Source: Candidatus Omnitrophus sp.
Lineage (GTDB): Bacteria; Omnitrophota; Gorgyraeia; Zapsychrales; Fredricksoniimonadaceae
Assembly: GCA_020719005.1 (NCBI GenBank)
Contig: DYQZ01000004.1
Span: 1-46,125, forward strand
Length of the DNA: 46,125 nt
Reading direction: 5' to 3'
Shown piece after piece: positions 1 to 46,125 of the stretch. The position numbers and the translations under genes were made by a program. Below the pieces are notes generated by a model, which ran no database searches, had not been told where the DNA came from, and saw nothing but the letters and a program-made list of their open reading frames with translations. Each line of letters begins with the position of its first letter. Position 1 is the stretch's first letter.

Positions 1-1
1 T

Positions 2-940
2 GCCTCTATCGAGGGAGAACGCGGTATGCCGCGACCCAAGCCGCCGTTCCCGGCGATCTCAGGGCTTTGGGGCAAACCGACGGTTATCAATAATGTGGAA
101 ACGCTGGCGACCGTTCCTTTGATCATGACAGTGGGTGTGAAAAAGTTCCGTGAAATGGGGACACAGACTTCGCCTGGCACCAAGACGTTCGCGCTTTCCG
201 GGCATGTGGCGAACACGGGGCTTATTGAAGTGCCTTTTGGTCTTACGTTAAAAGAGATCATTTTTGATATCGGGGGCGGCGTGACCGATAAGAAGGGCAA
301 GATCGATCCCGATGGTTTTAAGGCAGTGCAGATCGGTGGCCCGTCGGGCGGTTGTTTGACCAAGGCTCATTTTGATCTTCCACTGGATTTTGATTCATTG
401 CGCAGTATCGGTGCCATGGTTGGTTCCGGCGGTCTTGTCACGATGAACAAGACGACCTGCATGGTCAGGATCGCGCGGTATTTTATGCAGTTCACACAGA
501 AGGAATCCTGCGGTAAATGTGTGCTTTGCCGTGAAGGTACGAAACAGATGCTGTATCTCTTGGATGATATCGTCGAAGGGCGCGCAACGCTTGAGACGCT
601 GGATCTGCTTCAGGAATTGGCGGGTGTGGTATCAAAGGGCTCTTTATGCGGCCTTGGTAAAACAGCGCCTAATCCAGTTCTTTCGACACTCAAGTATTTC
701 AAGGATGAGTATCTGGCGCATGTGGTAGATAAGCGTTGTCCGACAGGTGAATGTAAGACGCTCGCCAAACCTGAGATACTTGCTACCAAGTGCAAGGGGT
801 GTACGGCGTGTGTGAAAAAGTGTCCGGTCCACGCGATCACGGGTGAGGTAAAGAAAGCGCATGTTATTGACGAGAAGTTATGTATCAAATGTGGTGTTTG
901 TGCGCTCACCTGCAAATTCGATGCTGTGGTCGGGGTTTGA
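2..940 (+). CDS. hydB: Bifurcating [FeFe]-hydrogenase flavoprotein subunit (HydB/NuoF-like), 5' part outside the window
   Basis: Frame is open from base 2 (ASIEGERGMPRPKPPFPA). NuoF motifs INNVETLA, GGPSGG and ESCGKCVLCREG...SLCGLG; C-terminal 2x[4Fe-4S] ferredoxin (CKGCTAC..CP, CIKCGVC..C). Confidence 0.93.
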   Translation, partial: ASIEGERGMPRPKPPFPAISGLWGKPTVINNVETLATVPLIMTVGVKKFREMGTQTSPGTKTFALSGHVANTGLIEVPFGLTLKEIIFDIGGGVTDKKGKIDPDGFKAVQIGGPSGGCLTKAHFDLPLDFDSLRSIGAMVGSGGLVTMNKTTCMVRIARYFMQFTQKESCGKCVLCREGTKQMLYLLDDIVEGRATLETLDLLQELAGVVSKGSLCGLGKTAPNPVLSTLKYFKDEYLAHVVDKRCPTGECKTLAKPEILATKCKGCTACVKKCPVHAITGEVKKAHVIDEKLCIKCGVCALTCKFDAVVGV

Positions 941-965
941 TAAAAAGAGCTTACTATAAAAAGTA

Positions 966-3003
966 ATGAAAGAACAATATCAGGAGCTTAATATGGATCC
1001 GGTCAAATATGTGAATATAGATGGCAGGGATATCCCTCTCGAAGGCGAGAAAAGCCTTCTTGATGTTATCCGTAAAGCGGGCATTGAGATACCAACGTTC
1101 TGTTATGTATCAGAACTGAGCGTGTATGGGGCATGCCGTATGTGTACGGTCGAGATCGAAGGGCGGGGGCTTCAGACCTCGTGTTCGACGCCGCCTGAGC
1201 CGGGGCTTAAGATCAAGACCAATACCGAGACCGTGCGTCAGATCCGCCGCGTGGCGCTTGAACTTATTTTAGCGAACCATGAGCGTGAGTGCACGACCTG
1301 CGGCAAGAGCACCAATTGCAAATTGCAGGATCTGTCGAAAAAACTCGGGGTGGAGAAGATCCGTTTCCGTTCTGTGCTTAAACCTGTTCCCGTCGATGAA
1401 TCAAATCCGTCGATCGTTCGTAATCCCAATAAATGCATCCTCTGCGGGGATTGTGTGCGCATGTGCCAGGAAGTCCAGGGGATAGGGGCGATCGATTTTG
1501 CGCACCGCGGGCATCATGTTGTTGTTCAGCCTGCTTTCGGCAAGGGCCTTCAGGACGTGCAGTGTGTTTATTGCGGGCAGTGTGCGCGGGTATGTCCGAC
1601 GGGTGCTTTAACGCCAAAGTCAGAGGTTGATGTGGTCTGGAAGTCGTTGCAGGATAATAAAAAGACGGTTGTCGTTCAGATCGCACCGGCTGTGCGCGTG
1701 GCGCTCGGGGAGGCTTTTGGTTATCAGCCCGGGGAGGTGACCACAGGTCAGATCGTGGCCGCGCTTAAGATCATGGGTTTCAAGAAAGTCTTTGATACGT
1801 GTTTCTCGGCGGATCTGACGATCCTTGAAGAAGGGAATGAGTTCATCAAGCGTTTGACGAATGATCTGCCTCTGCCTATGTTCACGTCATGTTGTCCGGC
1901 GTGGGTCAAATATGTAGAGCAGCATCATCCTGAGCTGATCCCGAACCTTTCGACCTGCAAGTCGCCTCAGCAGATGTTCGGTTCAGTGGCCAAGGATATT
2001 TTTGCACCCGAGATGGGGGTCAGGAAAGAGGACATGGTCGTTGTTTCGATCATGCCGTGCACGGCTAAGAAGTTCGAGGCCAAGCGTCCGGAGTTCAGTA
2101 ATAACGGGATGGCGGATGTGGATCATGTGATCACGACCCAGGAATTGGCACAGATGATCAATGAATACGGTATCCAGTTCCGTAATTTGAAACCAGAGTC
2201 TTTGGATATGCCCATGGGTTTTAAGACGGGTGCTGGTGTTATTTTTGGCAATACAGGAGGCGTGATGGAAGCGGCTCTCCGTTATGTTTATGAAAAGGTT
2301 GAGGGAAAGACCTTGGATAACCCTGATTTCCATGAAGTGCGCGGGGATCCGCGAGGCTGAGGTGGTGCTTGCGGGCAAGACTTATAAACTGGCGGTCATT
2401 CATTCACTTGCTAACGCCAAAGAGATCATTGCCAAGATCAAAAGCGGGGAGAAGAAATATCATTTTATCGAATTCATGTCGTGTCCTGCGGGGTGTATCA
2501 ACGGGGCGGGTCAGCCGGTCAATATGACGCCGGATTACCGCAAGAACCGTACCAAGGGGCTCTACGAAGCAGACAAGATGCTTCAACTTCATAAATCGCA
2601 GGATAATCCGTACCTGAAAGAACTGTATTCTTCAAAACTCGGTGATGTCGGCGGAGAGAAGGCGCATCATTTGTTGCATACGCATTATAATGCGCGCCGG
2701 CGCCTCAAGGGCAAGTCCATGCTCATCATGGACGGAAAGAACGACAACCGGCTTGAGATCCGTGTCTGTGTTGGAACGAGTTGTTACTTAAAGGGATCGC
2801 AGGATATCCTTCATCATTTGGCAAAGCATGTTGCGGATAAAGATCTGCAGGATCAGGTCGTTGTCAAGGCAACGTTCTGTTTTGAGAAATGTAATAAAGG
2901 GCCGACCATCAAGATCGGGAACACTGTTATCAGCGGGTGTGACATTATCAAGGCGACCGAGGCTGTTGACAAGGCGGTTGAGATGAGAACACATAACGTT
3001 TGA
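966..3003 (+). CDS. hydA: [FeFe]-hydrogenase catalytic subunit (group A3 type) with C-terminal thioredoxin-like [2Fe-2S] domain; frameshifted at ~2343-2346
   Basis: ORF 966-2360 has the N-terminal FeS clusters and H-cluster motifs P1 (FTSCCPAW) and P2 (IMPCTAKKFE). P3 (EFMSCPAGCINGAGQP), the small-subunit segment (SQDNPYL..LY...HHLLHTHY) and CVGTSC...CFEKC lie in the overlapping ORF 2284-3003. Confidence 0.9.
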
Positions 3004-3021
3004 TCGGCTAAAGAGGTTGTT

Positions 3022-4761
3022 ATGACCAACGAACCGGATCATCAGCAGGTTATCTTTACCAATGAAGCGCGGTGCCGTGATTGTTACCGGTGCGTACGCG
3101 TCTGTCTTATCAAAGCCATTAAAGTGGAGAACAACCAGGCGCGTGTGGATGTGCTGCGTTGTATCAGCTGTGGGACCTGTGTGCGCGAGTGCCCGCAAGG
3201 GGCAAAGACGTACCGTCGGGATATCACCAAAGCGGATGAGATCCTTAAAAGCGGCGCGTTCGTTGCGGCCAGCATTGCGCCTGCTTTTGCCGGTGTGTTT
3301 GAAGAATGGGAATATCAGCGTATCCCGGCGGCATTGCGGCGTCTTGGATTTAAATATGTTGCCGAGACCGCGGTCGGAGCGTATCTGGTGGCGCGCGATA
3401 CGGTCGATATTATCAAGGATGAAAAAAAGCCGCATATCTGCACAGCGTGTCCGGCGGTGGTCAATTACATTGAGAAATATGAGCCGGATAAGGTGGTGAA
3501 CCTGGTGCCGCTTGTGTCGCCCATGATGGCTCATGTGCGGCATATCAAAACAAAATTCGGGATGGATGCCAAGGTGATCTTCATTGGCCCGTGCGCGGCC
3601 AAAAAGGCTGAAGCCGAGCGGCGTGAGCTGAAGGGCCTGGTGGATTGTGTGCTTACCTTCGAGGAGCTTGAGGAGTGGCTTGAGGTAAAGGGGATGGGCC
3701 TTGGTAGCTGCGAGGAAAGTTCTTTTGACGAGGAGCCCTTTGGGAAAGCCCGTCTTTTTCCCGTTGAGGGAGGTTCGATCGCTACGTCCTTGATGGAGAC
3801 AAGTGTCCTTGATGAGAGGCTTATTTTCATCAGCGGGTTTGATGAGATAAGGGAATGTTTCAAGTCGCTTAAGACGGCTAAGGGGACTGCTGTTGTTGAG
3901 CCTTTGTTATGTCCGCATGGTTGTGTGAATGGACCCGGCACAAAGAAAGACGGCAATCCTTTTGAACGGCGTTCGAAGATCATCCGGTATGCAAGATCCA
4001 AGAAGCCGGCACAGGGAGACGCTCCGAAGAACATTGATCTCTCGACGCATTTTAAGATCCAGGAACAGGCAGAAGGCGCTCTTCTATCCGAGGAAAAGAT
4101 CCGCTCGGTGCTTGATAAGACAGGCAAGGCACGTGTGGAGTATCAGCTCAATTGCGGTGCGTGCGGTTATCCATCGTGCCGTGATCAGGCGATGGCAGTC
4201 GTGAGCGGCATGGCAGAGACCGAAATGTGCATTCCCTATATGCGACGTCTGGCAGAACAACGCTCAGACCGTATCATGGAAACAAGTCCGAATGCGATCG
4301 TTATCCTGGATCAGCATCTGAACATCATCAATATCAATCCTGCTTTTGCGCTGATGTTCAAAAGCGGTTTATCGGCGGTGGGGAAACATGTTTCCCAGTT
4401 CATGGACCCGGATCCTTTTGAGAAAGTGGCATCAGGTCAGATCGATGTTTTTGATGATGCGACAGATCATCCTCAGTATGGTGTGGTCTTAAGAGAAGTG
4501 GTGTATGCGCTCCGCGCTGAGCATCAATACGTCGGGATGTTCATCAATATCACTTCCAGCAATCTTAATGCCGAACGCTTGAGGCAGGTGAAGGATGAGA
4601 CTGTCCGGCAGGCGCGTGAGCTTTATGCCCACCAGATCGAAATGGCCAAGACGTTCGCGAATTTTCTCGGAGAATATACCGCCAAGGGGGAACAGCTTGT
4701 TGAAAAGCTGATCGATGCGGTGAAGGAAAAAGACGTTGCGGATGACAAGAAAGACGCTTGA
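3022..4761 (+). CDS. Sensory-type [FeFe]-hydrogenase (group C, HydS/HfsB-like) with FeS and PAS domains
   Basis: N-terminal 2x[4Fe-4S]; altered H-cluster motifs CTACP, FIGPCAAKKAE and EPLLCPHGCVNG; LNCGACGYPSC FeS motif; PAS-like segment (ETSPNAIVILD..ININPAF). Confidence 0.88.
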   Translation: MTNEPDHQQVIFTNEARCRDCYRCVRVCLIKAIKVENNQARVDVLRCISCGTCVRECPQGAKTYRRDITKADEILKSGAFVAASIAPAFAGVFEEWEYQRIPAALRRLGFKYVAETAVGAYLVARDTVDIIKDEKKPHICTACPAVVNYIEKYEPDKVVNLVPLVSPMMAHVRHIKTKFGMDAKVIFIGPCAAKKAEAERRELKGLVDCVLTFEELEEWLEVKGMGLGSCEESSFDEEPFGKARLFPVEGGSIATSLMETSVLDERLIFISGFDEIRECFKSLKTAKGTAVVEPLLCPHGCVNGPGTKKDGNPFERRSKIIRYARSKKPAQGDAPKNIDLSTHFKIQEQAEGALLSEEKIRSVLDKTGKARVEYQLNCGACGYPSCRDQAMAVVSGMAETEMCIPYMRRLAEQRSDRIMETSPNAIVILDQHLNIININPAFALMFKSGLSAVGKHVSQFMDPDPFEKVASGQIDVFDDATDHPQYGVVLREVVYALRAEHQYVGMFINITSSNLNAERLRQVKDETVRQARELYAHQIEMAKTFANFLGEYTAKGEQLVEKLIDAVKEKDVADDKKDA

Positions 4762-4779
4762 TAGAAGGGCCGTGTCACC

Positions 4780-5928
4780 ATGCCATATCAGCATATTGAA
4801 ATAGAAAGTCATCAAAGTTCCAAACGCCTTGGTGCGCCGTGTGGGGATGCGTTTTTGGTGAAACGCACGCCGTTCCATACGACCATCATTTGTGCTGATG
4901 GGATTGGTTCGGGTATCAAAGCGCATATCGCCTCCCAAATGAATATTGCCCGTCTAGGGGCGCTTCTTGAGGGTGGGACAACACTGCGTGATGCTTTCCT
5001 GAGTGTTGTTGGAACCATGAGCACCTGGCGTGACCGTAGTATGCCGTTCTCGGCGTTCATCGTGATGAGGGTCCTGAATGAAGGCACCACCACGATCCTG
5101 AATTATGAGATGCCTGATCCTATTCTTTTAAGCAAGAAAGATGTGTCCATCCTTTCCTCTGACCCTTTGGTCGTTCCGGCGGGGGTGGCGAGTGAATATC
5201 ATGTGCATCTGCATCCTGATGAAGGCGTTCTTTTGATGAGTGACGGGATCATTCAGGCAGGGTTAGGCAAAGGGTTGGTATCGGGGTGGACGACCGCCGG
5301 TGTTGAGGAATTCTTGGAGTCGTGGCTTGGTAAAAAGGTTGATTTCAAGCAAGCCGCGCGCGACGTGATGCGCCAGGCCCAACATTACGACGGGGATAGA
5401 AGCGGGGATGACCGGACTGTTCTCCTTGCGCATTGCCGCACAGGACAGATCGTGGACTTGTTCACCGGGCCGCCTGAGGACCGATCCAGGGATGCGGCGG
5501 TCGTAGCGTCTTTTCTTGCTGATGAAAGTGTGAAGGTTGTTTGCGGTGCGACGAGTGCTGATATTGTGGCGCGTTTTTCGGACCTGGAACTTGAGGTGGA
5601 GCAACGGCCCTCATCTTTTACGACCCCGCCGCGTTATTTCATGGAAGGCATCGATCTGGTGAGCGAGGGGGCGATTACGCTCACGCAGGCTTATAATATC
5701 CTCGAAGAAGACCTTATCAAAACAAGCGACCGTTCTGCGGCGTCGGACCTGGCTTATATTTTACAGCAGGCGGATCATGTGCGTTTTACGGTGGGGCTTG
5801 CGCGCAATCCGGCGAATACAGATATCGTTTACCGTAAACAGGGCATTCTTGCCCGCGACAAGATCGTTCCTCTTCTGGCTGACAAGCTTGAGAAAATGGG
5901 CAAGCTCGTTACTGTTCGTTTTGTTTAA
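4780..5928 (+). CDS. SpoIIE/PP2C-family Ser/Thr phosphatase (HfsC-like)
   Basis: CGD, ADGIGSG, LMSDGI and GDDRTV PP2C motifs; C-terminal VCGATSA/LVSEG domain; lies directly after the sensory hydrogenase. Confidence 0.88.
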   Translation: MPYQHIEIESHQSSKRLGAPCGDAFLVKRTPFHTTIICADGIGSGIKAHIASQMNIARLGALLEGGTTLRDAFLSVVGTMSTWRDRSMPFSAFIVMRVLNEGTTTILNYEMPDPILLSKKDVSILSSDPLVVPAGVASEYHVHLHPDEGVLLMSDGIIQAGLGKGLVSGWTTAGVEEFLESWLGKKVDFKQAARDVMRQAQHYDGDRSGDDRTVLLAHCRTGQIVDLFTGPPEDRSRDAAVVASFLADESVKVVCGATSADIVARFSDLELEVEQRPSSFTTPPRYFMEGIDLVSEGAITLTQAYNILEEDLIKTSDRSAASDLAYILQQADHVRFTVGLARNPANTDIVYRKQGILARDKIVPLLADKLEKMGKLVTVRFV

Positions 5929-5929
5929 T
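5884..5929 (+). repeat. Direct repeat copy 1 (3' end of the phosphatase gene)
   Basis: aagcttgagaaaatgggcaagctcgttactgttcgttttgtttaat matches 8865-8910 at 41 of 46 positions. Confidence 0.9.
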
Positions 5930-5941
5930 GATCAGGCTAGT

Positions 5942-6030
5942 GAATGTCTCAAGGAATATGATCAAGTTGTTCTTCCAGAAGTATTTAAAACACTTATAGC
6001 AACACGCGTCTTAGCAATGGAGTATAGACC
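5942..6030 (+). pseudogene. Possible internal fragment of an ABC1/UbiB (AarF) kinase gene
   Basis: Translates to ECLKEYDQVVLPEVFKTLIATRVLAMEY, resembling the vvvPkv....t.rVLtME segment of ABC1 kinases; no start codon. Confidence 0.45.
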
Positions 6031-6056
6031 GATCAAAGAAATCCGGGCATATAAGG

Positions 6057-6085
6057 TTGACAGGCCAACTATCATGTGGTACATT
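6057..6085 (+). promoter_or_regulatory. Sigma70-like promoter
   Basis: TTGACA (6057-6062), 17 bp, TACATT (6080-6085) with an extended TG, followed by AGGAGG and ATG at 6103. Confidence 0.55.
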
Positions 6086-6102
6086 TTCATCAGGAGGTTG
6101 AT

Positions 6103-7098
6103 ATGTCAACTGATGCTGTGAAAAGAGTCAAAGAAATGACGATGAGATTGATTAGAGCTACGCTGATCAGTTTGTGCGTAATTCTTTCTACAACATATGG
6201 CTGGCAACCGGCTTTTACCTCATTTCAGAAAAATGCTTCTACAGAAGCCGCCGCAGCCAGGTTAAATGCAACAGTCCGTTGTTTAAGTGAAGATATCGGG
6301 ATAAGAAATGAGGCGTTCTATGATAATCTCCAGAGTGCGGCACAATTTATTGAGAATAGTTTCGTCGATCTCGGATATGAGGTCGAGAGCTGGTCGTATA
6401 CTATTAATGGACGGTCGTTTAGAAATATTGTAGCCAGACTTAAGAATAATGAGTCTGATGAATATGTCCTGATAGGGGCACACTATGATTCCTGCTTCAA
6501 TCCTGGAGCGGATGACAATGCGAGCGGTGTTGCTGGCGTCTTGGAATTGGCCAGCAGTTTGAAGAAAGAGCCCCTTAGATCAAATATTATGTTCGTTGCT
6601 TTTACAAATGAAGAGCCTCCGTTCTTTCAGACGTCACAAATGGGCAGTCGCGTTTTTGTAAGAGAACTTGCCAGCAAGAAAATAAAGATACGTGAGGCGA
6701 TTATTCTTGAAATGATCGGTTATTATTCAACCGGATGGTTTCAGCAGAAGTATCTACCGCTTTTAGGGCCTTTCTATCCGCATAAGGGGGATTTTATTGC
6801 ACTCGTCGGGGATTTTGCGTCCCGAAAGATGGTTGATCATATTCAAAAAAGCTTCTCTGTTCAGAAGATCGCGCCTATGCGTACTATTGTTGCCCCTCGC
6901 ACCGTTCCGGCTCTTAGTTTCTCAGATCATGCCTCTTTTTGGGAAATGAATATTCCCGCAGTCATGCTGACGGACTCGGCATATTTGAGAAATCCACATT
7001 ATCACAAAGATACTGAAACATGGGATAAGCTGGATTATCAGAAAATGGCGGCTGTTGTTGAGGGACTGAGAATGGCGATCGTGAAGTTGGCTAATTGA
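6103..7098 (+). CDS. M28-family Zn peptidase, probably exported
   Basis: IGAHYDS, GADDNASG, NEEPP, LEMIG, SDHASF and YHKDTET motifs; hydrophobic N-terminal segment; RBS before ATG 6103 (ATG 6136 is an alternative start). Confidence 0.9.
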   Translation: MSTDAVKRVKEMTMRLIRATLISLCVILSTTYGWQPAFTSFQKNASTEAAAARLNATVRCLSEDIGIRNEAFYDNLQSAAQFIENSFVDLGYEVESWSYTINGRSFRNIVARLKNNESDEYVLIGAHYDSCFNPGADDNASGVAGVLELASSLKKEPLRSNIMFVAFTNEEPPFFQTSQMGSRVFVRELASKKIKIREAIILEMIGYYSTGWFQQKYLPLLGPFYPHKGDFIALVGDFASRKMVDHIQKSFSVQKIAPMRTIVAPRTVPALSFSDHASFWEMNIPAVMLTDSAYLRNPHYHKDTETWDKLDYQKMAAVVEGLRMAIVKLAN

Positions 7099-7106
7099 GG
7101 GTAGAT

Positions 7107-8283
7107 ATGACTTTATCAGAGCTTTTCCTGATCGTAATCCCCGCAGCTTGGCTTTTGTGGAGCTTATTTGTCACAAAGCCAGCGGGTACGTTAAAGTTTG
7201 TATTGCGTTGGGCCGTCCCTTTGATCGGTTGTTTAGCCTTGAGCTACTTGATGAATCAAAAGTTAAGTCAAATGATGGGGGGGTGAATGGGCGTGGGGCA
7301 ATGCGCTGTATTACGGATGGCAGCTTTTTTCATTTCTTATGATCTTGCAGATCATCAAAAAGGTATTCGAGGCGGTGTTATGTAAGATGATCCGATGGCC
7401 TTCTAACGAGAGAATTCGAAAAGCATCCATTATTTTCATGTGTTACATTTTCTTGTTTATTGTGATGGTCCCTTTTTTCTTGGCCATGACCTCGATCCAT
7501 CGAATTAAGATCAAGGATGCTTTTAATCCGAAGACGGAACTTGGCATAACGTATGAGGATGTTTCTTTAAAAACAAAGGACGGATTGAACATAAAAGGGT
7601 GGTTCGTTCCGGCGGATTCTGACAAGGCTGTAATTATTGCTCATGGGTTGGGTGCTAATAAGTCAAACTTTATCGGAACTGTTGATATGTGGCATCAGCT
7701 CAATTTCAATGTCCTAATTTTTGACTTCCGTGGACATGGTATGAGCGATGGGCATACGGTAACATTTGGTTACAAGGAGCGGCTGGATGTTATGATAGGA
7801 TTGGAATACTTAATGAAGAGTAAGAAATTTTTGCCGGAGAAGATTGTTGGTTACGGAGTATCTTTTGGTGGGGCGGCGATGATCCACGCCGCGAATGAAA
7901 TGAGGGTCTTTCATAAGATCATTATTGATTCATCATTTGCCAGTCTTGATGATATGGCGGATACGATCGTAGACGGAGAGTCAATTATTCCTGTGTTTTG
8001 TCGAAAGATGTTCAAAGAAATGGGGCTGTTCTTTATTCGCCTCGATGTGGGTTTTGATATTAGGGAGCATTCGCCAGAGAATGTTGTTGGGCGTCTTGCT
8101 GGAACACCGATGCTTTTTATCCATGGGAAGGGAGATCCTCTTATTAATTGGGAACAAACGCAGCGATTGTATGAAAAGGCAGGGGGGCCCAAAAAGGTTG
8201 TTTTCTTGGAAACGCAAGGGCATTTTGGGACGATGAATGACGCAAGTTATGTCGACATCATTCGTGGGTTCGTTGTTAACTAA
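7107..8283 (+). CDS. Membrane-anchored alpha/beta hydrolase, apparently split by a +1 frameshift in a G7 run (ORFs 7107-7286 and 7339-8283)
   Basis: HGLG, DFRGHG, GVSFGG nucleophile elbow, IHGKGD and GH. Removing one G from 7277-7283 fuses both ORFs via ...QMMGGEWAWGNALYYGWQLFSFLMILQ. Confidence 0.8.
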
Positions 8284-8297
8284 AAAGGGAAGTGTTT

Positions 8298-8777
8298 ATG
8301 GATTGTCTGGAACCGTACGGGGTTGAGGTTGGTAAGGGTAACTATCATGAAGAGATCATCTACCGTTTGGTCATTCTTTCTAATCGTATTTTGGATGAGA
8401 TCTCGGATTATTTGGGAAAGTACAAGTTAACGCCGGCGAAAATGAATGTATTAATGATCGTTAAACATCAAGGCGGTGAAAAAGGCATTAGTCAGGTTGA
8501 CTTAAGTCAACGTCTTATGGTATCCACATCAAATTTAACCCGGGTGTTGGCAAAACTCCAGCGGGACAAGTTGGTTGCCAGAGGGAGCATTGCTAATGAT
8601 CGCAGGTTCAAAACGATCCATGTTACGGCCAAGGGGTCGAAATTGCTGGATGCTGTTTTGCCGGGATATACCCAAAAGCTGGTCGGTCTGACGGGGGGGA
8701 TGGATGAAGAGAAGAAACGATTGTTGTCTGAGATGCTGTCCCAGTGGATGGCGCTTGTTATTAAAGAACAGAAATAA
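8298..8777 (+). CDS. MarR-family transcriptional regulator
   Basis: LTPAKMNVL, SQVDLSQRL..SNLTRVL..L and DRR....VTAKG winged-helix pattern. Confidence 0.9.
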   Translation: MDCLEPYGVEVGKGNYHEEIIYRLVILSNRILDEISDYLGKYKLTPAKMNVLMIVKHQGGEKGISQVDLSQRLMVSTSNLTRVLAKLQRDKLVARGSIANDRRFKTIHVTAKGSKLLDAVLPGYTQKLVGLTGGMDEEKKRLLSEMLSQWMALVIKEQK

Positions 8778-8790
8778 CTAAAATGTAAAT

Positions 8791-8827
8791 TATCGATACT
8801 CGTATCGATCAGTTTCGGGATATCGAT
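8791..8827. promoter_or_regulatory. Cluster of three TATCGAT sites including a perfect 8-bp inverted repeat; possible operator
   Basis: TATCGAT at 8791, 8803 and 8821; ATCGATAC-TC-GTATCGAT at 8792-8809. Confidence 0.4.
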
Positions 8828-8844
8828 CAAGGAAGGCGAACAGC

Positions 8845-8892
8845 ATGAAATTCTTTAACAGAGAAAGCTTTAGAAGATGGGCAAGCTTGTGA
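8845..8892 (+). pseudogene. Possible 5' remnant of an ATP-binding protein gene, cut at the repeat
   Basis: RBS-like GGAAGG, then ATG: MKFFNRE, resembling the M.F..RE.El start of ATPase_2-type proteins; reads straight into repeat copy 2. Confidence 0.35.
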
Positions 8893-8910
8893 CTGTTCGT
8901 TTCGTTTAAT
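8865..8910 (+). repeat. Direct repeat copy 2 (relic of the phosphatase 3' end)
   Basis: Translates KL*KMGKLVTVRFV* versus KLEKMGKLVTVRFV* in the gene. Confidence 0.9.
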
Positions 8911-8992
8911 AGTGGGTCGTTCAGAAAGCGCTGCTTCGATATATTGTCGGAGCATGGCTTTGTCGCCATTTCCAGTGCCATGAAATAAGAAA

Positions 8993-9020
8993 TTGACATT
9001 TTCGTTTTTCATGATATTCT
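8993..9020 (+). promoter_or_regulatory. Sigma70-like promoter, possibly giving a leaderless transcript
   Basis: TTGACA (8993-8998), 16 bp, TATTCT (9015-9020) with an extended TG; ATG at 9027. Confidence 0.5.
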
Positions 9021-9026
9021 TGAGGC

Positions 9027-10178
9027 ATGATAAAGCGAGGCGATTACAAAGAGTTTGTAGATAAGGCGTTGGGCCGTAGCCGGGCTGTGGCTTTGTTGGG
9101 CCCTCGGCAGTGCGGCAAGACGACCTTGGCGCGCGAGTTCGTTGACATTTACTCTCCAAATTATTTCGATCTCGAAGATGATCCTAGCATTATTGCTTTG
9201 GCTGACCCTAAGACTGCACTTGCCTCTTTGAAGGGGCTGATTGTCATTGATGAGGTTCAGCGACGTCCAGAGATCTTTCCTATACTCCGGGTATTGTTGG
9301 ACCGCACACCGTTACCTGCAAAATTCCTAATTCTTGGAAGTGCTTCACCTGATCTGTTAAGACAATCTTCTGAATCTCTTGCCGGACGTTTGGAATTGAT
9401 CGAAATGGATGGCTTTAATTTATCTGAGGTGGGAGTGAAAAAAGCGTCGCTTCTTTGGACGCGGGGCGGATTCCCTTTGTCGTTCCTTGCCAAGAATGAT
9501 GCGGATAGTTTTGCCTGGCGGAATAGCTTTATAAAGACATTCCTCGAGCGTGATCTTCGTGCACAGGGGATCGATGTGCCGACGGTCGCATTGCATCGTT
9601 TCTGGACCATGTTGGCACATAGTCATGGGCAGATATGGAATGCTGCGCCGTTTGCGACATCATTGGGTCTAAGTCAGCCGACTGTGCGGAAGTATCTGGA
9701 TATCCTGACCGGTTTGTTCATGGTTCGTCAGATCCAACCGTGGTATGCGAATATTAAAAAACGCCAAGTGAAGGCACCAAAGATCTATATTCGAGATACG
9801 GGTATTCTTAATTCATTGCTGGGAATAAAGACCGACGCGGATGTCCCGCGGCACCCTAGCTGTGGTGCGTCATGGGAAGGGTTTGTGATCGAGGAGATCA
9901 TTCATACCGTTGAGCCGGATGACGTTTATTATTGGGCGACCCATCAGGGTGCGGAGATCGATCTGATCCTGTTCAAGGGAGGGAAAATGTATGGCGTTGA
10001 GATCAAGCGCCAGGACGCCCCGACCATGACGCCGTCCATGCGCATCGCATTGGAAGATCTGAAGCTAGAACACATTGCGGTGATCTATCCGGGCACGAAA
10101 CGTTATGAACTTCATAAGAAAGTCTCCGTCGTGCCGTTTCAGCAGATCATAACTGGAATGCAGGGGCTGTTCAGATAA
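9027..10178 (+). CDS. AAA+ ATPase with DUF4143 domain (COG1373-like)
   Basis: Walker A GPRQCGKT, Walker B IVIDEVQ, ILGSAS, SESLAGR, RGGFP, PKIYIRDTG, and a C-terminal EIDL...VEIK nuclease-like motif. Confidence 0.92.
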   Translation: MIKRGDYKEFVDKALGRSRAVALLGPRQCGKTTLAREFVDIYSPNYFDLEDDPSIIALADPKTALASLKGLIVIDEVQRRPEIFPILRVLLDRTPLPAKFLILGSASPDLLRQSSESLAGRLELIEMDGFNLSEVGVKKASLLWTRGGFPLSFLAKNDADSFAWRNSFIKTFLERDLRAQGIDVPTVALHRFWTMLAHSHGQIWNAAPFATSLGLSQPTVRKYLDILTGLFMVRQIQPWYANIKKRQVKAPKIYIRDTGILNSLLGIKTDADVPRHPSCGASWEGFVIEEIIHTVEPDDVYYWATHQGAEIDLILFKGGKMYGVEIKRQDAPTMTPSMRIALEDLKLEHIAVIYPGTKRYELHKKVSVVPFQQIITGMQGLFR

Positions 10179-10212
10179 TATAAAAAGTTACGGATCGAAG
10201 AGAAGAAGGGAA

Positions 10213-11238
10213 ATGTGTATGAAAGATAATAACAAGAAAACCCTGATCACCGTCCTGGATTATGATGCCAATACGTTCGTTGAGAAAACGGTCACGGACG
10301 TTAAGGATTGCCTGCCGTATAAGGATCAGCCGACGGTCACATGGATCAATGTCGACGGACTTGATTGTCCCGAGGTGATGGCCAAGCTCAATGAGGTTTA
10401 TTGTGTGCATCATTTGCTTATTGAGGATATCCTCGATATTGACCAGCGCCCCAAGATGGTCGAGCAGGACGGTCATGTGTTTCTTGCGGCCAAGATGTTG
10501 TTTTATGCTGCTGATGGCCAGACGCTGCTAGAGGAGCAGGTGAGTTTTATTCTTGGGAATAATTTTTTGATCACCTTCCAGCAAGGGGTCGAGGGGGATG
10601 TGTTCGAGCCGGTGCGTCAGCGTTTGCGCGTCGGACGTTCTCGTCTGCGTTCACACGGTGCAGATCACCTTTTATATGAGCTTTTGGATGCGATCACGGA
10701 CAAGTATTTTACTGTCGTTGACAAGGTGGGCGAACGTCTGGAAAAGCTTGATGATGTGCTGTTGAAGCACCCGGATCCGTCGGTGCTTAAAAAGATAGGA
10801 AAGATCAAAAAAGACCTCCTGGTCTTACGGAGGTCGGTGTGGCCGCTCAGGGACGCTATTCACTCGCTGGCACATAGTGATACAGATCTTGTGCACGATG
10901 AGACGCGGGCTTATTTTCACAGCATCCATGATCATGTGATACAGGTGGCTGATACCGTCGAGATATTGAGGGATACGACATCAGGCATGCTGGATATTTA
11001 TCTTTCGAGTGTGAGCTATCGCCTTAATGAAGTGATGAAGGTGCTTACGATCATTGCGACCGTCTTTATGCCGCTTACGTTTATCGCCGGCCTTTACGGG
11101 ATGAATTTCAATACATCGGCCTCGCCTTATAATATGCCCGAGCTGACATGGCCGTTCGGTTATGTCATGGTCCTGGGTGTCATGCTGTGTATCGTGATCG
11201 GCATGCTTCTTTTTTTCAAGAACAAGAAATGGATCTAG
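10213..11238 (+). CDS. corA: Mg2+/Co2+ transporter CorA
   Basis: WINVDG, IEDIL..QRPK, LNEVMKVLT, YGMNF signature, MPELTW and two C-terminal TM helices. Confidence 0.96.
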   Translation: MCMKDNNKKTLITVLDYDANTFVEKTVTDVKDCLPYKDQPTVTWINVDGLDCPEVMAKLNEVYCVHHLLIEDILDIDQRPKMVEQDGHVFLAAKMLFYAADGQTLLEEQVSFILGNNFLITFQQGVEGDVFEPVRQRLRVGRSRLRSHGADHLLYELLDAITDKYFTVVDKVGERLEKLDDVLLKHPDPSVLKKIGKIKKDLLVLRRSVWPLRDAIHSLAHSDTDLVHDETRAYFHSIHDHVIQVADTVEILRDTTSGMLDIYLSSVSYRLNEVMKVLTIIATVFMPLTFIAGLYGMNFNTSASPYNMPELTWPFGYVMVLGVMLCIVIGMLLFFKNKKWI

Positions 11239-11418
11239 AGATGATCTTTTGTCGAACATTCTGTAAATTTTAAAAGTAATTGATTGGTCTTCTTTTAGGT
11301 CGCGGTATTCTCCGCGAGAAAACAGAAAATATGAGAAATAGTGCTTAAAAAAGGTAATAACCAACGTATAGTTATAAATATTAATCAATAAATTTTTATC
11401 GAATAGAAAGAGGCGCAT

Positions 11419-13287
11419 ATGTTTTTTAATAACATGAAGATGAAGATCAAATTATTATCTGTTCTTTTGGCATTTATTGTTGTCCCGTTACTGTCACTTG
11501 GGATATTCGCGTATAGCCTTTCGAAAGATGCTTTGTTCGTCGAGATCGAAGGATCCTTGCAGACGCAGGTGAAGGGGTATGGGGGTGAGATCTCTAATAT
11601 TATTTCTTCGGTCGATAACAATCTGGTCACGGCGTTATCGGTGCTTGAAGCCAAGGCTTTTCCTTGTTTTTCGGCGGGAGAGCGCCATATTGAGATGGAA
11701 GAAGGATCTTTGGTATGTGTTTCTGCTGATGGAACAAAGCGTGCTTTTAATATGGAGAATCATGACTTTATTGATTATGTGACCAATGCTATTGGGAATG
11801 GTTATGTGGCAACGATCTTTAAAGTGTCAAATGGCGAGGCAGTACGTGTGACGACGTCTGTTAAGAATGCCGAAGGGAAGCGTGCGGTCGGGACGAAGTT
11901 GGATCCAACGGTGTTTTCAAATGTCATGAATGCGAATGGCGATTATATTGGCCGCGCTAAAATATTGGGTTCAGATCATTTTGTGGTATATCGTCCGATG
12001 AAAGGGGCGAACGGACAGGTGAACGCGATCCTTTTTGCCGGGGTCAAGGTGGATCAGATTTTTGTTAATTTCCGTAAAAGTCTTAAAGAAGTCAAGGTTG
12101 GCTCGACCGGTTATATGTATGTTATAAATTCTATTGGAGATGTGTTGATCCATCCTTCTTTGGAAGGCAAGAATTTGTCAAAATATGATTTTGCGCAAAA
12201 GATCATGAAGAATAAAGAGGGGGTCCAGATCTATTCCTGGGAAGGTCGTGAGAAGATCTCCGCATATACGTATAATAAAGAATTGGACTGGATCCTTGTT
12301 TCAGGAAGTTATTTATCTGACTTTCTTGGTCCTGTTGTCAAGATCCGCCTGATGATCATCGGATGCCTGGTAGTGTTCGTTATTTTAGGGATCATGTTAG
12401 CTTTGCCCATTGCTTCGTCGATCACATCCCCGTTGAACAAGGGAATGTCTGTGCTTAAGAAAATGGAAGACAAAGACCTGACCGAGCGTCTTAAGATGGA
12501 CCGTAAGGATGAGATCGGTGTGATGACGCGGGCGATGGATAGTTTTTCGGATAAGTTGTCGTCTGCGTTCGGGCATATCAGAGGGTCTGTTGAACAGATC
12601 CTTTCTGCGTCAAGTGAAGTGGCATCAGGTTCCCAGCAGATCGCGGACGGTGCTCAACAGCAGTCGGCGTCTTTCGAGGAATTGTCGAGTTCTGTACAGG
12701 CTAATGCTGAAAATGTGCGTAATGCTAACAGTGTCGCTCAGGATGTCGCCAGGCAGGCATTGGCGGCGGGGCAGTCGATGGATAATACGGTTGAGGCGAT
12801 CAGCGGTATTGAAAAGGGGTCTAAGCAGATGGCGGATGCTGTTGAGCTTATTACTGATATCGCGGATCAAACGAATTTGTTGGCATTGAACGCGGCTATC
12901 GAAGCGGCGCGTGCCGGTGAGCACGGCAAAGGATTTGCTGTCGTCGCTGATGAGGTGAGGCTTCTCGCCGAGCGTAGTGCTACTTCTGCCAAGGAGATCC
13001 AGAACCTTATTAAAGACAATTTAAAGCAGGTCGAGAACGGCGTTCATATTTCAAAAGAGGCCGGGCAGCAGACCAAGATGATCATTGATAGTATTAAAAA
13101 GATCTCGGATCAGCTTCAGCAGGTCGCGAATGCCACTCAGGAACAGGCCGCGGCGATGGAAGAGAATACATCAATCACAGAATCTAATGCGTCAGCTGCT
13201 GAAGAATTGGCCGCGTCTGCCGAGGAGATGACATCTCAGGCCGAGTCGTTACGGGATATTGTGGCGCAGTTTAAGATCAAAGCATAA
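11419..13287 (+). CDS. Methyl-accepting chemotaxis protein with periplasmic Cache domains and HAMP
   Basis: Two TM helices; Cache motifs ([23 protein letters not shown]); HAMP (RKDEIG); [34 protein letters not shown]. Confidence 0.96.
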
Positions 13288-13306
13288 GAAACTTGTTTCT
13301 GGGTAG

Positions 13307-14470
13307 TCCATTGATGCGCTGTCTCTTCTTATTAGCAAGAAGCACGGGCGCCTGTACCTTTTTTATGGCAAGGCAGAAGAGGTGGTCACAGAACTGGTCG
13401 CGCTTAACACGTTTGATGCCGTTTTTATCAATAAAGACTACACGCCTTTTAGCCGCCGCCGGGATGATGCGATCCGTAAGACCCTTCAGAAGCGCGGGGT
13501 AGTCTTCAACGAGTATGATGATGCGCTTCTTTGTCCGCCAGGATCGGTCTTGAAGAAAGAAGGCGGGCCATATACGGTGTTCACGCCTTTTTATAAGAAA
13601 GCACTTCAACTCGGCGTGCCTTTGCCACAGAGCACGGTGTGTGGACATTTTATGACCGCGGATATCAAAAGTTCATTCTTGCTCAAACCCGGGCAGTTAA
13701 AGGAATATAGCAGTAAGAACAGTGTTATTAACGGCGGGCGCGGCGCAGGGGAGTCCATCCTTAAGGTTTTGGCACCTTATAAGGATTATGCCTCGGCGCG
13801 AGATATTCCGGCGCTGGATGCGACCACCAAATTGTCGGCGCATCATAAGTTCGGCACAGTGTCGGTGCGTGAGAGCTTTTGGGCTGTTCATAAGGCGCTC
13901 GGCGGGGATCATCCGCTCCTTCGTCAGCTTTACTGGAGGGATTTCTTTTCGCATATCGCGTATTATTTCCCGCATGTGTTCGGGCATTCATTTTACGACG
14001 AGTATGATCATATCCCATGGACGAATGATGAGCGTTCCTTTAAGGCATGGTGTGAAGGCAGAACAGGTTTTCCCATTGTTGATGCGGGCATGCGGGAGCT
14101 GAATGCGACGGGGTTCATGCATAATCGCGTGAGGATGATCACGGCGTCATTTCTGGTCAAGGACCTCCATATCGACTGGAGATTGGGCGAGAAATATTTC
14201 GCACAGCATCTGGTTGATCATGACCCTGCTGTCAATAACGGCAACTGGCAGTGGGTTGCCTCGACGGGGTGTGACCATCAGCCGTATTTCCGTATCTTTA
14301 ATCCGACGCTCCAACAGAAGCGTTTCGATCCCGACGGAGAATATATCCGCCGTTGGGTGCCTGAGATCAAAACGTCACAGTATCCACCTCCCTTGATTGA
14401 TCACACCGACGCGTGCGCATGGACAAAACGCACTTTCAAAGACGCTTCTCGACGTAAGGAAAGAAGTTGA
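13307..14470 (+). pseudogene. phrB: Class I CPD photolyase, 5'-truncated
   Basis: PYTVFTPF, LRQLYWRDF, WCEGRTGFPIVDAGMREL..TGFMHNRVRM, NNGNWQW, RIFNP. Photolyase-like sequence extends back to 13307 (SIDALS...GRLYLFYG), preceded by an in-frame TAG; the N-terminal RRDLR..DN motif is missing. Confidence 0.82.
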
Positions 14471-14596
14471 CGTTGTCGCTGGCCCTGGAGTAAGATGCTG
14501 ACCGTTCTTGCAGGAAGGCTTCAGAAAGCTTTTTTCTCTTCGAGGAGCACATCTCTTCCGACGGTAAAAATAATGAAAAAAAGTCTTAAAAACGTA

Positions 14597-14624
14597 TTGA
14601 CAAACCATTTCGCAGGGCTACTAT
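14597..14624 (+). promoter_or_regulatory. Sigma70-like promoter of the radical SAM-nrdDG unit
   Basis: TTGACA (14597-14602), 16 bp, TACTAT (14619-14624). Confidence 0.65.
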
Positions 14625-14665
14625 ATGTAGTGGGGCCTGGGTCAAGGGGCAACAATATATAGTTC
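14618..14665. promoter_or_regulatory. Tandem NrdR boxes
   Basis: ctaCTATATGTAGtgg (14618-14633) and caaCAATATATAGttc (14650-14665) fit acaCwAtATaTwGtgt. Starts are 32 bp apart, and box 1 overlaps the -10 element. Confidence 0.85.
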
Positions 14666-14718
14666 TTTCAAGGCATCTTTAACAAGCTCATTTTTTAATA
14701 TTTCTTGATATTTTTAGC

Positions 14719-15522
14719 ATGGTCGAATTAATGTCTCTTCCACAATTGAAGCTTATCTATGGACCGGTTTATTCGTGGCGCATCGGGATGTCGCTGGGGA
14801 TAGATCCTCTGAATACCACTCACAAGTACTGTAATTTTGGATGCGCTTATTGTCAATTGTGGCAAGCTGTTGCCGTGCAATCAGATAGGGCTGTGTTTGT
14901 GTCTGAAGAAGAGGTCCTGGATGAAGTCAGGTCACTTCCTTTGAACGTTAAGCTCGATCATTTTACCTTCTCTGGTAATGGTGAACCGACATTGGCGGCC
15001 AACCTTGGGAAGATGATCAGTTCGCTTAAAGAGGCTTTTCCAGCTGTTAAGGTTGCTGTTATCACGAATTCCACGACCATTGGTCGTTCGGATGTGCAAC
15101 AAGACCTCTTGAAGGCGGATCTTGTTCTTTTTAAGATAGAAGCGGCAACGCAAGAAACCTTTGAAAAGATCAATCGTCCGGCTAAGGGTATCCTTCTTAA
15201 GGATATTGTGGCAGGTATCAAGGCTTTTAAGGCTCTTTATAAAGGGAAGTTGGCGCTTCAGGTCATGCTGACGGATATTAATAAGGCCGAAGTGCAGGAT
15301 ATAGCACGCATCGCGCGTGATATAGCGCCTGATGAGGTCCAGCTCAATACACCGCTTCGTCCTAGTCCTGTTAAGCCGTTGGGTGAGGCTGAGATGGCGC
15401 GGTTAAAGGGATATTTTACAACAGAAGGTTTGAATGTCCTTTCTGTGTATGAACAAGAGAAGAAAGAATATACGCCTTTTGATGCTTCTGCGACGAAAAA
15501 ACGTCATGGGCAGTATAATTAA
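14719..15522 (+). CDS. Radical SAM protein (COG0731-like), function unknown
   Basis: IYGPVYSWRIGMSLGID, CNFGCAYC (CxxxCxxC), FSGNGEPTL, VITNS and LNTPLRP. Confidence 0.88.
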   Translation: MVELMSLPQLKLIYGPVYSWRIGMSLGIDPLNTTHKYCNFGCAYCQLWQAVAVQSDRAVFVSEEEVLDEVRSLPLNVKLDHFTFSGNGEPTLAANLGKMISSLKEAFPAVKVAVITNSTTIGRSDVQQDLLKADLVLFKIEAATQETFEKINRPAKGILLKDIVAGIKAFKALYKGKLALQVMLTDINKAEVQDIARIARDIAPDEVQLNTPLRPSPVKPLGEAEMARLKGYFTTEGLNVLSVYEQEKKEYTPFDASATKKRHGQYN

Positions 15523-15593
15523 GAGGCTGACATATAAGGTTTAAGGGATTTGGGCATATATATCAGGGTAAACATCAGAGAGGGGAGAACATC

Positions 15594-17723
15594 ATGTACG
15601 CAACAGAGATTTTTGGCAAGATCCTGAAAAGGAACGGGGAAGAGGTTTCTTTTGAACCCGAGAAGATCGCAAAAGCGATCCTGAAAGCGGGACAGGCAAC
15701 GGGTGAGTATGATCAGGAGATGTCCGATAAATTGACCCTCCGTGTGCTTAATCTGGCGCTGCAGTATTATTCAAAACAGCTCCCGACTGTTGAAGGTATT
15801 CAGGATATGGTCGAGGAAGTTCTCTTGACATCTCCCTATAAAAAGACGGCCAAGGCGTATATTATCTATCGCGATCAGCATTCACGCAACCGTGAGATCG
15901 CCTCGATGTTCAATGTTGATCTCGTCGAGAAATATCTTTCCCGCCGCGACTGGAAGGTCAATGAGAATTCCAACATGGCCTATTCGCTTCAGGGGCTTAA
16001 TCATTATATTTCCTCCGAGATCTCCCAGGCCTATTGGCTGAACAAGGTTTACCCTATGGAAGTGCGTGATGCACATACCAACGGGGATCAGCATATCCAT
16101 GACCTGGGGTCGATCAGCGTTTACTGCGTTGGTTGGGACCTGTATGATCTTCTTTTGCAGGGTTTTCAAGGCGCATCAGGTAAGGCTGAGTCACGTCCGG
16201 CTAAGCATTTCCGTTCAGCATTAGGTCAAGTTGTTAATTTCTTTTATACCCTTCAGGGGGAGGCCGCAGGCGCTCAGGCGTTCTCGAACTTCGACACACT
16301 CCTTGCCCCGTTCATCCGTTATGATGGTTTGAGCTATAAGGAAGTGCGTCAGGCATTGCAGGAATTCTTATTCAATGTGAATGTGCCGACCCGTGTCGGT
16401 TTTCAGACGCCCTTTACCAATGTGACCATGGACGTCCGTGTTCCGACGTATTACAAAGACAAGGGTGTTATTGTCGGTGGTGAGGTCAAGGAAGATGTTT
16501 ACGGCGATTTTCAGAGGGAAATGGACATGTTCAACAAGGCGTTCCTTGAGGTTATGCTCGAGGGCGATGCCAAGGGCCGTGTCTTCACATTCCCGATCCC
16601 GACCTATAATATCACCAAGGATTTTGACTGGGAGAACCCGGAGCTCAAGCCTTTATGGGATATGGCGGGCAAATATGGTATTCCGTATTTCACCAACTAT
16701 ATCAATTCTGACATGAGCCCAGATGATGCGCGCAGTATGTGTTGTCGTCTGCGTATCGATAACCGTCAGTTGAATTCCCGCGGCGGTGGACTCTTCGGTG
16801 CGGCACCGCTTACCGGTTCCATCGGGGTTGTCACGATCAATATGCCTCGTCTGGGGTATTCCTGCAAGAATGAAGAAACGTTCTATGCGTCACTTGAACA
16901 TCAGATGATCCTGGCCAAGGAAAGCCTTGAGATCAAGCGCAAGGTTTTGGAAACGTTCATGGATGACAGTCTTTATCCTTATATGAAGTTCTATCTGCGC
17001 AACATGCATTCCCGTTTCGGCCAGTATTGGAAGAACCATTTCTCGACCATCGGTCTTGTGGGGATGAACGAATGCTGTTTGAATTTCCTGGGTGAGAATA
17101 TTGCGACGCCTAAGGGTAAAAAGTTCGCGGAAGATACGCTGGATTTCATGCGTAAAGTGCTCCTTAAGTTCCAGGAAGAGACAGGGAATAACTATAATCT
17201 TGAAGCCACACCTGCCGAAGGCGTTTCTTATCGCCTCGCGCGCATGGATAAGGACCTGTATCCTGAACTCAAGCGTGACTGCCCGGCTGAAGCTGCCGGC
17301 GGTGAGCCGTTCTACTCGAATTCAACGCATCTTCCGGTGCATCAAACAGAAGATATCTTTGAGCTCTTTGATCATCAGGACAGTCTTCAGGCGCGTTATA
17401 CCGGTGGGACAGTTATCCATGTGTTCGTGGGCGAGCGCATTGACAACACCGAATCGGTCAAGAACTTTGTACGCACGGTCTGCGAGAAATACAGCCTTCC
17501 GTATTTCACGCTGTCGCCGACGTTCAGCGTTTGCCCGACCTGTGGCTATATCCGCGGGGAGCATCAGGCGTGTCCGAAGTGTGCAAGCGAGTGTGAAGTT
17601 TATTCCCGTATCGTGGGATACCTTAGACCTGTTAAACAGTGGAACAAGGGCAAAAAAGCCGAGTTCCTCCAGAGAAAGACATTCAGTGTATGCGCCTCGG
17701 GGGGTTGCTCAAGTTCTCTTTAA
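15594..17723 (+). CDS. nrdD: Class III (anaerobic) ribonucleotide reductase with ATP cone
   Basis: N-terminal ATP cone (KRNG..V.F..EKI), HIHDL, VYC, SMCCRL, EATPAEG, CPTC/CPKC Zn site and SRIVGYLRPV glycyl-radical motif. Confidence 0.97.
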   Translation: MYATEIFGKILKRNGEEVSFEPEKIAKAILKAGQATGEYDQEMSDKLTLRVLNLALQYYSKQLPTVEGIQDMVEEVLLTSPYKKTAKAYIIYRDQHSRNREIASMFNVDLVEKYLSRRDWKVNENSNMAYSLQGLNHYISSEISQAYWLNKVYPMEVRDAHTNGDQHIHDLGSISVYCVGWDLYDLLLQGFQGASGKAESRPAKHFRSALGQVVNFFYTLQGEAAGAQAFSNFDTLLAPFIRYDGLSYKEVRQALQEFLFNVNVPTRVGFQTPFTNVTMDVRVPTYYKDKGVIVGGEVKEDVYGDFQREMDMFNKAFLEVMLEGDAKGRVFTFPIPTYNITKDFDWENPELKPLWDMAGKYGIPYFTNYINSDMSPDDARSMCCRLRIDNRQLNSRGGGLFGAAPLTGSIGVVTINMPRLGYSCKNEETFYASLEHQMILAKESLEIKRKVLETFMDDSLYPYMKFYLRNMHSRFGQYWKNHFSTIGLVGMNECCLNFLGENIATPKGKKFAEDTLDFMRKVLLKFQEETGNNYNLEATPAEGVSYRLARMDKDLYPELKRDCPAEAAGGEPFYSNSTHLPVHQTEDIFELFDHQDSLQARYTGGTVIHVFVGERIDNTESVKNFVRTVCEKYSLPYFTLSPTFSVCPTCGYIRGEHQACPKCASECEVYSRIVGYLRPVKQWNKGKKAEFLQRKTFSVCASGGCSSSL

Positions 17724-18391
17724 TTGATTACCCGGGCAAGGTTGCAGCCGTGGTCTTCACCCAGGGCTGCAACTACCGGTGTCCTTTCTGTCATAACCCG
17801 GAATTGGTATTGCCGGACCTCTTCAGCGAGCCTTTGCTTGTTGAGGAGATCCTTTCTTTTTTAGAAAAAAGACGTGGTCAATTGCAAGGGCTTGCGATCA
17901 CGGGAGGTGAACCGACCCTGCACCACGATCTTCCTGATTTTATTCGTGCCGTTAAGGCCAAGGGTTTTCTGGTCAAGCTTGATACGAATGGTTCGAACCC
18001 TAAGATGCTGCGTCTTCTTATTGAAGAGAAGCTTGTAGATCATATCGCCATGGATATCAAATCATCCTTGGCATCGTATGACCATGCGACAGGCGTTAAG
18101 ACAGATATAGAAGCTCTCAAGGCGTCCATTGAGCTTATTAAAACATCCGGTATTGAACACGAATTTAGGACAACGGCTTTGAAAAGCATAGTTTCAGATG
18201 CGGATATGGTGGCGATCTCATCCCTCATTGGTCCGGGAGAGGTGTATAATCTCCGACGGGGGAATTTAAACGGCAAGATCCTGGATTATGCGGCGTTCGC
18301 GGATAAAGCTGATTATACCGATGAAGAATGGACGCGCATGAAGAAAATATATCCTGATGCGCCGATAACGGGGATGGATATTGATATGTAA
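17690..18391 (+). CDS. nrdG: Anaerobic RNR activating enzyme
   Basis: MRLGGLLKFSLIDYPG, GCNYRCPFCHN, ITGGEPT, KLDTNGS; ATG at 17690 overlaps the nrdD 3' end by 34 nt. Confidence 0.93.
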   Translation: MRLGGLLKFSLIDYPGKVAAVVFTQGCNYRCPFCHNPELVLPDLFSEPLLVEEILSFLEKRRGQLQGLAITGGEPTLHHDLPDFIRAVKAKGFLVKLDTNGSNPKMLRLLIEEKLVDHIAMDIKSSLASYDHATGVKTDIEALKASIELIKTSGIEHEFRTTALKSIVSDADMVAISSLIGPGEVYNLRRGNLNGKILDYAAFADKADYTDEEWTRMKKIYPDAPITGMDIDM

Positions 18392-18439
18392 GGATAAGAA
18401 GGTGGCAAAAGAAAAATAATTTGCTCATTAACTTATCTA

Positions 18440-18467
18440 TTGACAAGAGGATAGCGAAGATTAAAAT
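18440..18467 (+). promoter_or_regulatory. Sigma70-like promoter
   Basis: TTGACA (18440-18445), 16 bp, TAAAAT (18462-18467). Confidence 0.6.
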
Positions 18468-18582
18468 ATCTTAATTATCGTTCCATTTTTTAATAATGAA
18501 GGGCTTAAGGCTCTTTTGATGGCAAATATGATCTTTTAGGAACAAGGTTTGAAAAAATAAACAGGATGAAAGGGAGAATCAA

Positions 18583-19047
18583 ATGAAGACAATGATCTTG
18601 GCTGTTTTGTTGTTGGTTGGGATTTCTTTGGTGGGCGTTCGTTTGTCAGTTGCCCAGGAAGCTGATACGGACAAATTTTCTTTCGGTAAGGTTGTTAGCG
18701 TTGCGGCTGATCAGGTCACGGTGAAGGAATATGATTTCGCTAAGGATGCGGATGTTGAAGTTGTTTATGCGACCACTGCTGAAACAGAGCTTGGCAATAT
18801 CAATGCCGTGGCAGACCTTAAGGCTGAAGATGATGTGGTCATTGATTATGTTGAAAAAGAAGGTAAACGCGTTATCACAACGCTCGTGAAAGAAGAAAAA
18901 GGCGCTGAGGTCCCGGCAGCTGCGACGGACGAGGGCATGGCCCCGGTCGTAGAAGCACAGGCGCCTGTTGCACCTGCGGCGGATGCCGTTACTCCTGAAG
19001 AAGTCAAGGTTGAAACACCGGCAGAAACCGCACCGGTACAGCAATAA
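18583..19047 (+). CDS. Secreted hypothetical protein: small beta domain plus acidic Ala/Pro/Glu-rich tail
   Basis: RBS AGGGAG; signal peptide ending SVA-QE; FGKVVSV...DLKAEDDVVIDY pattern (OB-fold/DUF5666-like, inference). Confidence 0.75.
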   Translation: MKTMILAVLLLVGISLVGVRLSVAQEADTDKFSFGKVVSVAADQVTVKEYDFAKDADVEVVYATTAETELGNINAVADLKAEDDVVIDYVEKEGKRVITTLVKEEKGAEVPAAATDEGMAPVVEAQAPVAPAADAVTPEEVKVETPAETAPVQQ

Positions 19048-19118
19048 TAAAGCGGTTAGGCAGAGCCCCGTTCGTCGGGAAAATGATCAAACAGTAGCTG
19101 GAAGAAAGAGAAGCAAAA

Positions 19119-19361
19119 ATGACAAAAGGTAAAGTGAAGTGGTTCGATCGCAAAAAGGGTTATGGTTTCGTGACAATGGAAGAAGGTAAGGACGTTTATG
19201 TCCATTACAGTGGTATCAATGGCGATGGTTACAAGTATCTCGTTGATGGTGAGGATGTGGAATTTGAAGTTCAGGAAGATTCCCGTGGTCCTAAGGCTGT
19301 CAATGTGACGCGTCTGAATCCGCCGGCAGAAAAGCCGCGTTCCAGCCGTTACGGCGAGTAA
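19119..19361 (+). CDS. Cold-shock protein (CspA family)
   Basis: GKVKWFD.KKGYGFV, DVYVHYSGI and GPKAVNV. Confidence 0.96.
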   Translation: MTKGKVKWFDRKKGYGFVTMEEGKDVYVHYSGINGDGYKYLVDGEDVEFEVQEDSRGPKAVNVTRLNPPAEKPRSSRYGE

Positions 19362-19385
19362 TTTTCGCGTGAGCGAAGTTTCTAA

Positions 19386-19420
19386 GGGGCATGTCACCAC
19401 GTTGACATGCTCCTTTTTAT
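19386..19420 (+). terminator. Rho-independent terminator after csp
   Basis: GGGGCATGTCA / TGACATGCTCC 11-bp stem (one G-U pair) followed by TTTTTAT. Confidence 0.8.
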
Positions 19421-19459
19421 TTAAACAAGATGACGGACGGTTATAGGGTTTTTGGAAAG

Positions 19460-19569
19460 AGCCATTGGTCGGCACACCCCAATCGCTCAGACAGAAAAAA
19501 CCGTCTTTTCTTTTTGGTTAGGGGTGGACGGTTTTTTAACTCGCGCTTGGGGTATGCCGACCCATGGCT
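19460..19569. other. Long nested inverted repeat (structured RNA or leader candidate) upstream of mntP
   Basis: Outer arms 19460-19482 and 19547-19569 are 21/23 complementary; inner arms AAAAAACCGTC (19495-19505) and GACGGTTTTTT (19527-19537) are perfect. Confidence 0.75.
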
Positions 19570-19599
19570 TATAAAAAGCACAATAGATTGTAAGGTGTT

Positions 19600-20160
19600 A
19601 TGACTATTTTGATGATCCTGTTCACGGCGGTGGGGCTTTCGATGGATGCGTTCGCGGTCGCGGTGGCGGCCGGGGCATCGGGGGTTAAAAGCATGCGTGA
19701 TACGCTGAAGATCGCGGGCGCATTCGGGTTCTTTCAGATGATGATGCCGTTGGCAGGATGGGTGCTGGGGGTGCAGCTAAAATATTTCATCAGAGCTTTC
19801 GATCATTGGGTGGCGTTCTTGCTGTTGGCTTTTATCGGCGGGAAGATGGTGCATGAAGCGTTCTCGTCCGAGGAGAAGTGCGAACGTGAAGAAGGCGTGA
19901 TGACGAACAAACGGCTTTTGCTTTTAGCGGTGGCGACGTCCATTGATGCACTGGCCGTCGGGGTAAGTCTTGTTATGCTTGAACAGCCAGTGCTGTTGGC
20001 TGCAGGGATCATTGGTGTAGTTACCTTTATTCTTTCTTTGGCCGGTGTTTTTATCGGCCGGTTCTGCTGTTGTGTATGGGGTAAGCGTGCGGAGTTCGCG
20101 GGCGGTGTTATCCTTATCCTTATCGGTATCAAGATCCTTTTGGATCATCTCAAAGGTTAG
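19600..20160 (+). CDS. mntP: Manganese efflux pump MntP
   Basis: GLSMDAFAVA, FGFFQ.MMP, DHWVAF.LL..IGGKM, ATSIDALAVG and AEFAGG.ILI.IG. Confidence 0.95.
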   Translation: MTILMILFTAVGLSMDAFAVAVAAGASGVKSMRDTLKIAGAFGFFQMMMPLAGWVLGVQLKYFIRAFDHWVAFLLLAFIGGKMVHEAFSSEEKCEREEGVMTNKRLLLLAVATSIDALAVGVSLVMLEQPVLLAAGIIGVVTFILSLAGVFIGRFCCCVWGKRAEFAGGVILILIGIKILLDHLKG

Positions 20161-20861
20161 ATCTTTCCTTCCAGATATTTTTTGTAGAGTGGGCGTGGGA
20201 ATCTTTCGATGGCGTAGCGTAGGAGCGTGCGCGGCATTTGTTGATAGCGCGGCGTAAGATAATCCTTCAGTGCCCGCAGGTCTTTTTTCCCAGCTTCTCT
20301 CAACATCCAGCCAACAGCTTTGTGAATAAGATCTTCATCGTCGGAAAGAAGCATGTCGGCGATACGGAAAGTATCGTGGATGTCGCCTGTGCGGATAAAA
20401 GCAAAAGTGCTGACGATGGCGATACGGCGTTCCCACATATTTGTTGAACGGGCAAGTTGATCGAGCAAAGTGCGGGGTTTATCTTTCAAATGATCCCCGA
20501 GCAGTTTGTGGGCTGAAAGATCGACCAGGTCCCAGTTATTGATGCTGCCTGTGTGTTTCAGATAGAGCGCAATGATCTTTTCTTTTTCCGTTGTTGTGCC
20601 GCACGTGTATTGTTCGATCAGGATAAAAAGGGCAAGGAGCCGTTCTTCATGGATGGGGGATGTTAGAAGGGATGTAACTTCTTTCTTATCAAGAGTATGG
20701 AATGTATGGGCAATGCTACGGATCTCAGGTACTTTTACGCCGATAAAGACATCGCCTTCACCATATTCGCCCGGTCCTGTTTTAAAGAAAGAGGAGAGGA
20801 TACGTGCTTTTTCTGTGCTTGCACAAGCGTGCAGGTGTTTTCGGGCTAGAGACGCTGACAT
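20157..20861 (-). CDS. DNA alkylation repair protein (AlkD-like)
   Basis: FFKTGPGEYGEGD.FIGV.VP, HEERL, INNWDLVD, WERR, DLIHKAVGWMLRE and PRTLLRYAIE. Confidence 0.92.
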   Translation of the reverse strand: MSASLARKHLHACASTEKARILSSFFKTGPGEYGEGDVFIGVKVPEIRSIAHTFHTLDKKEVTSLLTSPIHEERLLALFILIEQYTCGTTTEKEKIIALYLKHTGSINNWDLVDLSAHKLLGDHLKDKPRTLLDQLARSTNMWERRIAIVSTFAFIRTGDIHDTFRIADMLLSDDEDLIHKAVGWMLREAGKKDLRALKDYLTPRYQQMPRTLLRYAIERFPRPLYKKYLEGKI

Positions 20862-20912
20862 GGTGATGCCTTTTAATTAACTCTATTAACTAGTTTATAT
20901 TATAATTTAAAG

Positions 20913-20941
20913 TTGCCATCTTTAACCTCTAGGGGTATCAT
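20913..20941 (+). promoter_or_regulatory. Possible sigma70 promoter for the giant-protein operon
   Basis: TTGCCA (20913-20918), 17 bp, TATCAT (20936-20941) in an AT-rich divergent intergenic region. Confidence 0.45.
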
Positions 20942-21006
20942 AACATAAGTTCATTCTTTAAAAAATCCTCTACTTAACTCCTTGTTAATATCGACGGGAA
21001 AAATGC

Positions 21007-21933
21007 ATGAAAAAGACATTGTTTTTAGTATGCTGCCTTGTGTATGGATGTGTCCTTTTTGTTACCTCCCTTTTTGCCCAGCAAAGTGCTGAGATCATCA
21101 ATATCAATTATAAATATAAGATCGCTTTTGCGGACCTGACCGAGAAAGATGTAAAACCCGGGGATATGGTCACTGTTGGTACATCTAATGGCGAGCAGGT
21201 TTATCTGAAAGTGGTCGAGGCGTATCCGGTCATGGTAAAGCTTATGATCGCGGATGAGCCTGAATATAAACTGACGGAGGAAACGTTCAGTCATATTGTT
21301 GTTGGCGGAAGCGTTGTTGTTGGTAACGCGGGAAAAAAAAGAATGGCAGCGCCTGTTGTGAGCATGCCTTCTGTTAAGGCTGAAGAAAAGACGGTTGATG
21401 AAGATATCGCTCATGTGGAAAGTTATTCACCTTCTTCTCTGCGTGAGACAAAGCCTGTGGAGAGGCCGCTCAAGAATGCCCCGCTTGTGGTGCCGGTGTC
21501 TGTTCCCGTCAAGGAAACGGTTGAAGCTCCTCTTGTTATGGTGCCCGCGGTTGCTGTTTCAAATGATGCTGACGTGTGTAAAAGTCGGTTGGCGACGGTG
21601 GAGAAACGGCTTGATCAGGTCATGAACAACAATGTGTCGTTGTCGGAAAATGTGACCATGCTTTTGGCAGACAAGAATGCGGTTGAGGAAAAAGTGCGGG
21701 TGAAAGAGGCTGAGGCGGTTGTCTTGAAGCAAAAACTCGATGAGGCTCTTCCTGCCCGTAGTGCACTTGAAGGGCAATTAAAAAGCGTCCAGGCGGACCT
21801 TGTGAATGCACGTTCACAAAAAGAGAGCGCGGATAAAGAGATCCAGTCCCTGAACATCAAACTTGTCGAACTTAAGAAAAAACTTGCTCGCATGGTCGAG
21901 ATCATCAACAACAATGTGAAAGTCTATGAATAA
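21007..21933 (+). CDS. Secreted hypothetical protein: N-terminal beta domain, Pro/Val-rich linker, C-terminal coiled coil
   Basis: Signal peptide ending LFA-QQ; heptad pattern over the last ~120 aa; overlaps the next gene by 8 nt. Confidence 0.8.
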   Translation: MKKTLFLVCCLVYGCVLFVTSLFAQQSAEIININYKYKIAFADLTEKDVKPGDMVTVGTSNGEQVYLKVVEAYPVMVKLMIADEPEYKLTEETFSHIVVGGSVVVGNAGKKRMAAPVVSMPSVKAEEKTVDEDIAHVESYSPSSLRETKPVERPLKNAPLVVPVSVPVKETVEAPLVMVPAVAVSNDADVCKSRLATVEKRLDQVMNNNVSLSENVTMLLADKNAVEEKVRVKEAEAVVLKQKLDEALPARSALEGQLKSVQADLVNARSQKESADKEIQSLNIKLVELKKKLARMVEIINNNVKVYE

Positions 21934-24900
21934 AAAATCCATTCTTCCCGGTATTCTTGCAGTTGTTTTTCTGTCATCGAATCTTATGCCGTACGGCGTG
22001 CATGCGGCGCCTCTTGATATGGTGGCGCAGGACGAGCTTTTCTTTGCCCAACAGGAACTGAAGCAGGCAAAGGACAAATTGCTTGCTAAAGAGGCGGAGC
22101 TTTCAAAACTCGTCATGGAAAAAGAAGTGGCGAAAATGAATGCTGAGACAGCGTCTCGAGAAAAGGAACTGCTTCAGGCCAAGATCGACGGCTTGCAAAA
22201 GAATATCGTTGAACGGGACCAGTCTTTGCCTAAACAGATCGAACAATCCATCGGGCCTTTGCAGAGCAGGGCGGATGAATTGAGCCAGGAATTGAAAGTG
22301 TTGCAGTTCTCCCTTGAGCAAAAGAATATCAGGCTTGCTGAAGTGGAAGCTCAAAAGCAGGGCATCGAACTTCAGATGAGAAAGACTGATGATGAGAAAC
22401 TTTTGTTGCGTGATTCGTTAAGAAGGGTCGGCGATGAACTCGACAAGCTTAAGACCAACCTTGCGAAGCGTGTTCAGGAAGAAACAGCTGTTCAGCAGGC
22501 AAAGATCGTTGAACTTGAAAGTAAGGCGTCGGCTCAAAAGACCCTAACGGATGAGAAGATCAAGCAGGCGTCGGTAGTGCTTGAGGACAAGGTCCGCAGT
22601 CTGGATCTGCAACTTAAATCAAAGGATGATGAAGCAAATGCCAAAGTAGCGGCGATCAAAGAGCAATTAGATCAAAAAATAAAGAATTTGGAAGCGGCGT
22701 TGTTGAGTGCAAAGAATGAGACGGCAGGTGCTCTTAAGAATGCGGAAGGCCTTTCCAAAGCAACGATCGAAACATTACGCCAGGAATTAGGCGCCAGGGA
22801 GGCAGATGCCCAGCGTCGCGTTGCTGAGGCTAAGGTGCCGTATGAGGAAAAGATCAAACAGCTGACCTCAAATATTGCGACGGTTAAAGAAGCGGCCCTT
22901 AAAGATGTGCAGGTGATCAAGGGTAAGTATGAGGAAAAAGTGACGGCTCTTCAGGCTGAAATGGGTAAGGCTAAGACAGACGCTGATGTTAAGGTCAAGG
23001 CGGTCAGGGAAGAGTTACAGAAAAAGATCGATGAACTCAACAATAAGATTGAACAGGATAAGACGGACGCCGCGGGTAAATTAGGCGCACAGCGTTTGGA
23101 TTATGATGGAAAATTGGCCCTTGTTAAACAGGAGACGCTCAAAGTCCAGCAGGAATTGTCTTCACGTGAGGGGATGATCGCGTCGTTGAAGCAGGAGAGG
23201 GATGCTCTTTTACTCAAGGGTGAGGATGCAAAAAAGAGCGAGGCTGTGCTTACTGCGAAGATCAGCGGGTTGCAGGATGAAATGGCGGCGCTTAAGAAGA
23301 ATGCCGAACTTCAGGTGCAGGTGGCAAAGAATGATTCAGCGTTGATCGTCGAGAAAATGAAGACAGACGCGCAGTTGGCTCAGGAGAAGATCAAGGCCGA
23401 GGCTGATAAAGCGTTGGCTAATGCGGATGGCAGGGTGGCTAAGATACAAGAAGAGCTCAACGCCTTGCGTATCGTATTGAAAGATAAGGAGACGCAGGCT
23501 CAAGTGGCTGAGAAAGAGCGTGACGCTCTTAGTGCAAAGCTGGCAACGGCGCTCTCTTCAGGTGATGCGCTCCGTAAGAACATGGAAATGGTGCAGGCTG
23601 AATTAAAAACGTTCCAGCAGTCATTGCCTCAAAAGCTTGAGGAAGGAAAAGCTCCTCTGGCAGCTGAGATAGGAATGCTGAAAGCAAAGATCACCGCTCT
23701 TGATGTTGCGGCGCGTGATGCTGATGCCAAAGCACGTTTGGATATTGAGAAGGCGGAAGCCCGGACGGCGGTCGAGGTTGCTAGGATCAAAGAGGAATCG
23801 GCTAAGGCGCTGGCTGTTGTCAAAGACGATGCCTCAAAAGCGTTAGCGTTAGCAAAAAATGATACGGTCGTGGGAGTGAAGGCGGCGAAAGAGGAGGCTG
23901 CTGCGGCTGTGGTCCTTGTCAGGAACGAGAGTGCTGGGGAAATCGCCAGGATCAAGGCGGAAGCTTCACAAATGAAAGATGCGTCTGGCGAAGAGATCCG
24001 TCTTTTAAAAGCCAAGATCGCGGAAGTGCAATCTTCTTTGCCGCGGCTTGTTGAGTTAGAGAAAACACCGTTGCAGGAAAAGATCCGGGTTCTTGAGACG
24101 GAATTACAACAGGCATTGATCGTCGCAGAAAAGACGTCAGGAGAGATAAAGTCAGGGTATGAAACAAAATTGACCGGGTTAAAAAATACCCTTGATCAGC
24201 AAAAAGTGACGTTTGAAGAACAGCTAAGGGCTGTGAAGACGCCTCTTGAGGCAGAGGTGCGTTCTTTACAGCAAAAGCTTGCGGAGATGGATGGGACGCT
24301 AAAGGTGAAAGAAGAAAAGATCGCGGCATTATCGTCTGACCGTGAGGCGCTTTTGAAAGAAAAAGAAAAGACTGCTCTTTCTTTTGCGGGTGAAAAGAAT
24401 GCATTGATGTCGGCGAAAGCAGACCTTGAAGGCTTGATCAAGGCGGCTCAGGATGAGGGTAAACAAAGCGCGCTACGTTTGAAGGAATTGTCTGATCGCA
24501 AGGCCTTTTTGGATGAGGCATTGGCTAAGGCATCGGCAGAACGTGTGAGGTTGACGACGTCGCTTGAGACTGTTCAACAGGAATTGAAGGTGGCTCGGGA
24601 GAGTGTCCCCCTCGAGGTCGCGAAGGCGGCGGATCCGTTAAAGGGAAAAATTGCGGATATTGAGGCAAAGGCAAAAGAAGAAGCGGCGCGGATGCAGATG
24701 AGCATAAGTGATCTTGCAGCGAAAATGAAGGCAATGACCACTGAGCGTGATGCTCTTTTGAAAGAAAAAGAAAAGCTGGTGGTCTTACGCGCGAATATCG
24801 AAGAGGAGCTTAAGACATTAAAGGAGACTGCGACGAAAGAGGTTGAGGCATTGCCACTAAAACTTGCTGAAGCCAGGAAACCGTTGGAAGAAAAGATCGG

Positions 24901-27900
24901 CGCACTTTCACTTAAGACGGTCTCATTGGAGGCGGCTTTAAAAGATAAAGATGCGGCACTGTTGGTCTTGAGCAAAGAACGTGAAGCGTTGACCTGGCAA
25001 CGTGCGACGCTACAGAGCGAGAAAGAAAAGCTTTCACTTGAGGCGGAGCGCAATGTTCAGACATTAAAAATGAAGCTTGATGATCTTCAGGAAGAGGGTG
25101 TTGCAAAGGCTCAGGCGGCGAAGGTTCAATTGGCATCTGTTCAGGAAGATGGCTTGAGGAAGGTAAAGGCGTCGGAAGAGGCGCTGTCCCTCCAGCAGAA
25201 GAATGCTGATGAGCAAATGAGAAAAGTGCAGGCGTCTTTGGATGCGTCGAATGCGCAGTTGAAAAAAGTGCAGGCATCGCTTGAGGCGTCTAACATTGCA
25301 TTGAAAGAAAAACAGGATTCTCTCACCGTGTTGACCGGGGAGCGTAATGTTTTGTCCGCAGAGAAAGTCAAAGCCGTTGAGTTGAAGGCATCGACGGAAG
25401 AGGCGTTAAAGAACGTGAAAGCGGAATTGGCCAAAGAGAATGCATCACTGCCGGAGAAGTTGGCACAAGTTAAAAGACCTCTTGAGGCAGAATTGGCAAA
25501 GGTGAAGGCAGAGTGGATGTCGTTGAATGAAGGGTTGAAGAATAAAGAGGCTCAGTTCAATGTTTTATCCAAAGAGCACGCGGATCTGTTGAATGAAAAA
25601 GAAAAACTTGTTGTTTCAAAAGGTGAACTGGAAGCGGCGCTCAAAGATGTAAAAGGATCTTTAATGGCAGCGGTGGCAGAGATGCCGGGGAAGATCGCGG
25701 AAGCAAAGAAGCCGTTGGAATCAAAGGCTGCCGGGCTTGAACAGGAATTGAGAAAGGTTTCAGCTCAGTTAACGTCAGCGAACGACAAGATCCAGACGCT
25801 GTTATCTCAGCAGACCAAGGTTATGCAGGAGAATGCTGCTCTTCTTGAAGCGCGTAATACGGCTGTGGCGCGTGTGGCGCAGTTAACGATTGATCAAAAA
25901 GACCAGGCTGAGGCATTGCCGGTCAAATTGGCTGAAACCAAACGACCGCTGGAAGAAAAGATACAGGACCTTGAAGAGACGGTGGCTACATCGCAAAAGA
26001 CCATTGCTGAGAAAGAGAACGCGATAAGCGCATTGGATAAAGAAAAAGCTCAGCTTATGAAGGATAAGGATTCTTTGGGTGCGGCTGTGCGAGGGGCGAA
26101 TGAAAAGATAGCGTTGTTGCAGGCTGATATCGCGCGCGCGCGTCAGGACATTGATAGCAAGAAGGCGGAAAATGCGGCGCTGTTAAAGGAACGCGACGGG
26201 CTGGAAAATGAGAAAGCCGCGACGCTGAAAGAGACAGCGGCATTTAAGAAAGAGTTTTTGGCGTTGCAGGGGCGTGCTGAAAAGATAGCGCAGGCATTTG
26301 AAGAGAAAGAAAAGGCCCTTGGCGCGACGATCAAAGAGAGAGATGGGCTTTTAAAAGATAAAGTATCTTTGGAGGCGTTACGTTCATCACTTGAAGGTCA
26401 GCTTAAGGAATCACGGGAGAAATTTGCTTCTGAAGCAGATGCTCTTCCTGAGAAATTATTAAAAGCCCAGGAACCGATCGCTTTGCAGGTTAAAGAGGCT
26501 GAGGCAAAATACACGACGGCAAGTGAAGCGTTGAAGAATAAGTCGGACGAAGCTAAGAGCCTTCAGATAAGGCTTGAAGAGATGACCAAGAAAGCGGCGA
26601 GCCTTGATAATGAACGTGCCAAATTGACGCAGGCATTGTCGGCGCTGCAGCAGGAAAAGGAAACATTGAATGCATCGATCCCGGGGCGGGTCGCGAGCGT
26701 TGAGGTGCCGCTGAAAGAAAAAGTGGAAGCGTTGCAGAAACAGCTTTCTGACATGAACAGTGCCTATAAGTCTTCTGAGACGGAAAAAGGGCGTATCTTG
26801 ACCCAGCTGGGGGCGGTCATGAAAGAGCGCGATACGTTGAACGTTGCTGTGGCTGATCTAAGCGGGCAGTTAACACAATTTAAAGGCCAGCTTGTTGAAA
26901 CACGCGAGGCCTTAAAGACAAATGAAACGCTCCTTCCGGAGAAACTTGCCTCGGCGCAGGCGGAAGCGTTAAGACCTGTCACGGATGAACTCGCGGGGGT
27001 GAAGGCCAAGTTGACGGATGTTTCAGCCCAGCTCGTGGTTAAGGCAAAAACTGTGGAAGATCTTTCAGCTGAGCGCGAGGCGCTTAAGAAACAGATCGAA
27101 GGCGTGAACGCAAGATACGGCAAGCTGGAAATGCTTCTTAAGACGCGCATGGATGAGATGCAAAAGGTGATCGGCGAAAAAGATGCCGCATTGACTAAGT
27201 TGAAAGAAGATTCTCAGGCGCGTTGGGAAAGTCGTGAGGTCGAGGTCGCAGGAGTTGCAAAGGCTAAGGATGCGTTGTTGAAAGAAAAAGAGCAGGCCTT
27301 GTCGGTCTTGGGGAAAGAGGCACAGGCGCTTAAGACGCAGTTGGATCAGGTCATTAAAGAAAAAGAAAACGCGGTTGTTGATATCCAACAGTTGAGCAGT
27401 GATAAAGCTGCGCTTGAAAAGAGTATTCCGCTCAAGGTGTCTGAGGCTCTGCGCCCTCTTGAGGCAAAAACAGCACAGATCGTCGCTGAACTTGATAAGA
27501 ATGCGGCGCTATTGGCGTCAAAAGAAAAAGAACTTTCAGCGTTGAACGGTGCGCAGGCGGCACTTCAAAAAGAATTTAAAGGGGCTCAAGAAGAGATAGC
27601 AGGGCTTTCTTTGTCATTGACGCGCGCAGGAGAAACAGCGTCAGTGACGGGTGCAAGACTTCAGGATGCTAAGAAAGAATTGAATGATCTTACGAAAGAA
27701 AAGGATGCGTTAGTAAAGAATATTGGGCAGTTGTTGGATGAGAAGAAAGGCTTGGAAGAGGCTTTAATGGCGTCGAGAAGAGAGGCGGAAAGTCTTCAGG
27801 CATCGATCCCGGAACGTCTTTCGCAGGTACAGACACCGCTCAACGTTAAATTGAGTGCGCTAGAGAAAACAACCCTTGAAAAGGACCAGGTGATCAAAGG

Positions 27901-30900
27901 GTTGGAGGCTGATCTTTCTGCGGTTGGCCAGGAATTGGCGCTTGTTAAGAAAGAATATGCGACGCTGACGGCGGAGAAAATGAAAGCGGATGCGGGAAAT
28001 CAAACGTTGGCCAAAGAACTGCAGGCGCTTAAGGGATCCATACCACAGCAGTTGGCTTCCGTCGAGAAGCCGTTGACAGTGAAGATCGCGGATGCAGAAG
28101 AGCGCGCACGCGGGATGCAGGAGATGTTGTCCCGGAAAGAGGCACTGATCAAAGATGCCGGGGCGCGGCAGGCGGCACTCTTGAAGGAAATGAATGAAGT
28201 TAAACAAGCAAAGAGTGATCTTGAGGTGTTGTTGGCGAAAGAAAGGACGGATCATGAGGCATTTGTCGCCGGTGTGCCGCAACAACTGTTGTCTGTTGAG
28301 ACGCCGCTTAAGAATGAAGTCATGCTTTTGCAGAAGAAGCTCGCAGACAATGCGTCCTTGATACATCAAAAAGAAGAAGTGTATGCCCGGCTTACAACAG
28401 AGCGGGATGGTCTTCTTAAAGATAAGAATGCGGCAGTGGAAGAAGTCAAACGTTTGTCGTTGTTGGTTGATCGTTCCAGGGAAGAGCAGAGTGCGATATC
28501 GACGGCGCTTGTGAATGCACAAAAGGCGCTCAATGATGAAAAGACTGCATTGCCTTTGCGTCTTTCGCAATTGAAAGCACAGACAGAAGCGCCATTGAAT
28601 GCCAGGCTTGCTGAATTGGATTCAACAGAAAAGGCGTTAAATGCGGCATTAAGTGAGAAGCAAAAGAATATTGTTCAGTTGTTGAGTGAGAAAGATCGTT
28701 TGTCGGCACAGTTAAAAGAAGAACAGGGTCGCGCGGCGCAGTTGAGCGGTGCGTTGGATGTCTCCAGAGCAGAAGCATCGCGTCTTAAAGAGGCTTTGCC
28801 TAAAGAGATCGAAGAAGCGCGTAGTAAAGCGCGTGATGAAGCGACACGTCCGCTTCAGGCAGAGGTGGCCCGTCTTAATACGTCACTGGTCGATCAGAAG
28901 AAGACCTTGGACCTTACGAATGAGCAGTTGAGGATCAAGGCTGAGAATGAAAAAACCGCGCTTCAGGCCCGTATCAGTGATGCGGAAAAGAGCATTCAGA
29001 CCAAAGATGAGGCCTTAAAAGCATTGGCTGTATCAAAGGACAAACTTGATGTGCAGCTTAAGGAAGCGCTGGCACAGCGTCAGCGTCAAGAAGAGGCGGC
29101 GCTGAAGGCTCAAGCACTGTTCACTGAAAGATTAAAGGCTGCTGAAACGGCTCTTGTTGAGGTCCAGAAGAAAGCAGAACTTCAACTTGGTCAGGCTCAG
29201 GAATCCGGTCGTGCTGAATTGACGAATGTGAAGGCGGCCGCGCAAAATGCACAGGCGTCTTTGTCAGGAAAGGTCACGGAACTTAGCGAGAAGATAAAGG
29301 AACAGAATAGCGTTATCAAAGAGAGAGAAGACCGGTTAACGGCACTTGATCGTCAGAGAACGGGTCTGCAGCAAGAACTAAAAACATCTCAAGACCGCGT
29401 TATTTCTCTTGAGGCGGATCTTAAGTCCGTCGGGGAGAAGCTTTCTTCTGCTGAAAAGAGTATCCCACAGCGTCTTTCCGCGCTGCGTGTTGAAGTGGCG
29501 CAGCCGTTAGAGGCAGAGATGGCCGCGTTAAAAGCAAAGACAGCTGGCGATCTGACGGCGCTTCAGGTTAAAGCGGGCGAGGATGTTAAACGCGCACAGG
29601 CACAAACAGCAGAAGTGAAAGCCTCTCTTGAGAAAGCATTGGCAGATGCCGGAGCGCGCGTGTCAGCGCTTGATCAGCAGGTTTCTGACAGGCAGGCGCA
29701 GGTCGTTCTTTTGACCAAAGAGAAAGAAGAAGTAACGCGTTCATTGGCGGGCGAACGCGCAGGTTATGCCAAACTGACAAAAGAGCATCAGGATCTCATC
29801 GAGAAAATGAAGATCGTCGAGGCCAGCGTGCCTCAAAAGATCGAGCAGTCGGTCATGGCGTCTGTTGCGGCGGCGCGTGAGCCGTTACAGAATAAGATCG
29901 CTGAATTAGAGAAGAGAACGTCTGCGATGTCAGATGCGATCGGCCAGAAAGATGTGGAATTGTCCCGTCGTGCCGAAGCATTGGCGAAGTTGGTCAAAGA
30001 ACGTGATCTGACGTCAAATGAATTGAACAGTGTTAAGGCCGAAAAGGGAAAGATCCTCGCGGATCTCATGCGCACTGAGGCGGATCTTAAGGCGACCGCC
30101 AGTGCTCTTCCAGAAAAGCTGGCAGCGGTCCGCATGGACGCAACGAAACCTCTTGAGGCGGAACTGGCAAAGACAAAACAAAAAGCGGATGAGGATGTGA
30201 AGGCTGCAATGGCTGATGCCCTTTCTAAGGTCAACGACGAGAAAGCTCGCCGTGAGGCGGAGCAGAGAACGCTGCAGGAAAAGATGGGCGTGCTTAATAA
30301 AGAACTCCTAAATGCCCAGAATGCAATGCTTGGCGTGAAGACAAGCCTTGAGGGAATAAGTCAGCAGCGGAATTCTTTGGTGAATGAAGTTGCAGCTCTA
30401 AAGAAGGAAAATACTGTATTGGCCCGGACGCTTGATGAGGTCCGCTCGGAGGGCCTTAAGGAAAAAGAAGCGGGCGGTGTGCGTATCGCGAACTTAGAGG
30501 CGCAGATGAAGGCAAAGACCGACGATCTTATGAAGCAGGTTGAGGAGCGTATTCGTCAGGCCGAGAATAAGGTTGTCGAAATGCGTCAACAGGCTGAAGA
30601 TCGTTTGGCCATGGCAAAGGCGGAAAATCAGCGTGCCGTGGAAACAGTAAGTGCAGAAGCTGTGAAGACCCGTCAGGAAGCTGAAGGGAAATTAGCGCAG
30701 TTCAATAAAGAGGCGGGGCAGAAAGAAAAAGCATTGCAGGATGAACTTTCGGCATTACGTCAGTCGCTCGACGTTCGTGTTAAAGCGCTCTCAGATGAGC
30801 TAAAGACAGGTGAGAATTCTTTTCTTGCAATGAAGCAGGAACGTGATGCGTTGTCGTTGCGTCTGAAAGAAGAACAGGCGGCTTCTTTAAAATTGAATGT

Positions 30901-33900
30901 TTCATTGAATGACGCGAAGAATGAATTGGCGCGTGTACAACAGGCGATTCCCGCCCAGGTCGCTACTGCAGTTGCGGCTGTTCGCGCTCCTCTTCAGACG
31001 GAGAATAGTACACTCAAGGATGCTTTAACGAAAGCAAAAGAGGAGCTTGCGGTAAAGCTTGAAGAGCTTAAAGACCTGAATGCTGAATTTGATGGGGTCA
31101 AGGAAGCGTTGGTCGCTTCGGAAAAAGAACGAGTGATCAGAGAGAAGCAGGGGGTCATGCTGACAGCTAAATTGTCATCGCTTAGCACCTCGATCCCTGA
31201 TCAGGTTGCATCAGCCAGAGAGCCTGTTCTTAAGGAGTTAAATACACTCAAAGAAAAGATCGTAGAGCAGACGGCGGATATGACAGAGAAACAGCGTCTT
31301 ATCGACGTACTTAGTGCGGATAAGGCGATGCTTTTAAAACAGGCGGAAGACCTGCGTCTTAAGCAGTCTGGCATGGGCCAGGAATTGCTCAGCACGCGCA
31401 CGGCGTTGAAAGCGCAGGAAGAAGATGTTGTTGTGAAGATGGCGCTTGCCAAGAAGCCTTTGGAAGAAGCACTTATTCAGGCGAAGAAAGATCAGGATAA
31501 GCTGCGTGCAGAGATAGGTTTGACCGCCGATCAGCTTCGGGCCAAGATGGCGGCACTTGATCAGTTGAATACGTCGTTGGTTGGTTTGACCAAAGAGCGT
31601 GATCTGTTGATTACTGAAAAGATGCAGTTGAATGCTCAGCTTGAGCAAATAAAGCTTAAAGCGGCCGTTGATGAAAAGAGCGCGATCGAGCGTTTGGCAC
31701 AAGCTGAGACTAATGTGCGCCAGCCCCTGGAAGCTCAAGTGGTAAAGGTCCGGAATGAGATGAGTGCCGAGATAAAAGCGCTTGAAGAAAAGAGTGGGAA
31801 AGAAGCGGAGGCGTTGCAAGCTAAGATCTCGTCGTTGGACATGGCGGCAAAGGACCTTTCAGGTCGCCTCGCGGAAAAAGAAGCGGTATTAAAAAGTTTA
31901 AGCGAGGAAAAACAGAACCTTTCTATGGGACTTGCTTCTCAGGAAAAAGCAAAGGCCTCTCTTGAAGGGAACATTGCGGCGTTAAAAAAGGAAATGGAGG
32001 CGGTGAATGCTTCTGTTGCGGAGCGTGTGGTGAAGGCCAAAGAGCCTTTGGAAAAGCATATCAAGGACCTTGAGAATCAGTTACGTGCAAGTGAGATCCT
32101 CGCCGGATCAAAGCTCAATCAGATGCAGGTCCCTCTTAAGGACAGGATCAGTTTTCTTGAAAATGAAGTTAAAACCGCGCAGGACCTGTATCAACAACAG
32201 GAAAAAATGGTAAAAGAAATGGTCGCTAAGCGCGATGAGCTCCTTAAGAACCTTGGTGAGGTCGAGCGTGACCGTCAGTCGCTTAAAGTTCAGGTCACGG
32301 GTCTGACGAATAAATTAACTGAAAGTGAGAGCGCGCTTCCTGTACGTTTAGCTCAGGCCAAGGCTCCGTCGGAGGCTAAGACCGTTGAACTGGAAAGTCA
32401 GGTCGAGAAATTGACCGCGGCACTTAAAGAAGCACTGGAAAATAAGGACAAGATGGCAGCGGAGTCGCTGAAAGAAGCGCAGGCTTTGCGTCAATCACTT
32501 GATCAGGCGGTGCGTGAGAAGACGTCTGTTGGTAATGAGCTCTCTGTTCTTAAGGCTACAGCAGAGGGGCTGTCGGTGTCCTCTGAGGAAAGAGCTCGAA
32601 GTGTAGAAGAGTTGCGTCAGAAGAATTTTGAACTGACACGTGAGCTTTCAGCGCTTCAGGGGAACAAGGCTTCGTTGGATAAGAAATTCCAGCAGACGGA
32701 TGCGGAGCTTAAAAATTTCCAGGGTTCCATCAGCAAGCGTATTGAAGAAGCCCGTCAGCCTTTGGAAGATACGCTGCGGTCTCTCGAGAAAAATTTGTTC
32801 GAGAAAGATACAGCTCTCAAGGATAAAGATGCCGAGATCATGCGCCTGACCAAAGAGCGCAATAATTTCGTTGGCAAGTTTTCTCAGGCGGAAGAACAAG
32901 GGAAGACATCATTAAGCAAAATGGCTCAGCTTGAAAGCCAGCAGGCAGCATTTGACCAGAAGATGAATGAGACCATTGCTCAGACCAGGGGGCCTCTTGA
33001 AAAACAGATCACGGACCTGACGCTTCGTTTGTCGTCGTTACAAGCTGAGCGCAAGGCGGAGACTGATGGCGTATCTGTCAAGTTGGCTGCTACGAATGCC
33101 GGTTGGGAAAAGCAGATGGCGGCTCTGAAGGCCGAGATGGAACGCATGACGGCAGCTTCCCGTTCTTCGTCGGAAGCGTTAAAGGTTTCTTATGAAGAGA
33201 AGATCGCACAGCTTAATATGCGTCTTAATGAATTGAAGGCCGATCTGGATGGCCGTGTTAAAACAGCGTCGGATGCGAGATCGGCGCAAGATGCACAGCG
33301 GGCGGCATTAAATGCGCTCAAGGAAGAGAAAGCAAAGATGTCGGCGGAGATCCTTCAATTGCGCGAGGCATTAAAAGTGAAAGAAGCTGATATGACGCTT
33401 AAGGTTTCTTCACTTAGCGCTTCCCGTCAGGATGAGATAAAAGCGGTTGAGGAAAAATGGGGCGCTTCAAAAGCAGAGATCGAAAAGACAGCGCAGGCGC
33501 TGAAGGCGCAGTTGAATGCGCAGTCTCTTGAGTTCACGCGGCAAATGCAGGCCAAAGAAATGATCCTCAAGGAGAAAGAATTGGCCGTATCTCAGATGCA
33601 GTTCAGGATCGAAGGGCTGGAGAAAGATCTTGATATGATGAAACAGGACAAGACATCTCTTGATGAAGAGAAGGCCCGTATGGAACAAACCCTCAAGGAG
33701 TCAAAGGCGGGTTCGATCGAATCCCGTCGTGTTGAGATCGACGCGGCTAAGGCACCATTGCTTGAGCAGTCGCGTCAACTTCAAAAGACGGTTGAATTGA
33801 AGGAGGAGGAGATCAAGGCTCAAAAGGCGCGCGAATCTGTTTTGATCCAGACCCGTGAAAAAATGAACGGCGAGTTCGTTCTGTTGAAGGATCAGCTGGG

Positions 33901-34285
33901 CAAACTCGAGGCACAATATGCCGAGGCCATGGCCTTATTGTCTAATGTGCAAGGGGCGGGACGCACAAACCTTGATGAGGCGCGTAAAGAATTAGAGGGG
34001 AAGATCGTCCAGATCCAGGCAGAGTCAGCACCTCTTAAAGCTCAAATAATGGAGAGGGACGCATCGATCAAAGCATTGAAAGCCTCATTAGAAGCATCAG
34101 TGAAAGAGAAAGATGTTATGAATGCCGAGGCTTTAAGGCTGAAAGAGAAAACCGCGGCATTGGAAACAGAATTGAGGTCTAAAGATAAAGCGTTCACAGC
34201 CCTTCGTCAGCAAGTTGATACGAAACAGCAGGACCTGAAGGCTGTTCAGGATGAATTGAACGGAGCGATGGAACTGGTCAAGTAG
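21926..34285 (+). CDS. Giant (4119 aa) secreted segmented coiled-coil protein of unknown function
   Basis: Uninterrupted 12.36-kb ORF; signal peptide (MNKK..hydrophobic..VHA-A); K/E/A/L/Q-rich heptads throughout; about 30 copies of an (S/A)(L/I)PxK(L/V)...PLxxK(I/L)-like motif; no globular or ATPase domain recognised. Confidence 0.9.
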   Translation: MNKKSILPGILAVVFLSSNLMPYGVHAAPLDMVAQDELFFAQQELKQAKDKLLAKEAELSKLVMEKEVAKMNAETASREKELLQAKIDGLQKNIVERDQSLPKQIEQSIGPLQSRADELSQELKVLQFSLEQKNIRLAEVEAQKQGIELQMRKTDDEKLLLRDSLRRVGDELDKLKTNLAKRVQEETAVQQAKIVELESKASAQKTLTDEKIKQASVVLEDKVRSLDLQLKSKDDEANAKVAAIKEQLDQKIKNLEAALLSAKNETAGALKNAEGLSKATIETLRQELGAREADAQRRVAEAKVPYEEKIKQLTSNIATVKEAALKDVQVIKGKYEEKVTALQAEMGKAKTDADVKVKAVREELQKKIDELNNKIEQDKTDAAGKLGAQRLDYDGKLALVKQETLKVQQELSSREGMIASLKQERDALLLKGEDAKKSEAVLTAKISGLQDEMAALKKNAELQVQVAKNDSALIVEKMKTDAQLAQEKIKAEADKALANADGRVAKIQEELNALRIVLKDKETQAQVAEKERDALSAKLATALSSGDALRKNMEMVQAELKTFQQSLPQKLEEGKAPLAAEIGMLKAKITALDVAARDADAKARLDIEKAEARTAVEVARIKEESAKALAVVKDDASKALALAKNDTVVGVKAAKEEAAAAVVLVRNESAGEIARIKAEASQMKDASGEEIRLLKAKIAEVQSSLPRLVELEKTPLQEKIRVLETELQQALIVAEKTSGEIKSGYETKLTGLKNTLDQQKVTFEEQLRAVKTPLEAEVRSLQQKLAEMDGTLKVKEEKIAALSSDREALLKEKEKTALSFAGEKNALMSAKADLEGLIKAAQDEGKQSALRLKELSDRKAFLDEALAKASAERVRLTTSLETVQQELKVARESVPLEVAKAADPLKGKIADIEAKAKEEAARMQMSISDLAAKMKAMTTERDALLKEKEKLVVLRANIEEELKTLKETATKEVEALPLKLAEARKPLEEKIGALSLKTVSLEAALKDKDAALLVLSKEREALTWQRATLQSEKEKLSLEAERNVQTLKMKLDDLQEEGVAKAQAAKVQLASVQEDGLRKVKASEEALSLQQKNADEQMRKVQASLDASNAQLKKVQASLEASNIALKEKQDSLTVLTGERNVLSAEKVKAVELKASTEEALKNVKAELAKENASLPEKLAQVKRPLEAELAKVKAEWMSLNEGLKNKEAQFNVLSKEHADLLNEKEKLVVSKGELEAALKDVKGSLMAAVAEMPGKIAEAKKPLESKAAGLEQELRKVSAQLTSANDKIQTLLSQQTKVMQENAALLEARNTAVARVAQLTIDQKDQAEALPVKLAETKRPLEEKIQDLEETVATSQKTIAEKENAISALDKEKAQLMKDKDSLGAAVRGANEKIALLQADIARARQDIDSKKAENAALLKERDGLENEKAATLKETAAFKKEFLALQGRAEKIAQAFEEKEKALGATIKERDGLLKDKVSLEALRSSLEGQLKESREKFASEADALPEKLLKAQEPIALQVKEAEAKYTTASEALKNKSDEAKSLQIRLEEMTKKAASLDNERAKLTQALSALQQEKETLNASIPGRVASVEVPLKEKVEALQKQLSDMNSAYKSSETEKGRILTQLGAVMKERDTLNVAVADLSGQLTQFKGQLVETREALKTNETLLPEKLASAQAEALRPVTDELAGVKAKLTDVSAQLVVKAKTVEDLSAEREALKKQIEGVNARYGKLEMLLKTRMDEMQKVIGEKDAALTKLKEDSQARWESREVEVAGVAKAKDALLKEKEQALSVLGKEAQALKTQLDQVIKEKENAVVDIQQLSSDKAALEKSIPLKVSEALRPLEAKTAQIVAELDKNAALLASKEKELSALNGAQAALQKEFKGAQEEIAGLSLSLTRAGETASVTGARLQDAKKELNDLTKEKDALVKNIGQLLDEKKGLEEALMASRREAESLQASIPERLSQVQTPLNVKLSALEKTTLEKDQVIKGLEADLSAVGQELALVKKEYATLTAEKMKADAGNQTLAKELQALKGSIPQQLASVEKPLTVKIADAEERARGMQEMLSRKEALIKDAGARQAALLKEMNEVKQAKSDLEVLLAKERTDHEAFVAGVPQQLLSVETPLKNEVMLLQKKLADNASLIHQKEEVYARLTTERDGLLKDKNAAVEEVKRLSLLVDRSREEQSAISTALVNAQKALNDEKTALPLRLSQLKAQTEAPLNARLAELDSTEKALNAALSEKQKNIVQLLSEKDRLSAQLKEEQGRAAQLSGALDVSRAEASRLKEALPKEIEEARSKARDEATRPLQAEVARLNTSLVDQKKTLDLTNEQLRIKAENEKTALQARISDAEKSIQTKDEALKALAVSKDKLDVQLKEALAQRQRQEEAALKAQALFTERLKAAETALVEVQKKAELQLGQAQESGRAELTNVKAAAQNAQASLSGKVTELSEKIKEQNSVIKEREDRLTALDRQRTGLQQELKTSQDRVISLEADLKSVGEKLSSAEKSIPQRLSALRVEVAQPLEAEMAALKAKTAGDLTALQVKAGEDVKRAQAQTAEVKASLEKALADAGARVSALDQQVSDRQAQVVLLTKEKEEVTRSLAGERAGYAKLTKEHQDLIEKMKIVEASVPQKIEQSVMASVAAAREPLQNKIAELEKRTSAMSDAIGQKDVELSRRAEALAKLVKERDLTSNELNSVKAEKGKILADLMRTEADLKATASALPEKLAAVRMDATKPLEAELAKTKQKADEDVKAAMADALSKVNDEKARREAEQRTLQEKMGVLNKELLNAQNAMLGVKTSLEGISQQRNSLVNEVAALKKENTVLARTLDEVRSEGLKEKEAGGVRIANLEAQMKAKTDDLMKQVEERIRQAENKVVEMRQQAEDRLAMAKAENQRAVETVSAEAVKTRQEAEGKLAQFNKEAGQKEKALQDELSALRQSLDVRVKALSDELKTGENSFLAMKQERDALSLRLKEEQAASLKLNVSLNDAKNELARVQQAIPAQVATAVAAVRAPLQTENSTLKDALTKAKEELAVKLEELKDLNAEFDGVKEALVASEKERVIREKQGVMLTAKLSSLSTSIPDQVASAREPVLKELNTLKEKIVEQTADMTEKQRLIDVLSADKAMLLKQAEDLRLKQSGMGQELLSTRTALKAQEEDVVVKMALAKKPLEEALIQAKKDQDKLRAEIGLTADQLRAKMAALDQLNTSLVGLTKERDLLITEKMQLNAQLEQIKLKAAVDEKSAIERLAQAETNVRQPLEAQVVKVRNEMSAEIKALEEKSGKEAEALQAKISSLDMAAKDLSGRLAEKEAVLKSLSEEKQNLSMGLASQEKAKASLEGNIAALKKEMEAVNASVAERVVKAKEPLEKHIKDLENQLRASEILAGSKLNQMQVPLKDRISFLENEVKTAQDLYQQQEKMVKEMVAKRDELLKNLGEVERDRQSLKVQVTGLTNKLTESESALPVRLAQAKAPSEAKTVELESQVEKLTAALKEALENKDKMAAESLKEAQALRQSLDQAVREKTSVGNELSVLKATAEGLSVSSEERARSVEELRQKNFELTRELSALQGNKASLDKKFQQTDAELKNFQGSISKRIEEARQPLEDTLRSLEKNLFEKDTALKDKDAEIMRLTKERNNFVGKFSQAEEQGKTSLSKMAQLESQQAAFDQKMNETIAQTRGPLEKQITDLTLRLSSLQAERKAETDGVSVKLAATNAGWEKQMAALKAEMERMTAASRSSSEALKVSYEEKIAQLNMRLNELKADLDGRVKTASDARSAQDAQRAALNALKEEKAKMSAEILQLREALKVKEADMTLKVSSLSASRQDEIKAVEEKWGASKAEIEKTAQALKAQLNAQSLEFTRQMQAKEMILKEKELAVSQMQFRIEGLEKDLDMMKQDKTSLDEEKARMEQTLKESKAGSIESRRVEIDAAKAPLLEQSRQLQKTVELKEEEIKAQKARESVLIQTREKMNGEFVLLKDQLGKLEAQYAEAMALLSNVQGAGRTNLDEARKELEGKIVQIQAESAPLKAQIMERDASIKALKASLEASVKEKDVMNAEALRLKEKTAALETELRSKDKAFTALRQQVDTKQQDLKAVQDELNGAMELVK
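23777..23974 (+). repeat. Six 11-residue (hendecad) repeats in the giant protein
   Basis: VARIKEESAKA / LAVVKDDASKA / LALAKNDTVVG / VKAAKEEAAAA / VVLVRNESAGE / IARIKAEASQM. Confidence 0.7.
25223..25306 (+). repeat. Tandem 42-nt (two-heptad) duplication in the giant gene
   Basis: KVQASLDASNAQLK / KVQASLEASNIALK; both units begin aaagtgcaggc. Confidence 0.8.
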
Positions 34286-34353
34286 AAAAAATAGGGACAT
34301 GATGACTTTTCTAACATAAATAATAAGAAAAGTCATCGTGTCCCTACTTTTTT
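34286..34353. repeat. Long inverted repeat right after the giant gene (bidirectional terminator or REP/MITE-like)
   Basis: AAAAAATAGGGACATGATGACTTTTCT (34286-34312) pairs almost perfectly with AGAAAAGTCATCGTGTCCCTACTTTTTT (34326-34353). Confidence 0.8.
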
Positions 34354-34473
34354 CGTGCCCCTCTTTCTTTATATAAGATAAGTATTTTATACTTCTATTC
34401 TTGACTATTTATTTATCAGCGTCAAAATAAAACTGTTGGTGTTACGTCCGATAATTAACAGGAGCCTAGACGC

Positions 34474-35544
34474 ATGATCGCAGCCTATCACCATCTTTGG
34501 GGCACTGTACTTCTTTTTCGGGATCCTTTCTTTCTTGCTATGTTTTTTGTTGTTGTTTTAACGCCTCTGATGATCGTTCTTGCGCATCGTTTTAATATCC
34601 TGGATCATCCGAATGAACGTAAACTACACTCTAAGCCTGTGCCGCGTTTGGGGGGGCTGGGGATCCTGATCGCTTTTTGGATGGCCGCTTTATTTCATTT
34701 GCCCTGGAGCAATGAATTCACTTCTATTCTGATCGGCGGTTCGATCATTGCGATCATGGGGATCGTTGATGATATTCGCGGCCTTTCTTCCGTGGTGCGT
34801 CTTGGTGGACAGCTTCTGGCATCTATCATTGTGATGTCGTCGGGGCTTATTGTTTCTTTTATGCCGCATACGCTTTTGGGAACGCTCATCGCATGGCTGA
34901 TCACACTCCTTTGGATCATCGGGATCATCAATGCCTTGAATTTTATGGATGGCCTGGACGGCCTGGCTTCCGGCATGACCATGATCGCAGCCTTCTTTTT
35001 CTTTTTAATGGCAGTTTATTTACGTCAGCTTGATGTGGCGCTCTTGGGTGCTGTTCTGATGGGGAGTGCAGCGGGATTTTTGTTCTATAATTTTAAACCG
35101 GCAAAAATATATCTTGGGGATGGCGGAAGCACTTTCTTTGGTTTTATGCTGGCGTGCCTGGCACTGTACGGCGGATGGTCGAATGACGGTTTCATTGTAG
35201 CACTGGGGGTTCCGACCATTATCCTGGGGGTGCTGGTGTTTGATATGATCTATATCACGATCTCGCGTATCAAGAATGGTGAGGTGAAGACATTCCGTCA
35301 GTGGCTTGATCATACGGGCAGGGATCATTTTCATCATCGTTTATTAAGCCTGGGGTTCTCTGAAGTAGGGGCCGTGCTGTTCATTTATCTGGTGTGTTTT
35401 ATCCTGGGGCTTAACGTGTTGGTGCTTGAGCGTTTGCGTAATCCATTGGGAGTTGGTATCCAGTTCTTCAATGCCATGCTTATTTTCCTGCTCATCTTAT
35501 CCTTGATGCGGACAGGGAGGGCGTTCCTTAGTAAGAAGAAATAG
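34474..35544 (+). CDS. wecA: MraY/WecA-family undecaprenyl-phosphate GlcNAc-1-P transferase
   Basis: DHPNERKLH..PVPRLGG, GIVDD, NALNFMDGLDGLA, YNFKPAKIYLGDGGS and DHFHHRL; many TM helices. Confidence 0.9.
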   Translation: MIAAYHHLWGTVLLFRDPFFLAMFFVVVLTPLMIVLAHRFNILDHPNERKLHSKPVPRLGGLGILIAFWMAALFHLPWSNEFTSILIGGSIIAIMGIVDDIRGLSSVVRLGGQLLASIIVMSSGLIVSFMPHTLLGTLIAWLITLLWIIGIINALNFMDGLDGLASGMTMIAAFFFFLMAVYLRQLDVALLGAVLMGSAAGFLFYNFKPAKIYLGDGGSTFFGFMLACLALYGGWSNDGFIVALGVPTIILGVLVFDMIYITISRIKNGEVKTFRQWLDHTGRDHFHHRLLSLGFSEVGAVLFIYLVCFILGLNVLVLERLRNPLGVGIQFFNAMLIFLLILSLMRTGRAFLSKKK

Positions 35545-35551
35545 GAGTGTT

Positions 35552-36637
35552 GTGCAGATCGATCTTGTAAAACGGACATTGCGATTTCTATTGACCCAGG
35601 GGGCTATCCTCGTCGGGGTCATTATGCTTTTTTTGATCTTAAGCAGTGTGTTCTTTGTTAAGAACGCGATCCGCTGGCATTTATCCAACATTGAACAGGA
35701 TGTGATCATATTTTCACAGCAGACCGCCCGTTCCGGTGAGGTCCCTAAACGCGGGGATCTTGGATCATATACATTTTTTATTATTGGTAATGACGGAAAA
35801 TATATCCTTCCCCGTCTACCGCGAGGGGATGAACGGGAACGTCTTTGGCAGGAATATGAAACGAAATTGATCTATGAGATGCAAAAAAGGCGGGATGGCT
35901 GGAGTTATTATCCTGATGAGAAAAGTTTGAAGTGGGGCGAGGGGCGTTATGTCATTCGTTATGTTTATCTTGAGAAACAGGGCTGGATCGTGGCCGCCGA
36001 AGGAGTTCTTCCAGGGTCGATCAGCCTGCTCGAAGGATTTTTAACAGCAAAGTTGTTCTTGGGGCTCTTTTTAATGTTGGCTCTTGCGATGGGACTTATG
36101 CTTTTTAATGCATTCTGGCATTTTAACAAAGTGATGCGCGCAGTGGCCCGGTCCCATGAAAATAATTTTATTGCCGTTCCATCATCGACGAGTGCTGAAG
36201 AAGTATCTCCGTTCGTGCAGGCTCCCGACAGGTCTTCATCGGGGGGTGGTATCCATAACAGGTCTTCGATGGTATTGCCCAAACACGTGATGGAGCCCGC
36301 GGTCGCTGTTCAACCGGAGCAAAAACCACAGGCTGTTGGAAGGGCGTTGGATCTGCTGCGAACATCGTCTGCACAAAAAAGTTTTTCATCCAGTGAATAT
36401 CCCGAGATCTCCGAACGGCATCAAGAGCAAGAAGCCCCATCGGAGAAAGAACGCGTACAGCATCCTAAAGAAAGATCCCAGGGGACGCGTTTAATGGATA
36501 CTTCTTTTATGCCCAGGCCCCAGACATCTGCCGCAGGGCCGCGGTCATTTGACGGCTTAGGTGAGGTTACGGTTGACACAACACAGATCAAGTCGCCTCT
36601 GCTTCGCAAGGCGATCGAACAGATCAGGGGGGAATAG
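35552..36637 (+). CDS. Membrane protein with Cache-like periplasmic domain and disordered cytoplasmic tail
   Basis: Two TM helices flank a ~130-aa domain (YTFFIIGNDGKYI...GWSYYP...YVYLEKQGWIVAAEG), followed by an S/P/E/Q-rich tail. Confidence 0.6.
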   Translation: MQIDLVKRTLRFLLTQGAILVGVIMLFLILSSVFFVKNAIRWHLSNIEQDVIIFSQQTARSGEVPKRGDLGSYTFFIIGNDGKYILPRLPRGDERERLWQEYETKLIYEMQKRRDGWSYYPDEKSLKWGEGRYVIRYVYLEKQGWIVAAEGVLPGSISLLEGFLTAKLFLGLFLMLALAMGLMLFNAFWHFNKVMRAVARSHENNFIAVPSSTSAEEVSPFVQAPDRSSSGGGIHNRSSMVLPKHVMEPAVAVQPEQKPQAVGRALDLLRTSSAQKSFSSSEYPEISERHQEQEAPSEKERVQHPKERSQGTRLMDTSFMPRPQTSAAGPRSFDGLGEVTVDTTQIKSPLLRKAIEQIRGE

Positions 36638-36641
36638 AGGC

Positions 36642-37466
36642 GTGTATACCAAGCACTGGTCTCTTTTTGAAAAACCTTTTGAACTGACGCCGGACCCGAA
36701 GTACGTCTATTATTCCAAGGCGCATGAAGAGGCTCTCTTGAGGCTTGTTTATACGGTGCGGGATGCCAAGGGCGCGATGCTGTTGACAGGCGGATATGGT
36801 TGCGGCAAAACGATCCTCAGCCGCGTGTTCTTGAATGAGCTCGTGAGTGCATCCAAGTATGAAGTAGCGCTCATTACAAACCCGCGTTATTCGGCCAAGG
36901 AGCTTTTGATCGAGATCATCTATCAGCTCGGCGGAGAGCGTCACGACTATAAATCCAAAGGCGAGCTCTTGCATCTTTTTAATGAGACCATTTATCGGAA
37001 CTTGGAAAATCATAAAGAAACGGTTATAGTAATAGATGAGGCGCAGGCGATCGAGGACTTAGAGACGTTCGAGGAGCTTAGGCTTTTGCTCAATTTTCAG
37101 CAGAACAACCGCTTTTTGATCACGCTGATATTGATCGGTCAACCCGAACTTCGTGCACGTCTTAAGAGTTTACCGCAACTAAAACAACGCTTGATGATCG
37201 AGTATCACCTCAATGCGTTGGATGAACGTGATTGTTATCAGTATATTGATCATCGATTGCGTGTGGCAGGGGCCAAGCATGAGATATTTGAGGCGCGGGC
37301 AAAGAAAATGATCTACAAGATCTCGGCGGGTGTGCCGCGCGTGATCAATGGTTTGGCGGATATCGCATTACTCATCGGGTATTCCGAGAATAAAAAGAGC
37401 ATTGACGAAGATTTCATTAAACGGGTGGCTGAGAATAGCGAGATGTCAACGTCATGGTCAGACTGA
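36642..37466 (+). CDS. ExeA/GspA-like AAA ATPase without peptidoglycan-binding domain
   Basis: GTG after GAGG; Y..HW.L.EKPF.LTPDP..Y.S..HEEAL, Walker A GGYGCGKT, VIDEAQ, LIGQPEL, YIDHRL.VAG and GVPRVIN. Confidence 0.9.
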   Translation: MYTKHWSLFEKPFELTPDPKYVYYSKAHEEALLRLVYTVRDAKGAMLLTGGYGCGKTILSRVFLNELVSASKYEVALITNPRYSAKELLIEIIYQLGGERHDYKSKGELLHLFNETIYRNLENHKETVIVIDEAQAIEDLETFEELRLLLNFQQNNRFLITLILIGQPELRARLKSLPQLKQRLMIEYHLNALDERDCYQYIDHRLRVAGAKHEIFEARAKKMIYKISAGVPRVINGLADIALLIGYSENKKSIDEDFIKRVAENSEMSTSWSD

Positions 37467-38581
37467 TCCAGATCATTAAAAAGAACTTGAAGAAAAGCGC
37501 CTCATCAGATCCTCTTGAGGGAAGCGTTCTTTTGCCTGAGACAGCGTTGCCTCGTCTTGAGGCTGAATATCGTCCTCTTGTTCCATCAGATCCATATCCG
37601 CTGCCTAAAGATAATCCATATCGTCGCAAAGAAGGGGGTTTTTCTGAACCTTCGTATGTCTCGGGTGAGAAACTCAAAGCGCTTTATCTGGAATTGCATG
37701 CTTCAGTTCAGTTCGCATTGACCGGCATCATTCATCGGGAAAAGATCGAGGATCTGATCGGACGTATCGTTGATATGTTCATCAATGAGCCGTATAACGA
37801 CCTTCTTTTGCTGGCGTATTCTTTTTCACGCCAGCATTATTTATCGGCGCATATTGCCAATGATGTGATCCTGACAACCGGGTTTGCCCGTAGCCTTGGT
37901 TTCTCGAGGGAGGATATGTGTGACATCGCCTTGTGTGCGTTCACGCATGACCTTGGTATGGTCGGGTCTGAGGGTGCTTCTCAAAAAGGGCAGCAGCTTT
38001 CCTCAGATGATATCAATGATATAAAACAACATCCGTCGCGTGCGGCAGAGATCGTCCGTCCTGTTTTTTCAGAGAAGATCGCCTCCGTTGTTCTTGATGT
38101 GCATGAACGTGAGAACGGGCAGGGATATCCCCGCGGGATACCGGGTGTGCGTATCCACCTTTGGGCAAAGATCATTGCGGTATGTGATGCATTTGAGGCG
38201 CTGGTCCATCCGCGCGTTTTTCGTGCGTCTTACAGTCCTTATGAGGCGATCAAGATCATCATCAAGAAGAAAGATATTCTTTTCGATGACGTCGTTGTAA
38301 GAAGGTTCATCGATTTCTTGTCTATTTATCCGGTCGGTGCTTTTGGATATCTCAATAGCGGCGAGATCGCTATGGTGCTCGGATCATCTCCAGGCTTCCC
38401 GACGCGTCCCAAGGTCAGGGTCCTCGTCAATGAGAACCGTGAGATCGAAGAACAGGGGCGAGTGATCGACCTAGCGGAAAAAGATTTTGTTTATATTGCA
38501 AGTGTTCTGGAGCCCGAAAAAGAAAAAGAGATCCTTCATTTTCTTAATCCCAGAGGTCAGATGAATGTGGATGAGGTCTAA
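37454..38581 (+). CDS. HD-GYP domain protein (c-di-GMP phosphodiesterase family)
   Basis: HDLG, IKQHP, HERENGQGYPRG, IIAVCDAFEAL...R and C-terminal IYPVG...LNSGE...RP.V. Confidence 0.9.
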   Translation: MVRLIQIIKKNLKKSASSDPLEGSVLLPETALPRLEAEYRPLVPSDPYPLPKDNPYRRKEGGFSEPSYVSGEKLKALYLELHASVQFALTGIIHREKIEDLIGRIVDMFINEPYNDLLLLAYSFSRQHYLSAHIANDVILTTGFARSLGFSREDMCDIALCAFTHDLGMVGSEGASQKGQQLSSDDINDIKQHPSRAAEIVRPVFSEKIASVVLDVHERENGQGYPRGIPGVRIHLWAKIIAVCDAFEALVHPRVFRASYSPYEAIKIIIKKKDILFDDVVVRRFIDFLSIYPVGAFGYLNSGEIAMVLGSSPGFPTRPKVRVLVNENREIEEQGRVIDLAEKDFVYIASVLEPEKEKEILHFLNPRGQMNVDEV

Positions 38582-38585
38582 GGAT

Positions 38586-39416
38586 ATGAGAGAACGTGTT
38601 TTATTATTCACGGGTGTGCTACTTTTCTCCTCAGGAGCCCTTTGGGCTCAGGTTCCTGTGTCTGAAGCGATCCGTCAACAAAGCGTCATGGAATACGGGA
38701 AAAAAGTTCTTGGGGAGGGGCAAGCCACTGCCGTAAGCGGACAGATGACCCCCTATGAACGGGATACACGGGAACTTGCGTCCCAGTTACAGGTCGTTTC
38801 TGATAATGAGGATGTCAACTATACGATCGTCAGCGGGGATACCCTGACGATTGCTTTTAGCGACCGGGGGCAGATGGTGCGTGCCGCCTACAAAGTTTCA
38901 CAGTCAGGCGAGATATTTTTGCCGTTGGCTGGTAATATCAAAGTGGCAGGGCTGAACCGTCGTCAGGCGCGTGAACGGGTGGAGGCGATGCTCAAGGAAT
39001 ATATCCGTGAGCCGCGCGTCGGGATGGTCATTAATACGGATGGGCGTGTCATGATCTTCGGCGCGGTGGGAAGTCCGGGTATATTTAATATGACGAATAA
39101 GATGTCGGTCATGGAAGCTATTTTATCGGCGGGTGGCTTTAACAAAGATAAGGCTGAAATGACAAATGTCATCATTATCCGCGGTCCTGTCGAAAAACCG
39201 GTGATCCTGAAATTGAATTTGAAGAAGATGATCACCAAAGGCGACAGGACAGATGATATTGCCGTAAAGCCGGGTGATTTCATTTATCTTCCGACGACCG
39301 TTATCGGCAGCCTCGAACGCTTTTGGGATGTGGCGTCAGGTTTCTTGATGCGCTGGTATGGTCTGGGCGGAAGTCAACCGATCCAGGGTAAAAGCTGGGA
39401 CTGGGGTGGTTTCTAA
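38586..39416 (+). CDS. Polysaccharide export protein (Wza/OPX family)
   Basis: YTIVSGDTLTI, GEIFLPLAGNIKVAGL, SLBB motif GAVGSPG...EAILSAGGF and PGDFIYLP. Confidence 0.88.
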   Translation: MRERVLLFTGVLLFSSGALWAQVPVSEAIRQQSVMEYGKKVLGEGQATAVSGQMTPYERDTRELASQLQVVSDNEDVNYTIVSGDTLTIAFSDRGQMVRAAYKVSQSGEIFLPLAGNIKVAGLNRRQARERVEAMLKEYIREPRVGMVINTDGRVMIFGAVGSPGIFNMTNKMSVMEAILSAGGFNKDKAEMTNVIIIRGPVEKPVILKLNLKKMITKGDRTDDIAVKPGDFIYLPTTVIGSLERFWDVASGFLMRWYGLGGSQPIQGKSWDWGGF

Positions 39417-41647
39417 TGGAACAAAATTACGAGATCCCTATTTCTGAATATTGGCGGGTCATGCGAAAACGCCGGATGACGGTCCTGGTCGTTTTTGGCC
39501 TGGTCGTGCTATCGACCGTTTTCTTTACAAAACTTCAGACGCCTGTTTATGTGGCGACCATCGAACTTAAGGTTGAACGGAGCATTCCCTTACAGCAGGC
39601 GCTCTCATCGGCTAAACCCGGTGATGCGACCCTTAAAGGCCTTGATCTTGGCACTGAGCTCAGGCTTTTTAAGAGCCTGAATATGTTAAGCAAGGTGGTT
39701 GAAAAGGTTGAGGTCCTGCCTGTTGAACCGGAGCGCAGAGCCCAGGCCTTGCATTCATTGGCCATGAGTTATCAGCGCAGGATCCGTGTTGAGCAGATCC
39801 CAGATACGACCATCATCACCATTACAGTGACGGCGGAAAGCCCGGAGAAAGCCGTGCTTGTGGCGAGCGCGGTCGCTGATGTTTATATGGTCGAGAACAC
39901 CCTCGGGAAGCGCCATCAGCTTGAGGCGGTATTAAAGTATGTGGATGCTCAGATCGCTCAGTACAGTCAGGAGATCGAAGCGTCTGAAGGCCGCCTTCTT
40001 AAATTCAAACAGGACGAAAAAGTCTTTGCGGTCACGCCCGAGATCAAAGCTAATCTTGACCGTATCAGTGTGGAGCGCACCTTTGAGTTTGAAGGCGAGA
40101 TGCTTTCGATCGATGCTGACCTTAAGACACTCGACGGATTGATCGCGCAAAAGAAAGCATCAGGCGACTCGTTCATGTCTGCGGATGATCTTGCGAATAA
40201 TTTTATCTTCACCGGGCTTAAACGCCGGCTTATTCAGCTGGAGTTTGAGCGGTTCCTTTTGTTGGTCGATTATACCGAGAAACACCCTGTCGTTATCGAG
40301 AAGGATACGGTCATTGCCTCGGTCAAGACCAGGATGATCGACATGATCAAGGGGGCGGTGGCCAAGCCGTTTGATGCCGAGATGGAGGCCAACCTTTCAT
40401 TCGTATTGAAGAAATTGTTCCTCGAAAGCCGCCGTGAAGTGTTATACCGCACGATCAATAAATACTATAATGACGAGGGTGCGTTGTCCTCTAATCAGAA
40501 GGATTATGTCAAACTCACACGTGAGCAGGAACGGCTCATGACCGCCTATAATAATTTGTTATCAAATCGTGAAGAAACGCGGCTTTCCATCGCTGGAACA
40601 GATGATCAGTCAGTTTCGATCGTTTCCCAGGCTAATGCCTCAAGGGACCCGATCTCGCCAAATGTGAAATTGAATTTTCTGGTCAGTATTGTTGCGGGGC
40701 TTCTGATGGGGCTGATGGCGGCGTTTATTCAGGAGAGCATGGACACGACGATCAACACGATCACGGATGTCGAGACCAAGTTGAACCTTGCTGTGCTCGG
40801 GATCATCCCGCTCATGAAAGGGGATGACACGCTTATTGTGTCCCAAGATGGGGTTGAAAAAACAGTTCCGCGTATTGACGGGCTTGTTACGTTCTACGAA
40901 CCCAGATCATGGCTTGCCCAAAGTTTTAAGATCCTTCGGACCAATTTGCTGCAGGTGATGAAGAATGGTGACAAGAAGGTCATCATGTTCACGAGTTCAG
41001 AGCAGCAGGAAGGAAAGTCAACGGTCATCGCGAATGTGGCGATCTCCATGGCGCAGCTCGGGAAAAAGACCGTGCTGTTAGGGATGAACCTGCGCCGCCC
41101 GACGCTCTACAAACGTTTTGGTCTTAAAAGAGAGCCGGGGTCAACGGATGTTCTTCTTGGTAAAGTGACATGGCAGGAGGTCCTAAAAGGATCGACCGAT
41201 ATCCTGGCGGGCGGGCTTGATGTGGATAAGTTACTTAAAATGCCGGGGCTTGATAATCTGAGGATCATCACCGCCGGGCATTCCATTGATAATATATCCG
41301 AGCTCATCAATTCATCTGCGTTTGATATCTTGATCGCTGACCTGAAAAAGAATTTTGATATTGTCCTTATTGATTGTCCGCCTATTTTGCCTGTTCCTGA
41401 TTCCATGACCATGGCCGGCCGTGTCGACGGTGTTGTGATGGTCTATAAAGTCGGGAAAACATCGCGTGATGTGCTGAAGATGGCGAAATCCCGTCTTGAG
41501 CATGTGAAGGCCCCGGTACTCGGGATCGTACTTAATCAGATCACGGGAGAAGAGCAGGTGGGCGCTTCCGCCTATCATTTCCGTGAATATGTGGAAACAA
41601 AGAACAAGTCTTCTTTTTCTCCGTTCAACTGGTTCTCCAGAGGATAG
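39416..41647 (+). CDS. wzc: Polysaccharide co-polymerase / BY-kinase (Wzc-like)
   Basis: Two TM helices with periplasmic coiled coil; PISPN; SFKILRTNL; Walker A SSEQQEGKS; VLIDCPP; LGIVLN. Confidence 0.9.
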   Translation: MEQNYEIPISEYWRVMRKRRMTVLVVFGLVVLSTVFFTKLQTPVYVATIELKVERSIPLQQALSSAKPGDATLKGLDLGTELRLFKSLNMLSKVVEKVEVLPVEPERRAQALHSLAMSYQRRIRVEQIPDTTIITITVTAESPEKAVLVASAVADVYMVENTLGKRHQLEAVLKYVDAQIAQYSQEIEASEGRLLKFKQDEKVFAVTPEIKANLDRISVERTFEFEGEMLSIDADLKTLDGLIAQKKASGDSFMSADDLANNFIFTGLKRRLIQLEFERFLLLVDYTEKHPVVIEKDTVIASVKTRMIDMIKGAVAKPFDAEMEANLSFVLKKLFLESRREVLYRTINKYYNDEGALSSNQKDYVKLTREQERLMTAYNNLLSNREETRLSIAGTDDQSVSIVSQANASRDPISPNVKLNFLVSIVAGLLMGLMAAFIQESMDTTINTITDVETKLNLAVLGIIPLMKGDDTLIVSQDGVEKTVPRIDGLVTFYEPRSWLAQSFKILRTNLLQVMKNGDKKVIMFTSSEQQEGKSTVIANVAISMAQLGKKTVLLGMNLRRPTLYKRFGLKREPGSTDVLLGKVTWQEVLKGSTDILAGGLDVDKLLKMPGLDNLRIITAGHSIDNISELINSSAFDILIADLKKNFDIVLIDCPPILPVPDSMTMAGRVDGVVMVYKVGKTSRDVLKMAKSRLEHVKAPVLGIVLNQITGEEQVGASAYHFREYVETKNKSSFSPFNWFSRG

Positions 41648-41648
41648 C

Positions 41649-43184
41649 GTGTTCTTCAGGACTGATAGTTCCTTCAACCGTGACGGTTTTTCCATACGGG
41701 GGCAGGCCTCACCGGCTGTGCTCTTGTTGGTCGGGATGTTGGGATTGGCGGGTCTCTTTTTCGGTCAGTTCATTGCAACAGCGCCGGCTGCCGCACCGCT
41801 GGTGATGGTCATCGCGTTGTTCGTCTTCGGTGTGGCGTTCTTTCGCATGGATCTGGCGCTGGTGTTCGTTATTCTGGCCATGTTATTGTCACCTGAGATC
41901 AGCGCGGGCGCTGTGGGAACGCGCGCTATCGCGATCCGTATCGAGGACGTCCTCATCGTTGTCCTGGGGATCGCATGGTTCGCGAAAGCATCTGTCCTCA
42001 AGGGCCTTGAGATCATCCCGCATACGTCCTTGAATGCCTTCATCGGGATCTATATCGGTTGTTTCTTCATATCAACGTTCCAGGGGATCATTACTATCGG
42101 TGGGAACCCGTTCAAGGCCATGTTCTATGCGCTTAAATACCTTGAATATTTTATTTTGTTCTTTCTGGTCGCCGGGACCGTGCGCCGCCGTAAAACAGCG
42201 GTAGTGTTCATCACGGCACTTCTTATCACGTTCTTCGTGGTCAATGTTTATGCGTTCACGCAGATAGGAACAGGCCGCGTCTCAGCCCCTTTTGAAGGCC
42301 CTTCCGGTGAGCCGAATACATTGGGAGGCTATCAGGTCCTGATGTTATGTGTGACATTGGGAATATTGTGTCATGCCTCTTCAAAGACATTGAGCGTGCT
42401 CCTTTCGCTGTTGGCACTTTCATGTATTTGGCCGTTTCTGCATACGCTGTCGCGTGCATCGTATGTGGCACTTGTTCCGGCTTATTTGGCGCTAGTGTTC
42501 TATTGCAGGACGCCGCGTAAAATACCGCTTATCATGATCATGCTGCTTGCGGTCTCCGTCGGTCTTCTTTTTATGCCTGAGCCTGTCAAAGAGCGTTTGG
42601 CTTATACGTTCAATGCGCCGGCGCAGGCAGGGATCACACCGGTCAAGATCTTTGGACTAACGCTTGATCCGTCTTCTTCAACACGTTGGCTCGACTGGTT
42701 GCGTGCATTTGATTATTGGAAAGCAGCACCGTTCTTTGGTTATGGTCTGGCAGGGGTCTCTTTTCTGGATAGTCAGTATGTGAATAATATGATCGAGCTC
42801 GGTGCGTTTGGTTTTGTTTCTTTTGCGTTATTGGTCTGGTTCCTTCATCGTCAGACGATCAAGGTATATCGGAATATCCAGGACCCATTGGGCAAGGGGC
42901 TTGCCCTTGGTTTTGCCGCCGGGAACATCGGGATGATCGTTCATGCGTTGACGGCGAACACGTTCATTCTTATCCGTATCATGGAGCCTTACTGGCTGAT
43001 AGCGGCGCTTATCATGGTGTGGCCGAGGATCGAGGCATTGTCACAAGTGAATACGGGAGAGGCTTATGGCGGATCATCAACAGCGTCGGCAGAAGAGCCT
43101 GTTGTTCGTCTTTCTGAAAAAAGCACTAAGCGCGTGCGTAATGTGGATATGTTGCTTAAAGATCGTAATATCGACGGGACATGA
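41649..43184 (+). CDS. O-antigen ligase / Wzy polymerase family membrane protein
   Basis: About 12 TM helices; RVSAPF...EPNTLGGY, TLSRASY, PFFGYG and DSQY...ELG.FG; GTG start just after the wzc stop. Confidence 0.82.
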   Translation: MFFRTDSSFNRDGFSIRGQASPAVLLLVGMLGLAGLFFGQFIATAPAAAPLVMVIALFVFGVAFFRMDLALVFVILAMLLSPEISAGAVGTRAIAIRIEDVLIVVLGIAWFAKASVLKGLEIIPHTSLNAFIGIYIGCFFISTFQGIITIGGNPFKAMFYALKYLEYFILFFLVAGTVRRRKTAVVFITALLITFFVVNVYAFTQIGTGRVSAPFEGPSGEPNTLGGYQVLMLCVTLGILCHASSKTLSVLLSLLALSCIWPFLHTLSRASYVALVPAYLALVFYCRTPRKIPLIMIMLLAVSVGLLFMPEPVKERLAYTFNAPAQAGITPVKIFGLTLDPSSSTRWLDWLRAFDYWKAAPFFGYGLAGVSFLDSQYVNNMIELGAFGFVSFALLVWFLHRQTIKVYRNIQDPLGKGLALGFAAGNIGMIVHALTANTFILIRIMEPYWLIAALIMVWPRIEALSQVNTGEAYGGSSTASAEEPVVRLSEKSTKRVRNVDMLLKDRNIDGT

Positions 43185-44017
43185 AAATGCGCATCAATGT
43201 ATATGAACCAAATAAAGTTTTTAAGCTGGGGCTAAATGTTTGGCCTGTTATGGTCAGTGAACTATGGGAGGCAAGAGAACTTGTTGTCCGTCTTTTTATC
43301 AGGAATTTGTCTGCGCGTCATAAGCAGTCTTTGCTCGGCATTGCTTGGTCATTTATCGTGCCTTTCGTGGCGATCGGCACATTCGTGCTGTTGAAGCGTG
43401 CGGGTATTTTAGCGATAGGGGATACGAACGTCCCGTATCCGTTGTTCGCGCTCTTGGGGCTGACATTATGGCAGTTCTTTGCAGGTGGGATATCGCTCGG
43501 CTGTAATGCGCTCATTGAGGCCGGGGATATGATCGCCAAGGTCAAGTTCCCCCGGGAAGTGCTGGTCCTTGCTTCATTAGCACAGGCGTTCTTTGAATTG
43601 CTTATTAAGTTGGGACTTATTGCGGCGGTTTGTGTTTATTATGGTTTTCTGCCGCCGTGGACAGCGGTGTTGGCTATTATGGCACTGGTGCCGTTGGTGT
43701 TCCTTACCACGGCTCTGGCGCTCTTGTTATCATTGGCTAATGCGGTCTTTCGGGATGTGGCGCAGGTCGTCATGTTCGTGACCACTTTCTGGATGTTCCT
43801 CACTCCTGTTTTATATCCTCCTTCGGGTAAGAGCGCGTGGTTATTCGCATTGAACCCGATGACCATTTTTATTCAAGTGCCGCGGGACCTGTTCTTGTAT
43901 GGAAAAACAGCTGACCCTCTAGGATTTATGGCGGCATCACTCGGAGCATTTATTCTTTTTTTATGTGCATGGCGGGTGTTCTATCTGGTTGAAACAAAGA
44001 TACCGGAGCGTTTGTAA
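43181..44017 (+). CDS. wzm: ABC-2 polysaccharide transporter permease
   Basis: RELV..LF.R.L.AR.KQSLLG.AW, KVKFPRE, FRDV and FLTPVLYP...LNP. Confidence 0.92.
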   Translation: MKMRINVYEPNKVFKLGLNVWPVMVSELWEARELVVRLFIRNLSARHKQSLLGIAWSFIVPFVAIGTFVLLKRAGILAIGDTNVPYPLFALLGLTLWQFFAGGISLGCNALIEAGDMIAKVKFPREVLVLASLAQAFFELLIKLGLIAAVCVYYGFLPPWTAVLAIMALVPLVFLTTALALLLSLANAVFRDVAQVVMFVTTFWMFLTPVLYPPSGKSAWLFALNPMTIFIQVPRDLFLYGKTADPLGFMAASLGAFILFLCAWRVFYLVETKIPERL

Positions 44018-44019
44018 CG

Positions 44020-45240
44020 ATGGCGATCGCGATACGTTCTCTACAGGCAGGCAAGAAATTCTCAAAGACCCTTAAGCAGATGATGCTTTATGGCGCCCGG
44101 GATATGGCCGCGGCCGTTATCGACGGGGGAAGAGTACCGTCCACCAATCTGCGTCTGGGGGAGTTCTGGGCAGTGAAGGATGTATCTTTTGAGCTTAAGC
44201 AGGGAGGGTCGCTTGGGATCATTGGTGCGAATGGTTCAGGCAAGACAACGCTTCTTAGGATGCTCAACGGTATTTTTATGCCTGATGACGGACAGATCGA
44301 GACGCGCGGGCGCGTTGGAGGGCTTATCCATGTAGGCGCGGGATTCCATCCTATGCTGAGCGGCCGTGAGAATATTTATATCAATGGCGCGATCCTCGGC
44401 ATGTCGATGAAGATGATACGTCAGAAGTTTGATGCTATTGCGGCATTTGCAGACTTAGGGGATTTTCTTGATGCCCCTGTGAAGCAATACTCTTCTGGCA
44501 TGTATGTGCGCCTTGGGTTTGCGATCGCGGTTCACAGTGAGGCGGACATTCTTTTACTGGATGAAGTCCTCGCTGTGGGGGACCGTGATTTTCAGCTGAA
44601 ATGCTATCAGAAACTCAATGAACTTCGTCGTAACGGAGCGACCATTGTTTTTGTGTCGCACAATGAATATTCCATCCGTGAGATGACGGAGCACTGTTTG
44701 TATCTGTGTAAAGGAAGCCCTGCTTTCTTTGGTCCGAGTGAAGAGGCGATCAGTTGTTATTTAAAAGATGTTTATACCCAGCGCGCTGCGATTATGTCGG
44801 CGGAGAGGCCTTCTGTTGGAGCATCAAAGGCTTTTATCAGAGGGTTGTGTTTCCGGGATGCGGCGGGTGCTGTTGTTGAAAGTGTTGATTCAGGCAGTCC
44901 CTTGACGATCGATGTTGAGATGGAATTCAAGGGTCCGCTCGACCATGCGATCGTAGGGGTTAATTTTTATAATGAAGAGGGGTTGGTCTATGGTGCCAAT
45001 TCTTCCTATGAAAAAGTAATACTGCCTTCTTTTGCGCCAGGGCGTGCCACTGTGAGGATCTCACTGCCGCGTTTTGATCTGCCGTCGCGTAATTATCGCG
45101 TTTCGGTATCGCTGGCGCAAGGCATGGATACTGATTTTCTGGATGTTCATCATATGGCGTATTCATTCGTGGTTGCTCGTGCCAAAGACGCGCGGGGTGT
45201 TGTCAAATTTCCGACGCAGTGGTCGGTGATCAGGACTTAG
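44020..45240 (+). CDS. wzt: ABC polysaccharide transporter ATPase with C-terminal carbohydrate-binding domain
   Basis: FWAVKDVSF, GANGSGKT, YSSGMYVRLGFA, LDEVLAVGD, VSH; ~140-aa beta-rich C-terminal extension. Confidence 0.94.
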   Translation: MAIAIRSLQAGKKFSKTLKQMMLYGARDMAAAVIDGGRVPSTNLRLGEFWAVKDVSFELKQGGSLGIIGANGSGKTTLLRMLNGIFMPDDGQIETRGRVGGLIHVGAGFHPMLSGRENIYINGAILGMSMKMIRQKFDAIAAFADLGDFLDAPVKQYSSGMYVRLGFAIAVHSEADILLLDEVLAVGDRDFQLKCYQKLNELRRNGATIVFVSHNEYSIREMTEHCLYLCKGSPAFFGPSEEAISCYLKDVYTQRAAIMSAERPSVGASKAFIRGLCFRDAAGAVVESVDSGSPLTIDVEMEFKGPLDHAIVGVNFYNEEGLVYGANSSYEKVILPSFAPGRATVRISLPRFDLPSRNYRVSVSLAQGMDTDFLDVHHMAYSFVVARAKDARGVVKFPTQWSVIRT

Positions 45241-45248
45241 AAAATCTT

Positions 45249-45890
45249 ATGAAAATACAAAAGATATGTGTCAAGGCCCGCCGGAGGATAGTGTCTTGTT
45301 TATACGGCTTTTGGGTCCCTCCGTATGACGGGATGATGGATGAACGGCGATGCCGTTTTTTGTATGATCTGATCATTCGGCATCTTCCGAAGAATGGCCT
45401 TGCGGTTGAGATCGGTGTGTTCAAGGGATGTTCAACGGCCTGGGTCGCTGCTGCTTCCCGTCGAAAGAAAGCGCGAGGGGTTGTTGCGATCGATCTTTTT
45501 ACGGGGACGCCATCTTGGGGAGAGACATGGGATACGTATCCTGAATTCATGAAAAGGCTTGAACGCAATGCTTTTAAAGACCTGGTCCGTGTTAAACGCG
45601 GGGATTCACACCAGATCGCGTTAAGTTGGAAAAAAGAAGAAGAGATCGATCTCTTGCACATTGATGGTGATCATTCCGAGGAAGGCGCGTGCCGTGATGT
45701 TACGGATTATGTGCCGTTGCTTGCAAGAAGCGGCATCATTGTTCTTGATGACCATGACGCGCTTCATCCTGGGGTATTGAAAGCGGGCCAGTTGTTAGGG
45801 TCTTTAGGATTTGAGGAGTTGTCATGCGTTCGCGGGGACCTTATGAAGGGCGGCGGAAGCATGGCGTTCCAAAGAAAGAGGGTGGTCTGA
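45249..45890 (+). CDS. Class I SAM-dependent methyltransferase (Methyltransf_24-like)
   Basis: VEIGVFKGCS, AIDLF, IDLLHIDGDH and GIIVLDD. Confidence 0.85.
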   Translation: MKIQKICVKARRRIVSCLYGFWVPPYDGMMDERRCRFLYDLIIRHLPKNGLAVEIGVFKGCSTAWVAAASRRKKARGVVAIDLFTGTPSWGETWDTYPEFMKRLERNAFKDLVRVKRGDSHQIALSWKKEEEIDLLHIDGDHSEEGACRDVTDYVPLLARSGIIVLDDHDALHPGVLKAGQLLGSLGFEELSCVRGDLMKGGGSMAFQRKRVV

Positions 45891-46125
45891 TGCCTGTGCT
45901 TGCCGTGATCCCCAGTGATCCTATCGAGGAGTATCTTTCCGGCGGGATCGACCATTTGATGGATTATTATAATCCACGCCGTTTTTTTGATAAGGTTTAC
46001 GTTCTTTCTCCTCTTGAAAAGAGGGAGCACGAAATAGACGGGCTGAGAATTATTCCGACGAAAGATAAACAGTTGCCGTCAAGGCTGAGCGATCTTGAAG
46101 TGGACCTTGTCAGGGCTTACGGCGG
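45890..46125 (+). CDS. Partial CDS, probably a glycosyltransferase N-terminus
   Basis: ATG overlaps the previous TGA; open to the window end (MPVLAVIPSDPIEEYL...FDKVYVLSP...DLVRAYG). The function call rests on context. Confidence 0.5.
   Translation, partial: MPVLAVIPSDPIEEYLSGGIDHLMDYYNPRRFFDKVYVLSPLEKREHEIDGLRIIPTKDKQLPSRLSDLEVDLVRAYG

Follow-up and report, generated by a model that had tools for sequence, protein, structure and literature searches.

A conserved Omnitrophota gene pair for a giant, putatively exported coiled-coil protein and a small partner, next to a polysaccharide-export cluster

The window analysed here is a 46,125-nucleotide stretch of Candidatus Omnitrophus sp. (contig DYQZ01000004.1). 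It contains two open reading frames on the + strand, a small gene and a giant one, which share 8 nt (ATGAATAA), as the first-pass annotation had read them. The giant gene is the second largest open frame in the 1.44-Mb assembly. The features of the pair and its borders are:

20877..20941, + strand: two sigma-70-like promoter matches 5' of the small gene (10/12 each; weak evidence)
21007..21933, + strand: small partner gene P0001, 308 aa (open reading frame; homologues exist)
21926..34285, + strand: giant gene P0002, 4119 aa (predicted all-helical from composition and periodicity)
34285..34360, + strand: terminator-like hairpin right after the giant-gene stop, with an A-run on the 5' side and a U-run on the 3' side (folding)

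The promoter matches show no excess, with 11 such sites in the whole region against 10.2 expected from shuffles. The hairpin, an addition to the first-pass annotation, folds at -38.3 kcal/mol (z -10.85) and none of 200 shuffles was as stable; the scan for terminator consensus overlooked it because its loop is longer than 8 nt. The pair probably forms its own transcript, closed by this hairpin.

Misassembly had been raised as one possible objection to so long a frame. Contigs were built independently from two runs, possibly the source samples; together they extend over 20500-34800 and show 0 differences. A single independent contig spans 20500-30530, and three places (about 30508-30530, 32296-32310 and 32953-32978) are bridged by no single contig. 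These three places fall in the last 3.8 kb of the frame and are what speaks for an assembly artefact, or for a non-functional open frame in a repeat-rich region. We regard this as highly improbable: one contig holds the initial 8.6 kb, with zero differences in two runs, and complete orthologous frames of 1687-5653 aa, with conserved termini and the same partner gene, are found in other genomes. The DNA-level repeats in the giant gene are short and diverged, with no long near-identical copies, and repeat collapse is therefore unlikely.

The small protein was modelled with AlphaFold2, and the model is in line with the earlier description (β domain, linker, coiled coil):

21007..21078, + strand: signal-peptide-like N-terminus, aa 1-24 (hydropathy, AlphaFold2; putative cleavage)
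21085..21321, + strand: six-stranded β-barrel domain, aa 27-105 (AlphaFold2, pLDDT about 90; structure matches)
21331..21561, + strand: disordered Pro/Val/Ala-rich linker, aa 109-185 (pLDDT <50)
21565..21927, + strand: single long helix, aa 187-307 (AlphaFold2, pLDDT 94-97)

The hydrophobic segment at residues 1-26 reaches a Kyte-Doolittle maximum of 2.55 and is modelled as a helix at 2-24, the presumed signal peptide; a similar N-terminus is seen in all relatives examined. Homologues are found at 34-75% identity, and the barrel is the best-conserved part of the family, with an invariant E-I-I-N motif. The linker varies in length and its alignment columns are gappy and unconserved. The long helix ends in a conserved basic L-K-K-K-L-x-R-M motif, and nine of 11 homologues carry a net charge of +3 to +7 there.

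The top Foldseek match of the barrel is FlgT of the Vibrio flagellar H-ring (3w1e, E 2.3e-3). VIA-align gives Z 10.1 for FlgT 8z5n (rmsd 2.5 over 82 residues) and Z 10.5-9.6 for the N-terminal barrels of the FliI, V1 and F1 ATPases; taken together, the FlgT and ATPase-crown barrels share the fold at Z about 10, with an rmsd of 1.9-2.6 Å over 69-82 residues. Barrels of this type sit in rings. The likeness is confined to one barrel, however. No flagellar genes are near, P0001 has no match to the FlgT Pfam models, and only distant relatives with a reversed domain order reach 24.7 bits for FlgT_C against a cut-off of 27.

The giant protein has a simple, biased composition (A 14.7, L 13.3, E 12.3, K 12.1 and Q 7.0 %) and contains no cysteine. 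Three of its elements are referred to below:

21926..22006, + strand: signal-peptide-like N-terminus, aa 1-27 (sequence reading; putative cleavage)
25415..26134, + strand: three successive 78-aa modules, aa 1164-1403, used for structure prediction (unit HMM; AlphaFold2)
34235..34282, + strand: conserved acidic C-terminal motif, last 16 aa (alignment of C-termini, n=11)

The N-terminus reads as a basic n-region, a hydrophobic stretch and V-H-A ahead of residue 28, and equivalent N-termini are present in all relatives examined. Past residue 40 the highest 19-residue Kyte-Doolittle window is 1.26, and no window reaches 1.6; neither LPXTG nor a lipobox is found, so that the protein, as had been claimed, has no transmembrane segment or recognisable anchor. 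Among the 11 aligned C-termini, E121 and L128 are invariant and A125 nearly so, and the net charge of this end is -1 to -6 in eight. The ends are conserved while the rod varies: one relative shares 15 of the last 20 residues, against 32-33% identity in the rod.

The hydrophobic residues recur with a period of 3.558 at a power of 7.56, whereas the maximum in 100 shuffles averaged 0.88 and never exceeded 1.59. In windows of 56 residues the power is 0.64, and it climbs to 7.56 over the full length of the protein. The chain is built from units of roughly 78 residues with paired prolines as punctuation, and the unit HMM finds 29 significant modules, 20 of them full length. The earlier statement that the protein is helical from end to end is upheld by folding for residues 1164-1403; elsewhere the chain is predicted to be helical from its composition and periodicity.

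In the best AlphaFold2 model of the three modules (pLDDT 89.2, pTM 0.55), two helices (2-89 and 94-239) are separated by a turn at M-P-G-K, residues 1253-1256, and pack as an antiparallel hairpin. It aligns to known antiparallel hairpins, the PI3K p85 iSH2 domain and YscO (rmsd 2.0-2.4 Å over 141-159 residues), and to SMC arms, LipC and EnvC at Z 12-13.5. The modules might accordingly turn at their proline-pair junctions throughout, packing into a compact structure, a palisade or tube with a height of about 11 nm, much as in SMC arms, the hairpins of membrane-fusion proteins or the periplasmic helices of Wzc. In relatives, a spacing of 78 residues and multiples of it (156, 234, 312, 390) are strictly conserved, which would fit length-matched arms, as would the alternating A and B module types of two relatives. 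We nevertheless hold this arrangement to be somewhat unlikely. Scores of the remaining four models are lower (79.7 to 65.9), the turn occurs at only one of the three junctions of the folded piece, the one that bears a glycine, and a glycine lies nearby in only 4 of the 21 motif copies of the mature protein. Many spacings differ from 78 (82, 85, 92, 127, 164, 176, 199 and others), and the hydrophobic period is partly phase-coherent along the whole chain. Fold-back is also common when pieces of true dimeric coiled coils are predicted as monomers. The question is one of architecture, and a folded-back chain is compatible with any of the functions considered below. It does bear on length: the fibre of about 600 nm proposed earlier stands as the fully extended upper bound (607 nm), but since the best model folds back, the fibre may be much shorter.

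Neither protein reaches a Pfam, NCBIfam or PHROG cut-off, and the strong match to a characterised family that would have spoken against novelty was looked for in these collections and not found. By these searches the pair appears to match no described protein family. A search across genomes, with comparison of neighbourhoods, showed that the pair recurs, almost always directly 5' of a polysaccharide cluster. Within the order, 33 of the 168 genomes contain a match to the N-domain of the small protein, and families f1 and f9 account for almost all of them; among 401 genomes sampled phylum-wide, strong matches occur in 13, solely in these two families. Among 1.84 billion cluster representatives, 144 match the N-domain at E <= 1e-3; nearly all of these are 170-340 aa long and have the domain near residues 25-115.

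At 25 of 29 relatives' loci with the small gene, the next gene is on the same strand, rich in A/E/L/K/Q (51-62%) and begins with a signal-peptide-like N-terminus; the spacing ranges from an overlap to a 40-nt gap and is mostly a 4-14 nt overlap. At the other four, two have no neighbouring open frame before the contig end, one has none listed and one (L024) differs. The pair thus appears to be a conserved, translationally coupled unit. Giant orthologues, counted as frames with a terminal stop and no run of X, measure 1687 to 5653 aa, a wide length variation that the first-pass annotation had not described. Since the pair matches no characterised family, is conserved and coupled, and carries signal-peptide-like N-termini, the proposal of an undescribed envelope or extracellular structure is a fair reading.

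Among known systems, the SMC and Rad50 arms share with P0002 long heptad-based helices, and the three-module model aligns to them at Z 13.5 and 13.0. P0002, however, has no ATPase head or hinge, and a signal peptide in place of a cytoplasmic location: no Walker A motif was found across the protein, and the NCBIfam SMC model scores 154.7 bits against a cut-off of 567, the match being confined to coil stretches. Phage tape-measure proteins, the YscP/FliK rulers and Braun lipoprotein Lpp are helical proteins that set length or spacing. Like them, P0002 is helical, with conserved ends and a middle whose length differs by lineage; there is no sequence relation (0 PHROG families) and no lipobox. Streptococcal M proteins, Thermotoga Omp-alpha and the Sulfolobus SlaB stalk are coiled-coil stalks of the surface or periplasm. 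As P0002 would be, they are exported and fibrous, and they hold a surface layer at a distance, and SlaB (8qox) is among the weak structure matches, but they are 10-20 times shorter and have LPXTG, transmembrane or β-barrel anchors, which P0002 lacks.

The giant proteins of the same phylum, of 'archaeovorin' and 'dockerin' type (open frames >20 kb), are likewise unusually long and exported, with few annotated domains, and this genome has such a frame of 20,296 aa on contig C79. They are described as far longer and as carrying many transmembrane helices, β-helix tubes, and SecA-like, peptidase and carbohydrate-binding modules. P0002, in contrast, has 4.1 kaa, is predicted to be all-helical, bears nothing but a signal peptide and comes with a small partner of its own; in both preprints on giant Omnitrophota proteins, 'coiled' is found 0 times. 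A role as a long surface tether or adhesin for host or prey cells, proposed for the other giants of these largely ultra-small bacteria (PMC10066038), would have the conserved N-terminal head bind and the C-terminal end, with the small protein, serve as the cell-proximal anchor. Conserved ends on a variable rod fit a spacer presenting a tip, and the genome has 5 secretin genes, so that outer-membrane export routes exist, which also counts for the scaffold favoured below. We consider this role quite unlikely, given that neither end has an adhesion, lectin or enzymatic domain, the 'head' is itself a helical coil and the adjoining genes are for polysaccharide, not for a pilus. The pair is also confined to two families of one order, while host dependence is proposed phylum-wide (PMC10066038).

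The genes 3' of the hairpin, all on the + strand, are:

34474..35544, + strand: glycosyl transferase family 4, initiating transferase type (Pfam PF00953, E 2.3e-37)
35552..36637, + strand: P0015, membrane protein of no known family (topology read by eye)
36561..37466, + strand: ExeA/GspA-like P-loop ATPase, PEP-CTERM-system type (AAA_22, E 4.5e-24)
37454..38581, + strand: HD-GYP-type domain protein, likely a c-di-GMP phosphodiesterase (HD_5, E 2.9e-21)
38565..39416, + strand: Wza-like polysaccharide export protein (Poly_export and SLBB domains)
39416..41647, + strand: Wzc-like polysaccharide co-polymerase with a P-loop kinase domain (Wzz, GNVR, AAA_31)
41583..45890, + strand: Wzy_C (O-antigen ligase-like) protein, ABC-2 permease, Wzt-type ABC ATPase and methyltransferase (domain matches)

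The ATPase scores 212.7 bits for TIGR03015, under the cut-off of 324.5. The PEP-CTERM class is tied to exopolysaccharide systems; no exosortase was found in this genome, which is 85.5% complete. P0015 appears to have an N-terminal transmembrane segment, an outer domain of about 130 aa, a second transmembrane segment and a disordered tail.

That the pair keeps its place at the head of this cluster goes beyond the first-pass annotation. Twelve loci, the window included, have sequence 3' of the giant gene, and in 10 of them (9/11 without the window) a Wzc/PCP-like gene follows 1-6 genes later. Orthologues of the glycosyl transferase follow the giant gene at six relatives' loci (L015, L017, L019, L022, L023 and L055), and P0015 homologues at seven; L023 has the transferase, a P0015-like gene and the ATPase up to the end of the fetched stretch. 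Orthologues of the ATPase (>=65% identity) occur in 17 of the 168 genomes, 16 of which have the small protein, and all remaining genomes have only paralogues at <=45%.

Because the pair heads a Wza/Wzc-type (PEP-CTERM-class) cluster that includes a c-di-GMP phosphodiesterase, and the two co-occur, we tentatively favour an exported scaffold or spacer of fibrous type, acting together with a coat or matrix of polysaccharide; to this reading we give slightly less than an even chance. Both proteins would cross the inner membrane by Sec, judging from their N-termini. The giant protein would be a cysteine-free fibrous coiled coil in which about 50 modules, each of roughly 78 residues, are punctuated by proline pairs, with short conserved ends and a rod whose length drifts widely across species. 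The small protein may act as an adaptor: its barrel is of a ring-forming type (FlgT/ATPase-crown fold), its Pro-rich stretch would be a flexible spacer, and its helix of 120 residues has a basic end that might pair with the acidic terminus of P0002. Together they would build a structure of this kind, either within the envelope or extracellularly, and through it the polysaccharide coat or biofilm matrix around these very small cells would be organised or anchored. What ties the pair to polysaccharide is guilt by association, and the genomes are related and non-independent. Against this link, the strong terminator-like hairpin parts the pair from the cluster, one locus (L057) has the giant gene and none of the cluster genes 3' of it, and one genome (G122) has the orthologous cluster without the pair. 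In G122 the slot 5' of that cluster holds two secreted PEP-CTERM proteins, of the class tied to exopolysaccharide systems, and this counts in favour of the link. Neither protein has a carbohydrate-binding or anchoring domain in Pfam or NCBIfam.

No outer-membrane export signal is recognisable in either protein, and both may therefore stay in the periplasm. There the rod could run along the circumference as a cytoskeleton or belt that stiffens or shapes a cell about 0.2 µm wide, tied by the barrel and Pro-rich linker of the small protein to peptidoglycan or a membrane complex, with the polysaccharide cluster merely a neighbour. In favour of such a belt, the visible export signals are of Sec type only, and nothing that would target or anchor the proteins at the outer membrane is recognisable; proteins that span the periplasm typically carry Pro/Val/Ala-rich linkers; and the nearest fold, that of FlgT, belongs to a ring component of the periplasm. 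In other Omnitrophota, distant barrel-domain relatives adjoin murA-mreBCD-pbp2-rodA, and the terminator suggests an independent transcript. The extended lengths, 250-840 nm, are comparable in magnitude to the circumference of a 0.2-0.3 µm cell (size from PMC10066038). We still consider a belt unlikely: the linkage to the export cluster is tight and resists rearrangement, the two co-occur, a threefold length variation in relatives is odd for a shape-determining element, and the Pfam search returned no peptidoglycan-binding domain.

For the favoured scaffold, parallels exist in matrix proteins whose genes belong to exopolysaccharide loci: in Vibrio, the rbm genes lie between the vps clusters, and elsewhere PEP-CTERM proteins are encoded beside EpsH-type clusters. 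Like the pair, these are secreted structural proteins beside Wza/Wzc-type export genes and c-di-GMP enzymes, although the pair has no sequence or fold relation to them and no PEP-CTERM signal. The two runs that contain this DNA are labelled biofilm and soil metagenomes.

The small and the giant gene were re-read from the sequence as two open frames on the same strand, and the 8-nt overlap between them, noted in the first-pass annotation, is present.

Features of the gene pair (window coordinates)
21007–21933, + strand: small gene, encoding a protein of 308 aa
21926–34285, + strand: giant gene, encoding a protein of 4119 aa
directly 3′ of the giant gene stop: terminator-like hairpin, 28-bp stem with A-run and U-run flanks

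The hairpin has a predicted folding energy of -38.3 kcal/mol (z -10.85), and none of 200 shuffled sequences folds equally well; since it lies directly after the giant gene, the pair is probably its own transcription unit. Two sigma-70-like sites are found upstream of the pair, in a region where the total of such sites is no higher than chance, and an Rfam scan of positions 18000–36000 returned no match.

The assembly that holds the window (as contig C51) comprises 1.44 Mb in 89 contigs and is 85.5% complete; the giant gene accounts for 0.86% of the total assembled length. Two public runs with the labels biofilm and soil metagenome, which may be the source of the window DNA, gave independently built contigs that cover 20500–34800 with zero differences, and a single contig spans 20500–30530. 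At the DNA level, the internal repeats of the giant gene consist only of short stretches, 60–90% identical, with no tandem arrays; these repeats are old. Complete orthologous giant frames with the same conserved ends are present in other genomes. These observations argue against the frame being a misassembly, which is unlikely; the last 3.8 kb are less secure, with three spots (~30508–30530, 32296–32310 and 32953–32978) that no one contig bridges.

The giant protein is rich in alanine (14.7%), leucine (13.3%), glutamate (12.3%), lysine (12.1%) and glutamine (7.0%), with 1.4% proline and no cysteine. Signal peptides and coiled-coil propensity were judged by simple in-house measures (hydropathy, periodicity and register). 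Read in this way, the N-terminus resembles a Sec signal peptide, with a basic start, a hydrophobic stretch and V-H-A, in keeping with the signal peptide initially proposed, and all the relatives listed have N-termini of this kind. A hydropathy scan after residue 40 revealed no hydrophobic (transmembrane) segment, in agreement with the claim that the protein has no internal or C-terminal membrane span.

Of the 59 prolines, 42 form 21 pairs in the mature chain, mostly 9 residues apart, within the motif S-[IL]-P-x-K-L-x5-P-L-E-x-K; a 22nd match of the pattern falls within the signal peptide. A profile built from 11 modules identified 29 significant modules in the protein, 20 of them full length, and 6 of the 19 start-to-start intervals measure exactly 78 residues. 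Self-identity of the chain is highest at lag 78, and in the relatives the spacing of 78 and its multiples 156, 234, 312 and 390 recur. The hydrophobic period is 3.558, with a power of 7.56; 100 shuffled sequences gave 0.88 ± 0.22 and at most 1.59. The power grows from 0.64 in windows of 56 residues to its full value over the whole chain, so the hydrophobic seam holds partial phase across thousands of residues. In the well-registered windows (3161 of 4119 residues), positions a and d are occupied by L/I/V/A (a, L37 I13; d, L40) and position g by E/K (E26 K12), the choice of register being partly circular. The protein thus shows the heptad seam of a canonical left-handed coiled coil, which is defined by a period of about 3.5, hydrophobic a/d and charged e/g positions.

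At the textbook rise of 0.1485 nm per residue, the mature chain would measure ~607 nm if fully extended. The arithmetic behind the ~600-nm filament first proposed therefore stands, but as an upper bound, because a model of three modules matches antiparallel hairpins. This model was obtained with AlphaFold2 for residues 1164–1403, using an alignment of nine module triplets. The best model (pLDDT 89.2, pTM 0.55) has helices at 2–89 and 94–239, interrupted at M-P-G-K in the second motif; the remaining four models score 79.7 to 65.9. It superposes on the PI3K p85 iSH2 hairpin with an rmsd of 2.0–2.2 Å over 141–148 residues and on YscO with 2.4 Å over 159; SMC and Smc5/6 arms align with Z 13–13.5, and LipC and EnvC also align. 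The hairpin geometry is taken from the structures to which the model aligns. A chain folded back into antiparallel hairpins, instead of an extended fibre, is consequently a live alternative on the strength of the best model, although it may be an artefact of monomer prediction, since the glycine-containing junction alone turns. A search of the PDB with a sequence profile of the three modules gave generic coiled coils only (myosin, keratin, SlaB and others).

Neither protein of the pair matches a Pfam or NCBIfam model at its curated cut-off or has a PHROG match, which supports the initial placement of the pair outside characterised families. SMC/Rad50 membership of the giant protein is rejected: Walker A (G-x4-G-K-[ST]) is absent throughout, SMC_N gives no match at E ≤ 0.1, TIGR02168 matches coil stretches only and below threshold (154.7 bits, cut-off 567.35), and the signal-peptide-like N-terminus conflicts with a cytoplasmic location. 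The lack of an SMC ATPase head was thus read correctly at the outset, as was that of a lipobox, which a protein without cysteines cannot have and which also rejects an Lpp-like lipoprotein. An LPXTG-anchored fibrillar (M-protein) type is rejected, with no LP.[TSA]G match and no hydrophobic segment past residue 40, as is PEP-CTERM sorting, since the protein ends in an amphipathic helix that is acidic and lacks a transmembrane segment. By sequence alignment the last 130 aa are of helix type, and for the C-terminal membrane beta-barrel of trimeric autotransporters and similarly anchored adhesins no match to a Pfam anchor or barrel family reached E ≤ 0.1. A Wzz/Wzc co-polymerase is rejected for want of a transmembrane segment and of any Wzz or GNVR match, and a phage tape measure by the lack of PHROG matches to both halves of the giant protein and to the small protein, with no phage genes nearby. 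When the candidates sharing most words were scored, residues 1–400 matched only themselves among proteins of 2265–7209 aa, and residues 3800–4119 matched no shorter protein at E ≤ 1e-3. In the Protein Atlas the first 2000 aa scored at best 0.84, below the 0.9 lead level.

The small protein was modelled with AlphaFold2 from a 17-sequence alignment (pLDDT 75.3).

Predicted organization of the small protein (residues)
2–24: signal-peptide helix
27–105: beta domain, pLDDT about 90
109–185: disordered Pro/Val/Ala-rich stretch
187–307: single helix, pLDDT 94–97

By model comparison, the beta domain is folded like the N-terminal barrels of the FliI, V1 and F1 ATPases and of FlgT. The VIA-align rows for the ATPases and FlgT, other than FliI, give Z 9.6–10.5 and rmsd 1.9–2.6 Å over 69–82 residues, and the top Foldseek match is FlgT (3w1e, E 2.3e-3). 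The predicted resemblance to FlgT and the ATPase crowns is one of fold and not of family membership. FlgT itself is rejected: there is one barrel as against FlgT_N, FlgT_M and FlgT_C, no FlgT Pfam model matches, and the neighbouring genes are non-flagellar. A PDB sequence profile of the barrel reached at best E 0.0073, to designed double-psi barrels and over 27 residues only; the best Protein Atlas score was 0.79, below the 0.9 lead level. Cysteines 9, 10 and 15 lie inside the hydrophobic core of the signal peptide and, by eye, in no canonical lipobox context.

The beta domain is the best-conserved part of the small-protein family. Its profile retrieved only 144 cluster representatives from 1.84 billion proteins (128 at E ≤ 1e-10), nearly all of 170–340 aa with the domain straight after the signal peptide, and the family is small and uniform. 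Proteins of ~255–430 aa with reversed domain order occur in other Omnitrophota families (L037:70–840, L042:16066–16830, and also loci L038, L039 and L040): an N-terminal transmembrane or signal segment is followed by a coiled coil and a C-terminal barrel related to the beta domain, with FlgT_C matches below threshold (up to 24.7 bits, cut-off 27). In L037 and L042 the gene lies directly upstream of murA-mreB-mreC-mreD-pbp2-rodA-like genes, named by order and lengths.

The two proteins may meet through their C-terminal ends. The small-protein helix ends in a basic stretch (+3 to +7 in 9 of 11) and the giant protein in an acidic one (-1 to -6 in 8 of 11); these opposite charges suggest that the ends pair. 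An uncontrolled complex prediction with the C-terminal 125 aa of the small and 130 aa of the giant protein gave scores of 0.16 and 0.01, where the mark is 0.32, and speaks neither for binding nor against it; a BLASTP match between the small-protein helix and the giant C-terminus (E 0.007) is not meaningful.

Among the relatives, 29 loci have a detected small gene. In 25 a co-directional gene comes next, whose product bears a signal peptide and is 51–62% A/E/L/K/Q, mostly with an overlap of 4–14 nt; of the other four, two end with the contig, one has no listed ORF and one (L024) differs. Uninterrupted complete giants measure 1687, 3140, 3426, 3913, 4119, 5134 and 5653 aa, several more being broken by runs of N or contig ends. 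The extreme C-terminus is kept in all 11 compared (L-x2-[VI]-x2-E-[LI]-x2-A-x-E-L) and the N-termini are conserved inside subgroups, with the rod just ~22–33% identical. Within the order, 33 of 168 genomes encode the beta domain; of 401 genomes drawn from the whole phylum, 13 have strong matches, every one of them in the two families of the order that hold the pair (f1 and f9), and a further 13 weaker matches are partial, the five examined having the reversed domain order. Record titles of the homologues and related loci read ‘Candidatus Omnitrophota/Omnitrophica’. Two of seven public contigs with a close barrel relative (L051 and L052, 57–58% identity) are titled outside the phylum, as ‘Candidatus Elulimicrobium sp.’ and ‘uncultured Planctomycetales bacterium’, which look like labelling or binning differences.

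Downstream of the giant gene lies a polysaccharide cluster.

Genes 3′ of the giant gene, in order (+ strand where given)
GT4 initiating transferase
35552–36637, +: P0015, a two-TM membrane protein of no known family
36561–37466, +: ExeA/GspA-like ATPase
HD-GYP
Wza
39416–41647: Wzc-type gene, which has the Wzz/Wzc features of two TM helices around a periplasmic helical domain and a GNVR motif
Wzy_C
ABC-2/Wzt
methyltransferase

The ATPase is closest to the PEP-CTERM-system ATPase model, at 212.7 bits and below the cut-off of 324.5. With its listed GTG start at 36561, the gene shares 77 nt with the one before it; translation probably begins at 36642, because relatives align from residue 1 of a protein started there.

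Among 12 loci with sequence downstream of the giant gene, the window included, 10 carry a Wzc/PCP-like gene within 1–6 genes; in one the first three cluster genes are followed by the end of the fetched DNA, and one (L057) has unrelated genes. Some of the f9 and f1 genomes keep only a reduced cluster, either a P0015-like gene with a PCP-like one or just the latter, and its adjacency is retained. Orthologues of the ATPase (65% identity or more) occur in 17 of the 168 genomes, and 16 of the 17 have the small protein, the remaining genomes having paralogues of 45% identity or less; these genomes are kin, and the counts are no statistical test. The ATPase-bearing exception, G122, has two secreted proteins with PEP-CTERM ends in the slot upstream of GT4. 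Their genes lie at L055:3813–4568 and 5524–6312, and the coiled-coil pair is absent from that place. Exosortase was found in four genomes (G032, G152, G153 and G122, the last with two matches) and not in the window's own genome (85.5% complete) or in G010, so it has no consistent tie to the pair.

The pair would form an exported, two-component fibrous structure in which the ends matter and the rod acts as a spacer, with a genetic link to polysaccharide-export machinery that c-di-GMP would control. The best reading is a scaffold for the coat or matrix, which we hold tentatively at a little under even chances. The same rod could instead form a belt in the periplasm, which we consider unlikely, or a tether to a host, which seems rather improbable. 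The conserved ends, variable rod and adjacency to a chain-length determinant also give rise to the idea, for which we see a slim chance, that the giant protein gauges the polysaccharide coat as a ruler or tape measure. By way of the small barrel protein, its two conserved ends would then dock onto the Wza/Wzc machine and onto the outer edge of the coat. Coat thickness or polymer length would follow from the species-specific rod, with an extended length of about 250 to 840 nm, and the protein would be a counterpart, on a macroscopic scale, of the neighbouring chain-length determinant.

Omnitrophota are uncultured, with cells mostly of about 0.2 µm (PMC10066038), and their giant proteins are under active study. 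If extended, the giant protein would be two to three times as long as the cell is wide, and its shortest orthologue would equal the cell width. Such dimensions would point to a kind of envelope or coat that bacteria have not so far been seen to build. The giants described in the texts of 10.1101/2023.11.21.568195, 10.64898/2026.06.07.730766 and PMC10066038 are rich in transmembrane segments, beta-helical or multi-domain, and mostly over 10–20 kaa. In contrast, the protein studied here has 4.1 kaa, no transmembrane segment past the signal peptide and no domains. Membership among those giants, as there described (multiple transmembrane segments, beta-helix, enzymatic or adhesion modules, over about 10–20 kaa), is accordingly rejected; as these differ in build, the protein is placed outside described families, joining the long bacterial coiled-coil structural proteins as a kind. 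The text of the first two papers does not use the word ‘coiled’, and their supplementary tables might list relatives; of the 916 proteins catalogued in 10.64898/2026.06.07.730766, 79 are classed as ‘signal peptide only’, and these could include some. Literature searches and the main texts of these three papers yielded no account of an Omnitrophota giant that is secreted, all-helical and coiled-coil and has a partner. By its sequence features the giant of the pair appears to be a class apart: a signal-peptide-only, cysteine-free, helical fibre of 1.7–5.7 kaa with a conserved partner, marked by its fixed place beside polysaccharide-export genes. The conserved 78-residue proline-pair module offers a clean object for structural work on coiled coils, which can address whether such a unit acts as a hinge, folds into a hairpin or assembles in a staggered way.

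The same order also contains coiled-coil genes without a barrel-type partner, at L056:4573–10871 (-), L058:3220–10279 (+) and L059:1250–5341 (-). Their products, of 1917, about 2390 and 1363 aa respectively, bear signal peptides, and the genes sit away from polysaccharide genes; in L056, a gene for a different, 175-aa secreted protein lies 17 nt ahead of the coiled-coil gene. In the window's own genome, the largest open frame, of 20,296 aa, runs on the + strand of contig C79 from about 16826, and together with the 4119-aa gene it takes up ~5% of the 1.44-Mb assembly. The same contig bears a secretin gene (5508–6017), one of five secretin-family genes above the Pfam cut-off (contigs C81, C9, C50, C15 and C79). 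Elsewhere in the window, a DNA photolyase-like gene (13382–14470) adjoins the anaerobic ribonucleotide reductase NrdD (15594–17723), which is flanked by two radical-SAM genes (14719–15522 and 17639–18391).

Follow-up and report, generated by a model that had tools for sequence, protein, structure and literature searches.

The DNA analysed here, a window of 46,125 nucleotides from an uncultured Omnitrophota nanobacterium, carries a 12.4-kb open reading frame for a protein of 4119 aa (P0001, the giant protein), preceded by a smaller partner gene (P0002) and followed by a polysaccharide-export cluster (Table 1). The giant protein is probably exported and all-helical, export being read from its signal peptide. 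A leader that is first basic and then hydrophobic is common to the giant protein and all of its full-length relatives, and the motif at the extreme C-terminus, E-[LI]-x-x-A-[LM]-[ED]-L-[IVL], is kept in six of the six apparently full-length family members examined. Scans of the whole protein found no hydrophobic segment beyond the N-terminal leader and no lipobox, LPXTG or Walker A ([AG]xxxxGK[ST]) motif. Profile searches against Pfam and NCBIfam returned no family at cut-off, and no match to an existing repeat, in agreement with an earlier note on this DNA that had described the repeat family as one its author did not recognise.

The partner protein consists of a signal peptide, a conserved small beta-barrel domain (EIININYKYKIAF.DL..), a disordered linker rich in proline and valine, and a 120-aa helix, predicted as a long single terminal helix at a pLDDT of ~97. 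Of the order's other genomes, 120 were searched and its beta domain was detected in 17 (8 of 30 in f1, 9 of 30 in f9 and none of the 29 searched in the f13 subfamily). At all 18 partner loci, the present one included, the next same-strand ORF encodes an A/L/E/K/Q-rich protein with an N-terminal leader, and in two families of the order the giant gene follows this conserved exported partner and adjoins polysaccharide-export genes. The downstream cluster encodes a WecA/MraY-type transferase, a conserved 361-aa unknown, an XrtA/PEP-CTERM-type ATPase, an HD-GYP-type protein, a Wza-like exporter, a Wzz/tyrosine-kinase protein, a Wzy-like protein and ABC-2/Wzt transporter components; synteny of the polysaccharide-export genes extends to G016. 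In G032, which is more distant, the giant gene is again followed by relatives of the 361-aa unknown and of the Wzz-like protein, and a REC-HD-GYP regulator precedes the partner. Among the genomes searched, the coiled-coil family is confined to a single Omnitrophota order; it appears to be rare, is named in none of the family libraries or literature searched, and no published description of it was found there.

Table 1. Coordinates of features at the giant-protein locus, numbered from the first nucleotide of the window
Feature	Position	Strand	Remarks
Partner gene P0002, 308 aa	21007..21933	+	Overlaps giant start by 8 nt
Giant ORF P0001	21926..34285	+	A/L/E/K/Q-rich; only 59 prolines; no Cys
Probable Sec signal peptide of giant protein	21926..22006	+	MNKK, hydrophobic core, VHA|A; judged by eye
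Part of repeat array covered by the finding	24599..31420	+	14 of 16 unit copies of profile A1
Three consecutive exact 78-aa units	25442..26143	+	Residues 1173-1406; inside modelled monomer/dimer segment
Two consecutive exact 78-aa units	26438..26905	+	Residues 1505-1660; after 176-aa interval (78 + 2 x 49)
P-x12-P joint, example	26936..26977	+	Residues 1671-1684; three 4-residue steps; preceding interval 89 = 5 mod 7
Three consecutive exact 78-aa units	27800..28501	+	Residues 1959-2192; after 127-aa interval (78 + 49)
P-x16-P joint, example	28799..28852	+	Residues 2292-2309; four 4-residue steps; preceding interval 86 = 2 mod 7
Two exact 78-aa units	30953..31420	+	Residues 3010-3165
Conserved extreme C-terminus of giant protein (..DELNGAMELVK)	34238..34282	+	Motif comparison
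Downstream polysaccharide-export cluster	34474..45240	+	Profile matches, synteny

Joints and intervals

The earlier note had described proline-pair joints that recur in the giant protein with a 78-aa period. The first prolines of successive joints do lie at 25451, 25685 and 25919, at 26447 and 26681, and at 27809, 28043 and 28277, in exact steps of 234 nt (78 aa), and the quoted examples of the three joint types are present: PEKLAQVKRP (P-x8-P; residues 1176-1185), PEKLAAVRMDATKP (P-x12-P; residues 2729-2742) and PKEIEEARSKARDEATRP (P-x16-P; residues 2292-2309). There are 23 proline pairs outside the signal peptide, 16 of them P-x8-P, five P-x12-P and two P-x16-P. Between first prolines there are 22 intervals, among them 78 aa (five times), 82 aa (three times), 85, 92, 127 and 176 aa, as had been claimed, together with some longer ones that, as the note itself stated, are off its simple rule. 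The second proline (x-P-L-E) is better conserved and was used as the anchor, giving 33 anchors and 32 intervals in the giant protein; nine of these intervals are 78 aa and one is 29 aa. When 33 anchors were placed at random 20,000 times, identical intervals numbered at most five, with a mean of 2.0. From 30953 towards the C-terminus most joints retain the second proline alone, and more repeat units follow beyond 31420, as far as ~33000.

Autocorrelation at 78 residues is significant (BLOSUM62): lag 78 ranks above all other lags greater than 20, whether residues 892-3103 or the entire giant protein are taken (z of 5.2 in each case), and exceeds the maximum over all lags in 100 of 100 shuffles; at lag 77 the value is negative. 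As proposed, the spacing is kept at the protein level, and the DNA copies are diverged; TRF detects no 234-nt array, and 12 units share a mean nucleotide identity of 37%, against 29% for random in-frame segments, and an amino acid identity of 19%.

Pooled over 13 family proteins, the joint intervals number 266, of which 171 are 1 mod 7, against 38 by chance, a comparison that overstates independence because the pooled proteins are the top matches of a 78-position profile and are mutually related. The commonest intervals are 78 (111 times), 29 (23) and 71 (16), and classes 1, 5 and 2 mod 7, corresponding to two, three and four stutters, cover 219 of the 266. Among short intervals, 116 of 125 ending at P-x8-P are 1 mod 7 and three of four ending at P-x12-P are 5 mod 7; between 100 and 200 aa, the only 1 mod 7 intervals are 127 (six times), 176 (twice) and 106 (once). 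The giant protein is the least regular of the 13. Thirteen of its 34 intervals are 1 mod 7, nine are 5, four are 2 and eight fall elsewhere, and five short or medium intervals (82, 131, 160, 218 and 126) depart from the class predicted by their joint type.

Architecture of the 78-residue unit

Exact 78-aa units, 49 in all and drawn from 14 family proteins, were stacked gap-free. Strong hydrophobic columns in this stack are 3, 7, 14, 18, 21, 25, 32, 39, 42, 49, 53, 63, 67, 74 and 77, and weaker ones are 10, 28, 56 and 70; the core spacing is 4,3,4 and again 4,3,4 over columns 3-24, followed by alternating 3 and 4 over columns 25-77. Of the units, 80% have proline in column 4, 100% have it in column 13 and 98% have leucine in column 14, and Lys/Arg predominate at the expected core columns 35, 46 and 60. 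Hydrophobicity has its Fourier peak at 3.50 residues and is confined to ~19 of 78 columns, a narrow seam. The sequence has the features of the coiled-coil class, namely a 3.5-residue a/d seam and discontinuities that are helix-compatible stutters.

Read from this alignment, the 78-aa unit consists of two proline-marked hendecads (22 residues) followed by eight heptads (56 residues), equal to 11 heptads + 1. The first hendecad would open with phi-P and the second with P-L-E, such that a 22-residue joint starts each segment. A hendecad is a heptad with a 4-residue stutter, and therefore a normal two-hendecad joint adds 8 residues, or 1 mod 7; joints of the x12 and x16 types would contain one and two extra stutters and give intervals of 5 and 2 mod 7. 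Longer segments would gain whole heptads, mostly as seven-heptad blocks of 49 residues, and the +49 and +98 intervals are read as such blocks. The quantisation in steps of 4 and 7 seen by the earlier note is thus real as a matter of spacing but is not a special code: segments grow by stutters and whole heptads, and a heptad of 7 and a stutter of 4 residues are standard coiled-coil arithmetic, as set out in PMC4786415. The lysines at three core positions, together with two prolines per unit, would create a defined and locally weakened node rather than a break.

Structure models

A 260-aa segment of P0001 with three joints was modelled in two copies (ESMFold2), this being the sole oligomeric state modelled. 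The result was a parallel in-register dimer, pairing residue i with i from 5 to 243 across all three joints, with contacts agreeing by at least 98% between runs and a pLDDT of at least 86. Its ipSAE was 0.42, against 0.00 for the best control; that mark was attained by 21 solved homodimers out of 30 and by none of 23 single chains, but since solved coiled coils are plentiful, the pass may mirror likeness only. When the same segment was modelled as a monomer with AlphaFold2 (pLDDT 90, pTM 0.54), the helix was broken at residues 15 and 94, just ahead of the first proline of two joints. The best Foldseek matches of this monomer are antiparallel hairpins (Smc5/6 arm, TMq 0.57; YscO, TMt 0.82).

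Rigid rods of ~10 nm linked by kinks had been suggested for this protein. Rod segments of ~11.6 nm (78 x 0.1485 nm) with sharp proline-marked joints are consistent with the data; the kinks are not borne out, since the modelled dimer runs through the joints. The joints may instead act as binding nodes, the other suggestion of the earlier note. The whole protein would have a contour of ~0.6 micrometre if fully extended.

Discussion

Our results suggest, with a probability of roughly 0.6, that the giant protein is an exported and near-uninterrupted helical coiled coil, which forms a parallel two-stranded segmented rope of ~0.6 micrometre and serves as a fibre or scaffold in the envelope or outside the cell. 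The strands of this rope would be parallel and in register, and its segments would be set off by the 22-residue joints, with eight canonical heptads between them. The rope may be made together with the exported upstream partner, whose long helix could anchor or cap it, and the gene neighbourhood suggests that it could act in the same process as the adjoining polysaccharide-export machinery. We infer that a role as an envelope or extracellular fibre scaffold is likely.

A different arrangement would be an intramolecular zig-zag in which the joints are turns and the 78-residue helices pack antiparallel into a compact accordion or helical sheet. The breaks in the AlphaFold2 monomer and the two-helix hairpins heading the Foldseek matches point in this direction, and an exact unit length would be selected if helices had to match in length. 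However, every Foldseek match has an E of at least 0.011, the third joint is unbroken in the same monomer, and lone amphipathic helices often fold back in monomer predictions because this is their sole way of burying the seam. Units of 29, 78, 127 and 176 residues also directly adjoin within one chain (P0001, G016 and G001), which would leave long helices unpaired in a zig-zag of equal hairpins and fits a continuous rope; as the two-copy model also favours the in-register parallel dimer, we regard the zig-zag as quite improbable. Another stoichiometry, either a trimer, a tetramer or a hetero-oligomer with the 120-residue helix of the partner, is unlikely. The partner does end in a long single helix and its gene is translationally coupled to that of the giant protein through the 8-nt overlap, but this helix spans at most ~3% of the giant's length. 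Moreover, Lys/Arg at three core positions combined with a mostly Ile/Leu a/d pattern is commoner in two-stranded than in three- or four-stranded coils.

It could also be argued that the proline-punctuated helices are unpaired and form a belt or coat flat against a lipid or membrane surface, as in apolipoproteins. One relative with 29-residue units (G038, 1318 aa) matches the Pfam families Apolipoprotein A1/A4/E (E of 7e-20) and ApoLp-III (E of 2e-6), and the P-L-E-x-K-phi helix start recalls the proline-led helices of apolipoproteins. Both matches are nevertheless under the curated cut-offs (71.9 versus 90 and 28.2 versus 36.3 bits), the giant protein has no such Pfam match at E <= 0.1, and its narrow 3.5-periodic seam differs from the wide 11/3-periodic face of lipid-binding helices; hence, we consider this arrangement very improbable. 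A cytoplasmic protein of the SMC, Rad50 or SbcC type would account for the matches to NCBIfam SMC models (E of 2.5e-45) and for the label 'Exonuclease SbcC' on a public relative (P0009). These matches, however, stay at 154.7 bits, below the cut-off of 567, and involve only the coil regions of the model, P0001 has no Walker A, the Pfam search found no head or hinge domain, and signal peptides are present on the giant protein and its relatives. This identity is refuted for practical purposes.

For the two-stranded rope, a phase rule can be formulated on the model, although we think it unlikely to hold, by which spacings of 29 + 49n residues would set every proline node on one face. The spacing would then reflect more than the inheritance of a repeat length. 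If each turn comprises 3.63 residues, the seam would rotate by -180.5 degrees over 49 residues, -4 over 29, -184.5 over 78, -365 over 127 and -545.5 over 176; a two-stranded rope looks alike after half a turn, and therefore nodes of the 29 + 49n series, which makes up 142 of the 171 intervals of 1 mod 7, would all face the same way. If this rule is true, the giant protein would be a rail of 0.6 micrometre whose docking nodes all face the same way and recur every 11.6 nm; it could follow a surface or bind a partner that is itself periodic. For a cell size of 0.2 micrometre (PMC10066038), the rope would be long enough to circle the cell once (circumference, ~0.63 micrometre). Under the phase rule, it might thus be an external hoop or ruler that organises the nanobacterial envelope or the exported polysaccharide.

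Comparison with known systems

Membership of further helical families was rejected. For the intermediate-filament-like and crescentin families (PF00038 and PF19220), P0001 has no match, its ortholog in G016 scores 22.2 and 17.3 bits against 40 and 100, and there is a signal peptide; for the spectrin repeat, a three-helix bundle of ~106 residues, there is no Pfam match and the models have continuous helices of at least 78 residues. The myosin-II rod is a long parallel dimeric coiled coil with rare one-residue phase slips, and its 28-residue charge zones set the stagger. In the giant protein, by contrast, skips are regular, and no long-range charge periodicity was found in its repeat family. Thermotoga likewise exports a rod-like coiled coil, Omp-alpha, which spans the periplasm but measures 50 nm against ~0.6 micrometre; unlike Omp-alpha and the golgin giantin, which are long coiled-coil spacers or tethers, the giant protein lacks a membrane anchor, an SLH domain and a barrel. 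We know of no report of strict 78-residue segmentation with proline pairs for Omp-alpha or giantin.

The published Omnitrophota giants (Archaeovorin, dockerin, multi-enzyme and tandem-repeat proteins) come from the same phylum and are also very long; for most of them export or membrane association is predicted, with action at the cell surface proposed. They exceed 20 kb and have many transmembrane helices and beta-helix, dockerin, SecA_DEAD or enzyme domains, whereas P0001, at 12.4 kb, is all-alpha with no Pfam domain and no hydrophobic segment after the leader, and it was not assigned to this class; in the checked papers on Omnitrophota giant proteins, the word 'coiled' is absent from the main text. 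Apolipoproteins (PF01442 and PF07464) resemble the giant protein in having helices punctuated by prolines at fixed intervals, but show an 11/22-residue periodicity and a broad lipid-binding face, in contrast to a narrow a/d seam, a heptad body and units of 78 or 29 residues. Membership of Apolipoprotein A1/A4/E (PF01442) was rejected on the unit length of 78, the ~19 of 78 hydrophobic columns and the lack of a qualifying match.

The 7n + 1 rule is shared with SF-assemblin and beta-giardin (PF06705), the segmented coiled coils of eukaryotic striated fibres. PF06705 has no match in P0001 at E <= 0.1 and scores 17.5 bits in G038, against a cut-off of 30.6. SF-assemblin segments have 29 residues, i.e., four heptads and a skip, whereas the giant protein has n = 11 and 78 residues (78 in nine and 29 in one of the 32 intervals); in relatives such as G038, 29-residue units prevail (16 of 21 intervals). 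The giant protein differs further in being bacterial, predicted to be exported and ~15 times longer, with two prolines per slip. In SF-assemblin, as described in PMC2119799, the sequence drifts while the length and the sequence principles are kept.

Results

The 78-residue repeat of the giant protein

The giant protein P0001 is rich in Ala (14.7%), Leu (13.3%), Glu (12.3%), Lys (12.1%) and Gln (7.0%), with 59 prolines and no cysteine. Its N-terminus (MNKKSILPGILAVVFLSSNLMPYGVHA followed by AP), judged by eye, resembles a Sec signal peptide without a lipobox, and a scan of the whole sequence detected no hydrophobic segment beyond this leader, no LPXTG and no Walker A motif. An earlier note had described rods with a 78-residue period linked at proline pairs, and every joint that it placed or spelled out is correct. 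Outside the signal peptide there are 23 such pairs, or joints (16 P-x8-P, 5 P-x12-P and 2 P-x16-P). The second proline, in the context x-P-L-E-x-K-phi, is the better-conserved anchor, and the C-terminal units lack the first. Measured on this anchor, 9 of 32 joint-to-joint intervals are exactly 78 residues; random placement of 33 anchors gave at most 5 identical intervals in 20,000 trials. In a BLOSUM62 self-comparison, lag 78 ranks top (z 5.2), both in the region first noted and in the whole protein, and exceeds the all-lag maximum in 100 of 100 shuffles, while at lag 77, an exact multiple of seven, the value is negative. Nine exact units made into a profile also retrieve units outside the build set (E 1e-8 to 5e-12).

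Pfam yielded no match to the giant above cut-off (top, DUF1664 at 18.4 bits and YwqH-like at 17.5 bits), and in NCBIfam SMC models match coil regions only, at 154.7 bits against a cut-off of 567. With a significant autocorrelation and no matching Pfam repeat, neither of the two grounds on which the repeat was to be abandoned holds. The DNA copies are diverged, as had been stated: units share 37% nucleotide identity, against a background of 29%, and 19% amino acid identity. TRF found no 234-nt DNA tandem, and the unit profile found no second locus in the window's own genome (assembly of 1.44 Mb, 85.5% complete). The feature is real and well defined, and its structure is largely explained.

Coordinates of the features (window positions unless a locus is named)
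Feature	Position	Strand	Remarks
Giant ORF (P0001)	21926-34285	+	12,360 nt, 4119 residues
Partner gene (P0002)	21007-21933		directly upstream of giant; 8-nt overlap with giant start
Conserved C-terminus of giant	34238-34282		also in P0003, P0006, P0007, P0009 and the G016 protein
NrdD and activase-like genes	14719-18391		
361-aa ORF	35552-36637		
HD-GYP-type protein	37454-38581		
G016 ortholog	L100:2236-13428		
G001 homologue, 660-aa ORF	L102:10666-12648		
G001 homologue, 2599-aa ORF	L102:12203-20002		
G036 relative	L103:9016-13977		29-residue units
G038 relative	L104:5916-9872		29-residue units

Unit anatomy and spacing arithmetic

The anatomy of the unit (a joint plus its heptads) was read from an ungapped stack of 49 units, each of exactly 78 residues, that come from 14 family proteins. 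Hydrophobicity is strong at columns 3, 7, 14, 18, 21, 25, 32, 39, 42, 49, 53, 63, 67, 74 and 77, and weaker at 10, 28, 56 and 70. Columns 25-77 alternate spacings of 3 and 4, as heptads do (Fourier peak 3.50), and columns 3-25 are spaced 4,3,4 and again 4,3,4, as two hendecads; hence, 78 = 2 x 11 + 8 x 7 = 11 x 7 + 1. Proline occupies column 4 in 80% and column 13 in 100% of units, and leucine column 14 in 98%. Columns 35, 46 and 60, expected in the core, mostly carry Lys or Arg instead (76%, 39% and 63% basic).

As described in PMC4786415, a stutter inserts four residues and so converts a heptad into a hendecad; two stutters in a row amount to inserting one residue, and three to inserting five. 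Hydrophobic or small residues are spaced 4,3,4,4,4 in x12 joints and 4,3,4,4,4,4 in x16 joints, which therefore have one and two additional stutters. The steps of +7 and +4 in the earlier note are thus a heptad and a stutter, its +49 is seven heptads, and this arithmetic predicts intervals of 1, 5 and 2 mod 7 for x8, x12 and x16 joints. In the giant the rule holds for 78 (9/9), for 89 (two) and 96 to x12, for 86 to x16 and for 127 and 176 to x8 joints; it is broken by 82, 131, 160, 218 and 126, for which a discontinuity in the body is needed in addition. Unit anatomy and mod-7 rule are established here as properties of the sequence. Myosin-like long-range charge periodicity was not found in the unit stack, the giant or the G016 protein, and a charge-stagger assembly rule was dropped for this reason.

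Family members and distribution

A 16-unit profile (A1), run against 1.84 billion representative proteins, matched 503 at E <= 1e-3, of which 58 reach E <= 1e-10 and 13 reach E <= 1e-30. Its top matches are proteins of 1323-4143 aa with 18-43 matched stretches, and have in common the phi-P-x8-P-L-E joint and an N-terminal leader. All six apparently full-length members carry E-[LI]-x-x-A-[LM]-[ED]-L-[IVL] in the last ~10 residues, and the final residue is Lys in four and Glu in two. This motif could serve in docking or capping; that the terminal lysine might attach to peptidoglycan, as in Braun lipoprotein, is only an idea. The partner's own C-terminus (ending in ARMVEIINNNVKVYE) is loosely similar to the motif.

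Of the 266 joint intervals pooled over 13 family proteins, 171 fall in class 1 mod 7, with one-seventh expected by chance, although these counts are not independent because the proteins are related and were picked by a 78-position profile. Within this class, 78 occurs 111 times, 29 occurs 23 times, 71 occurs 16 times, and 64 and 50 three times each; between 100 and 200 residues there are only 127 (six), 176 (two) and 106 (one). The counts lead to a preferred series of 29 + 49n, the 49-residue quantum being backed specifically by only the eight intervals of 127 and 176.

The ortholog of the giant in a sister genus (G016; 3730 aa) has 23 of 35 intervals at 78 and three at 29, and lag 156 is its strongest, ahead of 78. 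It is far more regular, so the giant is a comparatively eroded member. Two unit types alternate in this ortholog as a two-unit super-repeat of 156 residues, which is missing from the giant. The G038 relative (1318 aa) consists mostly of 29-residue units, a joint plus one heptad (16 of 21 intervals). The subfamily of such units (G036 and G038; type of families f13/f5) has proteins of 1318-1653 aa, no partner gene, and as conserved neighbours two ~280-aa proteins followed by glmS. The G038 protein also scores above the cut-offs that Pfam sets for Baculo_PEP_C and DUF4407, matches that are probably driven by composition. In the G001 homologue, the two ORFs overlap in different frames, and the gene reaches the contig end and resumes on G001:C18; this split is due either to a frameshift or to misassembly of a repetitive gene.

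In a phylum-wide sample of 400 other genomes, 22 match the unit profile at E <= 1e-6, with open frames of up to 5143 and 5659 codons. Twenty belong to the window's order (families f1, 1/15; f9, 9/15; f13, 10/13), and the two outside it have single matches without the joint columns. Twenty of 40 closer relatives match at E <= 1e-3, at least five matches occurring in only eight; a search of genome contigs with the whole giant found no relative. Among the genomes searched, the family is thus restricted to one order. The window's NrdD shares 86-89% identity with its counterparts in a dozen Candidatus Omnitrophota MAGs, which supports the placement of the organism. This anaerobic ribonucleotide reductase, with its ATP-cone, lies between two radical-SAM activase-like genes, which is consistent with an anaerobic lifestyle.

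Partner gene and neighbourhood

The partner (308 aa) has a signal peptide and a conserved beta domain of six strands (residues 27-105, pLDDT > 90), after which come a disordered linker rich in Pro and Val (111-185) and one helix of 120 residues. In structure, the beta domain comes closest to FlgT and to the N-terminal barrels of F/V-type and FliI ATPases, all weak matches (E 3.6e-4 and weaker, TMq about 0.2); as such small barrels are common, no function was read from this likeness. Among 120 other genomes of the order, 17 yielded the domain (f1, 8/30; f9, 9/30; f13, 0/29). At each of the 18 loci, the ORF that follows on the same strand is A/L/E/K/Q-rich with an N-terminal leader, its full length being checked for G000, G016, G032 and G001 only (that of G277 has 262 aa). 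Comparison of these loci indicates that the partner gene is conserved with a giant-type gene.

Downstream of the giant lies a polysaccharide-export cluster, which is syntenic in G016. Its best NCBIfam matches are XrtA/PEP-CTERM-associated components, all below cut-off (ATPase, 212.7 bits; exporter, 86.6; chain-length determinant, 109.6; tyrosine kinase, 115.7). In the distant G032, relatives of the 361-aa protein (E 3e-9) and of a Wzz-like protein (E 4e-21) follow the giant, and a REC-HD-GYP regulator precedes the partner; the neighbourhood is common to two families of the order. The 361-aa ORF, which has no Pfam or NCBIfam family match, has a homologue after the giant in G016 (48% identity) and a weakly conserved one in G032 (32% over 74 aa).

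Other neighbours vary. In f9 relatives (L111, L112, L116, L119, L121), the partner-giant pair has a REC + HD-GYP response regulator directly upstream; the window has an HD-GYP-type protein, with no receiver domain detected, three genes downstream of the giant (29% identity over 154 aa to the f9 regulator). Relatives from genus g11 and of G007 (L113, L115, L118, L123) have a protein with prepilin-type N-terminal methylation motif directly upstream of the partner (in L113, PF07963, E 2.5e-8), itself preceded by another coiled-coil ORF.

Predicted pairing of chains

Two copies of giant residues 1160-1419, which span three joints, were modelled as a dimer. In a MAFFT alignment of three-unit segments the rows were displaced by whole repeats (260-aa rows spread over 572 columns), so the dimer was folded without an alignment. 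The model is a parallel, in-register dimer, with top-confidence contacts from i to i (55-55, 62-62, 126-126); its interface follows the a/d assignment, including both 4-4 steps, and runs gap-free through every joint from residue 5 to 243 of the segment. Runs share at least 98% of contacts, with pLDDT of at least 86. The ipSAE was 0.42, against 0.00 for the best of three controls, a mark that 21 of 30 solved homodimers attain but none of 23 single chains. This pass may stem from likeness to solved coiled coils and is support rather than proof.

Discussion

The giant is a segmented coiled coil, and the dimer model suggests a parallel two-stranded rope that would run on through the joints; fully extended, it would measure ~607 nm, as computed from residue number. 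It is also conceivable, though unlikely, that the joints are turns and successive helices are antiparallel, in a zig-zag. Modelled by AlphaFold2 as a monomer (pLDDT 90.1, pTM 0.54), this segment breaks its helix only at the residue preceding the first proline of joints 1 and 2 and resembles antiparallel hairpins (every Foldseek E >= 0.011). However, hairpins are taken here as the behaviour expected of a lone amphipathic helix, and units of 29, 78, 127 and 176 residues adjoin directly in family proteins, which a regular zig-zag could not fit.

Why certain lengths are favoured is a more speculative matter. If one turn takes 3.63 residues (PMC4786415), the seam drifts by -4 degrees over 29 residues, -180.5 over 49, -365 over 127 and -545.5 over 176, and by -184.5 over 78, a value sensitive to the assumed periodicity (-163 to -206 degrees for 3.62-3.64 residues per turn). 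The drift is -132.9 degrees for 64 residues, -158.7 for 71, -210.2 for 85 and -173.6 for 89. On a two-stranded rope, the favoured lengths may therefore place all joints on the same face. Alternatively, the preference for 78 could be the inheritance of an ancestral unit length.

The leader sequences, read by eye, suggest that the giant and its relatives are exported, and the gene neighbourhood is circumstantial evidence of a role in the envelope or matrix. Because it would be exported, has a dedicated conserved partner and adjoins polysaccharide-export genes, the giant is a candidate structural element, presumably a fibre or scaffold that is produced together with the partner and has a link to polysaccharide export. 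Omnitrophota cells are mostly ~0.2 micrometre (PMC10066038). A protein of ~0.6 micrometre from such a phylum, with relatives of up to 5659 codons, may belong to a still-unseen envelope or attachment apparatus of suspected predators or parasites.

To our knowledge, coiled coils are the sole protein fold with a geometry computable from sequence, and this family is an unusually clean natural test set for it, with dozens of diverged copies per protein (~19% identity) and hundreds in relatives, a strict length rule of 7n+1 that favours 29 + 49n, and a fixed proline pair per double stutter. If the rule reflects supercoil phase, it would parallel, in bacteria, the periodic sites of tropomyosin that face its target, and would offer a principle for designing long periodic scaffolds.

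This family is named in none of the family libraries and papers searched. One of five proteins looked up has a public name (P0009, 'Exonuclease SbcC'), which is probably a coiled-coil artefact and is unsupported by the sequence, the window homologue lacking the ATPase head motif. A PDB sequence search with the unit profile returned generic coiled coils only, such as keratin and designed peptides (best, 8qox_B, E 1.9e-6, body columns 14-74), and an Atlas search with a 1301-aa part of the giant returned only generic coiled-coil clusters, all < 0.9. We found no '78-residue repeat', or variants of the term, in the papers searched, although supplementary gene lists might include the family, and 'coiled' is missing from the main text of the publications examined on Omnitrophota giant genes and biology. 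Membership tests exclude the apolipoprotein, SMC, intermediate-filament, spectrin-repeat and published Omnitrophota-giant families. The giant also fails the SF-assemblin/beta-giardin profile and differs from these proteins in unit length, proline marking, size, location and kingdom. The published giants of the phylum have architectures unlike that described here, and the protein is thus another kind of giant.
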